A stretch of DNA of 64,000 bases from Cyanophora paradoxa CCMP329 (taxonomy: Eukaryota; Plantae; Glaucophyta): NCBI GenBank assembly GCA_004431415.1, contig QPMI01000439.1, forward strand, positions 434,001 to 498,000, given 5' to 3'. The notes beneath the pieces were generated by a model. The model was given only the letters and a program-made list of their open reading frames with translations. It did not search any database and had not been told where the DNA came from. The first letter of the stretch is position 1. Each line of letters opens with the position of its first letter. The position numbers and the translations under genes were made by a program. Shown in pieces: positions 1-64,000 of this stretch.

Positions 1-199
1 CCGACGAATTTGAACCAATCCAATTTATTTTTATATTTCAATGGCAGGAAGCTGCAGTACAAAAAGCAGGCGGACCATGCCCTGGGAGATAGACCGTTTC
101 TGGAACCGGACGGCCGCCTGAAACGCACTCCAAGCGTCCTGGCACGTTGCGGGCTCGCCGCAAGCGCCCCACTGCGACAAAGAAATGAACGAAAGAAAA

Positions 200-1650
200 G
201 AGTTTTTCACATTATATATCGCACCGTCGCCAGGATGACGAGCCCCTCTTCGCTCGCGAGCGCCCCGCGGACGACGCCCCGTCCCTCGTCGATGAGGGCC
301 GTCGCCAGGTCCACGGCGTCGTGCAGGCGGCGGCGCGAACTCTGCGCGCAGTGCCGCTGGATCGATCCGGGATCCTTTGAAAGTACACAGCGCATGCAAA
401 TGCTAGCGAAACGAATTTCGAACCTCCCGGAAGGCGTCATCGGTCGACTCCAGGCCGTTTTCCGAGAAGCAGGTGATGTGCAGGCAAGCGCATACCACCT
501 TTCGCAGCCCGCAAGTAGGCCTACGGACGCGTACGTCGACGTGCAAATGTTGAGGAATTTAAATTTACACAACAAACGCATTCAGCTGGAGGGACGCACC
601 ACTCTCCGCTCTCCTCCATCGCGCGAAGGTCGCGCGGCAGCGCTTGGATGATGGAACGTCGCTCGAGTTCGTTTTCGGCCTCGGAAGCCGAAGCCGATCG
701 CGATCGCGAGGAGGCACCGGCGCCAAACTTCGAGTCCTTTTGATCGTCGCCTACACTCAGCGGCAGGACGCGCGAGCCGTGCCTGAACGAGGCCCGGACC
801 GCCTTGAGCGCGTCGATTACGAGGCTCCTCCGTCGCGTCGACACGCCGGCCGAGGCATTCGAATTCGACAGCGACCAGCGCGGCGTGCTGGACGGGCCGT
901 GGCCAGGCTCGGCGCCGGCGCCGGCGCCGGCCGCGAGCTGCGGCATCTTGAAGAGGGCGTAGCCGTCGTGGTAGCGGACCCCGCCACTCCCTCCCATAGC
1001 GACGAGGCCATTGTCGGCGATTCGGGCCACCTGCCATGGCCACGAGTAATGAGAAATGTATGAGGGGCGAGTGATCATGATGATGGCGAGCTCGAGGGCG
1101 CCGGGACTCGGACCTCGGGTGCGAGGCAGAGGCAGCGCTGGCTGTGGTTCTGGACGAGGGCCGCGCACCGAGCCAACCGGGGCACGAAGCCGCCGATCAC
1201 AGCCACGCGGTTCGGCCCCAACGGAAGCGGGATGAGCTCCCCGGCCGCAATGGAGATTCTGCACGCAAGAAAGACAAATCAGACGTCCTTCCCAGTGAAT
1301 TATAATGAATACATTCCTATTAATATCTCGTGCAACCGAGTCGAACCGACGCACTTGAACTCCAACTGCACGTGTGCTTCTCCTGGAATCTCTAGATCGT
1401 GTTCAGGGCCGCTTGTTGGCGTGCCCACGCTTTCGGACAGAAGTGCGACCGCGAATCGCGTCGCGGTCCGGCAGGCCTCGTCCCGAGGGTCCGCCTGCGC
1501 CTGCACCCTCGCGTCGTCTGTGCTCGGGTAGAAACAGACCCACACAGCGTCGCCTGCTTGCGATGTGAAACAGGCTCTCAGCTGCAGATAATACAATATT
1601 GATGGAATAAAAAAAGCTGAGCTTGCCAAGGATTGATTGGACGTCGCCAC
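200..1650 (-). CDS. Probable exons of an unidentified host gene
   Basis: GC-rich minus-strand segments give protein-like translations (e.g. LHDAVDLATALIDEGRGVVRGAL, YPSTDDARVQAQADPRDEAC) separated by AT-richer intron-like stretches. No recognisable domain. Confidence 0.25.
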
Positions 1651-3005
1651 CGAAAGATCTCGCGCATCGCACTATGGCTCCGGCACCAATTCGGACGCTG
1701 CGTACGCCAAAGCCGGCCTGTGCGTTGCCTCCCCCGAAAACCGTGCCTGCGCCTCCAGAGCAGATTCTGACGAGAACGACGGCGCCAACGCCCGGGGGGG
1801 CCGATCGGGATCGCGACGCTGCCTGGCCATGCATATGGACCGACGCCGTGTGCAATCGCGATCGGCTGCCGGCGCCGCCAGCGCCGCCAGCGCGAAACAG
1901 GCGCTCGAAATGGGAGCAAAGGCCCCATCCCGGCTGGTTGGACCAGCAGAGACGATTCTGCAGCTGGCCCCGGGCCAGCGGACGCGACAGCGTCGCAATC
2001 AACGGGCGTGGGCTGTCGACGGCGGCTTGGACGTGGTCCCGTCCGCCGGCCGCGGCTGCAGCCGTACGCGTGGCGTCGAAACTGCCTCTCTCTGCCCCCG
2101 ACTGCCCCCCGGCATTCGAATTCGCGAGGACATGTGTATGTGTACATGTGATGGTTGTCATTGTAAACCTGCATGCAGCTGATCACTGAGTCATGACGAT
2201 GACTCGAGCTCGGTGAGCATTTATATGCACCCTAGGGCTGCACATATATACGTATGCATACTGATTTATATATAAAGCATGCGCAGACGAACCGGAAGTA
2301 CGAGGGGGAGGTTCAGCTGCAGCGCGTTTGAGTTTGTATGTACGCGTGCATATGCATGTGTGTCACAGTGTGTGCGTATACATGTACATTATACGTGTAT
2401 GTCTGCGGATGCGGCACCAGGACGGCCGACGCCGGCGCCGCGGCCGCGATCGATATATAATATATAGATATATATGTCGTGAGGCCGCGAGCTTTCAAGT
2501 TTGCGCGCGAAGCTGTTTATACGAATATCCGCGGCCGCTGCGCATTCGAATTCACAGATGCGGGTGCGCTGCAGCTGGCCATGGCGATGTTCACGATGTC
2601 GATCCGCATGCGCATGCGCATTACGCGTGCGCGTACCGTACGGCGGCGGCGGCGGCCGTCGGACCTATCATAGTATATATTTCCCGTGCTAGCGTACTAG
2701 GCTAGTAGCTATACATTGCTAAACGTATGATGTATACAGAGTCATATTACAGACTCTAGATCTACCGTAGTACGATGCCGAGACGACCGCGCCAGCAAGC
2801 TCACTGAGTCAGGCGGCGAGTCACTGCCAAGCAGTGCCAACTGTGCCAACTGTGCGGCGAGTCTGTGCCATGCTGCCCATGCACTGCGGCACTGCGGCAC
2901 TGCGGAGTCTGCGGCACTCAGTGACTAGTACCGGTACTCAGTGACTGGCAGTCTGGCACTAGTACTGCAGCTGCGACCGTCGGACATGCGCACGGCCGCG
3001 TAGTA

Positions 3006-3235
3006 CCGTGTAATACTTATTTACTGCGCCACAAATTACTGCGTTCCAAATTTTCTGCGCCGGTAGGCGCTTTACTGCGCTACCAAATTACTGCGTTCCA
3101 TCGGCCTCGAAAATGCATTATTTGTTAGCAAAGGGGGTATTACTGCGCTTCCAAATTACTGCGTTCTAAAAATTTTGAGCGCAGTAATATGGTAGCGCAG
3201 TAGTTATGTCGGCGCGGTAATTAAGTATTACACGG
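3006..3235. mobile_element. MITE, Tc1/mariner-pogo (Tc2-like) type
   Basis: TIR CCGTGTAATACTTA (3006-3019) / TAAGTATTACACGG (3222-3235), TA on both sides, internal TTACTGCG repeats, non-coding. Confidence 0.8.
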
Positions 3236-3741
3236 TAGGTCCGGTAGACTGCGGTAGTACCGGTAGCCTAGTAGGTCCGGACCGTCCGGTACCCGGCCCG
3301 GTGACCCGGGCCACCCGGCGCCGCGCACGGTGGCGGTGATTCGCCGGTGAATTCGAATCGCGGGTGAATCGCCAGTGATTCCTGTGAAGCGACTCTTCAC
3401 AGTGTTTTTAGTGTTGATCGGCGGACCGACGTCGACGCCGGTTTCTCGAGTTTTTTTCCCTTCGAGGTTTCGAATCGCGTAGCGAAAAAAACGAGGATTC
3501 GGCTCCGACTCCTCCGAGCCACCGACGTCCGACGGTCAACTCCGGAGGCTCGGTTCCCGGCGGGGCCCGATCGCGAACAATGACGAACATTGGTCGGATC
3601 ATGATCATCGGATGTGCCACCACTGCGCATGCCACGTGCACGGTGCACGGTGCCCAGTGCCCACTGCCCAGTGCCCAATACCGTGTAACGGTGTAAGTAC
3701 GGTGTAAGTTAACCGTGTAATTAAGTACACTTATTTACGTA

Positions 3742-4012
3742 CCGTAAAACACTTAAGTAATGCGCCGGTAAGTAATGCGTTTTTGGACCCGAACCCCCAG
3801 TACGGTTCATTATGCGCCCCCGAATTAATGCGTTTTGAAGCCTTCTGGCTGCATGAGGGGGGTACATACCGCAGTTTTCTTAGCGCCGGCTTAGCGCTTG
3901 GATATTAATGCGCCCCCAAATTAATGCGTTTTGCCAGCGGAAAACGCATTATTTCGGGACCGCATTACTTAAGTCACAAGTTAAGTGCCCGCATTACTTA
4001 AGTGTTTTACGG
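3742..4012. mobile_element. Second pogo/Tc2-like MITE, nested inside a degenerate copy of the first
   Basis: Perfect 23-bp TIR CCGTAAAACACTTAAGTAATGCG (3742-3764 / 3990-4012) with flanking TA. Sequence at ~3714-3740 and ~4015-4170 matches the 3006-3235 element. Confidence 0.85.
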
Positions 4013-4214
4013 TATACTGCGCCACAGCACCTTGGGGGCCGCAGCATCGCGATCGGCCTCGAAAATATATTATTTGTTAGCAAAGGGGGTAATATTTAAT
4101 ACTGCGCTACCAAATTACTGCGTTCTAAAATTTTTGAGCGCAGTGCCACGGTGATATGGTAGCGCACGGCGCAGTACAGTGTACGTATACGTAGTAGTTA
4201 CACGAACTGCCCAT

Positions 4215-4625
4215 CAGTGTTGCTGAAATTTTATTATCCCAAAATGCCCTGTAAATTTTCAGTAAACTTTCGAAAACTTTCAGCAAATGTATCTTTGCCG
4301 TTCTTTCAGTAAATGAGGTGCAGATGTATCTTTGCCGTTCTTTTCACGTTGGGGAGGGGGGTACGGTTCCTGAAAAATGCATACTCTGGTCTCTTGACAC
4401 CAGCAGAGACCGCCAGAATGTGTGGCCCTCGTTTATGGCCCTCGTTTCGACGGATTTGACCCTCGTTTATGGCGTGAAACGCCCCCAGAATGGCCTCTTC
4501 AACGGTACCCCCCTTACAAATTTATTGAAAGTTTTCATTGCTCATTTTGGAGGTGAAAATTTACTGAAAATTTACATGAAAATTTTCAAGTTGAAAGTTT
4601 GGAAAGTGAAAGTTTAGCATCACTG
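4215..4625. mobile_element. Non-autonomous hAT-type element
   Basis: Imperfect TIR CAGTGTTGCTGAAATTT / AAAGTTTAGCATCACTG and an exact 8-bp target-site duplication CTGCCCAT (4207-4214, 4626-4633); AT-rich interior. Confidence 0.85.
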
Positions 4626-4796
4626 CTGCCCATGGCCACGTGCTTTGCACTGCCGCAGTGCATGCGCGCAGGCTGCAGCCTGTATGCGCAGCTGCCCACT
4701 GCACGCGCGGCAGTGCCCGCTGCCCACTGCCCACTACATAGCGATACCGGTACGTACACATACCAAATGTGATAAGCAGGCTATAAATAGCTATAG

Positions 4797-6873
4797 CTAG
4801 CGGGGGCCGGCGCCGACGAGGAGGGCCGCCGCCTCTAGATCTTCGATCTCGAGCTGGTCCTCCCCCACGGCCACGACGGGTACCGCGGCCGCGAGCTCGG
4901 GGGCCCGCCTCTCCAGCTCCTTGAGCTTCACCTGCGTAAGATTCGAGTCAGCCTGGCAGTAACTATGTGTATATATACTGCTCTAATTCTAGTTACTGTA
5001 TAGTCTATACCGTAACTACTAGGCTATACCGTAGTACGTCAGTTCGAGAGCGTGAAGCTTAAGTCTAAGTGCGGCGGTTCGGGTTCGAACCGGGGTGGGG
5101 CCCTCCGCCTTCATGATCAGGTCGTCGCCCGAGAGCGAGGGCGCCACGCGGCAGGCCCCAGCGCGGGAGGGCCCGAGGGCGGCGCCGGCATCGGGGAGGC
5201 GTATGTCGATGTCGAGTTGGTCGTCGGGAGAGGCGACGGGCTCGTCCTGCGGACGCCGCCGTCAGCGGACTCCCGGGAGTTCCCCGCCCGATCCAGATCC
5301 AGACTCCAGAGCGAGGCTGACTCCCGGCAGGGAAAGCGACCTCGCAGCGGGAAGCTAAGCATGGCTCTCAAAGACAGCGAAACCGCTCATCGGTTCCCTT
5401 GAAACCGCTCATTGGTTCCCTTATAATTATAAAAAGGCAGGCGCCGGCTTGCGCCCTGGGCTCTTTCTCGTCCTTATCTCGGTCCCGGCCAATCTAGATC
5501 TCAACGGCGCGCCGGTCGCCGCCGGAGGCAAGGCGGGGCGGGGGAGGAGCGCGAGGTCGATATATGTCGGGTCCGCGCCCTATATATAGCTATATATAGC
5601 TCGGCCCATCTAGATCTCAACGTTAACGGCGCGCCGGTCGCCGCCGGAGGCGAGGCGGGGGAGGAGCGCGAGGTCGCCGCTTTTTAGGTGAGAAAGGCAG
5701 TGGATAGGATCGAGAGCACTGACCGCGCCAGCGGAGGCGGGCGGCGGTACCGGTGTCCCCTCTAATATAATAGGCGCCCCGGACCGGAGATCTAATAGAG
5801 CGCGCATGCGCATGCGCAGCGCCGGTGCCGGAGGCGATCTAGACTAGATCTAGATCTAGACTAGACGCGAGCCCGAGCTCCAGGCGCGGTCGACGGCGCA
5901 CCGGCCGCCGCCGCCGGTGCCGGAGGCGATCTAGACTAGATCTAGATCTGGACTCAGCCGTTCTAGATCTAGACTAGACGCGAGCCGGAGCTCCAGGCGT
6001 CTAGACGAGGACCGCTCAGCGGCTCTGGATCCCGGACTAAACTCGAGCTCGCCCTCCATAATATATGTCGGGCGCCCGGCCGGCGCCCTATAGCTATAGC
6101 TATATATATATATAGCGCCCTAGTACGGTTTTGGGCCCGGCGAAACGGCACCGGCGCACCGGTCGCCGGTGCCGGAGGCGAGGCGAGCGAGGAGGTCTGC
6201 CGAGGCCAGCAGCATGCTCCCCTTCCTCTGCGCGCGGGGCGGCCGACGTCGTCGACGTCAGCGTCGCTCGAGCACAAAACGTTCTACATCTCGCGATCGG
6301 TTCGCTGCTTGTCTAAGCCTTCGAGTTCATGATAAGGTTCGACGCTTGTTGAAGCCTTAATTAACGGTAATGACAATGATATCGATCTTGTTTGCCAAGT
6401 TGGGCAAGAAGCTTAAGGGGGCCCAAGGAGGAAGCTCAAGCTCGCTCGCCTGCAGAACGCCGCGGGCGCGCTCGGCGGGCTTCAGAGCCGCCGGGTTCGC
6501 CTTCTTCAGCGCCTCCGCCTGCGGCCCGTGCCCGTCCGTCATTGGCATCGAACTCGAGGCCCCGAACTATGGGGCAGCCCCAAAGCTTTAAGCTTGTGTA
6601 GCGATATCGATACATATATAGAGATAATAACTCAAAAGTATGATCCGTAATGTTAGGTCCGGATCCGGGTAGCGCTAGCTTAGCGCTCGCTTAGCGCTCG
6701 CTCGCCTGCTCGGTCGCGGCGACGATGCGCCCGACCGCCTCGTTCAGCTTGCCGAGCGTCGCCCCGACAGAATCTGAGGGGGACAAGCTAAAGGTGAGCG
6801 GAGTCGAAGACCGAACTTTCGATCCAAGCTTGAAGCATCTTCCGAGTTTAATTATAATTTCAAGCATCTCCAA
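4797..6873 (-). CDS. Probable minus-strand exons (3' extension of the patatin gene or a separate gene)
   Basis: GC-rich exon-like blocks (GATLGKLNEAVGRIVAATEQ; QAEALKKANPAALKPAER; VKLKELERRAPELAAAV) between repeat-rich introns. Confidence 0.35.
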
Positions 6874-7079
6874 GCTTAAACATCTTCTAATCTATAATTA
6901 TATAAGGTTCGAGCATCTCGTCATCTCGTACGATTATGGCGGTGACGGCGATCATGAGCGGAGATTAGATCAAAGACCGAACTTCGGATCCAAGCTTAAA
7001 TTAAACATCCTCTTCTAATTATATAAGTCTCAAGCATCCCATCATCTCGAACGGATATAAATAGATGTATGCGTGCCTG

Positions 7080-9274
7080 CTTCTCGGTGCTGCGGGCCCA
7101 CAGGTCCAGCGTCGTGTGCCGCGCGTCCGCGAAGCTGTCCATCCCTGTACCCCCGGCCCCGGACCCGGTCCGCGCGCGAGTTGGGTACAGGGGGATACAA
7201 GGATAGGAAAGGCGGGTACAACGCCGACGTCGACGGCGCCGCTGGCGCATGCGCACCGTCCGGCAGCATGGGAGAGAATCGGTAGAACTGGGGGGGGGGG
7301 GGGGGGGGGTAGCGTCAGATAGCGCCCCGTACCCCCGGCTTCCAGAGGAGGGGTACGGGTGTGGTGCGCACGTTGTCCCTCAGGATCGAATCCATCATCT
7401 GGTTGGTCATGTCGCTGCTGCCGTCCATGATGCAGCTGCGCGCCGGTGCGGGGGGGGGGGGGGGTACGCGGGCGTGAGCTTGAGATCGGGTCGGGGGTTA
7501 CGCAGCCGGGGCCGTTACTCGAGCATGGGGTGGATCCACCTGCGGAGGAACGGTCAGCAGCGACTTGGCCAATTGGGCTGCTGGTACATAGGGAAGGGGG
7601 GGGGGGGGGGCGGGGGGGGGAGGGGGGGAGGGGGTGGAGGGGGTGCCGAGGGGGCTGCGCTCACTTGAGCAGACTCCACTTGGATACCGCGTCGTGGTGG
7701 TAGGGGGTATCGCAGCTGCGCGGCGGTACGCGTCAGCCCGGACCGACTACGGGGTGGGTCGATTCCGAAGCGCACTTTCCAGTACCCAACGACACAACCA
7801 CGATCTCGCGCCCTGCGCAGCCCAAAGGCCGATGTAAGCTCGGGGAGATGGGTACCGGTGGAGGGGTTTCAAGCATCGACGGGCTTACCGGGGTACAGCT
7901 TCGACGCCTCGAACCAGCCGACTGGGGGGGTACGCGCATGCGTATGCACGGTCAGAGGAGGAGAGGCGCGGGGGTACGCGCCGCTCACGGAGGGCAGGGT
8001 TGTTCGCCTGCAAGATGCGGGCTACAGCATCAAACATCGATGTACCCCAAATGCGGGCAATACCGCGCGCACCACCATGCCCCCGTCCACAAAAGTCGAG
8101 TACCCCCTCTGCCGGTAGACCAGCGGCATCTTGATCTTGTGGGGGGGAAGGAACCCGGGCGCCGCGGTTGTCGCCTGCGCGGGCACACCTCGGGTTCGAA
8201 TCCAGGCAGGTCTGTTCAAGACGACTTTGAAGCATTCCGCGTACCCTCCCGACGTCGTAGAGGGTATGATCGTGCGTGTCGGGAAACTCCTTTGCGCGCC
8301 TGCACCGAAAGGAAGGGCCGGCGCCCCGCGATAAGATATCCGTACCCCATCGAGCGTTCCCCCCTGCCCTGCCCCGGTACCCCCACCTGCTCTTGAAGTA
8401 GTGTGGTTCGCGCTGCTCGAGGTTGTAGGAAACGACCTGCGGGGGTACAGGCACCTGAGCCGCCTGGGATCGGGGGTACGCTGTTCCCGCGCACCAGCAC
8501 ATCCGTGACGCAGTCCGAGAGCTTCAGGTCGGTTCCGAAGAGGCCCTTCATGAATCCGTGTACCCCCTTCTCGCCTGCGCGGGGCGGCCGGGGCTGAGGG
8601 TGTGTGTGAAGACACGGGGGTATCGCTGCGCACCGTACACAGAGCCGCCGCGAAGCTGCCGAAGCAGCCGCTGGGCACGACTTCGCGGGCGCGGGAAGAC
8701 TTTGTGGCCCCTGCACGACCCATCTTGAGCACGGCGGCAGAGCCGCTGGCCTAGAACACCTAACAGCGGCGCAGCGCACACCGATCATAGAGCATCTGGA
8801 TCTGCGGGGCGCGGGGGACGCTCGGCTCAGTGGTTTTGAAGCGATAGTTAGCTAGCCAAGGGTGCGCACGTGTTTCTCGACGTCGCCCACGTACTTGCCG
8901 TCCTTGTCCTGCGCACGCGAGGCGGGGCCGCGGGCTCAAGACTCGATGACGCAGCGAGCTCGCTGCGAGGGAGCAGCGCGCCTTGCACGTCAGGCCCAGC
9001 GCGGTGATTCCGCCGGCGCTCGTGCCCACAATCAGATCGAAGAGCTCCGCTATTGGCTGCGCTCGGGCGCCGGATCGGAGTCGGCCACCGGCTGATCTGG
9101 TGGAAGGCAATGGAAGCGAAGCGCGTCGCGCACCTTTTTGGCGCGTTTCTCGATGTACGAAAGCATCTTCAGGAGGCAGATGCCCCGGAGCCCGCCGCCG
9201 TCCAACGAGAGGACCCGGACGGGCGGGAGCGCGCCAGCGTCCGCGGCCGGGCCGGAGGCGGTCGCTTTATCCAT
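7080..9274 (-). CDS. Host patatin-like phospholipase (multi-exon)
   Basis: Exons give RVLSLDGGGLRG (oxyanion loop), FDLIVGTSAGG (GxSxG), ATTAAPGFLPP, FVDGGMV..ANNP, VVSLGTG and MDGSSDMTNQMM. 3' boundary approximate. Confidence 0.9.
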
Positions 9275-9820
9275 CGGGAATCAACGAATGCCGAACGATT
9301 CCGTGGCCGATCGCTGGCGCCTGCAGATACAGCCGAAAGGCGAGCTGCGCCGACAGCTCCGAGTCGGGCTCTACGCGATCCGCGGAGGCTCGATCTTTCT
9401 CCCCATGCCCACGCGCACTCTCTTTAGCGTTTCAAGGACACAAAGGCCCCACGGCAGGCGACTGGCGCTTGTCGGTTTTCGCCCGTCGAAGAGACAGTCG
9501 GATTCAATGGCTGGAGAAGGCGGTGAGGCCCTTAGCTCTACTATTAGAACGGGACTAGCTCCGCGCGTCGCTGCGTGCGCTCCGGGGACGCGCTTCTTTA
9601 GGTCGCACGCTCGCGTACCCCGTCAGTCGCGACCAACGCCGACCATCGACCTGCGATCCTGGCGTTCTCGGCTGGCGCCCGGGCGTTCTTCGGACGTCGC
9701 CCCGTCCCAGCGACCTTTACAGGCCACCGGCAAGCGCTCCGGTGCCCAGTCGGCGCGGCGAGGGCGCAGAGCACGGCATCGGCGCCCAGCGAGCGCACGC
9801 TGTCGGCCGGGCATCGGAAG

Positions 9821-12658
9821 ATGGTAGCCAAGCTAAGACTCGGGTACGCGTGCATCAACGAGCTCCTGAAAGAGCAGGGTGAGCGCTTCGCCATTTTCTA
9901 GAAAGCTCGATCGCAAGGACCAAGCGCAAAGCGAGCTAGGCGCGCTCTAGAAGTTCGCACTTCGCGCGTATGCGGGCGCCTCGGCCCCGCGCGATCGTTC
10001 CACCGCGCGCGTGCCTCCCCACGCGTACGCTGACCCTGGGATTGCCACGCGCGTGCAGATATCCGAGCGAACCGCACGCTGGTTCTAAAGACAATACATA
10101 AGGAGGGAGTCCAAGAGGCGAAGCGGCGGGCCCTTGCAAACGCGCGCCCGCCCCCGCCCGAGCTCAGTTTCCTTCCCGCGTTATCCTGACGCCCCGCATT
10201 GCAGGTGGCGGACCTGAAGCCCATCCTGGAGTGGAATGAAAGGCACGAGATTCGCTTCTTCCGTCTCGTGCGCCCAGCGCCGCCCAGCGCGAAGCTCCGG
10301 ATTTCATAGCCACCCGCGCTCACGTGCGCCACGTGCGCTCTCCTCGCAGGGCAGCGACCTCTTTCCCTTCGCTTCCCGTGCGCGCTCGCGCTGCGCCGCG
10401 TTTCCGCTGGAATCGAGGCTTGGCTTACGTTCGCGGCGCTCGCAGACAAGGAGGTCGGGTACGACGTCTCGTTCGCGGCCGCGGAGCTGCGGGAGGTCGG
10501 CGACCTTGCGAAGCGGCTCGGGCACCGCCTCACATCGCACCCGGTGTGCCACGCGCCGCCCGCATGCAGCTCGCGCAATTTGATCCCGGATTCGAATTCG
10601 ATCTCAGGGCCAGTACAACAACCTGACATCGCCCGAGTCGTGCGTTGATTGTACCCCGCTGCTGCAAGCAGAACTCTCGCCGCGGCGCGCCTGCTCACGC
10701 CCCCCACAGGAAGATCGTCGAGAATTCGATCCGCGAGCTGCAGTACCACGCCGACGTTTTCGACCTCATGGGCCTCGACGCGGTGCGGTACCCCCCCCCG
10801 CCGCTCCGTAAATCGCGTACCCTTACGTGCCGGGTACCTCTCAGGACTCTGTAATGGTCCTGCACGGCGGAGGGGCGTACGGGGATAAGAAGTCGGCCCT
10901 CGAGCGGTTCGAGCGCAACTTCCAGGCTCTACCCCCCTCCGTCGCCCGGCGGCTCGTCCTCGAGAACGACGAGTGCGGCGTCGTACCCCCCCCCCGGAAC
11001 CCGTCTTCGGCCGTACCCCACCGACCCCGTCCGCAGCAAAGTCTACAACGTCGAGGACCTCCTACCCCTCTGCGACCGGCTTGAGATCCCTTTGGGTCCG
11101 CCCCCCCCCCCCCCCCCACCCCCTTCCCCGTCCCCCTTCGAGTCCCATACCCCGGCACTGATCCTCCCCCCAGTGCTCGACTGGCACCACGACAAGTGCC
11201 TCCCCTCCTCGCAGCCCATAGCTGCCTACCTCGACGTGCGTACCCCCATCCCTTCCACCCCCCTCCCCCGCCATTCCTTTTCGCGGCACCTCCCTCCCCC
11301 TTGCTCGACCCATTGGTGATTGTACCCCCGCAGGACATCGCGCGGACGTGGACGCGGCGCGGGATCCGGCAGGTCGGCGCCCGTACCCCCCTCCCCCCCC
11401 CCCCGGGCCCGGAGGAAGTCTCACTCCGATCCCCCGCAGAAGCAACACCAGAGCGAGAGCGCGCCGGGCGCGAACCCCTGCGCCCACTCCGACTACGTCG
11501 AGGTATCCCCTACCCCTCCCCCCCCTCCCCCGCCGCTCTCATCGCCCGCCTGTTCGCTCGCCCGCGCAGGAGCTGCCGGCGCTCTGCCTGGGTACAGACG
11601 TCGACCTCATGATCGAGGCCAAGATGAAGGAGCAGGCGAGCGCTCCCCTATCTCGTACCCCCCTCCCCGTTTAGATCTCTGATCGCCGCGAGCAGGCGGT
11701 GCTGCACCTGTACCGGAAGAACCCCTGGCTGATCGACGGGGGGCTCTGGGCCCGCCTCGACGCCGAGCGAGCCTGGCCTGAGGTCCGACGCCCCGCCCCG
11801 CCCCGCCCCGCCTCGCCTTGCTCTAGTCCTGCGAGCGCTTTTCCTCGCTCGGCACTTCTTCTTTTTCTGAGGAGCGTTCGCCCGCCCGGTTCGCCCGCAG
11901 GTGAACGGGTTCCGGTACGGGGAGGTGCCCGAAGGCGAGGAGGGCGACGAGGATGAGTGCGAGCGAGCCGAGCGCTACGTCGAGAAGGTCTTCGTTTCCC
12001 TTTTCCTTTCGTTTTTGTTTTGTTTCCGTTTCTTATTTGTCGGGCAGGACGAGGAAGAGTACGCAGAGCGACGAAGGGCGAAGGGGCGAGGCGCCGGCGC
12101 CGGCGCGGGGCGACCGAAGCGGGGGAAGAAGGCGGAGGAGGTGGAGGCGGCGCCTGCAGAGAATTGCGGGAAGGAGGAGGAGGAGGAGGAGGCGGGGCGG
12201 GGCCGGAGGCGGACCCGTGCCAGGAGAACGCCGGCGGCCTCGAGCTCGAAGCCCGCCAAGCTCAAGCGGCGGGCGGCGGCCGAGGAGATGGAGGAGGGGC
12301 TGGGGGAGGGGGCGGGGGCCCCCGCGCGGCGGACGCGGGCCCGGACGGTGTCAGCGGCGGCGGCCCCGGCGGCGAGCCGGCGGAGGGGCAAGCGGGCGGC
12401 GGGCGAGGAGGAGGAGGAGGGGGTACGGCGACGGCGGCCGCGGAGGGGGCTGGTACCCCGGCGCGGGCGAAGCGGGCACGCTCGGCGGCGCCGGCCGTGC
12501 CGCAGACCGCGGCGCCGGCGCGGGGGCGGAAGCGGGGCCGAGGGGGGGCCGAGGCCGAGGGGGGGGAGGCCGGGGGGCTCGAGGGCCCGGAGGGGGGTAC
12601 AGCCGGCGGGCGGGCGGCGCTCTCCTCCTCGGCGCCGAGCTCGTCCGGCGAAGAGTAG
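9821..12658 (+). CDS. uve1: UV-damage endonuclease (UVDE/UvsE family), multi-exon, with a charged low-complexity C-terminal tail
   Basis: Exons read RLGYACIN, ILEWNERHEIRFFRL, SDLFPFAS, HRLTSHP-GQY, LQYHADVFDLMG, VLHGGGAYGDK, RLVLENDE, VLDWHH, AHSDYV and DLMIEAKMKEQ, the standard UVDE TIM-barrel motifs. End approximate. Confidence 0.93.
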
Positions 12659-13803
12659 TCTAGCTCCCGATCGAGGCCCTCGGGTAACTCGAATAATTAA
12701 TATCCGTTTTAATCTCTTTGTCCTTCATCTTTTCACGCGCGGAAGATCGCCGCCGCTGCACCGGATCCCGTAAAAGCTTGTACATCGCATGTATCATTAT
12801 GGCAGTTGGAGCTTGCTGTTTCAGCCTGCCAGGCTGTATGTGCGGACAGTGCGGTGTGGCCCAAGAGGCTATCGCTAGCCTGCGCCTGCGCATGCGCATG
12901 CGCGTGGCAGCGAAGCGGAAGGGCCCAGCTGCAGCGCTAACGCAAGCATGCCAAGTTGTGCAAGCGCTATAGCTACAAGCTACAGGCGCGCTCATGCGGC
13001 GAGTCGACGTCATGCCATGATGATCAGCGGCTAATTTTTTAATGGTCCGGCCGAGCCGCTGGAAAAGCCTGGAAACAGCGGCGCGTGGGGACTCACTGGG
13101 GAGGGGGGCAACCCCCTCCCTGCCTGGCCGGACCTATAGCTATCCGAGCAAATTTTTTTTATGATGATCAGCGGCTACTACGTATACGCCGGCTAGCGCC
13201 GAGCGCCGCAAATCGATACCGGTATACGTACCGGCGGGTATCGATGTCGATCGCCAGCCTGGGCAGCTAGAGTCGCCGAGTCGACGCAGACTCGTCGCAG
13301 AGTCGACGTCGACGTCGACGTCGAGGCTCGGTCGAGCTCGAGCTCGATCCACGAGCTCGAGCTGCGGCCCTGCGAGCGCTAGCCTAGCCCGGCCGCTGAG
13401 CCTAGCGGCGAGTCGCGATCGCGACAGCTCCGCCGGCGCCGGACCGCCGCGGGCCCGCGGCCCGCGGCCGATCGCGAGCGCCGCTGCTCCAGCCCTCCGA
13501 GTCTCCAACAGCAAACCGGCATCAGGGGGGTACACGGAAAGCAACCTATACAGGCAATGGAAAGCTCGGCTAGCTAAGCGCTCACGATCGGAATCATGTG
13601 TATGCCCCGCGCCGGCACCAGCGCCATCAGCAGCAGCAACGCAAGATAGTTTTTACACATAGCTGCGGGCCTGCGGCAGCGCTCTGGAAGGCTGAACGCG
13701 ATCCGGCGCGGCGCAGCGGTTGCATGACCAGCAGCTCGACCCGAGGGTCAGCAGTTGATCTCAGCTAGCGTTGTTCGGCATTAGCAGCTGAGCGTTGACC
13801 ACT

Positions 13804-16800
13804 ATGCCGAGCTGGCGGCCCCCGGAGGCGGGAGCGGGCTCGCCCGCCGCGGTCAGTCAGAAAGCGCGACCGGAGCTGATGCGCTTCTTGCCGCGGTGAG
13901 CATGGATCGCGCAAAGCATGCAGAATGCGCCGTGCGACCTCTGACCTCCGCCGCAGCGCGGTTCTCTCGCAGCGACGCGCCCGGGAAGGCTTCGGCGTCG
14001 TCGTCTTGTTCGGTGCGCGCGCGCTGCCTTCTTGGCGTGCGGAAATCGCCTGAAACGTGTTCTCGCAGATGTGGCCGGCTTCTCCAGTGCGCCCCCGCGC
14101 GAGCGGGGCGATCCCGGACCCCGAGCGCGAGCTTACCCAAGCGCGCGCGCCCAGCGCTCTGCGAGCGGATGGGCGGCTCTGATGAGGAGATCGAGGGACT
14201 GTCCGCGGTGATTAACGATGTGTTCGGCGTCGAGATCGGTCTGGTGGAAGGTGCTCCGCTTCCGCACGGGCCGCTGCTCTCTTTCCCGCCCCGCTTGACA
14301 GCAGCGCCTTCGAATTCGCTGGGCAGAGTTCGACGGCGACGTCATCTCGTTCCTCGGGGACGGCCTTCTGGCCGCGTGGATGGTCGCCGGCGGCGAGGGC
14401 GAGTCCGAGCGCTCCGCCGCCGCCGCCTCGAAGGCCGTCCAGGCCCGTACCCCCCTCCCCTTCCCCCCCCGGCGCCGTGCTCACGTGACCTCATCCCGCA
14501 GTGCGCGCTCCGGGTACAGAACATCTTCGAATCGCGGCCCAGGTGCGTGACCTCCTTCCCCCCCCCTCCCCCCCTCCACTCTCTCTCTCGCTTACCGCTG
14601 CGCTTGGTCAGGTCCAGCGGCCGAGTGGAGATGCGGCTAAGGGCGGCGGTGGCCGCGGGCACTGTGCGCGAGTACCGCTGCGGGTCAGACGGCAGCGAAT
14701 TCCGGTCCGCGCGCCCGCTCGAATCCGGCCGGGTCCCTTTCATGTGCCCGCGTGCCCCAGGGACATTCGCGTCACGAGCCCGCAACACTCCTCGGTCCCC
14801 GGTTCGACTCCCGTCGCGGCCCTTTCGCCGCGGCCCCCGACTCCTTCGTTCCCAGGGCGATACGTTTACTTCATACGGAGCCCCGCGATTGGCGAGGCTG
14901 GGGCGGCCCTCTCGCAGCTCCACAGGGGCGAGACCGCACTGTACGCCCCCTGCCTTCGCCCCCCCCCCCCCCCGGGTACAGCCCTGGGGACAGGGCCGAC
15001 TGACTCCTTTTTTCCTTCTCGCCGGCAGCTGCGCCTCGGTGCTGCCCCATCTACCCCCCTCCTGCGTCTCCGTATCCCGGCGCCTCTCCCACATCGATTC
15101 CACTTCGTTCTCCGACACCAACACTTCGACGTCGCTGTCCACCGTCCGGCTCCCCACGCTCCAGCCGCCCAGCCCCGCCCGCGCGGCACCCCCCTCGCCC
15201 TCCCTCCCCCCCATTCGAAGCGCCCGATCCAGCCCTGCCCCGGGGCCCGTTGTGGCCCGGCCTGAAACCGCCGATCTCCTTGACTCTCACTCCGTCGGCG
15301 TCTTCATACCCCGCCAGCGTGCGCTGTACCCCCCTCCTTTTTCTCCCTTCGATTGATCTGGCCCCTGTACCCCCCCCCCCCTACAGAGCCCTCCCCGTCC
15401 AGGGGTGCCTCGTCCGATTCGCCCCTCCCCTGGACCGAGCTCGAGCTCTTCGGTGAACGGTACCCCCCCTTCGCGCCGCTCTGCCCTGACCTGTCTTTTC
15501 CGCCCCAGTGCCCTGCACCGTTCGGGACCGGTGGGAGGAGGACCCCATGGCGGGGGGTAGCCCCCTCACCACCCGCGCCAACGTTGACCTATCCCGCTTC
15601 AACTCTGAGGCGCGTACTCCTTTGGATTGGATTGGATCCCACTCCTGTCCCCCCGCACCACCATTCGGATTCATGTACCCCTTCCGACCCGCCACCGCAG
15701 TTCCGATCCGCGGCGGTCCTTTTTGCGGAGCTTCGCGGCCTCTCGCACGACCCCCCCGCCGTCCAGGTCCCGTACCCCTTCCTCGGATGTGGAAATGGGG
15801 CCCGGCCCGATTCGAACCGCAGGCGGCGGTCCTCGCGATGCAGCGCGCGCTGTACACGTGGAGCGGGTCCCTGCGGCAGATCACCTTCGACGACAAGGTT
15901 CGAACCCGCGCGGCGCCACTTTGCGCTCTGCCCGGGATTTGATCTCGTGTTCCCCCCAGGGGCTCGTTTTCATTGGCGTCTGGGGTCTCTGGCCCCTGTC
16001 CCACGAGGACGACCCCGCCCGCGCCGTCCTTTGCGGTGATTCCAGTACCCCCTTCTTCCCCCCCCCCTAAAGTAGCGTACGCCTCACCGTCTTTCGGCCG
16101 CAGCCGTCGAGCTGAAGAGGGCTCTGGCCGGGCTCGGCGTATCCGTCAGTATCGGGTGCGGGCGTACCCCGGCAAAGCTTTCTCCCCCCTCCCCCTCCGC
16201 TGACTCCGCCCCCGCGTCGCCGACAGGGCCGCCGCGGGTCTCGTCTTCTGCACCTACGGTACCCCTGTCCATCCCTTTCGAATTCGCCGAACCCCCGTTC
16301 CGACCCTATGGCCAGTCGGCAACGCATCGCGATGCGAGTTCTCCGTCTTCGGATCGGTCGTCAACAAAGCAGGCGAGCGGCACACGTACCCCCCTCGAGG
16401 CCGAGGGGGCGACCGCAGAGTACCGATTCGCCGTACCCCGCAGCGCGCCTGATGGCGAAGGCGGCTTCTGTGGAGGGACAGATCCTCGCCGACACGCGCT
16501 GCGCCGAGCTGGCGGGGTACGCCGCGATTCTCCTTCGAACCCCGTACCCCCTCGCCGATTCGAGGTTCCTATTTTTAGCCTCCGCGTGCCGATGGAGCTC
16601 GCCGGCAACTACACACTCAAGGGCTTCAAGGACTCGGTACCCCTCTCGAATTGATTCCACCCCGCATCCGAATTGATCTTCTCCCCCCCCCCCCCCCCCC
16701 CCCCACAGATCCCGGCGTTCCGTCTGCAGGCGGCGTCGAGCGGGCCGCCCCTGGGGCGGGCCGTGTCGGAGCGGAAGGGCAGCCTGTCGCGCCTCAGCTC

Positions 16801-19800
16801 CGCTGGGGACGGGACGGACGGGGAAGGGCCCCCGTCCCCGATCTCCCCGCTCAGCCTAAGCAATATCAACGGGCGCGGCTCGCCTATGGCTCTCGCGACG
16901 GGCGGCCGCGGCTCGCCCCCGCCGCTGCTCCGCCGCCCCTCCTCCGCCGGTGTCGGCGCCGGGGCCCGCGGCGCCGGCGCGCGCCCCGCGCGCCTGGCGG
17001 GGCGGGCGCTGGAGGCCGAGGCGGTGGGCGCCCTTGTGGCCTCCCTCTCTGACCCGACCGCGAAGCCCCGTGCGCCTCAATTGCAAGTTAAAGCTGGGCC
17101 TCTATGATTAAGCTTAAGCTTTATAGTTAGGCCTTTATATATAAATAATCTAGGCCTTTATAAGCTCCCCTTAGAGATAGGCCTCTATAATATAATCAAG
17201 CTTAAGCTTAGCAAGCTTGAGCCCCGACCCGACCCGACCCCGAAGCCGACCTCAAGCCGACCCGACCCCGAAGCCCCGTGCGCCCCGAGATAGCGCCGCC
17301 CTAAGCTTGAGCCTAAGCTTCGCAACCAAAGCGAAACAAGCAAACTTTTCGCAATAGCAGAAGCTCCGAAACTACCCATCCTCCTCGACCCTATCGCGAG
17401 CATTGGCTCTAAGTCCAGCTGCGAGCTCCTCTAACAAACAAACTCAACGGACGCAGAGGTGGCAAGGCAGGCGTCCATCTAGGCATAAGCGCCGCCTCGA
17501 TATATCGCATCGCATCGAGCTTAAGCTTATGCATCCAAATAACTAACTAACTAACTAACTAACGAACCCTCTCCTACTCCTAACGAACGAAGCCCATGCA
17601 TCCAACTGACTGACAAACGAACGGGCCGCCCCTCCGCAGAGGTGGCGGGACAGATGGGATCCCTGCTGGCGCGGCGCAACTCGGGGGCCTCCCCCCTCCT
17701 GCCGGGTCTCCGCTCTGTCTCCGTCGGCACCGCCGCCGGCACCGCCTCCGTGCGCGACGATCCTGAGAAGCATACATAGAATCCTAAGAGCTAAGAGAAT
17801 CCCAAGGCATAGAATCTCTTTAGAGGCGTACATAGAATCCCAAGAGAAGAGAATTACGTTCGATCTCGAAGGGCCACTGCCGCCCGCTCTCCTTCTCTTT
17901 CTTCGCCAATTCCTCATCTGAGATGTAATACCGTACCCCCGCTCGCTCGCTCGCTCGCTCGCCCAGATGCGCTCCGGGTCGACATCCGGAATGGCCAGTG
18001 CCGCCCGCTCCCCCTCTTCTTCTTCTTCTTCTTCGCCGTTATCTCATCTTCGCTCGCTCGCGCAGATGCGCTCCGGGTCGATATCCTCAGATGGCGGCGC
18101 CGGCGGCCTCATGAGCCTGGCCGCGGAGCGCGCCGTCGGCGGCCGCGGCTCTCCGTCCACTGAGCGAGGCGGCTCTCCGACGGGAGCGGCTGCGGCTGCG
18201 GCGGCGGCGCGGGCGGAGCGCGGCGACTCGCCGGCGGGGGACGCGCCCCTGATCGTTTTCGTGCAGGGCGGCGCCGGCTACGGTGCGCCCCCGCGGCCGC
18301 CTTTGCTGTCGGATCCGGATAGACAGATTCTATGCCATCTAGATCTACAAGCAGATTCTATGCCATCTAGATCTAGATGCATCCATGGATACTACAGATT
18401 CCACGTCTAGATCTACGAGCAGCCGAGTATCTACTGTGCCGTAGAACAACGGCCGCTCGCCTCGCCCTCCTAACAACGGCCGCCCGCCCCGCCCTAGATC
18501 CGCATGAAGCAGCCGTCTATCTAGTTATTTATACCAAGCGCCGTGGACCGCTTCATAGGACGCCTCGATGTTATTAAATATCGTTAACGTCTAGCAGCCG
18601 TCTATCAAGTTATTTACAAGCGCCGCTAACGGACGCCGGCGCCTCGATATCGCTGACGGCCGCGGCCGCCCGCCCGCCTCGCCTTGCAGGCAAGACCGCC
18701 CTGGCGACGCTGGCGGTGCGGCTCGCGCGGTCGGTGCGGGGCGGCCCCGTGGCGGCCGTCTCGCGGGCGAGCGAGACCAGCCGTGCCGCCCCCTTCCACG
18801 CCTTCCGCGGGCTGTTCGCCTCCCTCTTCCCCAACGGCGTCATCGACGTGCGCCCTAAAATAGAAATGTTAAGAGCAGAGAGTTTATTAATCACTAAGAG
18901 CTTAAGATAAAGACTTTGGCCGCGCCGCGCCCTTCCTCGCCTTCTAGAGGCGTCTTTAATTTGACGTGCGCCCCGAACGAGCTCTTGAGAGGCTCGGCGG
19001 AGCTTGAGAAGACCCCCCCCCCCCCCCCCCCTCTTTCCTGTTCCCCCCGCGCCCCCTCCGCTCACCGCACCGCCCACACGCGCAGATGAGCCCCTACGTG
19101 GAGCCGCGGGAGCTGCACCTCCTCCCCATCTTCGCCCGGGTGCGCACTATCGTTCTGGAGTGGCACCTGCGGCGGCTGGCTGCGCCGGGGTCGCGGCGCG
19201 CCTCTTGGAGGGGGCGGGTAGGGTACCGATTTGGTTCTCCGCCGCGGCTTCTTCGACTGCTTCTAGATCTCCCGCTAGATCTGCTTCTTCCAGGGGCGCT
19301 CGAGCCCTAGCCGACCCGATCGGGCCTGCTTCTAATTTGATCTGCCTCCAGGGGCGCTCGAGCCTAAGCCGTCATCCGGCTGACCTTCGGCCTCCGGCTC
19401 CCCGTTCGCAGCTCTTCAAGCTCCCCGGGGTACCCCACCACGACGGCCCGCGCCTCTCCATCGTCGGCGGCCCGGGGGACAACATTAATCCCCGCATGTC
19501 TCAGGTCCGTCCTTTCCGCCCCCGCGCGCGGCGTGAGCCGAGCCGCCTGCCTAGAATGGCCTCGTCATCTAACGTCGTAAAAGACAGGTCTTAGATCTTA
19601 GATATCTTAGATGGGCTTGAACCGACTAACAGGTCTTAGATCTTAGATACCACAACCTTCCATCCTGCCTTCCTCCCCCGGGTCCCACCTTACTACTAAG
19701 TTAGCCTCAGCCTCAGAGCACCCTGCCTAGATCTCCTCGCCCACTTTCTCCCGCTGGCCTAATTATATCAAACGAACCTCAGATCTTCTCCGGGACGCCC

Positions 19801-22800
19801 CTGGGCCTTGCGGACAACCGGCGCCTGTCCCAGGTCCTCGGCCTGGGCCCCCCGGCGGGCCCCGATACGGGGGGTACGCCGCCTATGTCGCCCGCCGCGC
19901 CGCTCTCGCCGTCGGCCGTGCTTCCCTTCTCGGGCGGGAGCCCGCCCTCCCTCCTCAACACGCCCCGAAACGACGCCCACGGCGCCCCGCGGTAACCCCC
20001 TCCTTTCCCCCCCCTTTCCCCGTTCCTTTCCTTTCTTGGCTGAGGGGTGCCCGTTGCAGGGGCGGGTGGGTCGGCGAGGCCGGCGGCCCCTCTCAGAGCG
20101 TCGCCGGCGGACCCGCGCTCCAGGTCCGCGTCACTCGCTTTCGGTGCAGCGGTTCCTCGAACCCGCTTTCGGCGCAGGGGTTCCTGGTGCGCATCCTCCT
20201 GCGCCGCGCCAAGGCCGGCGCGCTCCTCCTTGTCATCGAGGGTTCGAACCCGCCCCGCCCCGCCCCGCCCCGTACGACCGGTGCTGATCGCGCCCCGCTT
20301 CGATTCGTTCGCCGCAGACATGCACCAAGGCGACAGCCAGTCCTGGTGAGCGTGGGCGGCGCCGGCGCACCCTTCTGCCCCATCCCCCGTCCTTCTGACG
20401 CGCCCCGCCTCAGGTCTGCGCTGACGTCGCTGGCGGCGGCGCTGCCGTCGTCTCTCTCCGAGGGCGTGCGGCTGGGGCTGCTCGTGACCGCCCGCGGGGC
20501 CGACGACGACGTGGCCGCCCCGGGCTCCATCCGCGGTGCGATGGACCAACTCTCAGTCTCTATCTAGAGACCGCCTCGTACTAGAGCCGAGATGTCTCGA
20601 TCTTTGAGCCGGGGCGCTCGCGCTCGGGCGCTGACAGACGGGCTCGAGCTCCATGCGCGGTCTAGATCAAATCTAGATCTAATCTAATCAAATCTAGATC
20701 TGATCTAGCCAAGCCGATAGATCGATAGTCGATGAACCAGCTCTCCAAGATCTAGAGCCCGCCTCGGGCTGGCGCTCGGCCGCTGACCGCACGCGCGCAG
20801 GGACGCTGCTGCTGGCGTCGGCGTCCTCCGCCGAGCGGCTGGCGGGCCTGCCGCGCGCGCGGCGCATCGCCCTCGCGCCCCTCGCCGAGCCCGACACCGG
20901 CGCCCTCGTGCGCCCCCGCCCGCCCGCCCGCCCGCCCGCCCGTCCCATCCTTTCTCTCTTTCTATCTTTCTTTGCTTTCTTAGGCTAATTATCTATCTAT
21001 CTAAGCCAATTCAGGCTGCTCTAAGCCAATGAAGCAGTCTCTAAACGCACGGCTGGCCGCTCTGAACGAACGAACGAACGAACGAACGAACGTTGACGCA
21101 GATCCGGGCGGCGATCGGGGCGGGGGGCGTGGTGCCGAGCGCGCTGCGCGCCTTCGTCCACCAGCAGAGCGGCGGCGTCCCCGGCATCGCCGTCGACCTC
21201 ACCCGGTCCGCCCTTGTAATTTTTAGTTAAGCTAAGCTAAGCTAAGATGTGCGAAACGATAAAAGGAAATTATTAAGGCACGCAAACTAGAAGCGCCGGG
21301 CTCATGATCATTAGAACTCAAATAAAACCTCACCCGGTCCGCGGCTCATTACTCAAATCGAATCGAATTACTCAAACTAGAAGCGGCTCATTAGAATTCA
21401 TCCCGGCACCTTGCAAAGCTTAAGTTGCTACAAGCTGCTCTAAAGCTGCTCTAAGCCCTCCCCGGCATCGCCGCCGACCTCACCCGGTCCGCCATATATA
21501 TACGAACGAAATCGAATTACTCAAACTAGAAGCGGCTCATTAGAATTCATCCCGGCACCTTGCAAAGCTTAAGTTGCTACAAGCTGCTCTAAAGCTGCTC
21601 TAAGCCCTCCCCGGCATCGCCGTCGACCTCACCCGGTCCGCCCTTGTAATCTAGCTAAGCTAAGCTAAGCTAAGCTAAGCTAAGCTAAGCTAAGCTTTGC
21701 GAAACGATAAGTGGAAATTAATATATAAAAGGCACGCAAACTAGAAGCGGTCCATTAGAATTCAGGAGAGATGAGTAAAGAATTCCACCTCCCCCCGGTC
21801 CGGATCCGCCTTTTCGAGCGGCGGGGTCCCCGGCATCGCTGAGGACCTTATCGTGTAAGATAGATGGAAGAATGGGAATCAGTTAAACTCGTAATAGTTT
21901 GCACGTCGGTGTCGTTTCGTTCGACTTATGCCTTCGATTTTCGCCTCGCAGGGCGCTGCTGGAGCGGGGCGACATCGCCGTGGACGCCGGCGGCCGCTGC
22001 CTCCTCGTCCGCAGGCGCGCTTAACTAAGAGCTAGAAGCTAGCTAGGAGCTCCTAAGCTTTTATCCAAGCCTCTAAGCCCCATGAGCTCGAAGCTTGATC
22101 TACACGAGGCCGAGCCGGCGCTCTTACCGGCGGACCGCCCCCGCGATCGCTCGCAGCCTGCGGGAGGGGACGCGCAACGTGAGCGACGCCGTCCGCGCGG
22201 CCCTCTGCGAGCGCCTCGACCGCCTCTCCACCGCCCAGGCGCGCGCTTGTTGTTATGCATCATTCCCTGTAATAACTTTTCGTGTTTCCTCTTCTGTGAA
22301 TCTCCGTGGCACATCTTCTATGATCTATATGATTTCGAAATTCCCTGCTCTCTAGATCTCGATGCCCTTCTAAGACGTCTCACCTTAGTCCTCGACCGCC
22401 TCTCCACCGCCCAGGCCCGGTCTCTTTCGCTGACTGCTCCCCCCGCCCCCGCCGCCGCCGCCGCCGCAGATGCTGCTGCTGAAGCTCGCGAGCGTCGTCG
22501 GGTCCCACTTCACCGTTGTGCGCTCACTCAACCTGCCGCCTCTTTTATTAGAATCCGATTAGGATCTACTGGGAATCTATATATATATCTGGGAATCTAC
22601 TAAACTTTACTAAACCTACCGCCGTTTCACTAAATCTACCGCCGCGGAGCGCGCGGGGCGCGGCCGGCCGACGGCGCCGGCAGGGGGAGGTTGCGGCGAT
22701 TCACCCGGCCTGCGCGGGGGAGGGCGGCGGGGCCGAGGAGTGCGCACGGGACCTTGCCGCCGCGATCTACGCCGACCTCTCCGCGTGCGCGAGAATCTAT

Positions 22801-25800
22801 TGGAATCTATCTATTGGAATCTATTAGAATCTATTAGGCATCGGTCATTAGAATCTATTAGGAGGCGATCTCGCCGCCGCGATCTACGCCGACCTCTCCG
22901 CGTGCGCGTGCGCACCTCTGGAATTCGTCTCCCGCTCAGAATCCTGTAATTGTATTAGGGGCCCACCGGTCTCCTAATAAACGAATCGGTCTACTAATGA
23001 ACGAATGACGCGTCGCGCTCATCTCCGCCCCGCCCGCCCGCTGCGCAGGCTGGTGCCCCAAGGCATCCTCGCGGTGCCCGCGCCCCGCCCCGCCCCGCCC
23101 CGCCCCGCCCTTCGTTGCTTCCGTCTCAAAGGCGCCTGGCGACACCTTTGAGTGCCTTTTAGAGCCCGCCCCTCTCTGCCCTTCTCCCCCGCCTCCTCTG
23201 GGACCCTCGACCGGGTGGTGCGGGGCGGGCGCCTCTAAGATGCTAAGCTATACGCACCTTTAAGATGGACGCTGTGGAGCGGTTTTGCAAGGCCTGACCT
23301 GACGGGCGCCTGGCGGCGGCAGCGGGTGGTGCGGGGCGGGCGGCGGGTCTCCTTCTCGGACCGCGAGCGCGACCGGGACGAGGGCGTAAACTCGTCCAAG
23401 GGACCCGGAGGCTTCGGGGGGGAGGAGGAGGACGCGGAGGGGGAGGAGAAGGTGCGGGGGCCCGGGGCCGGGGCGGGGCCCAGGCCGGGACCTAGTCCGG
23501 GCGGGGGATGGAGCCTGGCGACGACGATATAGCTCTTTATAGTTAGACTTTTACCGCGCGTCGGCGTGACTTTATAGTTGAGGTTTACAGTTGGACGTGC
23601 TGCGCATCGCCGTCTTGCTTGCTCACCGGGCGACCCCGCATTTCGCAGGAGGAAGAGGAGACTGCCCGGGCGGCCGGCGCCGTGCGCACCGACCCCCGCC
23701 CCAGCCACCCGCCCACCCACCGCCGCTGGGTCTCGCGCCTCTAGCCAGCCAGCCCACTAGCGCCCGCCCGCCAGCGCCGTGCCGGACCTCCAGCTGAGCC
23801 TTACTGCGCTTAAGCCCAACTTGATTCCCGGGTCCCACCTCACGCGGCCTCGCTCGCGATCGTTCGAATTCGGCCCCGCAAGAGGCGGCGTTCCGCTTGG
23901 GCACAAGCCTAAGCCTAAGCCTAACTAACTAAGCCTAAGCCTAACTAACTGCTACTAGCGCCTACTAAGCCTAACTGCGCTGAAGCCTGGCTTGGCCCCG
24001 GGGTCCCACTGGTAACACTGCGCTCAAGCTTGACCGCCCTGCAGGAGGCTGCCTTCCGCTTCGGGCACAAGATGATGCGGGAGGTGACGTACGGCCTCCT
24101 CCCCGTGCCCCAGGCGCGCGCGTACCCCCCACCCCGCTTGCCGCGCCTCGCCCCGCCCGAGATCAAGCTTCCGACCCGCGTCCCTCTTGGCTGACCGTGC
24201 CCGCCCCTCCCCGCAGCGGCGGTCGCTGCACCGGGCCCTGGCGCACCTCTACGAGGTTCGCCAGCCCCTCGCAGCTCGCCGCGCCGCGCCGCGCCACGCC
24301 ACGCCTTGCGGCTCACCCTGGCGCCCGCTCTCCCGCCCGCCTTCAGACGCGGCTGAAGGATGCGGCGCGGGCCGGCGAGGGCGAGGGCGAGGGCCAGGGC
24401 GAGGGCGAGGGGGACGGGGAGGAGGACCTGGAATCCCTCTCCTGCATATCCCACCACCTCCTCCTCGGTGCCCGCCCGCCCGCCCGCCCGCCCGCCCGCC
24501 CCTTGCAGATTCCTAGAACACTTCTCGCGTTGTTCGCTTCTTTTAGACGTTAATCCGACCCCGGACGTCTCCGCGTGCGGTCCTGACCGGGCCCCCGTCC
24601 CTGCCTGTGCCCGGGCGGCCGCTCTTCAAGCCGAAAGCTCTTTAAGCTCTCTTTCCTATATATCCTGGTCCTGTTCTTGACCCGATCCTGGTCCTGACGC
24701 CTCCGTCGGCGATCGCGCGCAGCCGGGGAGAGCGAGCGGGCGGCGCCGTACCTCGAGCGCTCGGCGCGCCTCGCCGTCAAGTCCGGCGCCCACGTCGAGG
24801 TCCGCGCCGCATTAGACTGAGTTAAACTCTTGTTCTTTACGAGAGTCTCGTTCTTGGATAAGAACCTAATAATAAAGAGCTCGATTCCTATAAAAACTGA
24901 ATTCGAACCCGCTCGCTCACGCACGCCTCCGGCGGCGCCTCAGGCGCTGAGGCTGTACGAGGACCTGTGCGGGACGGGGGCGGCCCCCGCGGCGCGGCGG
25001 GCCGAGTGGACGCGCCGCCGCGCCCAGTCCCTCCACCTCATGGGGTGCGCCCACGCGCCGCCGACGCCGGCTTGCCGGCTAGCTAGAGAATCTAGCCAGA
25101 ATGCATAGCTACATCGCGGCCTCCCGCGAAGTCTCGATCCCGCGAAGTCAGACTCTGAGACGCGCCGCCCCGCGCCCCGCCCCGGCCCCGATCCCCTCTA
25201 TCCCCTCTAGATCCCCTCTAGATCTCGCCCTCAGACTCTGAGACGCTCCGCCCCGCCGCGGCCCGCAGGCTGTACCGGGAGGCGATGGCGGCGTGCCGCG
25301 CCGGCCTGCTCCTCCTCGACCGCCCCGTCCCCGCGTGCGCACGCCCCGCCAGCTCCCCCGCTAGATCTAGATCTAGACTAGGCGTCCATGGCACGCTCTA
25401 GATCCAAACTGGCGCGGTCTAGATCGCCCCGTCCCCGCGTGCGCACTCCCGCCCAGAAGGCACAGAACCTGTTGCACTCAGAAGCTAGCTAGCTTTACAA
25501 GCGCTCCAACTAACAAGCATCTAACTAACTAAAGAGCATCTGACTAACGAGCATCTTCCCCTGCCCTCCTCCTCTGCCCCGTAGCTCGAGGGCGGCGTCG
25601 ATGGCGCGGTTCGCGGTGCTGGCGGCGCGCCTCGCGGCGGCCACCACGCCCGACCCCTACCAGCTCGACAGGCCCGCCCCCGGCGACGACTCCCCGGTGC
25701 GCCCCGCGCCGTCTTCCGTAGCCATCGCGCCAATCTACCATCCTCGAGACGCCGCCCAGCGCCGCCCGCCCGAGAGCTTACGCTTTGTGTCCTGGCTAGC

Positions 25801-28800
25801 TGGCCTAGCTAAATATCATAGCATAGAAAGCAGCAGGTTATATCTATCTACCTACCGTCTTGAATACCGCCGCGACGGCTTCTTCTGATCTCTGACCTTC
25901 CTCCTCCTCGGGCGCAGGAGAAAGTGGCGTCGGAGGCGTCGCTGCTCTACGCGACCCTCGCCGCCTGCGGCGACCGGTGCGCCCCGCCCCGCCCGCCCAG
26001 GCGCGGGCGAAGGCGAAGGCGTGGCGGACGAAACATAGAGGCGAACCGGCATACAGAGGGGAGAGAAAAAGAGAGAGAGCGGCGCCCGCCCCGCCCCGCC
26101 CCGCACCGCCGCCGCGCAGAATAGAGCATAGTCCGAATGAGGGGAGAGAGTCGGACGTGAGCCATAGAGGGAAAGGGACACAGCCTGCTAAGCCCGGCAA
26201 AGGGAACCAGAGAGAGAACCCGCCCCGCCCCGCCGCTCACGCCCACGCCCCCGGCTGCTGACGCCGCCCGCGTGCTCTGCGCCGGCGCAGGACGAACGAG
26301 GACCGCTCCCTGATGGCCCTCTGCGCCGCCTCCGCCGTCCGCCCCGCCCCGCCCCGCCCCGCCCCGCCCCGCCCCGCCCTGACTTGCAGCACACTCTCTC
26401 TTAAAAATCCTGCCATGCGATATTCTAAAACTCTGCCATGCGATATTCTAAACTCAATATTCGCCCCGCCCCACCGCAACCGCCTTTCCCCGTCTCACAC
26501 CGGTTCGATGTGCAGGCGTGGGAGGCGCTGCGGGCGCCGACGCTGGGGCCCGCCCTCGCGTACGGCTCCGCCGTCTGGGTGCGCCGCTTCGACCGCGATT
26601 CTTCTGCCGCCCGATCTCGAATCTTGGATCGAATCTTGGATCGAATCTTGGACGCTGATTCCTTCCTCCCGCGCCACATCGATATCGCAGGCGGCGCTGT
26701 GCGCGATCATGCGCTGGGGCAAGCAGTCGGCGCGCTTCGCACAGGTCCCCCCCCCTCCCCCCCCCCCCCCCCCCATCCTCTTTCCCTTTGCATCTGATCC
26801 TCGCCCCTTCCCCTCGCCCCGCCCCGCCCCTCGGCCCGGCCCGCAGCTGTCGAAGAACTGCCTGACGCAGGTTGACCCCACCCCCCCACCCCCGCGCCAA
26901 GATAAGATAGGGGGCCCTTAGATAGGAGGCCGCCGCTCCGCCTAGGAGACCCGCCCCGTCCCCCGCACAGCGCTGCGTCTGGCCTCAGCGGCCGCCACTA
27001 GTACTCCCCCTGGGGCCTAAACCTACCTCCCTCCGCAGGTGGATCGCATCGACACGTACCTCGAGACTCTCCCGCACCTCGCCCAGGTCCACACTCCAGA
27101 CTCCAGACTCCGGACTCCAGACGATTAGAGCCAGTGATCATATCTCTAGATCTTATAGATCTTATAAGTCCCGCATCTAGATCTTATATAAGGATCTATA
27201 TAAGGGACTAGACCCCCCCGCACCTCGCCCAGGCCCGCCCCGCCTTCGATCCCGAATGTTCTTCGATCCCGAATGTTCTTCGATCCCGAATGTGTCTTCG
27301 ATCCCGAACGCGCAGGCGGAGCTCGCGGTGCAGGATTTCGCCCTGGTCCGCCCGTCTTGGCCCGGGCCCCTCCTCCGGCCCCGCCGCTTCCGATCTAATC
27401 TTCTCCTTCTCCTTCGTTCGCAGGCGGAGGTCTCGTGCCGGATGTGGCTCGAGATCGCCGAGCGCGCCGGCTCCCTCTCCGCACAGGCAACCTCCCCCCC
27501 CCCCCCCCCCCCCCCTCCCCGCCCCATAGCGAGGATAAAGAGCGGGCCCCTTAGCGCTCAGCGGCCCAAGTTTCTTGAACGGGCCCTAGGCCTAGAGATT
27601 CTTTGAGCTGAGAGGTCTTCGAGCGTCCGTCCCGACGCGCGCACGTAACCTCGCTCCCCCGGCTCGGCTAGTAGCCCAGAGAATTCTGGTAGAAACCTCT
27701 TAGGCGGACCGAAGCGTCGTTCTCTATATACCTATCTATCTATCCATCTACCTATCTATCTATCTATCTATCCATCTATTTATCTCCCTCGGTTCGTTTC
27801 GTAACCTAACACCGCCCCCTCTCTCCCCCGCCCCCGCCCCCACCCCTCTTGAACGGGCCCTTGTTCTTTCCTAGAGCTTCTTTTGAGCGCGTAACCAGAA
27901 TTTTAGAGCGCTCTCTATCTATCTATAGCTATCTACCTCCCTCAAGAGTCGTAACTTACGGTCGCCCTCTCCCCCCCCGCAGGTGGAGTGCGTGCACGCG
28001 CTGGTGCTGCTGCAGCGGCGGGGCGCCTGCGCCCGCGCCAGCGTCTGGCCGGGGGGGCCCGCCAAGATCGCCGCCCTCCTCCTCGTGCGCGCTCGCTCGC
28101 CGGCGCCGCATTACACACTTAAGTTTGACACGTAACGATATATAACAACAATAATGACATATTAGATGGCTTAAAATAAGAAAGGCTCCGGACGCCCTCC
28201 TTCCAGCCTCTGATATCAACTAACCGCGGCCCTCGCCATCCCCCCTCGCCCCTCGCCCCGTGCAGGGGGTCGGGGACGCGGCGTGGCGGACGGCGCGGCC
28301 GCTGCCGGAGCTGCACGCGACGCTCGCCGCCTCCCTCCTCGCCGACCTCCTCCTCCAGCAGGTACGATGCGAACCGAGGCTAATACCATGAGGCTAATAC
28401 CATACGTTGTGAGCCAAGCTAAAGTCTTATAAGCTAAGGAGGGCTCTAATTATAACCCGGCGATGCGAAGGGCAAGGGCAAAGGCCATACATGATAAGGA
28501 GGCCCAGGGCTCTAATTATGGGCCGAGGCCGAGGAGGACCTAGGCAACCAGAAAGAGAACCATAAAGTTCCGGACGCCGGAACTTCTACGGAACTTCTGG
28601 TTGCCTAGGTCCTCCTCGGCCTATGGGCGGAGGGCGAGGGCTCTGAGCCAAGGGCAAGGGCCACACATGCTAAGGGGCCTAGGCCTTAAGAACAACTAGA
28701 GAGAGAACCTATACGTTACAAAGGGCTCTGGGGGTGTTGCACGGCGCCCGCCCACTTCGGCCCCGCTCGCCTCTGCCCCTCTCTCCCCTCCCCCCCCTCC

Positions 28801-30865
28801 TCCTCCTCCCCCCCCCTTCTCTCCCCTCACCCCCACCGTCCCGGCGCAGGACGAGACGGAGCGGGCGCTGGGGGCGCTGGAGGCGCACGCCCGCGGCTGC
28901 GACCTCGCCGCCCTCGCCCGCGACTCCGACTCCGCGGTCCGCGCTCTCCGCCCCGCCCCTTCGCGCCCGCGCCCTGTTTATATACGAGCTTGATCCCTTT
29001 CTAATTTCCCGCGCTTGCCCTCTAGATCTAATTTCCGAGAGTATTTTATTATCCGAGAGTATTTTATTCGATCGCCCGAGAGTCGGAGTCGCCCGCGACT
29101 CCGACTCCGCGGTCCGCGCTCTCCGGGCTCTACCCCGGTAGATCTAGCGCTTTAAAATTATCATCCGTCCTAGGCCATTCGAGGTTTCTTCGACGTGGCT
29201 TGAAAGACGCGCGCGCCTGACCCCCGGCCCTCCTCCCCCTCCTCCTCCTTCGTCTTCTGCATCATGGCATTGTTTTATATATAGCGCCTGACCGCCCCCG
29301 CCCCGCCCGGCTCGGCAGGTGTGCGGCTTCTTCTGCGTGTACGCGCAGGCGCTGCTGCGCGGGGCCGGCGCCGACGCGGCGCGGCGGGCCGCCTCGGGGG
29401 TCGCCCACGTTCCCGCCGTAGAGGACGAGTCCGACCTCGACGGCGCGGTGAGTCAGAGCGAGAGCTCGAGCGGGCGAGCGCGTGATAGCTATAGAAGACA
29501 GGGGTACGCCGTAGCGCGCGATAGCATCGGCACGCGATAGCACCGGCGGTGCTAAGATTCACTTACGTATACGAAGCGGTGAGAGGGAGAGTGGGGGGAG
29601 ACATTGATATACAGACGTCGATGTCAAAAAGTCTGGGAAATAATATGCGTGTGCGCCGCCTCCGGATCCGCCGCGCGCCCCGCTGACCCTACCCGCCGCC
29701 CCGCCACAGGTGCTGGCTGGGCGGGCGCCGCGCACGCTGCGGGCCGCCTGCGCCGCCGCCGAGCGCGGCATCTCCCTCCTCCTCGTGCGTCCTCGAAACA
29801 AAACGAAACCCCGCTATAAGCCTTAGGGGCGCTTTATAGCTTTATAGCGTCCGCTAAGATGCTTGGAAGATGCTCACGCTCATATAAGCGCCTGAAGAGC
29901 ACATTGTTTTATAGAGCTCCGAGCACGCCTCTCTGCCCTCTCTCCGTGGCGCGCTAACGGTGCCGCCCCTGCGCAGGCCCCGGAGCACCCGCGCGGCCGC
30001 TTCCTCTCCGCCCGCCACGACGTCGCCATCCAGGTCCGCTAAGATGCTTAGAAGATGTAATAATATGATTCGATAAAGATACAGGCTTGATAGCTTAGCT
30101 TGTAGTCCTGGCTTTACAGCTTAAGAGCGCCTGGGGTCGTCTTGATTCGGCGCTGAGACCTCGGCCCGGCGCCCCGGCCCTCTGCGCGCGCCTAAGATTA
30201 GATTATACTGCTACAAGATGAGTAGATGATTAGGAGATTAGATTAAACTACTACTACAAGTTTGATAGCTTATTTCGAAGCTGAGCCCGGGCGCTAACGG
30301 CGCGCACGCCCCGCCCCCCACCCAGGCGCTCTACGCGTGCCTTGCCCTCTTCGTCGCATGGCTGGCGGCCGACGCGGGATCCCGCCCGCCCTCCGCCGAG
30401 CCGCACCCGGCCCTGGCCCTGGCCGCCCACTACGGCGCCCCGCCGGCCTCGGAGCTCCCGCCGGCGCGCCACGTCGCCGGCCTCGGCGCCGCCGCCTGCG
30501 ACCGCCTCGCCGAGCTGGCCCCGCACGACGCGCTGCGGCCGCTGGCGCTCGCCGCCCGCGGCCTCGCCCGCGCCTTCCGGGGGCGCAACGGCGCCGCCTC
30601 TTCGGACTTTAGGGAGGCAGCGGGCCTGTCGCCCGACTGGCGCGCCCACGGCGAGATCCGCTCGCCCATCCTGGGCCGCAACCGCGCCCTCGCGGTGCTC
30701 CTCAAGGCCCTCCTCTGCTCCCGCGCCGACGGCGGCTCCCGCGCCCGCCTCCTCTCCGCCGCCGAGGCCGCGTTCCGGCGGGCCTCGGACGACCACTTCG
30801 CGGCCACGGCGGCCGCCCTGCTGCAGGCCCCGCCCGCCTCCGCGGCCAACGGCACGCGCATCTAA
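13804..30865 (+). CDS. Soluble adenylyl cyclase (ADCY10)-like protein: two class III cyclase domains, a P-loop NTPase and a helical/TPR-like tail; many small exons
   Basis: Spliced motifs: VLF-DVAGFS..LCER, GDVISFLGDGLLAAW (C1); FDDK-GLVFIGVWG, HEDDPARAV, FSVFGSVVNK-AARLM (C2); QGGAGYG-KTAL (Walker A); LLVIE-DMHQGDSQSW (Walker B); GGVPG; RLDRLS; FRFGHKMMREVTYGLL..RRSLH. Last exon stops at 30863-30865. Start uncertain. Confidence 0.85.
21330..21700. repeat. Intronic ~150-bp tandem duplication plus (GCTAA)n microsatellite
   Basis: ~21359-21493 is repeated at ~21509-21642, and each copy ends in the upstream exon end and donor. (GCTAA)n lies at ~21654-21695. Confidence 0.85.
28526..28622. repeat. 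Intronic fold-back with a perfect 28-bp stem and an inner hairpin
   Basis: AGGCCGAGGAGGACCTAGGCAACCAGAA (28526-28553) and its exact reverse complement (28595-28622); inner AAGTTCCGG-ACG-CCGGAACTT. Confidence 0.9.
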
Positions 30866-31517
30866 ATTTAGACCCGATTCCAGAGCCTGTGATCGTGATC
30901 AGGAGCGTGATAAGATAGGAGCGTGATCTTGTACTTTCAGGTGTATTCGTGCAGTGGATTGCAGTTGTATTTCTAGTTTGATTTCAGTGTGCCGTAGTGG
31001 CTTTCAAGAGCCTGGCGCCGGCCCGGCTGCCAGCCGCCGTCCGGCTCCATTAATATTGCTGCAGTATCCTTCCGATCACGTAGAGATCTAGAGTACATTG
31101 ATTTCGTTCGTATTTGTATATTTATTGCAATAATTGTGGAGGCTGTGTCGATTTCGATTTCAGATTGATCTCGAAGTTGGTTTTTGCTAGGCAGGATGAT
31201 CGAGCAGTTTGAACTAGTGCAGATGTGTTCGAAGTCTGATTAGAAGTGACAGCTGCAGATCTAGATGATAGGGATTTTTGAGCCGAGTACGTGATCATGA
31301 GTAGTAAGAAAAGCGCACTGTAAGAAGAGAGTGCAAGCTTCAGATTAAGAATTTCGTACAATTAAAGCAGACAATTTTCGCAAGCGCAAAAACCGTAGAG
31401 CAGCGAACAGAGAAAGCGACGTCGACAATGTAACAGCTGCACTGCAGCTGGACATGATTTTAGATCTATTCATAATTATTGATTTCCGATCCGCGGCCGG
31501 TCGATCCGTGATCGATA

Positions 31518-32664
31518 TCAGACACACTGCGGCTCCGGGGGGTACGAGAGGAGCCGGACGCTCCAGGAGTCGAAGGGGGCCGAGGCCGGGGGCGCCTCGA
31601 GGGCCGCCAGGGCGCCCAGCATCTCGGCCACGGGGCGGATGAGAAAGACGGCGTTGGCGCGGGCGTCGAAGCCGAAGGAGCGCTGCGTGTGGAGGAGCGC
31701 GCGCAGCGTGCCCCGCGTCGGCGCCGCCAGCCGCAGCGAGCAGCGGCCGGCCTCGATGAGGGGGCTGCCGCCGAGAAAGAAGCCGCCCTCCAGCTTGAGC
31801 GTCGAAATCCGCGCGAGGGTCGAGCGGATCGCCGCGAGCGGGCCCTCGATCGACCAGCCGCGCCCGTCGTTGGAGCCGGAGAGGTAGAATCCGAGGCTGC
31901 TGCCCTTCGCCGGATGCAACGAAACGCCGAATTCGCGGCCAGCAGTGCGCAGAACGTTGCCGCCGAGCTCTCCGGCGAGCATACTGTTGCTCATAACAAC
32001 GCGCACAGAAGAAGACGGCCTCGAGAATCGAGTTTCGCCGCGCTGAAGTTGCGCCGTGCTCGAGAGGAAAACGTCCGCGAAAATTCCTTCGAGAGCCGCA
32101 GCAGCGCAATTCTTCGGCACAAGCAAGTCCACAGGCTTTGTGCCGACAGTTGGAGAGAGGGCGCCAAGCCCAACGGTAATCCACTCGGGCCACACGCTCA
32201 TAAAGTCGTCGCGCTTTGGAGCCTCCGCCTTTTTGACGACGAGTTTCCCGCTGCCAACTGCCAGAGACGTCAACTAGCAGTGATCTTAAACTTCAATATG
32301 TTTTTTAAAATATCAATTCGGAGTTCGAATTCGATATCGGACTTTGTGATCACGAGATCAGAGATTAATCGCGCGAACCCGTACAACCGCGCTCCTCAGC
32401 GGCTGAGACGATAAAGAGGTCCTCCCCGGTTGAGAGCGTGAGCACGCCCCCCTTGGATTTATCTGTTGGCCATTCGCTGAACTTGAAAGCGGCGACGCCC
32501 CCCGAACTCGAGAAGATGCGACGCATTTGCTGAAGGGTCGAGCGATCGGAGACTACGCCGCACTCTTCGGCGAAGCGCTCGTACGCCGCAAGCTCGTCGG
32601 GCGTGCGGATCCGGAGCTGAAAAAGGAGGCCCGGCGAGCGGAGCGCCCCCAGGAGATCGCCCAC
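31518..32664 (-). CDS. Two exons of an unidentified host gene adjacent to the viral insertion
   Basis: Long open frames 32365-32664 and 31518-32273 with host-like GC content. The first follows an acceptor-like CGCGCAG. No known domain. Confidence 0.45.
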
Positions 32665-32936
32665 CTGCGCGACGAATATTAATGTTCATGATTAGAGAAA
32701 GCGAGCGGGTGAGATGTTAATTCAGAAGACAGCGTCGGTGCGCCGGCCGGCGGGTTCCAAAATTCTCTTAAGCCTGATCATGAGCGCTCCCCCCCCCCCG
32801 ATCCGGGCGATGCAGCGGTGTTTGCATAATTCGAAATTCCCCTTTTTCTTCGTAATCATGATCTCTCATTTTCCCTCTAGATCTCATTTCAATTCCCTTC
32901 AAATTTCGCGAAACGAAAAAATTGAGAGAAGAATAG

Positions 32937-33031
32937 ACACATATTGAAAAACGAATTTAAATCCCTCGTTCATCTCGATCGCTTCGCGATCTCGATTCAC
33001 TCTGGATTTAAATTCGTTTTTCAATATGTGT
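32937..33031. repeat. Perfect 28-bp inverted repeat with a 39-nt loop at the host/virus junction
   Basis: ACACATATTGAAAAACGAATTTAAATCC (32937-32964) / GGATTTAAATTCGTTTTTCAATATGTGT (33004-33031). Confidence 0.95.
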
Positions 33032-33351
33032 TAATTTAATACTAAAATACATATTTTTCGATTAATTTCTTAAACTTTTTATGCAAACTTTGTATAAAAT
33101 AATGCAAACTTTGTATTAAAAATGAAAACGCGTTTACCAAAATGCATATTTTCGATTAAACTTCGATAGATTCAATTGATCTTATATCGATTGATTATGT
33201 ACTTTGTTGTTTACATACAAATCTGCGATAGATTAACATTAAACTGCTTAAAGATCGATATAATTGCGATTAAATTGCATAAATTCGCATAAACTCGATA
33301 TATCTCTCATGTATTGAAGTAGACCACCGCCCATTCTGTATCGAAAAACGC

Positions 33352-33610
33352 AAAAAGTGTCACAGAGTTGCATTGTGTCCAATTGAACAATCGATGAGAT
33401 TGCTGATGTACATTTTTGCACCGAAAAAGTGTCACAGAGTTGCATTATCTCCCATTAAACAATCGATTAGATTGCGGGATTTTCTATTGGAATATATCGG
33501 AACTGCATTATGTCCAATTAAACAATCGATGAGATTGCGGATTTATATTTTAGATCGAAAAAGTGTCACAGAGTTGCATGGTCTCCAATTGAACAATCGA
33601 TTAGATTGCA
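33352..33610 (+). repeat. Subterminal array of ~52-bp repeats (3 full, 1 partial) with ~20-nt diverged linkers
   Basis: AAAAAGTGTCACAGAGTTGCAT..TCCAATT(G/A)AACAATCGAT(G/T)AGATTGC at ~33352, 33424, 33500 (partial) and 33558. Confidence 0.9.
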
Positions 33611-33719
33611 TATGTTCTATAAAACAGAATAATTGAATTCAAGTGTGACAGGTAGTATTCAAATGATATTCAGTAATAGATATATTTGTTTTTGAGAAAG
33701 TCAGTAAGAGGGGTAGAAT

Positions 33720-34140
33720 GTCTGTGACAGGTGTGACAGGTGTGACAGGTGTTTTCAGAAGTCTGTCATTTTTGAAAAATTTAGAAAGTTTGAAAATAGG
33801 TGTCACACCTGTCACACCTGTCACACTCAATTAAACTACCTGTCACACCTGGTCTCCTTACCATTTTCAGTAAGACAGAAAGGTATTCATGAAATCGACT
33901 ATTGTTGGGTGGATTTTGAAGGTGTCACACCTGTCACATAGACTGTTTTCAGTAAGACAACAATAAATTCTTGAATATCTCAGTAAGAAATAGAGTCTTT
34001 TGTTAATTGGGTGTGACGGGTGTGACAGGTGTGACAGGTGTTTTCAGAAGTCTGTAATTTGTGAGAATTTTAAAAAGTTTGAAAATAGGTGTCACACCTG
34101 TCACAGGCGTCACAGTCAATTAAATAGGTGTCACACCCGA
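33720..34140. repeat. Two palindromic iteron cassettes: (TGTGACAGG)x3 - AT-rich core - (CCTGTCACA)x3; candidate replication origin
   Basis: Cassettes at ~33723-33850 and ~34003-34138, further TGTCACA copies, and five CAGTAAGA motifs between 33700 and 34165. Confidence 0.85.
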
Positions 34141-34337
34141 TTATCTGACCATTTTCAGTAAGACCATCTGAAATTCTGAATTTCTCAGTGTCAACTAACT
34201 CGGAAATCGCAATACTCTATGTTTCTCCGATTTCTCCAACCCTGAAAACACACCTGTTATTCTCTCATCTATCTCATGAGATACTCTCGTTTCGCCAAAA
34301 ATTGACAAACGATTTCCCATCATGCTGTAAAGGAAAC

Positions 34338-34592
34338 ATGCCGATTAACCAGCAGTATTACAATTACTATGGGCATTACTTCTTGATTGTCAAGAAACTC
34401 CCAGAGCATTATGAGATCTTCCAAGAGATGGGATTGCGAATTACAAGGAGATCAACCCTTTGTAGATTCTTGAAAAAGAATGGTGCTAAATGGGATAAGA
34501 CAATTCGCCAATGGTATACAGAAGATCCCAAGAGTCCCTTACTTGATATTTTCGAAACAGTGAATTTGGATCAGTTTAATCATTTCCGATAG
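34338..34592 (+). CDS. Small DUF5710-like protein
   Basis: KKNGAKWDKTIRQWY matches the GA(R/K)WDxxxKxWY pattern of DUF5710; upstream AAAAATTGAC. Confidence 0.6.
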   Translation: MPINQQYYNYYGHYFLIVKKLPEHYEIFQEMGLRITRRSTLCRFLKKNGAKWDKTIRQWYTEDPKSPLLDIFETVNLDQFNHFR

Positions 34593-35508
34593 CCAGAAAC
34601 TCCAACTGGAATGAGTTGTCAATCCCATTCATATCTACAAGATCACCATAATAATCGCGAAACTCAACTGTTAACTCTCTAATCACCAGGTTTCGATCGG
34701 TTATTTTTATGTATTCACTGTGCTCTCCACTGTGATATACATACTGCCCAATATCTTTACTTAACTGCAATCTGAGAATTGCCCCTTGATTCTGTGGTTG
34801 TGATCTTGGGACAATATTGTGGTTTGTAGCAAATGGGGAGAGTTCTTTAATGTGCATGTATAAATACTGTTCTGCATTCATGTCTGTCATCTTGGCTGCT
34901 TCTAACTTGTAGTTTAAGCGAGATGCCTCGAATTCATATCCTGTAAATGTTATTCCCCATTGGGGATGGTTTGGGGTGATTGGTATTCCTGCAAAATAGA
35001 GGAAATTCTCGGGAGCATATAAAGACCTTGCAGACTCTGGGAAATCGTAGTTCTGCTCTAATGAAGCGACCCAGTCAACAGAACTCACCCCAAGAAGTTT
35101 ACCCAATCTCTGTGTAGATGCTACCATCTCGAATTGAACATTACTGTAAAACTCTAATTTGTAGGAGGTAGGATTGTAGTAGACCTTGAATGCATATGTG
35201 AGATTGTTGCTCCCAGTAAATGTGAAATTCAGACCATAATTATATGGACTGGTGACCCCGAAATGCCCTTGATTAATATAACCACTTGGGAGAAGGAAGA
35301 CCTGCTTGGTTTCAGAGATGCCTTGGTAGTAGAATCTGACAAGAAGGTGATCTGTTCCAATGGAGTTATAGATGCTGTTGGGGATTTCTGCATACAAAAC
35401 TCGACATTCTCTTGGTTTGGTCACTGGGGTTGTGAGTGCAACTTTGTAGGAGTTTTCTATTTGTCCATCTGATCGGTCTCTGCTATCTATATTGACCAGC
35501 CGAATCAT
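34576..35508 (-). CDS. Minor capsid protein (penton) 1
   Basis: N-terminal VNIDSRDR, AEIPNSIYN, YLYMHIKEL and C-terminal LTVEFRDYYGDLVDMNGIDNSFQLEF, typical of PLV/virophage/NCLDV single-jelly-roll pentons; next to the MCP. Confidence 0.85.
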   Translation of the reverse strand: MIRLVNIDSRDRSDGQIENSYKVALTTPVTKPRECRVLYAEIPNSIYNSIGTDHLLVRFYYQGISETKQVFLLPSGYINQGHFGVTSPYNYGLNFTFTGSNNLTYAFKVYYNPTSYKLEFYSNVQFEMVASTQRLGKLLGVSSVDWVASLEQNYDFPESARSLYAPENFLYFAGIPITPNHPQWGITFTGYEFEASRLNYKLEAAKMTDMNAEQYLYMHIKELSPFATNHNIVPRSQPQNQGAILRLQLSKDIGQYVYHSGEHSEYIKITDRNLVIRELTVEFRDYYGDLVDMNGIDNSFQLEFLAIGND

Positions 35509-35536
35509 TTTAATATATGTTTATAGATAAAAGAAG

Positions 35537-36546
35537 ATGCCTGTGGATTACATCGAAGTGAGCTCTTTCAATACAATTTCGGGAGATGGACCAACTTCGA
35601 GTTTTATTGCTCGCCTCCCAAGCACCTATGAATTTGTGAGAGCAGTAAGACTGGTTTCAGCAGAATTCTATAACAGCATTCCCATGGTGAGTGGTGAAAC
35701 CAAAGTAGGAGATGTGACAATAGATAATGCAATCTACCTTTATTGGTCTGAATATTATTCTGGTGCAGGAAGCACTGGTATTCCAACTGATCGACCTGCT
35801 GCCGATTATGAGCAATGGAAGCACATTGTGATAAGTCGCAGCACACCCATTCAAAACCACCAACAACTGGTGAATGTAATTAACTCCAAACTTGCATTGA
35901 GAGAGCCACCAGTAGCAATTCGCTGTAAATGGGATGATACACTGAAACGAGTAATATTCCATTCCACCATACCGTTTTACCTGGCTTTCTCAACTGCAAT
36001 AAACCCAACCCAGGCGCAGATTCAGAGGTTTTTGAGTTCTGCTCGACTGCTTGGTCTTGATCCTGGGAGATATGGTAACACCCCAATCCAATCACAAGTT
36101 TATAATACTCTGACTGATGGTATCTTTACTGGGTCGATGGTGCATGGTATCATATCTTCATTTGAACCTGAAAAGACCAGGGATAGTGTTCTGTTTGTGA
36201 GAGTAAAGGAGTTGGGTGATCTGGTTCAATGTGGTGATGGTCTCCTCACGGATATTTCCACAAAATCGTTGTTCCAGATAAAGATTATGGTGAGCATGTC
36301 GTTTATAATTCGACAGAAGCCCATCCGATTTATAAATACTATAACAAGAATCTGGGACTTTCCACATTTTCGGTTGATATTGTGAATGCAGTTAATGAAC
36401 CAATTGATTTCGAGGGTCAACCTGTCCACCTCACCTTCGAAATTCGATATGGTGATGAACCTGCTGGTGATCCTGTGTACGAATACTTCAAGAGGAGAAT
36501 GGCGGAAACACATCCATCTTATCCGGTTATTGCGAATTTTGCGTAA
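35537..36546 (+). CDS. Minor capsid protein (penton) 2, one frameshift near 36280
   Basis: Paralogous to penton 1 (VRLVSAEFYNS, LFVRVKEL). After the frameshift it reads FSVDIVNAVNEPIDFEGQPVHLTFEI to a stop at 36544-36546. Confidence 0.75.
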
Positions 36547-36600
36547 AATCAAGGATCATTGGTGAATTTTTTATGTTGCAGTATAATAAAAGAGATAATC

Positions 36601-37974
36601 ATGGATATTACTTCGACCCTCCAACGTCTTTCTCTGAAAGAAGCTCTAACAACCCCGGAAGAAGCCAAGGCGTTCTTCTTGGACAACTCTCTCATGCTTG
36701 GTCTTGAATCCAAGTCGAAGCCAGTTCTTGTTGTTGTGAACCCAAGCAACACTTTCGAGAATAATGCTGGAAATCGCATTTCTTTCAAGCTCCCTCGCTA
36801 CAATTTCTGTGGAAAACTCGAACTTGCGTTTGACCTTCCAGCTGTCACTTTTGCTGGTGATACCGACCTTGTTCGCAATGGATACGTTCGCCCAGTTGGT
36901 GCTCTTGTCTCTCGACTTGAAATTACCTATGGATCTTACACCTTCCATGTGCCTTCTGATTTCCTTGCTCATTTCCCTCTTATCTATTACAGTGAGGATC
37001 AACTCGCCAAGAAGAAGCGTTCAATGGGAATGGTTCATGGTATCCCTGCCCATGGAACCAACCGACTTGGTGGGTCATTTTTCACTGAAATCCCAGTCCC
37101 ATGGCTAAACCACTACCTACCTCTTGGTGCTCTCTCAGGAGAAATGGTGGTAACTGTCTGGTTCAAGGATGCTGGAAAGGGTTATGTTGAGACTTCTTAT
37201 GGTGGTCGTGCTCTTCCTGTTGTTGGTGGAACAGCTGCTGATAAGACAGAGGATGATGGACTTGGTGCTACTGCTAATGCTACTCTTGCCCATGTTGGTC
37301 AACAAATCACCACTTTTGGAATTGGTGCAACAACAACCCCCGAAATTAAAGTCACTTCTCCTCGTCTTTACATGCATGCTATTAATGTTTCTGATGAACT
37401 GTTTGCTACTGTCATTGAGAAGGTGAAGACCACTGGTATGGCTATTCCTGCTCTGGATATTGGTTTTGTTGACAGTGTCAATTTTGCTGCAAAAGGCAAT
37501 GCTCAACCAAATCGTATTAACCTGTCACAGATCTCTGGTCTTGTCTATGGTCTTCTTGTTTCAGTTCGTGATGCCGCAGGTATTGATGGTTTCAATGGTT
37601 CCCACAGTGTCCTAAAAACGCATGCTAACTCAAAAGACATTACTTTCACTGTTGAAATTAATGGTCAACGTCTCTATGCTACTGAGCCCATCCCTCTCCT
37701 CAAAGGTGCCGAATTAATTGCGGATGCCTTCAAGTGCTCAAATATGGACAAGGTTGCAGACAAATATGTCCTCAGTGGTCTACCATTCTGTGTTGATGGA
37801 GAGAAAGCGATTCGCAACATTGCCCAGTCTGGCTATGTTGATCTCACGAACTCCTCCTCTTCTTTCCTTACTCTATACATGCCTTCTGACCAGACAATCA
37901 CAGTTAATGTTCGTGCTCTCATGCACAGTTTCATTATTGTTGACAAAGATGGTCTTCGTCGCATTAATCTGTAA
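36601..37974 (+). CDS. Major capsid protein (double jelly-roll, PLV type)
   Basis: ~457 aa and beta-rich, with GNRISFKLPR, VSRLEITYG, IPVPW..YLPLGAL..EMVVTVWF, LPFC and SGYVDL. Lies between the pentons and the ATPase and has strongly biased T-ending codons. Confidence 0.8.
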   Translation: MDITSTLQRLSLKEALTTPEEAKAFFLDNSLMLGLESKSKPVLVVVNPSNTFENNAGNRISFKLPRYNFCGKLELAFDLPAVTFAGDTDLVRNGYVRPVGALVSRLEITYGSYTFHVPSDFLAHFPLIYYSEDQLAKKKRSMGMVHGIPAHGTNRLGGSFFTEIPVPWLNHYLPLGALSGEMVVTVWFKDAGKGYVETSYGGRALPVVGGTAADKTEDDGLGATANATLAHVGQQITTFGIGATTTPEIKVTSPRLYMHAINVSDELFATVIEKVKTTGMAIPALDIGFVDSVNFAAKGNAQPNRINLSQISGLVYGLLVSVRDAAGIDGFNGSHSVLKTHANSKDITFTVEINGQRLYATEPIPLLKGAELIADAFKCSNMDKVADKYVLSGLPFCVDGEKAIRNIAQSGYVDLTNSSSSFLTLYMPSDQTITVNVRALMHSFIIVDKDGLRRINL

Positions 37975-38036
37975 AACCATTATCAGTAACGTTTCGTTAT
38001 TTTTATCTATCTTTAATAAGAAAGATCTACAAAGCC

Positions 38037-38819
38037 ATGTCTGACGTTCCCGAATTTAATGCTGCTGAGATGATTAAACCCCCTTTTCGCGTATTAGCAA
38101 TCGGAAAAAGCGCGACGGGCAAGTCAGAAGCCGTAAAATATTGGCTAAAACAACTTCACGATGCGAAAAAGTTAGATGTTGTTCTTGTTATAAGTGGGAC
38201 ATCATTCAATCATTTTTGGGATGATGTCGCAACATTACAGCTCGGTAAATGGGATGCGCCTTACATCGCTAAACTTCTCGATGAAAGACAAGAGAAAATT
38301 GAGAAAGGAGAACCCGTTAATCAATTATGTGTTGTTCTCGATGATCTTATAGACAATGAGATTGTAGACCTTACCCGTGATAAAATTATTGGATCTCTGT
38401 ATTCGCGCGGCCGCCACTCGGCGATTACAATTTTCTGCATAACTCAGAAACTGCGTAAGGTTTCTTCAACCATTCGCGTCAATTCGGATTATGCAATGTT
38501 CCTCAGTGCCGCCAATCGCAAAGAACTGGAAGCCATTGAAGAAGAATACAATATCATGCGGGATAAAGACGCTTTCTATAAGATGTTTGAGGAATACGTT
38601 CACTCCTATCAGTTTCTCATTTGGAGTTCTGCGAATTATTCGGTGGAATACTACGTTGATAAAGCGGAACTCGTTAAAGACTTTAAGTTTCCTCGGTTCC
38701 ACAGGAAGCCCAAAAAGAAAGAGGACGAATTACCACCTCCACAGAAAGAGGAAGCCCCCAAAGAGGTCAAGAGTGGTGTTCATTCGAATAAACTGATGCG
38801 ATATAAGAGAGGTTTATAA
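38037..38819 (+). CDS. A32/FtsK-HerA family DNA packaging ATPase
   Basis: PFRVLAIGKSATGKS (Walker A), VVLDDL (Walker B), SRGRHS..ITQ..IRVN motifs. Confidence 0.95.
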   Translation: MSDVPEFNAAEMIKPPFRVLAIGKSATGKSEAVKYWLKQLHDAKKLDVVLVISGTSFNHFWDDVATLQLGKWDAPYIAKLLDERQEKIEKGEPVNQLCVVLDDLIDNEIVDLTRDKIIGSLYSRGRHSAITIFCITQKLRKVSSTIRVNSDYAMFLSAANRKELEAIEEEYNIMRDKDAFYKMFEEYVHSYQFLIWSSANYSVEYYVDKAELVKDFKFPRFHRKPKKKEDELPPPQKEEAPKEVKSGVHSNKLMRYKRGL

Positions 38820-38847
38820 AATAATCTCTGCTTCTAATAAATATACA

Positions 38848-39582
38848 ATGCCTTCCAAACGCAAAGTTGGTGTTGCTGCTGGTGCTATGTCATATTCTGC
38901 ATCCTCTGGAACCGGTTCTATTAACACAGAGCCCATGAAATTCAATGGTGTCAATGAAGTTAAAGCATCACAGCAACAAGAAGATCCCCTCAATGCTGCT
39001 TACGAAGAATCACCAGATGATAAAGCTCCCCAAGCTTCCACAAGTGACCAGTTGAATATTTCGCCCGAAACCTCTAAGATGAAGGCAGTTGGTGAAGGTG
39101 CTCGTCGAATTATTGGTGCTGCTGATGACAAAGGACTGGGTCTCCAAGATCTGTCCCTTGCTCGCAAAGGTGAAGGTGTATCCAAAGAATCAGACAAGGT
39201 AATTCAATCCATGGCTGGTGAGGTAACCTACAAGGTCGCACCTACACAGAATATCCATCGAATTCCCAAAGCCCAATGGGACGAAATGACTGCGAAACTT
39301 AAAGATCTGGAAGCGAAATCCAGTGCTCTTGAACAGTATGTCTCTGAGAAGAAAGAGAGAGCGAAATTAAAGGAGATGCTGCGAAAGGAGGTGTATAGAA
39401 TGGGAATCACTGGTCTCCCAGATAAGCAGTTCATTGGTAAGAAAGAGACTCAAATTGATGAGCAGGCAGTTGATGAGATGAAGACCAAAACCCAGAAGGG
39501 CACCATTGAACCTGGTGCTACCAAATCAGAGGTCGATAAAGGTGTTGCCCCAACAGTATATAAACGACGAGTTTGGCTTTAA
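38848..39582 (+). CDS. Hypothetical viral protein, charged with a coiled coil (possible core protein)
   Basis: Intact 244-aa ORF with viral codon usage, basic termini and upstream TCTA. Confidence 0.6.
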   Translation: MPSKRKVGVAAGAMSYSASSGTGSINTEPMKFNGVNEVKASQQQEDPLNAAYEESPDDKAPQASTSDQLNISPETSKMKAVGEGARRIIGAADDKGLGLQDLSLARKGEGVSKESDKVIQSMAGEVTYKVAPTQNIHRIPKAQWDEMTAKLKDLEAKSSALEQYVSEKKERAKLKEMLRKEVYRMGITGLPDKQFIGKKETQIDEQAVDEMKTKTQKGTIEPGATKSEVDKGVAPTVYKRRVWL

Positions 39583-39609
39583 TTATCTCGCATTAAGAGA
39601 GAGAGCATC

Positions 39610-39843
39610 ATGGATTTCTTGCGAAAACTCATAGAGATGTTCAATCTCCACATTGTGAGCAATTGTCACAGTGGCTGCTGTGAAACCAAAGTCGAAATCG
39701 AATTCTCTGACACTGAGAGTCATGGATCTGGTGGTAGGCGATTATCCACAGATTCGGTGGATTTCGAAGAGCATATTAAAACAGAGACAGTGAGGCGCAG
39801 GTCTGTATCTTTCACAGATCCGAAATTAAATCTCGGTAATTAA
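39610..39843 (+). CDS. Small Cys-cluster viral protein
   Basis: 77 aa with SNCHSGCC, in the same gene run as the MCP and ATPase. Confidence 0.5.
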   Translation: MDFLRKLIEMFNLHIVSNCHSGCCETKVEIEFSDTESHGSGGRRLSTDSVDFEEHIKTETVRRRSVSFTDPKLNLGN

Positions 39844-40043
39844 TATCGAATGCTCAGTCTCTCTGAGATCTATGCTATCCTTGAAAGGAAATCCGCTGAA
39901 TATGCAACAGAAGCCGCAATAAAAAAGCGTAGACAGGAACTGGTCTCGATCTGCAAAAAATGACAAGGGATTTAAGGGTAAGGTGTGTTTGATTGGTGAA
40001 CCGGACAAATTATTTTCTCGTCCCATTATAAGGAACATATCAA

Positions 40044-40271
40044 ATGGAAACTGAATCTGTGGTCGAATTCGAACTTGCAATGAGCGAGGTGGATCCCAAT
40101 GAGAGGAAAAGGTTGTATGACCGCTTGTATTTCCAGAAACGCTATCAAGATGAGGAATTTCGAGAATTATATCGTAAAAAGGCACTGGAACGATATTATC
40201 GCAGGAAAGCTGCTGAGATGGATCCCAATAATCCAGTGAAACGCCCAGTAGGTCGTCCCAGAAAATACTGA
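40044..40271 (+). CDS. Small AT-hook DNA-binding protein
   Basis: Basic/Tyr-rich helix ending in KRPVGRPRKY (GRP AT-hook). Confidence 0.7.
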   Translation: METESVVEFELAMSEVDPNERKRLYDRLYFQKRYQDEEFRELYRKKALERYYRRKAAEMDPNNPVKRPVGRPRKY

Positions 40272-40465
40272 ACCGCCCCCAAAGTCCCAGATATCCGCTG
40301 AATCCTTTTTGTTACCATGATCAATCGACTTTTCGATGGATCATTACCATACATCGAGCGCCAATCGGAGAACCCAAAGGTATTTAAAGGTTAGGCGCCA
40401 AAAAATGACAAGCGACCGGAGAAATTAATTTCTCCATTAAGGATAAGAAGCCCCCGATTGTTGAA

Positions 40466-42828
40466 ATGAACGCTGCCGCCAAGAAATCCCTGAAACGCCT
40501 TGTTGAATGGCTTCGTGAAGACGATGTCCTGTCTGAGAATATCGTTATTCCTGTTGATCCTGATACCAAAAAGCCACTTTTCGCTCATAAAGACGGAACC
40601 TGGTCTTGGGATAAATTCGATGAAGCCCTGAAATCCGGTAAATATACTGCTTGGGGCATTCTCGCTCGTAATATCCTGGTAATTGACTTCGACCAAGAGG
40701 AGGATTTCGCCAAATTCGAGGAGCAATTCCCTGATGATTTCGGTGGTGTTAATCCTCTTGCTAAAACCAAAAAAGGATATCATGCATTCTTCGCTCGACC
40801 TGCTGAATTCGACACCATTAAGATCTGGGATAAAGCGGGTGCATTCAAAGGAAACCCCAAGATCGACTGCAAAACGATTGCATCCACTGGGACTGCTGGG
40901 GTGATTAATGTTTGCCCAGTCCCAACAAAACATGGATCAGAGAGCCATGGGCATCTGAGTGTGAGTTAAATGAACCCACTGCTGAGTTGCAAAAGTGGAT
41001 TGTTGAAAACTACGAATTCCCCAAAGGTGCACATTCTTATTATGCAAGGTGCGCTGAGGAGAATTTGCAGAAACATATTCTTTCTAAACTCGAAGAATTC
41101 GGTTTCATCTTGCCCACAATCATCAATGAGACCAAGATGGGATACAATTTCACTGCTGAGAACAAAGGTCTGGTCTGTCCCTGCTGCAAGGGAAGCCATG
41201 ACTCAAACAATTGGTATATTATTCAAGGGAAGGAGAAAGACAAGTACATTGTTTCGAGTTACAGTGCAAACTGCAAGAAGCGAAGCATCACTGTTCGTGT
41301 GAAGGAAGAGACAGATGTGAAGATCGAAAATCTGATTGATCGGTCTGCTGGATCTGATGGTGCCCATTATGATGTTGCACAGGTTGCCTATCTTGTTCTG
41401 CAAGACAAATACAAGTATTCCAACAAGACCTGGTTCAAGTTCAATGATATATGTGGGATTTGGGAGTTGGATGAAACTGGGAAGCGAATCTTTCTCTGTT
41501 TGAGCTGCAAGGTCTGTCCAGTTTATCTTCAACGTTCTGTTCAACTCGCACAGAGAGCTCTTCGTGATGAAGAGAACCGCAATTCCTTGGAGGAAAGGTC
41601 AAAGATTCTGCTGGGAATTGCTAAGAGCCTCAAACAGACTACATACAGAACTGCACTTATGTCTGATCTTTCAGTTCTGTTCAGTGACAAGACCTTTTTC
41701 GAGAGACTTGATACTGTTCCCAACATCATAGGATTCACAAATGGTGTATTTGACTTGAACTCCATGACTTTTCGACAGGGACTCCCAGATGATATGGTGA
41801 GCAAGACTGTTGGCTACGATTATACCACAGAAATCGACCAAGAGAAGGTTGCAAAGATTAAGTCCATCTATGCAGATATTATTGAATCGGATACAGACCG
41901 CGAATTTATGTTGGGATTAATCGCCTATGCCCTGAGTGGTTTGACAGAAAATCAGAGATACACTTGTTGGACTGGAATTGGAGCAAATGGGAAATCTCTG
42001 CTCCAAGAGTTGGTGAAAGACACATTTGGTGAATACTATGGGTCACTGGATATGACCTATTGGACGAAACCCAAGAAGAGTTCATCAGAGGCTTCCCCAG
42101 AACTCGCTTGCATCCTTGGTAAACGAATTGTTTTCAGTAATGAAGCAGAAGATGGTGATATGCTTCAACTGAACAAAATCAAACAAGTTACTGGTGGGAA
42201 TGAGATGAAGGTTCGAACTCTATTCAAAGATCTTGTAACATTCATTCCCATGTTCCAGTTGTTCTTGTCTACAAATGACAATCTGGGAATCAGTAAACCA
42301 GATGCAGCAATCCAAAGGCGAATTATCTACTACCGATTCGAAAATGTCTTCAAGGTGGAACCTCAACCTGGTGAGAAGAAGGCAGACACCACTCTCATGC
42401 GCCTCATGAAGAATGATGATGATTATAAAATGGCGCATATGTCCATTCTCCTGGAAATGTGGAGAACCCATTCTCTCAATACATTCGTCACCAAACCTCC
42501 CCAGTCCATTGTTGATCAAGGTATGGAGTATTTCAATGAGAATGACAAGATTGGAGAGTGGATTCGAGAGAATTATGAACTCACCAAGAGTCAAGGCGAT
42601 TTCACTACAAGTGAGTCCATCATGAGTGACTTCAAGAGAGACCACATGGGCAAATCTGATGAGAAAATCTCAGATTGCACCATTATGAAGAGACTTCGCG
42701 AAGTCTTTAATGTGAAGTCTGACAGAAAACGAGTGAATGGTGTACTTTGCCGTGGTTACTTTGGGATCATAAAGAAGCATGGTCGCAGATTGATGGATGA
42801 CAGTGATGAGGAGGTTGGGGATGAGTAA
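40466..42828 (+). CDS. PrimPol (AEP) - Zn finger - D5-like SF3 helicase fusion, one frameshift at ~40916
   Basis: VIDFD and KTKKGYHAFF (AEP motifs); CPCCKGSH..C; IGFTNGVFDL (D5_N); WTGIGANGKS (Walker A); SNE; IKQVTGG; STN; AIQRR. Confidence 0.93.
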
Positions 42829-42884
42829 ATAAAACGGAATCAATACTTATACTGTGAATTTCTAATTTTTTAAAACCCTTACTG

Positions 42885-43041
42885 TAAATGGTTTGTGTGA
42901 CAGGTGTGACAGGTATTTTAATTGACTGTGACGGGTGTGACAGGTGTGACAGGTGTTTTCAGGAGTCTGAGGATTTTTAAAAAGTTTAAAAAGTTTGAAA
43001 ATAGGTGTCACACCTGTCACACCCGTCACACCCAATTAACC
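42885..43041. repeat. Third palindromic iteron cassette, directly downstream of the primase-helicase
   Basis: TGTGAC(A/G)GG repeats, the same AT-rich core, then CCTGTCACA repeats. The flanks are reverse complements of those at 34.0-34.16 kb. Confidence 0.9.
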
Positions 43042-43182
43042 ACAGACTCCCCCCTGTGGGTCGATCACTTTTCCGAAGAATAATCGAAGGATATCAAAAC
43101 GTATCGGAAATCGGTGTGTTGTGACAAAAATTGACTGGCGATTTAAGGGATCGTTGCGTGTTTCACTTGACTAAGACAGAAA

Positions 43183-43374
43183 ATGGATTATTTCGATGAA
43201 ATTCGGCGGCAGCTTGTCGAAAAGAATGATATTGCAGAGGTGGCGGATTATATTGCAAAGATCAAAGCAATTAACGGTAGACCCTATCAAAAGAAGCGTG
43301 TTTATGCAAGCAGACTCGACACAGTAAATGTATATGTCCCCAAAGGCACGAATGTGCGAATTATCAGAACCTGA
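43183..43374 (+). CDS. Small hypothetical viral protein
   Basis: 63-aa ORF with upstream AAAAATTGAC. Confidence 0.55.
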   Translation: MDYFDEIRRQLVEKNDIAEVADYIAKIKAINGRPYQKKRVYASRLDTVNVYVPKGTNVRIIRT

Positions 43375-43430
43375 AAAATGGGAAATGCGTTTAAAATGCC
43401 CAAAAATAATATGTTCCCTTAAAGTAAAAG

Positions 43431-46400
43431 ATGCCCCGCCAATCCAATAGAATCATCAAAGAGAAGAAAAACGAAATACTCGGTCTTTTAGGAACCCTTT
43501 TAGTTACTGGTGATATTACAGAATTCGAATATGATCGCCAGGCAGCAATCTTGGATAGGAGACCAAGGTTATCTCAACTCACAGAAATTACAAATCGCCT
43601 CTATGATCGTTTTGAGAAAATGGAGGAATTCAGGGATGAAGGTTTAAGGTTGGGAACAATTGAACCCGAGATTGAGGATGGGGAAGCAATGAACAAAGCA
43701 TATTCTTGGTTAACCTATCGAGCAAGAGGGGAGGTTATCCAAGATGGGATTGAATTCTTGGAGAGAATTGCACCCACTCTACCTCAGAGACTCAGACAGA
43801 AACTCCAAGACCTGAGAGCAATTAAGACTCGGTTGACCTTCATTTGTAAATTCACCAAAGTGAGTGATCCAAGGGTGTGGATCACCAAATTCATTTACAG
43901 TGATTACTTTGTCATCACAAGATCACGAAATATTGATGTTGAACTGCGAAATGCCCTTCAATCCATGCAGGAGCAGATGATGCAAGTTGACAGTTACAGA
44001 CTGGATCGCATTGAGATGCTCAGAGTAGTAATAATGTCCTATGCTCCTGTGGGTGGTTGCTTCTTCTCAACACCTGAGTGGATTGGATTAAAGAGAGCAA
44101 CTGTGAATGTGAAGAATATTGATGGTCAAGACTGCTTCAAGTATGCAATCTTGGCTTACCTGCACCGAAATGATATTAATAAACACAAGAGCAATGAACC
44201 CAGCCAGTATAGAAGATGGTTGAACGAACTCAATTTCGAGGGCATCCAATTTCCAGTTGCCTGTGATGCAGAGGTGATTGATCGATTTGAGGAGCAGAAC
44301 CCTGAACTGAGTATCAACATTTATGGGGCAGATAATACTGCACAGTGTTTCTATCCTCTCCACCAATCCAGCAACCCCAGGAGAAAGACCAAGATTAACC
44401 TTTTATTAATCGAAAACGAAGAGGATGATAGAGGGCATTATATCACCATCATGTCTCTGAGTAGACTTCTGAAAACCACCTTTGATAAAGCCCATGATGG
44501 TCGCATTTATTACTGTGAGACCTGTCTGTCTCGTTTCAGAACTCAGGAGAAGCTGGATGTACATATAGAAGCGAATCGCTGCATTGATTGGAGGGAGAGC
44601 AAAGGTAAATGCCCGAAATCTGGAAGTCACATTGCATTTGGTCTGCAACACCTTCGCAAAACTGTGTGGCTTCCCGCTATCTGCTATGTGAAAATGGATA
44701 GTCACTCGGTTCCAATTGATGAGAACCGCAGTAAGAGAGAGGTAAAATCGGTTTCTCTAACAGTTGTGATGGGGATGAGGTGATCTCTCATTATTTTGAT
44801 GGATCAGATCCCCTTGGTGCTCTGTTTACCACTCTCACAGAGATCAGACCCCAAGTAATTCGCACTCTATTCACCAATATTCCCATGCATCCACTCACAG
44901 AGGAGCAGAAAGCACAATACAAGATCACTAAACACTGTTATATCTGTGCTGAACGATTTACCCATGAGAATTTCCCAGTGAGAGACCATTGTCATCAATC
45001 AGGAGCATTTATTGGGAAAGCATGTCGAAACTGCAACCTCCACAGGAGAATCTCAAAGCAAACGAAAGTAGCAATTGTGGTGGATCACATGGATGAATGT
45101 GGACACGAAATATTCCGCAAAATTGCACAGCAAGATGATAAACTTCGTGTTGAGATCCTGAGCAAGAATTTCGATCAATACCTCTCTCTGCAATGGGGCA
45201 TGTGGAAATTCATAGATGCTTCGCACTTCATGGACTTCCAGGCAGTGGATGCAAGTGATCTAATGGGTAAATTCCAGAAATTCCGAGAATTGGCGTTTTC
45301 CCAATATGGATTAGATCCTGCCCATTATGTTTCGGCTCCTGGATTATCCTGGGATGCAATGCTAATTTACACCAGAGCAAAGATCGAGCAGATCAGTGAT
45401 GTAGGGCAATACGAATTTAGTGAGAGGGCAATTCGAGGTGGGTTTGCTACAATGCCTACTCGATATGCAAAGGTGGAAAACCCAGATGACCATATAGTTC
45501 TCTTGGATGCAAATAATCTGTATGGTTATGCTCTCAGTCAAGAACTGCCCATTGGAGATTTTCGATGGGAAGATGTCACAGAGGCACTTAAAGAGACCCC
45601 TGGACGAAGTGCCTTTATTGAAGTAGACCTGGAATACCCACAAACTCTCACAGATCATTACGATTTTCCACTTGTAGTAATAAAGACAATCACCACCGAA
45701 ATGCTGGGTGAGTATCAACGAAAACTACTGGATATCACAGGTGAGAAGATAAGCAAAGACCCCAAACTCACAGCAACATTCTCACCCAAAAACAACTATG
45801 TGATTTCCCAACCTCTCTTGATCTATCTTGTGAGCAAAGGTATTATAATTAAGAAGGTTCACAGGGTTCTCTCATTTGCAACCTCTGCATTCATGAAGAG
45901 TTATATTGATCTAAATACGAAACTGAGGCGCCAATCTATGTCCAGATTCGAGAGTGACTTCTTTAAATTAATGAACAATGCAATCTATGGTAAATGCCTC
46001 GAATCATGCAGGGGTCGCTCTGTGGTTAAGATTGCTAACAGTGAGAAACTCTGCAAGAAATATGCTGCAAGTCCACTCATCAAGGCAACCAATGTATTAA
46101 ACGAAAATGCTGTTGCCTTTGAGATGTACTCAAAGCATGTTCACTTAGATAAACCTGTTGCAATTGGTGCTTTTGTGCTGGATTTCGCGAAACTCCATAA
46201 CAGCAGGTTCTTTTATGATGTGGTGAGGAGAACTTGGGAAACAGCAGAGCTACTATTCCATGATACAGATTCTTTCTGTCTAATGCTTCATACCAATGAT
46301 CTTAATAATGAGATGAAGCGAATTTCTGAACACCTGGATTGCAGTAATTATGATACTCCCCCCTCTCTTGATAGGAGAATCGTTGATTCCAGGTAAATAT

Positions 46401-46700
46401 AAAAACGAGTTTCCCAATGCAAAGATTGTGGAGTATGTAGGTCTGAGATCGAAACTCTATGCTTTCAGAACTGAGACCTTTGATAAAATAAGATGTCTGG
46501 TACTTCCTCCAAAGAGGTTCACTTTGATGATTTCAAGAGATGCCTGTTGAAGGCATCACCAAAACAGTAGCAGTAGTAAACAAGCGAAGCAAGACCACAA
46601 CCTATATGATTTGGAGAGCAGAAGGGTGGCTCTAAACCAACTCGATAGCAAAAGGAAGATATTAGACGATGGAATTCACAGCATTCCATTTGGGCTCTAA
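43431..46700 (+). CDS. Protein-primed family B DNA polymerase (Polinton/adintovirus type) with C2H2-like and endonuclease VII inserts; several frameshifts
   Basis: NVKN.D..CFKYAILA; CETCL..H; CYIC..RDHCH..G..CRNCN (EndoVII); YGLDPAHYVSAPGLSWDAML; LDANNLYG (A); KLMNNAIYGK (B); HDTDS (C); GLRSKLY; DSKR..DGIHSIPFG stop at 46698-46700. Confidence 0.93.
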
Positions 46701-46879
46701 TCTACTTCATCAATCTTTCTTTTTCTTTGGTTTCGCTCTCCAAGAAGTAATAAACCGCGAATTAAATGCAGCAGCCATATACATCTTAATCCTGGATCAT
46801 TGGGCTCGATTGCAAATAGTTGGGAATGGTGTCTTTCCACACAGACTCTTGCATTTATTATATGAGAGATAAGGTAAAG

Positions 46880-48375
46880 ATGCCTTCTACACAAATAGGA
46901 TTGAGACAACCACCAGAATTGTTAGAAAAGAAGCAATTGAAGATCGAGGGAATATTCTGCCCATCACAGTTCCAGTGGAGGAGAAGAGCAGTCGAATATT
47001 AAAAAGATCAGAGATGGTCAAGCAATTAATTCCAGAGACCCTCCCAGCTGAGACAGCACCAAAAGAGTCGAAGATTGCTAAGAAGTTCTATGATCCCAGA
47101 ACAGGTTACAAGGGATTTACTGCAATGAGACAGGAACTACCAGAGGAGAACTACAAGAAAATGAGAGAATGGTATGATAAGCAGGAGGTTGTCCAAATTA
47201 ATGCACCTACCCTATCTCGAAAGAGAGATCCCATGATTCCAATTAGGCAACCCCTTGATACATATGTGATTGATCTGCTCTTCTTTCCTGCATACAAAAA
47301 GCAGAATGATGGTTATGATACATTTATGAGTGCAATGGAATCAACCCTAAGAACTGGGTTCATCATTCCAATGAGAGACAAGAGTGCTCTTACTACACTT
47401 GCAGCATTCAAGCAACTTGAACAGAGAGTCCCCAGACCAATTGTTCGCATTCAGAGTGATAGTGGAAGCGAATTTACCAATGTCTTATTCACAGATTATC
47501 TGGGAACCAAATTCATTGAGCATCAACTAAGTGATGTTGCAGATCACAGAACCCAAGGTCGGATTGAAGCCTTTAACAGACAGATCAAGAGATTAATCAC
47601 AAACTACTGCATTGCAAATAATACTGCACGATTTTTTGATGTGTTGGGTGATATTGAGTATAATTATAATAATACCATTCACTCTGCAACCAAGAGAAAA
47701 CCAGCAGAGACCACAGAAGCCCACTACAAAGAGATTGTGAATATGGAGGATCAGAGATTCAAGAAATCGATTGAGTATCTTGATGCTCTGAAACCTGGAA
47801 TGTTTGTGAGAGTGAAAGTTGAAAAGAACCCATTTGCAAAGCAGGGAGTTAATTGGTCTCGAATTGTTTATAGTGTGGAGGGCAGAGAGGGCTTCAAGTT
47901 CAGAATCAGAAGTCCCAGTGGTGAGATAGTTGATGGTAGATTCGCTTTTCATGAACTGCTGCCCATTAAAGGCGTTGAGTATCATGAAACTCCCACAGTG
48001 GATGCTCTTGAACAGGCAAAGGAGGAAGCCAGGGTTGATTCAGCAATCAGAAAGGAGGGCATAGAAAAAGCAAGTGAAGTACCAAAAGAACCCCTTACAG
48101 AAGCAAGAGCACAAAAGAAGGGTAGAGTAGAGAAAGAATTAAAGAAGTTGACCATAGCAGGAACCCAGAAATTATCAGAAGTTAACAGTCAGAGATGGTA
48201 TAATGACTTTTCAACCACCAAGGAAACATATACTGCACCCCAAACTCGATTCAATCTACGAAGTGGCAGAGGAAATAGATTAACAACGCTTTCGGAATCT
48301 CTTAGACCTCTGGCGAATTTTTCTCATTTGTCTATCTTTTTCAAGAATTTCCAAGAAGAAAGTTTCAAGGTTTGA
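46880..48375 (+). CDS. Retroviral-like (rve, DDE) integrase, Polinton/mavirus type
   Basis: YYDP-like FYDPRTG, IDLLF, QSDSGSEF, GRIEAFNRQIK, YNNTIHSATKRKP and a VRV..F.K..NWS domain. Probable start at 46880 with a frameshift near 46970. Confidence 0.93.
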
Positions 48376-48522
48376 AACCAGTTGGTAATTATAAACAAAG
48401 AACAGTCTCACATGCTCTGGCTGTGACATGAAGAAATTGTAATAGAAAGCAGTTTTGAAATCATGGATCCAGTCTGATTGGGCAGCATGGATGATAGCAG
48501 GGTCTTGGTAGATGGGATCCAT
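48280..48522 (-). CDS. Small hypothetical viral protein with a basic C-terminus
   Basis: 80-aa ORF; AAAAATTGAC 30 nt upstream on the minus strand. Confidence 0.5.
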   Translation of the reverse strand: MDPIYQDPAIIHAAQSDWIHDFKTAFYYNFFMSQPEHVRLFFVYNYQLVSNLETFFLEILEKDRQMRKIRQRSKRFRKRC

Positions 48523-48709
48523 AGCAGAATTGAGAGAATCCAGAAAATCCTTGTCAATTTTTTATTTTGTTAGTGCCCGATATCAACGGAATCTGATAGC
48601 CGCTGACGAGAGGATTCCGAATCTGTTTTCAGAATTGAAAACGGAGCAGTTGGTGAAGAGTTACCTGCGTTTATCGGTTGACTCAACTTGACTGTGAACT
48701 GCGCGCAAT

Positions 48710-49362
48710 CGCGAACCGTCAAGTATATATGCATATATATATATATATACACTTTTTTACCAGAAATTCCGTTTGACCAAACCGAGATTACGGAGGTTTT
48801 GTGTATATATGCGGTATATATGTCGAGAGTTGTCTGTTGGATTTCCTGGGCTCCTCTGGACATCAATCTTGTAATATTGTTGTATTTCATACAAAACATC
48901 AATGGAAGTTGTATTCGATAGCGATGATGTCATGATGTTGAGGCTGATAGAAAATATTAATGAGTTTTGAGGCTGATAGAACTTATGAATTGTTGTTGAG
49001 GCTGATAGATTGCAGAAGACTTTTTGATGATGCAGATAGAATTTCCAGATGCAGACATCTATGATTGTTGTACTCGATACAAAACTCTGGCTTCCCTATT
49101 GATGAAAGACTTTGGTTATGACTCATTGTTGATATAGATATCAACAATGAGTCGTCTTCGGATATCTACCTCAACAGTTAGTCATAACCGATATCTATAT
49201 CAACAATAAGTCATAACCTCCGAAAGAGTGCAACATATATACACCATATCTACACCATACATTTCGTGTGACCCTGAGCCCCAGAGTCGCCGACCGATCG
49301 CGACCAATCCGCTATTTTGTGGTCAAAATGTATATTTGCGCATATATACTTGACGGTTCGCG
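48710..49362. repeat. Non-coding segment bounded by 23-bp perfect inverted repeats, with an internal palindrome and 29-bp repeats
   Basis: CGCGAACCGTCAAGTATATATGC (48710-48732 / 49340-49362); palindrome 49120-49153; GAGGCTGATAG x3. Confidence 0.85.
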
Positions 49363-49647
49363 TTACTACTGTCGGCATCGCGTAACGTTCCCACTGTGGG
49401 GCTTTCGGCATCTTCAAACGCTTGTATCTCACCACCAGATCATCAGATCGTGACCGTCAACATAGCGCTGGAAAGCGCTTGCAAAGACCTACACGATGGT
49501 GTAGGTATCAAGTACATATACGTATATATTACATACAAATATTTCGAAAAAACGATTAATCGGCTACTTTCTACTGTAAGGAACATACAGTAAAATAATG
49601 CGAAAATACAGTAGCTACTGTAAAAAATCGCCATAATCTGGTGCACC

Positions 49648-49670
49648 ATACATCAGAAGTCCTGATGTAT
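49648..49670 (-). terminator. Hairpin immediately after the lipase stop codon (candidate 3'-end signal)
   Basis: ATACATCAG-AAGTC-CTGATGTAT, a 9-bp stem abutting the TGA at 49670-49672. Confidence 0.35.
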
Positions 49671-51206
49671 CATACACTTCGAATAAATGCACCTGTGACA
49701 TCCACTCTCATAGTTGGGGCATTTATATATACAATTGGATAAATACGAATAAACCTTGTCCTCAGAGGGTAGCCAATATAGAAAACGTCTTTAATAGAGG
49801 TGGGATACCCAGAACTGTATGAGACATCACCACTGTTATGGGCATTATTAATTGTTTCACACATGAACACTCTATTCACACCTTCATACTTGATAAATGA
49901 CCAGGAAACACCATCTTGTGAGGTTGCAACATTGAAGGTCTTAACAAAGGCATTGGTCACACCAGACCCATATGCAATTATAGATGCTACCTCATATATA
50001 TATGGGAAGGATACTTGGAGATACTCAGTGGGAACACTCCATATCCCATCAGGAGCAGATGCATTTGCCTCCCAACCTGTTAAAGAAGGTCTTGCTTTAA
50101 ATGCCTCCCTTCCAATTTTTGATGATGAAGCAGTGAAAGCACCATCTGATAGAAGATACCAGTTAGCATCAATGGGAGGTATGTTATTCAGAGTTGATGA
50201 TATATAGAACCTTGCAGGGTTCTTGATTTCATAATTTGCAACCAGTAAATCACAGAGTCTATCAATCATCACAGTGTTTGCTGCTATATACATTTCGGTT
50301 GCATCTATCATATCAGGGATCTTAGAGGTATCATCCAGGAGTTTACTATGGTCTTTGGAAGTGGACAGAGAGTCTATAATATCTTGCATATCCCTGATCA
50401 TCATTATATGGGAGAAACTCTTGCATCTTTTCCAGGGCTGAGAGTTCACTTGCAGCCATCAACATATTAATTAATGGACTCCCAGAGGTCGAAGCAATCC
50501 ATGAGAGAATGCCCCAGCTGTTGACATCTTCATAGGAATATCCCACATTTGGGGCATCTGTTTCATTGACCTCACCACAGGATATACTGATCACAATTAT
50601 ATCATCATCATCATCATAGATCTTTTTAGCATGGCTGTAACCACATACACTGGGATTGTTGTTACCTGATATTGCACCATCAATTAGAGACATCCCATCA
50701 TAGTTCACAGGTGAGAAGTAAGTAGGTGCAGCAGAGGTGGATCTTGCAGCAATCTTGCTGGGATGGATTTGTAGGAATTATCATTGGTGATAAAGATGGG
50801 CTTCATGCTCACAGTGTCAAAACTGGTGATCACCACATCTTTCAGAGAGTCTTGAATGAGAGACTCACCAGTAACAGTGAGAATGGCTGTCTCCAATGGG
50901 GTCACATCATACTTGGTGTTGAAGAGGGCATTATCTATTATATTTCGGGATTTGCAAAGATTAAAGGCAGTTGATTGAGATAAGTGGAATGCAAATCGGT
51001 TGCAGTGAGTTTAGGTTCGTTTGGAAATTCGGGATTTTTCACATTGAGACCAATAGCAATTATCCCACCAGTGGATGTACCACTCACCAGGTCAACAAGG
51101 TCAATTACTCTTTTTCCTGTTCGAGTTTCGATTTCTTTTAGCAATCTCGTAATAATTATACCACGAGCTCCCCACCTGAGAGACTGAGAATTACACGAAG
51201 GGGCAT
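49670..51206 (-). CDS. Viral patatin-like phospholipase probably fused to a C-terminal discoidin (F5/8 type C) domain; frameshifted
   Basis: ILSLSGG(G)ARG, DLVSGTSTGG, RSTSAAPTYF, LIDGAISGNNNP and ISISCG, then ASS..W..EYLQVSF..FVKTFNVATSQDGVSW..TRFIRIYP..MRVDV. Confidence 0.85.
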
Positions 51207-51255
51207 CTTTACTTTACTCAAATTTAATAAATCTCTATAAGTAAAGTGAACAGGG

Positions 51256-54200
51256 ATGAGTTTCAATTACCCAGCAAACCTGCAAACCATTCCCTCATCA
51301 GGAAGAGGGAAGGCAGATAACAAACATGTAAATTTCGATAACTTGACAGCCAGAGGGTCAATCTCAATTGACCACAGTGCAGATGAACCCTCAAAGACTC
51401 ACCCAAGAATGCATGCACTTTCAATAAACGAAATGGATCCCGAAAAAGAGGATGTGAGTGTTGCTTTCAGCATGGGAAATGTGAAATCGAATCAGGTAGC
51501 CCAGATTAAAGCAACCAGGAGCAGACCAAGAAAACTGAAAACCAGTGGAACCCATCCAGATATTCCAACTCGATTCGATAGTGGTAGGTTAATATTCAAT
51601 GTTCAAAATGAGAAGGGTGGGCATCAGAGTGGTTTAAGAATCTATAATGAAGGATCAAATGCAATTGCACAAATTCCCGAAATATTACAGATAGCCCCCC
51701 ATGGAGAAACCAACAAAATCGAGTTCACTAACAATGTTTATCCAAGGATATTGTGGCGAATTCGGCTTCTAATGCACAATTCGGTTTCCAACTACCTGGT
51801 GATACAGCAAAGAATAAGGCGTCTATCACTGTCAACAGTAGCCCCACTCAACCAGTAACAGTTCATTTACACCCAGACCTTGTCGAAATGGATAGGCACC
51901 TTTTACCTTGGTCACCAACACCAAAGATCTTGGTATCAGAACCAGGCAATGGCGAAATATCCATGGAAGCAATGTGTATGCAAATGGTGAGAAACTGGTA
52001 AGTGAGAAGACCATAAGAGAGATCTTTGAATATTATGGACCTAATGGACTGTCCCAGTTCCCTTTCCTCTTCCATGGGATCCACCAGATTTAACACCAAA
52101 AAGCAACCAGGAAGAGAGTATACAGCAGATGAGACAGTTCCTTTGGGCAGCACATTGTGAGTTGGGAGCAGGTTCGAAATAAACCGATAATTGAACCAAG
52201 AAAGCAAATTGATGAGCAATATTTACCTCCGAAATCGATATATTGGAGCTTGATGATTACTACTTCGTCCAGATGAGGAGGAATACTACCAGACGGTTTT
52301 GACCCACAGGAATATGAGTATGATCAATATGACCCCAATGAGGAAGAGTATTTACCAGATGGTTTAGATCCACAAGAGTATGAATATGAGCAGAATTATG
52401 AACCCATGAGGAATATTTAGCAGATGGTCTCGAACCACCAGTTGTGGATTATGAGCAACCATATGAACCCCATGAAGAATTATTACCAGATGGATTTCGC
52501 CCAGAGATTTGGGAATTCTTCCCAGATTGGGAGCAGATCAACAATAAACCAGCCAGATTTCCACCAGAGGATCACAACCATGACTGGGATGAGATATTAG
52601 GTAAACCAGACAAATTCCCACCAGAGGATCACAGGCATGACTGGGGTGATATTGATGGAAAACCAGAAGAGTTTCCACCAGAAGATCACAGACATAAATG
52701 GAGCGAAATAGATGAACAACCAAAATTCGCATCAGCAGGTGATGATTTCGACACCTTACATGGTGTTACTCTCTACCAAAGTAATATCATACCAGAGAGA
52801 TTAAGATTAGATGAATATTACCTGAATCTCAAAGGAATAGATGCAGGAACCAAAATGCAGGGTGAATTATACATCAGACCCCTACAAGGATGCAGATAAT
52901 TGCAGCAGGCGGAAATTTCGGTTTGATGGACACCAAACCAGGTATCTATTTAACCAGTTACTATGCAGATGACATCCCAATGACAGGAGGATTGATCTCT
53001 CTACCATCTGATCCAGCAAACTATGATGACAAAGATGCAGCAATCCAAATTAATGTAACTGATGTTAGTGACTTAGATAGTTCAAGACCCAAATTAATAT
53101 TCAGCAGAGAGAGATTGTTACCCAATGCTCTCATTGGAAATCGAGATGACTACAAGAGATGCGAAATCTCATGGATAAAAACGAATTATAATGGTGGAGT
53201 TGGTGAGGGAGTTTTAGAAATCAATCAAAGGGCAGCAGCAAAGAATATTCACAATGAGACCATATCAAGAGTGGTAACAGAGGATTACCTTCAAGCCCAA
53301 AACTACATAGATGAAACAGAACTGAATACAATTATTGCAGGTATTAATATTGGTGTGACAGGTGATTACCTCCCTCTCACAGGTGGAATAATTGATGGAA
53401 CAGTGACAGCATGTAACTTCTTTGTCCACACTGAAAGTAATCAAACCTTCCAGTTGTACATCCAGGAGGTGAGTATGAGATCCCAGATGATCCAGCTATT
53501 ATGCCCATTAAGATTGACCTACCTTCTGATTATGTTGGAAGGGGTGAACTGAAAACGATCTCTTTCACAGGAGATTATAATGATCTCCTCAATAAACCAC
53601 CCCATCCAATTTACACCCTGTTGCATACTCAGGTAGTTTCCTTGATCTGAATAATAGATCACACACCCACACAAAGGCAGAAATTATAGATTTTGCACAC
53701 ACTCACACCAAATCCCAGATAACAGATTTTGCTCACTTCCACACCAGAGCAGATATCACGAATTTCGCTCACACTCATTTTAAATCTGAAATCACAGATT
53801 TCGCACACACTCACACAAAGTCACAGATAACAGATTTTGCACACACTCACACCAAAGGAGAGATTACAGACTTTGCTCACACCCATGTAAAGAGTGAGAT
53901 AACAGATTTTGCACACACTCACACCAAAGGTGAGATTACAGACTTTGCTCATACTCATACTAAGTCTCAAATTACAGATTTTGCTCACACACACCTTTGG
54001 GGAGATATTACAGATCGACCTACTCTTGATCCATTCACAGCAACCACTATTAGAGCCAACAACACGATGTATGTAGGATCAGGTCAGATTGTAGAACCAG
54101 CAGGACCTATGTTTGAAGAAACATGGTTCTTCCACAATTCGCAGAATTACTTTGATAAAACCTTACTTGTTCGTGGAAATGCATATGCAAGGAATTTCTA

Positions 54201-54580
54201 TGCTATGAACCCTCAAATAATGCGACCATCAGTCGATGCATTACAGAAGCAGATCTTTCCAGTCAACTCAATGCATATTTTAATGGAAAATTCAAGCAGG
54301 TAAGTATGTTTACACTACTCCTGTTTTAAATTACAATAATCTATATGTGTTCAATCTTACTATCTATTTTACCAATGCCTTTGCTTCTCCTCCTGTTGTT
54401 ACAGCAACTGTAAGGCATGAAGGACAAGAACCAAATTATCAAGTAACTCCCGTCATTTTTACTGTGAACCTGTTGAATGTTTACAGTAACTATTTCACTT
54501 GTGAACTTTTCACTGATCCATATGCAATGAATAATTCATCCAAAACTGTAACAATCCATTACATTGCTGTCGCAATTTAA
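51256..54580 (+). CDS. Long phage-tail-fibre-like protein(s), broken by frameshifts
   Basis: DLG..RQWRNIH motif; acidic LPDG..PQEYE repeats; FPPEDHxHxW..IxGKP x3; YLPLTGG; TGDYNDLLNKP; ten HxH..ITDF repeats; C-terminal FTNAFASPPVV domain. Confidence 0.75.
53662..54021 (+). repeat. Ten 36-bp coding repeats, consensus HTHTKSEITDFA
   Basis: Open frame from 53641, continuous with the ORF at 54067; missing from the ORF track because it has no start codon. Confidence 0.92.
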
Positions 54581-54599
54581 CTATTTGATTAATATAAAG

Positions 54600-55643
54600 A
54601 TGACCTCTCTATTAGAAATCCCAAACTATGAACTTGCAGCCAAATCACTGCACAGCACCTCTCATGGAGTAGTTGATTCAACCCCTGGGTATATTTGTAC
54701 TGAAACTTCAAGTAATACCTCTTTCACAGAGAATAATATACTCAGAGTCAAAGAAATTCGATGTGATAGGAATGGAGGCAAGATAAGAACCACAGGAATT
54801 ATTATCTCGAATAAAAATCAGGTTCAAGCAGGTCAAGTAGTCCCAGATTCAGCAATATATGATAATGTAGGTGGATTTACCACAGCACAGATAGTTTCTT
54901 TTGGTAACACAAGTAATACTTCCGCTCTTGTAGTCAAGAGTGGAGGAGCATACTTTGGAGAGGCATTAAAGGTGAATGGAACAGTAACAGCATCCATACT
55001 AAATGCTGGAAGTGGAATGTTTGAGAGTCCAATAAATTTTGAGGGTGGATATAATGCGAGTAGTTTTTCAGTTGGTGTTGGTGTCTTTTCCACAATGTTA
55101 AACACACCTGAAATTGAATCATCGAATGCACTCAATATCAAGAGAAATGCAGTGGTTACAGCAACCATAAACAATGTTTCCCCTTCAATAAATCTAATTA
55201 AATATCTGAAAGCTCCTCACCCTCGGTTTTGTATTGTAAATTATTCAACATCAGCAGTTACTGTGGGAACCACATCAACAGCAAGAAGATTCGCTTTTAA
55301 CAGAACTCTTGTGGATGCAAGCAATAATATCACATTATCCACAGGCACCTTTACAGCACCTGTGTCCGGAATTTATAGATTCTTCTTCATTGTTCAAATG
55401 TCAACAGCTTCATCAACAGGGGAGTGTAGAGTTGCATTTAGAAAGAATGATTTGGCTCTTTCCCTCAATCGGTTCAAGAATTTTCAACTTACAATGGAAG
55501 GCGAAGTGTTCATATGGAGGCTTCTTTTGCTGTATATGCGAACGAATTTGTGAATGTTATACAAACCTGGACATCGTCCATGCAATATGATGCTACAATA
55601 CAAGGTATTACCTGTTTGGGGGCATCTCATCAGTAGATTATAA
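54600..55643 (+). CDS. Fibre/spike paralog 1 with a C1q-like head
   Basis: Shared N-terminal domain (ICTE..SFT.N.I.R.KEIRCDRN.GKIRTT); FTAPVSGIYRFFF C1q motif; frameshift near the C-terminus. Confidence 0.8.
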
Positions 55644-55665
55644 ACTTTTTGTTGGGAATTTATAG

Positions 55666-56686
55666 ATGGCTACCCAAATTGCAGTTCCTGTTTTCTGTTA
55701 TGCAGCACCTAAATTGCATCAACTGAACCACACAGTTACAGATGCTATTCCCGGGTTTATTTGCACAGAAACCACAGGAGCAGATTCGTTTACTCAAAAT
55801 TCGATTATCAGATGCAAGGAGATTCGATGTGATAGAAATGCTGGAAAAATAAGAACCACACAATTAATCGTAAGTAACAAGAATCAGGTGTTAACAGGTG
55901 GTGTAGTTGCTGATGCAGCTATTTATGATGATGCAGGTGGGGTGACCACACCACAGATTGTTACTTTTGATGGGACAGAAAATAATGCAGCACTTGTAGT
56001 TAAATCAGGTGGAGCATGGATAGGTTCGGGAGCTTTTGTGAATGGAACACTCTCAGCTGCAAACGTCTCAATTTCAGGCCAAACGACATTTACAGGTGTT
56101 GTGAATGCAAATGGTGGTCTTTTTGTTCCTACTTATACAGTCCCTGTGATGACCACAACCACAAAGATTCAAACACTGAAATAGATACAGGAGCAAATGT
56201 AGATCTCATTCTGAAACGCAATAGCACAGAAGTCGCACGAATTGATGCAGGGGGTCTTACAATCGCAGCAACTTTTATTTGAAGCAAGAAACCCAACCTC
56301 GATTTTGTGTTGGGTTTGGTGTAGCAACAAGAAGTGGAGTATATGGGCGTCTTACTAATTGGTTGCATGAATTCTTTGATAATACCAACTCATTTGATGT
56401 AGTAGAAGGGAAATTCACAGCGCCTATAAGTGGAGATTATAGATTCTCTCTTAATTCTTATAGTATTGTTACCTCATCTGTGAGTGTAGATCTGAAAGTA
56501 AATGATCAGAATGTTTCAACAGAATTCAATTTCAGGGTAAACAACTCACAAACAGTAACCAACAAAACAATCATTTTGAGCGCAATACTCAGACTTGGAG
56601 CCGGGGATAATGTCTCTATTTATGCTGTTGATACTTCCATTTCAGAATTCACAACGTTTAGTGGCGAATTGCTGAGCATAATTTAA
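55666..56686 (+). CDS. Fibre/spike paralog 2 with a C1q-like head (frameshifted)
   Basis: Same N-terminal domain; GKFTAPISGDYRFS, LRLGAGDNV, TFSGELL. Confidence 0.8.
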
Positions 56687-56705
56687 TTTCTACAAGTAGT
56701 TTAGA

Positions 56706-56969
56706 ATGTCGAATATATACCAAGTAGTTCTGACTGATACCGAAAAGTTGGGAATGGAATATTGCGCTGCTTCTGTTCAGGACTGGATTGATAATGCTGC
56801 CCACAACAGGGCAAGAATCGCAATTGATGAGATTGTTCAGAAAGAGATCCAATCTTGCATCTCATCAGGAGTTCAGATACCAACCTCAAAGGAAGCGATT
56901 GTATTACAGGCATTCCAAAGGGGAACTGTAAAGAAAGGCATCGAGTATAACAATGTCACAGAAGAGTAG
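56706..56969 (+). CDS. Small protein resembling those found next to C1q fibres in aquatic phages (possible fibre chaperone)
   Basis: LTDTE..MEY.A.SVQDWIDNA.HNRARIAIDEI..QAF..G.VK, recognised from memory and not by search. Confidence 0.6.
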   Translation: MSNIYQVVLTDTEKLGMEYCAASVQDWIDNAAHNRARIAIDEIVQKEIQSCISSGVQIPTSKEAIVLQAFQRGTVKKGIEYNNVTEE

Positions 56970-57007
56970 TGTACATTATTTTTCTTTCCTTCTTAGTAAA
57001 AGAAGCA

Positions 57008-57851
57008 ATGGGTGAATATAATCGAGTTCAACTTCCAATATATTCCTTGGATCCCCTGCTATGCACTTTCGCCAGCATGAAGTTAATGATGAGGTTCGTG
57101 GTTTAGAATCCACAGAGAGACCCAATTCCAATGGTAACTCTTTTGATAAGAATTCGATTATTCGAGTTAAAGAACTGAGAGCAGACAAGAATTCGGGTGT
57201 GGTTAAAACAACTCGACTCCTTGTCTCAAATGCGAACTTCTTCCAACCCACTAATGGAGGTCTGATGCTTACAGTGTAGACCTGAAAGCCCTCGATTTTG
57301 ACAAGAATTCTGCTGCTGTAACTGTGAGATCAGGTGGAGCATTTATTGGTGGTGGTTGCAGAGTTTCAGGTCAACTCTCCTCATCAATTGCATACAATGA
57401 TGTCCCAGATACTCTTGAACAGAATGTTGAAGACCCACAACGAATTCGATTATATATACCAGTTGCACAACAGCCAATTATTCAATTTTACCAAGGTTAT
57501 ACTGTCACACTTGAAAACTCTGAATTGATTGAAGGAACCAAAAGAGTAATGAGAGGGCTGGTCATTCCTTCTGCAATGCTTTCTTTATGTAGAGCCAACA
57601 ATAACCAGCCAGGTCACAGATACAATTTCAGTGTTCAAGGATATGATCATTTCGGCACAGGGTTCTGTGTTTATAATAACAATTTCACCTATGATCTGTT
57701 TGTTACAGATATTGGAAAATATACAATTACAGTTATGGGTATCAGAACAGATATAGCTGCTGTCTCAGCTCTAAGAGGTGTTACTCCTGATACTCTTTCT
57801 CAAACAGGGTTTTACCAGGAACCAGATGTGATTGATAACCCAACCCCATAA
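57008..57851 (+). CDS. Fibre/spike paralog 3 with a different C-terminal domain (frameshifted)
   Basis: SFDKNSIIRVKELRADKNSGVVKTT and VRSGGAFIG align with paralogs 1 and 2; the C-terminus is not C1q. Confidence 0.7.
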
Positions 57852-59559
57852 ATTATATATTACTTTAATGTAAAATGGCTGCCCCAGTAGAGCGAATTAT
57901 TACACTTTTTTTTTTTTTCAGTAATCCCTAGTGTATTAGGGGACTGGTGCCCCAAGTTGACAAACAGCTAATGCTATCTGCCTACCCTAGGCCTAAGCCT
58001 ACAAACACACGACAAGTCTAGCTTACCTCCCCCCTATTGGGTCTCCAGCTAGACTAACCCCGAGGGAATCTCCCTACTGCGAGCCCTACCCCCTAAGGCC
58101 ACTCTTGCGGCCCTCGGTGGGGCCTCCCCCAGCGGCCGCGCGAGCGCGGCCATTGGGGGGGTGGGGTTGGGGGTGGGGAGCTGGGGCCGGAGAGTTTATT
58201 GGGGCAGGGCCCCGGAGGATTTATTGCGCACCGCCTCTGCGGTGCGAGCGCCGCCGGGCGCGGGGCCCCCGGGGGAGGGGTTGGGGCCCCCCATCCGGCG
58301 GCGGGTCCCGCCCTGCAGGCTGCCAGCGGCGTGGCAGCCTGCACCTGCGCGGGCGGGACCGGACCTGGCGCAGGCAGGCAGGCCACGCCCGAGGGGCCTG
58401 CTCTCCTCCAGGAGTGGGCCTCTCAAGCGCGAGCGTGGCGTCAGCCCGGCGCGCGCGGGCAGGGAGTGCACACTTTGGGCTCAGGGTCTGTAGCCCAGCG
58501 GGGAGAGGCCGAAGATGAGGAGGGACTGGATGAGGTCGCCGCGGTGGAGCAGGGGGTGGTACCTTGGGGGGCAGAGAAGGGGGTACGGGGCTCGGTGGAG
58601 GCGGCGGTGACGGCCCAGGGGGTGTAGGCAGAGGGGACATCGGTCTGGGGGCGGGAGTGCCTCGGGGTGGAGCTGGCGCGCGCGGGCGGAAAACTCGAAT
58701 GGGGGCGGTGGTGCGGGGACCGAGGGCGGTGCCGGCGGTGGTGGGGGGGCCCGGCGGCGGGGGGCGCGGGCTGGCGGGGCGGGGCCGGTCTTGCGGTTCG
58801 ACGGGTGACGGCGGTGTGGGGGGGTCAGAGAGGCTCGCCGAGGCGGGGGGTCCGGGGGGGGCGGTCCTGTGGATCAGGGGCTGGGACAGCCGGACCTGCA
58901 CGTCGGGCTCCGCGGTCTCCACGTGCAAGAAGATTGTTGCGGGCGGAGGTGAAGCCGGCCGAGTCACGGAGGGCGGCCAGCTCACGCTCGCGGCGCGTGA
59001 GGCGGCGGGGTAGCGGGGCTGGCTGCGGGGAGGGGAGGAGGCTGGGGGGTGTGGGGGGGAGGGGGCTGGGGGGAAGGGGGGGGAGACGGGGCCGGGGACG
59101 GTGGAGGGGCCGGTCGGGCGGGCGAGGGGAGGGGGCCGGGGGTGGCGGAGGTCCGCTGGGGGCGGGGGCGGCGGGGAGTCCGGAGGGGGAGGGGGCAGTT
59201 GCGAGTCGGGGCCGGGAGAACGGGGGAGAGACCGACCGCGGACCGGAAGTAGGATTGGAGGGGCGCATCGCCACGGTCGTCCTCTGCCGCGGCCTTTGCC
59301 GCGGCCCTTACCGGGTCGAGCTGTGCCGGCACCTAGTCGGGAGGAAGGGCCTGTCGCCTCCGGTCGGCCTGTCGGAGGTGGGCGAGGCGAGGCGGGGGGC
59401 GGGGCGGGGCGTGGGGGGGGCGGGGGGTCCGGGGCTCGCGGCGGCGGGGGTGGAGCCGGAGCCGGAGGGGGCTGGGGCGGACCTCTGGGGCCGGGTCCGG
59501 GTGCTGGGGGCCGTTGGCTTGTGGCTAGGATTCGGGTGAGGATGAGGCTGCGCCAGTGG

Positions 59560-60150
59560 GCGCAGCACCGGCTGCTGCCATCGAAGGGCGAGTTGGGGTC
59601 CGTGAGCGCGTCTTCTTGGCCCCGGACCAGGGCGTCTGCCAGGGCACAGACAATTACACCGCAGCTGAAGCGGTCCCGTTGTTCGGGGATGGGGTACCTG
59701 GTGGCCGATGCAAGCGGCCAGGCGGTGGGGTCGTCTGAGGGGAGGTTGCGTTCCCGGCGCTCGAGCTGGAGCCAGCGGAGAATCGGGGCCAGCTTCTCTC
59801 GAGCCGACTCTGCGTTTGGCAGGTTGTAGGCATCATAGAGTTCGGCTCGACGGTCACGTACGTGGATCGCAGCGAAGGTCCAGTGGCCCGGTGAGTGGAT
59901 CGGGAAGAGCAGAACATCGAAGTCGAACGGGCTGACCCGCGGGCTACCAGCTTGTTGTGAAGGCGCTGGGGGCCTCGGCCTGGCGCGGAGAGGTTAGGGT
60001 ACTCAAGCGAGTCAAAGATTAGTGGACGGCGGGCCAGGGCAGGGAGTTGGGCGAGGAGGGCGAGGTAGAAGACAACGGTCTCGTCGTCTAACCAGGTCTC
60101 ACCATTGAGCCGACTGAGAGATCTCCTCGTGACGTTGATGCTGCCCGAGG
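59560..60150 (-). CDS. Ulp1/C48 SUMO-protease domain of the retrotransposon
   Basis: SLSRLNGETWLDDETVVFYL; after a frameshift LLFPIHSPGHWT, LYDA and PEQRDRFSCG (His-Asp-Cys triad plus Gln). Confidence 0.88.
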
Positions 60151-60759
60151 TACCGAGCAGCGGCGAGGAGATCTGTCGGAGTACTTCCTGCGCAGGCTTT
60201 AGCGGGCCGGGTCGGGTCTGTGCCCACGCTAGGCGGACCTCTTCGGACGGCGGCAGGGGGGGCCACGGGCTGGGCTGCGGGCGGGTCGGGGCCGCGGGCA
60301 AGGGTGAGTGCCGGGGCTCCGGCGGGTGAGGCGCTGGGGGGCTCAGGGGGGGTGGAGGGTTAAGCTGGGGGGCTGAGCTCACGGGAGGGGCGTCCGATCG
60401 CGAGGTTGCTTTGAGGTTCGTGGGCGGGCTGTGCGGGCTGTCTGCGGCGACATTCATCAGGTCATGGGCGTCGGGCGGGGAGGGCGGGCAAGCTGGACGG
60501 TCTGTGCTCGACCGGCCTACTGCTGAGTGCGCATCGCGCGCTGGCGCTGCGTCGGCTGGAGACGGGCGCGTTCCGGTACGCTTGGGGGTACCGGAATACT
60601 ACTGACCGGCACTACGGGTGCGGGCTGCGGGTTCGGGTCCGGCTGGGGGCGTGTCTCCCGGCGCGGCGGCTTCTTCGGCGGGCCGCGGGGTCTGTTGCTG
60701 GCGGGGTCGAGGCGCCGTCAGAGTCCGACGCGTGAGGCCACAGCGGCGCTGCCAGGCTT

Positions 60760-61506
60760 GGACGTCCGAGTTTCGCGCCTGCCAAATCTCCTGGAGCCCA
60801 GTCACAAGTACATCAAAGATCCCGTTCGCGCATTTCCGAGCAGCGGGGCGCGGACATGAAGGTACTCGAGGGCCGGGACCAGACTGCGGGGAGGAGCAGC
60901 CGGACGGACAGGCGGGGCGAGTCGTGCGAGAGGTCGGTGAAAAGGGCCTGTCCGTGAGTCAGCCAGCGGGAGGGGAGCCGTAGAGACAGGCACGGAGGTG
61001 GGGGGTACAGGCCGGGTCGCGAGCGTTCGTGCACGTCTGACGCCAGCGGCGTTCGTCAGCGAGGGCGAAGGCGGGAAATAGGTCGCGGAGGAACAGGCCG
61101 TCCGACTTCAGGCCGTCCGGGAGCTCGTACCTCGTTGCGGCGACTTTAGTCTCTGCGTGGTGATCGTTGTGTGGAGGAGGTTGTAAATCTTGGATTGCAT
61201 AGCGAGCCGGGCCGCTTGCGATGCCAAACAAAGGCCGAAGGCGTGGTCGTGGGTCTCGGGTTGACTCGCGCTGTGGAGCGCCGGCGGGGGTCGCGGTCTG
61301 CGGTTGCGGCGGCTCCTGGGTCGCGCCTCGGTGCCCAGGGGGTGCCGGGATGGGCCGCCGGAGGCGTCGGCGACGCGAGCGCACCCAGGGCGTACGCACA
61401 GGCCTTGCGGGTTGATGTTGCCGTAGAGGTGTGGGGCATCGCGGGCACGGACAGGTAGGAGGGCGCGAGTTCCATGCTGAATTTGGTGAGCTGCGCAAGC
61501 GGGCAT
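60760..61506 (-). CDS. LINE C-terminal CCHC zinc finger and IWxxRN motif
   Basis: CVRPGC...ETHDHAFGLC, and downstream LQEIWQARN. Confidence 0.7.
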
Positions 61507-62349
61507 TGAACGGGCTGACGCGTCGCGGGAGGCGCCTGCTTACGGAATTCGCGCGCGAGCCGTGCCGTCGGCCGGGGCGCCGAGCCACGAGGATTCAAGC
61601 GACGTCAGCCGCACGAAGTTACGCATTCGCAGACGGCGCGGACGTGGGCCGGGGGTCGGACTCGACGCGGTACGCTCTGCTGGAGTCGTACCCTCCAGGC
61701 TCCTGCGGGGGGGTGAGAAGAGGAGACGAACTCGAACCCGCCGGGGGAAAGAGGGGCTCACGCCGTGCTAGCCATGCACGTTTGCGGCAGCCGAGACGGC
61801 GGGTCGGATGCGACTGCGGGATCTGCCTGCCAGGTGGCGCTCTCGACGTCAGCCCAGGCATTGAGGCCGTGGCCATCGCTGCAGACCTTGGAGAACGGGG
61901 CGCAGGGGTGCAGGGCGAGTGCCGCTGCGGCGAGGCGGTCGGCTCGGTGGTTATCCGGTCGTACGCATCATTCAGTACCCTCTCCATGCGTTGGGCGATC
62001 GGGAGGCCGGCGAGGGCGGGAACGTGGGGCCGAGAGCCGCGAGCGCGTCTCGACGGCGCTGGCGTTCCTCCCGGCGCGCCGTGCGGTCTGACGTTCGATC
62101 TGGTGGAGAATGCGTCGAGTCTCGCGGCGGCGGAGGTGAGCAGTGCGCGCACGGATGTGCTCGACAGGTAGTTATAGCGCCCGAAAGCGGGTTCGGGCGC
62201 CCGCGTACACCCTTGTCCCTCGCCGAATTTGGCGATAAGCTCGCGTCAGAGGGCTCGGGGGGAGGTCGTCCGGGGCGGAGAGGTAGGACACGTACGATCC
62301 GGAGTCGTCCGCATCGCTGTCCGTCTCGGGCTCTGCGGGGCGACAGGCG

Positions 62350-62930
62350 CAGGCCGGTCAGTGTACTCTTTCTGATGCGCCTTCACTTCTGTACGCGGAC
62401 CTCGGCGGGTGGCCTTCCGGCGGCGGCGGCGAGGGCTCTGCGGTGCTGATGGACTTCTGCAGCCGCTCGCAGATGGTGCGAGAAGTTGGTGCGAAGCCGC
62501 TGCGGACCGTCGAGTCAGCGCGGTGCAGGACAGAGCGGCGGATGAGTGACATCGCCGTCGAGCTGTCTGTCTTAACTGTGCAGCCCTCGGCGACTTTAAG
62601 AAGGCCGTGAGGACGGCGAGGAGCTCGCCTTTGTTGTTGTTGACAGTGCCGGGCACGGGGCGACAAAGAAGTCGCTGCCGTCCGTGGGATGGCTTCGGCG
62701 AGCTCCCGCAGGGCCGCCGCCTGTGGGCGTCATCTTCTGCGCATGCATCGGCTTCACGCAGCAGCTGGTTTTTCAGCTGTATACCTTCGCTGCGGCGCTG
62801 GGCTTCCCGCTGCGATCCGCTGGGGAGTGCGCCGCGTTTGCTCGTGGTCCCGGGTCCAGACACCGCGTAAGCCGTTAGCGCCGCCTCGGATCCGAACCCC
62901 GTTGTGCTGGCATCGGTCGCCGCACTCTCG
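62350..62930 (-). CDS. RNase H domain of the retrotransposon (frameshifted)
   Basis: TDAS, NNNKGELLAV, VKTDSSTAM and EVKAH, the RNase H D-E-D and H motifs in order. Confidence 0.85.
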
Positions 62931-64000
62931 GGGCCGGGCAGCGGGAGCTCCTCGCGGCGAAGCTCCTGGGCTACGAGGTTCCAGAACGGGTCGGCTAGGG
63001 CTCCGGGTCGATGAGAAAGTGCTCGAGAGGCTGGCGATCCGGTATACAGGCGGTGCGGTGCGCGGTGGCACTGTACCGGGCGGCGTTGCTTGTAGCCGAC
63101 GGCGGCTGGGCTGCGCGGAGGGATCCGCTTCGTAATCCAATCGCGTTCCACGGAGGAAGGAAGAGCGTCGTGCGGAACTCGGTCCACCACTCCTGACTCT
63201 CTAGCTTCACAACCGCGTACGGTTCGTGCTTCCGCGTGCGGGTCGCCGGGTGATTAGCTCGAGGAGGCGGCCGGTGAATGTGGATAGAGTCCTCGGTCCA
63301 CTGGCAGGCGCCTGACTCCGGCTCAGAGTGGTCGCAGCGCTGGCGCGCCGCCTTGGCTGTCGCATCGTCCGTCGTGTACCGCGCATCGCACTCATCTTTG
63401 AGCATCGTGCACTTGTAGAATCGGGCGGCGCCCTCCCGTCGCCGTCGCGGATCGTGCGGTCGCGCCAGATCCAATGTTCCAGGCGGACTACACGCGAGCG
63501 CCCATCGTCTTCATCGCGCTTCTCCATTTGCTAACGATGCGCGTCAGGTAGCCCTGCGGGTGCCAGCGAACTGTCCCTCACGTACGGCGGGCTCATCAGG
63601 TTCGCTTCGAAAGCGTCTGCTGGCGCCGCGCCCCTGCTTGAGCACGTGCATGGGAAGCGCAGGGAGCGTGGGAGCTTCCTCGCGGGACGGGCTCGCAGAT
63701 TGCGCGGAGGAAGTCTGGAACCACGACGGCGCCCGGCTGAGACGCTGGCGACGCGGCCGCTGCCCAGAGGCTCGCCCAGTCCAGAACGGTGCGCCGTCCG
63801 GCCCGTGATGTCCGCCGCGTCAGCAGATCGTGTTCCCACAGAACGCGCGGCGCTGCGAGGAGGCTGCGGTAGAAGCGTAGTGAGGACGAATCTTCGTTCG
63901 AGTCGAGGATGCGGGAGGCCGAGTCAGGTGCGACCTTCCCGAGTCGAGGATGTAGCCTCCGCATTCATATTTCGGGCTATAGCGAGGGCTAGATGATCGC

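Follow-up and report, generated by a model that had tools for sequence, protein, structure and literature searches.

In SaPI elements the origin of replication lies directly after rep, and opposed iterons flank an AT-rich centre bound by the WHD (PMC9371898, in the part available). For the plasmid pRN1 of Sulfolobus, an essential stem-loop begins 54 bp after orf904, according to the sections available of PMC4234260. In Polinton-like viruses (PLVs) associated with entomopoxviruses, the 'end module' hypothesis proposes inverted repeats beside a primase-helicase gene as an origin (PMC11296320, accessible portion).

Here, we describe a locus of the glaucophyte Cyanophora paradoxa CCMP329, in a window of 64,000 nt (the whole stretch of DNA that was analysed), with three palindromic TGTGACAGG cassettes at 33723 (A), 34003 (B) and 42918 (C). 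Like the SaPI Rep/PriRep5 proteins and their ori, the locus has short iterons that oppose each other across an AT-rich centre, placed after a gene for a primase-helicase with a (here predicted) C-terminal winged helix. SaPI islands, in the available text, carry a single ori each and have bacterial hosts (PMC9371898); the present locus has three arm-swapped cassettes, with 7-nt repeats spaced at 9 bp, and the virus around them is eukaryotic and has a pPolB as well. As for pRN1 ORF904, with its 100-bp stem-loop origin, and the putative BIP-1 origin, a protein with Prim-Pol, SF3 helicase and winged helix is encoded ahead of a large stem-loop about 50 nt past the stop. However, pRN1 is a circular plasmid with a single origin, and the part of the report available describes no tandem nonamer arms (PMC4234260). 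The entomopoxvirus PLVs share the primase-helicase gene beside inverted repeats and show module exchange among PLVs, but there a tyrosine recombinase is the partner, and the accessible portion of the report gives neither iteron nor site anatomy; the gene-adjacent repeat is internal here, with pPolB and rve beyond it (PMC11296320). Endogenous virophages and PLVs of Halocafeteria seosinensis resemble the present element in their terminal palindromes of about 50 nt, in having pPolB and a D5 primase-helicase in some cases, and in nested or chimeric arrangements, whereas they are without internal iteron cassettes or an origin-bounded capsid block as far as the preprint was available (bioRxiv 10.64898/2026.07.28.741278). 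With Maverick/Polinton elements the locus has in common the pPolB, rve integrase, ATPase, probable capsid genes, low GC and multiple genomic copies; it differs from their description, in the part available, by the lack of a protease in the window and by an extra Prim-Pol/D5 replicase with putative origins of a cognate type (PMC12220804).

The integrated element

Positions 32934 to 57905 hold that part of an integrated Polinton-like/Maverick-type element which lies inside the window, recognizable by a step in GC (about 40%, versus about 50-70% in the host) and by a copy level of 12-20 times the host depth. The element is a Polinton-like virus integrated in many copies; it spans at least 25 kb and has the Maverick/Polinton traits of an A32-type packaging ATPase, a family B polymerase and an rve integrase. 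A low-depth host contig terminates at 32963, at the left edge of the element, where a terminal hairpin (32932-33036) has a perfect 28-bp stem (32937-33031; z -10.3). A repeat scan located four degenerate 62-nt repeats on the forward strand at 33342-33609, three of which contain TGTCACA. At 57905 the element is interrupted by an insert ending in poly(T), and its right end is probably beyond the window; a search for terminal inverted repeats found no partner of the left end within the window, past which the element continues. No Rfam family was found in 32.5-58.5 kb, sigma-70-like promoter counts were at chance level, and 12 ORFs of the host flank gave zero Pfam matches.

Structure of the cassettes

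Each side of every cassette carries at least three iterons, opposed around an AT-rich centre. Cassette A (33723-33874) consists of three heptamers, a core (33748-33801), three more heptamers and a Q-type right arm ending in CAGTAAG. Cassette B (33993-34162) has a P-type left arm of 44 nt, a core (34037-34090) and a Q-type right arm of 73 nt, and cassette C (42878-43049) a Q-type left arm of 74 nt, a core (42952-43006) and a P-type right arm of 44 nt. The two-armed pattern occurs three times in the window, versus 0.00 expected (100 shuffles). Within the element there are 38 copies of TGTGAC[AG] or its complement (8.1 expected, maximum 16) and 14 tandem heptamer pairs (0 expected). When folded, all cassettes form a stem-loop (z -7.8 to -11.6), with loops of 74-76% AT versus 59% for the element, and both the 9-bp phasing and the core polarity are constant across A, B and C.

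The cores, of 54-55 nt, align in the same orientation with 49/54, 48/55 and 47/55 identities, and with only 32-34 of 57-58 when reversed, which bears out for all three cassettes the claim of an earlier note on this DNA that the asymmetric core keeps its orientation. Read outward from the core, the arms form two classes: P, made up of B-left and C-right (42 of 44 nt identical, the first 35 exactly), and Q, made up of A-right, B-right and C-left (62-66 of 75). In this copy C-left is nearer to A-right (66/75) than to B-right (62/75), and the two arms of one cassette match each other over only 25-34 nt. Cassette B therefore reads P-core-Q and cassette C reads rc(Q)-core-rc(P), with 8,915 nt between them, and two stretches, 36 and 37 nt long, are identical between B and C in direct orientation. 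All six flank motifs quoted in the earlier note were found in place, as the pairs 34002/43022, 34108/42919 and 34148/42878; the last pair has one mismatch, and the motif at 34148 is also present at 33860. An assembly artefact was ruled out because the cassette cores differ by 9-15% and contigs match the C-left flank exactly.

Gene content on both sides of cassette C

The block between B and C had been said to enclose pentons, a major capsid protein (MCP), an ATPase and a primase-helicase. The last two are firm, the MCP and one penton are language-model look-alikes, and the second penton found no support. The A32-type packaging ATPase (38037-38819, forward strand) matches Pfam Pox_A32 at 4e-9. 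The primase-helicase gene (40466-42828, forward strand; domain search and models) encodes a Prim-Pol primase and a D5/SF3 helicase, in which the Walker A and arginine-finger positions are retained and whose model matches ASFV C962R (E 4e-27, TM 0.74). A C-terminal winged helix is predicted by modelling; residues 471-546 are modelled as three helices and a terminal hairpin (pLDDT 55-82). This copy has a frame break near 40914, where contigs of all four runs have an extra base.

The MCP, probably a double jelly-roll protein (36601-37974, forward strand), scores 0.98 in the ESM Atlas to Capsid_N/Capsid_NCLDV clusters (recognition 1777). It is 59% identical to one Cyanophora paradoxa protein, has two relatives among 1.84 billion representatives, and gave no match in Pfam or PHROG; its single-sequence fold (pLDDT 32) was unusable. 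The weakly supported penton-like protein on the reverse strand (34576-35508) scores 0.97-0.98 in the ESM Atlas, including to the Sputnik V18/19 cluster, at a recognition of 1991, below the mark of 2300. For the candidate second penton (35537-36385, forward strand), neither Pfam nor PHROG nor language-model comparison gave penton support; its frame break near 36249 coincides with an extra base in the contigs of four out of four runs. The block also has an 84-aa ORF (34338-34592, forward strand), preceded by a AAAATTGAC motif at 34298. In a survey of 82 frames of the window, the block (34.1-42.9 kb) had no integrase, recombinase, fibre or protease gene, and none of these frames (at least 75 aa; the element runs on beyond the window) encodes a maturation cysteine protease.

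Beyond cassette C, all on the forward strand, lie a 63-aa ORF (43183-43374), preceded by the AAAATTGAC motif at 43127, a Polinton-type family B DNA polymerase with frame breaks in this copy (43431-46396; Pfam DNA_pol_B_2, 3.5e-12) and an rve-type integrase (47014-48375; PHROG transposase, 2e-11; Pfam rve, 0.0019, below the cut-off). The polymerase, whose sequence suggests the protein-primed type, is 32-38% identical to eight IMG/VR polymerases, both of its halves matching, and tblastn matches to the integrase were obtained in four of these eight loci. A domain search placed F5/8, patatin-like and fibre-like genes (PTR, H-lectin, C1q) at 49670-57851, so that the fibres and integrase are located outside the bracketed block. 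The promoter-like AAAA[AT]TGAC precedes three genes inside the block and two outside, and is thus used on both sides of C.

Recurrence of the repeat

A tandem 19-mer of the repeat matched 22 IMG/VR loci. The repeat lies at most 350 nt from the 3' end of a primase/helicase gene in 12 of the 22, which amount to about eight independent lineages judged from their flanks, and adjoining ORFs had primase/helicase domains in 13 of 14 tested. The full two-armed pattern had no match in IMG/VR; the GTDB collection gave two loci, 150 and 570 nt after primase-helicase genes (both of the two), and one of these has the same Prim-Pol/D5_N/DUF5906 build. Among the 19 phage records matching the A/B region, 15 matched inside annotated primase/helicase genes (all Microbacterium phages, E 0.01-0.5). 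A core-specific 19-mer gave just five metagenome matches, all unrelated, and the literature matches listed for the nonamer are unrelated by title. No relatives with DNA context were found in IMG/VR with the MCP, the helicase, a three-sequence MCP alignment or P0011 as queries, and with the integrase as query a single relative turned up, on a contig of 2.3 kb. The eight pPolB relatives from IMG/VR showed no helicase match and no such cassette.

Discussion

On balance, with a confidence a little above even, we read the cassettes as origins for the element's own primase-helicase and the arm-swapped pair as the scar of joined modules, in one virus whose halves occur at about 1:1. The predicted C-terminal winged helix would bind the 9-bp-spaced TGTGACA repeats of both arms, helicase hexamers would load, the AT-rich loop would open and the Prim-Pol domain would prime. 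Cassette C, which begins 50-90 nt past the helicase stop (42828), would be the gene-adjacent origin; A and B, not adjacent to the gene, would be copies within the left terminal array. Position and comparison thus support the helicase-loading origins proposed in the earlier note, with binding by the helicase being putative. The swapped arms of B and C are probably a junction scar from the joining of the capsid and primase-helicase block to the pPolB/integrase/fibre half, formed either by an inverted terminal copy with its core flipped once, or by a single crossover between two palindromic origins. Because the crossover yields the same layout, a core flip is not required, and the layout is explained without a flip/flop of the core by hairpin transfer. 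The related description of C as an inverted copy with a flipped centre is right in that the arms are inverted and the core is not, but it is one of two equivalent descriptions. The complementary gene sets of the block and the remainder, the depth ratio of 1.13-1.31 between them and the AAAA[AT]TGAC motif on both sides of C count for one virus. Against the origin reading, a pPolB and a terminal hairpin are present as well, which gives the element other ways of initiating.

The ability of pPolB elements to initiate at their own ends, and the location of A and B, which sit within a degenerate array at the terminus and some 6.3 kb away from where the primase-helicase gene begins, would fit repeats that are not origins at all: terminal-repeat sites for the integrase, the packaging ATPase or a small DNA-binding ORF, or inert slippage products, with C as a relic terminal repeat. 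We hold this to be quite improbable, as unrelated phages and prokaryotic elements show the same repeat, in the same layout, where their primase/helicase genes end, and the 9-bp phasing and core polarity are maintained in all three cassettes. Another reading is active isomerisation: homologous recombination or template switching between inverted Q or P arms would invert the 8.7-kb block, with or without the cores, and each of the resulting genome isomers would have an origin beside the end of the helicase gene. An opposite-strand joint, 34135/42904, occurs in three of four runs (depths 1176, 834 and 1437; seven shared letters at a heptamer), in the joint copies 36 nt of C-left match B-right exactly in reverse complement, and the paired arms (42/44) are closer than the cores (47/55), as ongoing homogenisation predicts. 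Yet the short side of the joint is only 36 letters, a variant C-left arm reads equally well, the joint is absent from run X1, the reciprocal joint is missing among the 13 joints listed, and the 82 window frames encode no tyrosine or serine recombinase. The invertible segment of the earlier note is thus compatible with one joint that a variant arm fits equally, and we regard inversion as unlikely.

A different history would make the block a circular 8.9-kb mini-virus (PLVs are given as 14-40 kb) that entered a capsid-less Maverick backbone when a shared origin underwent a single crossover. A crossover in the opposite sense between the direct-repeat cores (122-nt direct repeats) would free a circle with capsid, ATPase, primase-helicase and a Q-core-Q origin and leave a backbone with P-core-P ahead of pPolB, restoring symmetric origins. 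We give this little credence, although the layout is an exact attL/attR-like pair, recombination would pair arms into palindromes (42/44; 62/75) that exceed in length those of the cassettes' own arms (30/34, 32/34), and the identical 36- and 37-nt blocks of B and C are in direct orientation. A small, consistent depth excess and a CpG difference point the same way: depth inside the block is 1.13-1.31 times that outside in four DNA runs (cultures presumably not induced, and rare forms dropped from contigs), higher in every run on either measure (perhaps 2-3 extra copies per genome), and CpG o/e of the halves is 0.65 vs 0.45 (p 3e-7), with equal variation per kb; both also count against one virus. 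Against such a mini-virus, none of the listed joints leaps forward or back by about 8.9 kb, the identical blocks being perhaps too long for contigs; Q-type sequence also occurs outside the block (A-right, and CAGTAA[GT] at five places left of B); the block is without fibres and integrase and the backbone without capsid genes within the window; and the IMG/VR queries found no stand-alone relative. The separately amplifiable mini-virus suggested earlier is not supported in the four runs, with no many-fold excess at such depth ratios, no integrase, recombinase, fibre or protease of the block's own, and one promoter-like motif in use on both sides of C. A MITE reading of the block was likewise rejected because viral genes fill its 8.7 kb and almost every copy has it.

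The mosaicism of capsid and replication modules is well described in Polinton-like viruses, and the arm-swapped pair offers a concrete route to it. Since the element supplies an exact candidate substrate of 120 nt together with its putative cognate enzyme, and since bacterial viruses carry the repeat next to their own primase-helicase genes, the idea of a primase-helicase origin is directly testable. If the block is a mini-virus that entered by crossover, origins would double as attachment sites, through which entire capsid modules could be exchanged with no recombinase involved. Should the block truly invert or excise, the genome would be dynamic in a way that has no match in the literature searched (coverage that leaves out most subscription papers), where neither Polinton genome isomers with inverted repeats nor such excision or nesting was found.

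The bin that holds cassette A (33328-33991) has two to three times the depth of the interior, as a summed contig depth, which does not equal copy number; a second terminal copy might account for it.

Cassette anatomy and candidate origins

The insert carries three palindromic two-armed cassettes around an AT-rich core, A at 33723, B at 34003 and C at 42918; the earlier note had described the three, with the core of C oriented like that of B, and this was borne out, their number lying far above chance. The cores match at 47–49 of 54–55 positions in the same orientation, against 32–34 of 57–58 when reversed. Taken from the core outward, the six arms fall into two classes: the P arms (B-left and C-right) match at 42 of 44 positions and the Q arms (A-right, B-right and C-left) at 62–66 of 75. 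Against shuffles, the Q arms extend significantly past the shared palindrome (p 0.002 and 0.0005); taken alone, the short P-arm extension is not significant (p 0.7). On these two match classes B reads P-core-Q and C reads rc(Q)-core-rc(P), where rc is the reverse complement, at a spacing of 8,915 nt.

Our best reading, held with modest confidence, is that the cassettes serve as origins within a single virus that bears a junction scar. C starts 50–90 nt after the stop of the primase-helicase gene, a position that matches two known systems, as far as the available text of each source goes: the SaPI ori, an AT-rich centre flanked by opposed iterons directly after rep and bound by a C-terminal winged helix (PMC9371898), and the essential stem-loop of pRN1, 54 bp downstream of orf904 (PMC4234260). 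The primase-helicase of the window retains the Walker A and arginine-finger positions, its best match is ASFV C962R, and its predicted structure (pLDDT 76) has a winged-helix-like C-terminus. By analogy, the cassettes would work like the SaPI and pRN1 origins, with the helicase binding and initiating there.

The tandem 19-mer of the cassettes matches 22 IMG/VR loci, and primase or helicase domains were present in 13 of 14 neighbouring ORFs tested. The repeat lies at most 350 nt from the 3' end of a primase/helicase gene in 12 of the 22 (about eight lineages after allowing for related pairs) and about 2 kb from one in two more, of which L016 was counted as the twin of a scanned locus, L006. In the remaining eight loci no primase/helicase gene was tied to the repeat, and seven of these resemble repeats within coding sequence. 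In the GTDB collection the complete two-armed pattern was found at two places, one 150 nt downstream of a DUF3854/DUF927 gene and the other 570 nt downstream of a Prim-Pol/D5_N/DUF5906/Pox_D5 gene. That the cassettes are something other than origins appears quite unlikely. In two bacterial genomes (L037:2082-5085 and L036:60-2893) this two-armed TGTGACAGG cassette follows primase-helicase genes that belong to different families, and the enzymes are candidates for comparison of DNA-binding tails.

History and possible movement of the block

The earlier note took C for an inverted copy of B with a flipped centre. The swapped arms and co-oriented cores stand, and this history is one of two single-step histories that yield the layout equally well and that the sequence of one copy cannot separate. 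In one, C would once have been a full inverted copy of B, for example the terminal repeat at the former right end of a primase-helicase PLV of 10 kb, and its core would have flipped once between 16-nt inner repeats. This agrees with the end-module idea in the available part of PMC11296320 and with the occurrence of the Q tail motif throughout the left terminal array. In the other, a single core crossover would have fused a circle carrying the origin Q-core-Q with a backbone whose origin was P-core-P, a layout like attL/attR; the recombined arm pairs form longer palindromes than the present pairs, which we counted toward this history. Under either, such an arrangement may permit inversion via the arms or looping-out via direct-repeat blocks that are 36 and 37 nt long.

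The 13 listed joints in the contigs bear on whether such isomers are active now. An opposite-strand joint, 34135-42904, occurs in three of four runs at depths of 834–1437; in run X17 the window's own form has a depth of 240 vs 834 for the joint. By this joint, the arm that follows the helicase gene reproduces the reverse complement of B-right without mismatch for 36 nt in most copies. An inversion junction would look like this, and so would a variant C-left arm; the contig stops before the core. No reciprocal joint is among the 13, and we regard active isomers as unlikely. That the block between B and C (34.1–42.9 kb) is an excisable mini-virus is quite unlikely; neither a skip nor a return of 8.9 kb is among the 13 joints, and no recombinase was found in the 82 frames of the window. 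Reciprocal joints and 8.9-kb skips or returns may have escaped notice, since the shared blocks of 35–37 nt probably exceed the reach of such contigs, assembled from 31-letter words.

The earlier note had also envisaged raised coverage of the block. Relative to the polymerase/integrase half its depth is 1.14–1.30x in selected single-contig rows (29 from the block, 10 from outside it) and 1.13–1.31x by binned medians (12 bins each side, excluding the low bin at the private insert). In these samples the block is thus not amplified many-fold, though two or three additional copies would be compatible with the ratios. The four runs have an identical host flank and are therefore probably not independent. 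CpG content is unequal between the halves, but patchy.

The element and its ends

The insert (32.93–57.9 kb) has about 40% GC, against about 50–70% in the surrounding DNA. Domain searches place in it an A32 ATPase, a Prim-Pol primase fused to a D5/SF3 helicase, a family B polymerase (43431-46396), an rve-type integrase and fibre-like genes. It probably also codes for a major capsid protein and one penton, both below the Atlas recognition mark; the best capsid match is a Cyanophora paradoxa protein (59% identity), which makes this glaucophyte alga, or a similar GC-rich protist, the probable host. Within the window, capsid genes lie in the block only, and fibres and integrase outside it only. 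The polymerase motifs look intact by eye and the exonuclease motifs degenerate, which suggests a polymerase without proofreading. A frameshifted patatin-like lipase gene (50349-51213, minus strand) adjoins an F5/8-domain gene.

Between 54 and 64% of the window's words are present in twenty listed sequencing runs of one organism, and in four runs the element has 12–20 times the host depth. Contigs of all four carry an extra base at the frame breaks near 36249, 40914 and 44770, so the breaks are features of this copy or of its assembly.

The left end lies near 32934, where a 105-nt hairpin with a 28-bp perfect stem (32932-33036) opens the element. It resembles terminal palindromes described in virophages and PLVs of Halocafeteria and could serve as a self-priming end; the element has pPolB as well. 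At 57906 a viral gene start is interrupted by 13 consecutive T, beyond which the DNA is GC-rich, so the element's true right end probably lies beyond the window. This poly(T)-ended insert (57906-64000) encodes a Ulp1/C48 protease domain on the minus strand and is possibly a retroelement with a SUMO protease; a scan of six frames there showed no reverse transcriptase.

The element appears to work like a Maverick/PLV; no protease of its own was found among the window's frames. For Halocafeteria, the available text already describes elements with both pPolB and D5, as well as terminal palindromes and nesting; PMC10120064 and PMC12220804 describe PLV gene sets, with no origin anatomy in the parts available. 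The literature searched yielded no description of a capsid module bracketed by an arm-swapped pair among three origins. An IMG/VR Polinton-like contig has, between rve and pPolB, a 184-nt palindrome with an internal 51-nt repeat (L035:4657-4840).

The motif AAAA[AT]TGAC (9 observed vs 1.4 expected) precedes five non-structural genes, one of them the primase-helicase, by 40–90 nt (34298, 39956, 40401 and 43127 on the plus strand, 48561 on the minus strand), three within the block and two outside. It resembles the Mimiviridae-type giant-virus early promoter; the Phaeocystis PLV PgVV-14T uses such a promoter, according to the available text (bioRxiv 10.1101/2022.07.28.501842). As a sequence feature, the motif suggests that the element may need a giant virus, perhaps one that has yet to be recorded in this host.

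At 48710-49362, terminal inverted repeats of 35 nt frame a 650-bp insert whose depth is about tenfold below that of the rest of the element. It appears to be MITE-like and restricted to this copy or a few; it holds internal inverted and 29-nt tandem repeats (49107-49218 and 48938-48995). In the host flank, repeated inverted and direct repeats containing TACTGCGC (3070-3202 and 3903-4144) are possibly the ends of a non-autonomous transposon.
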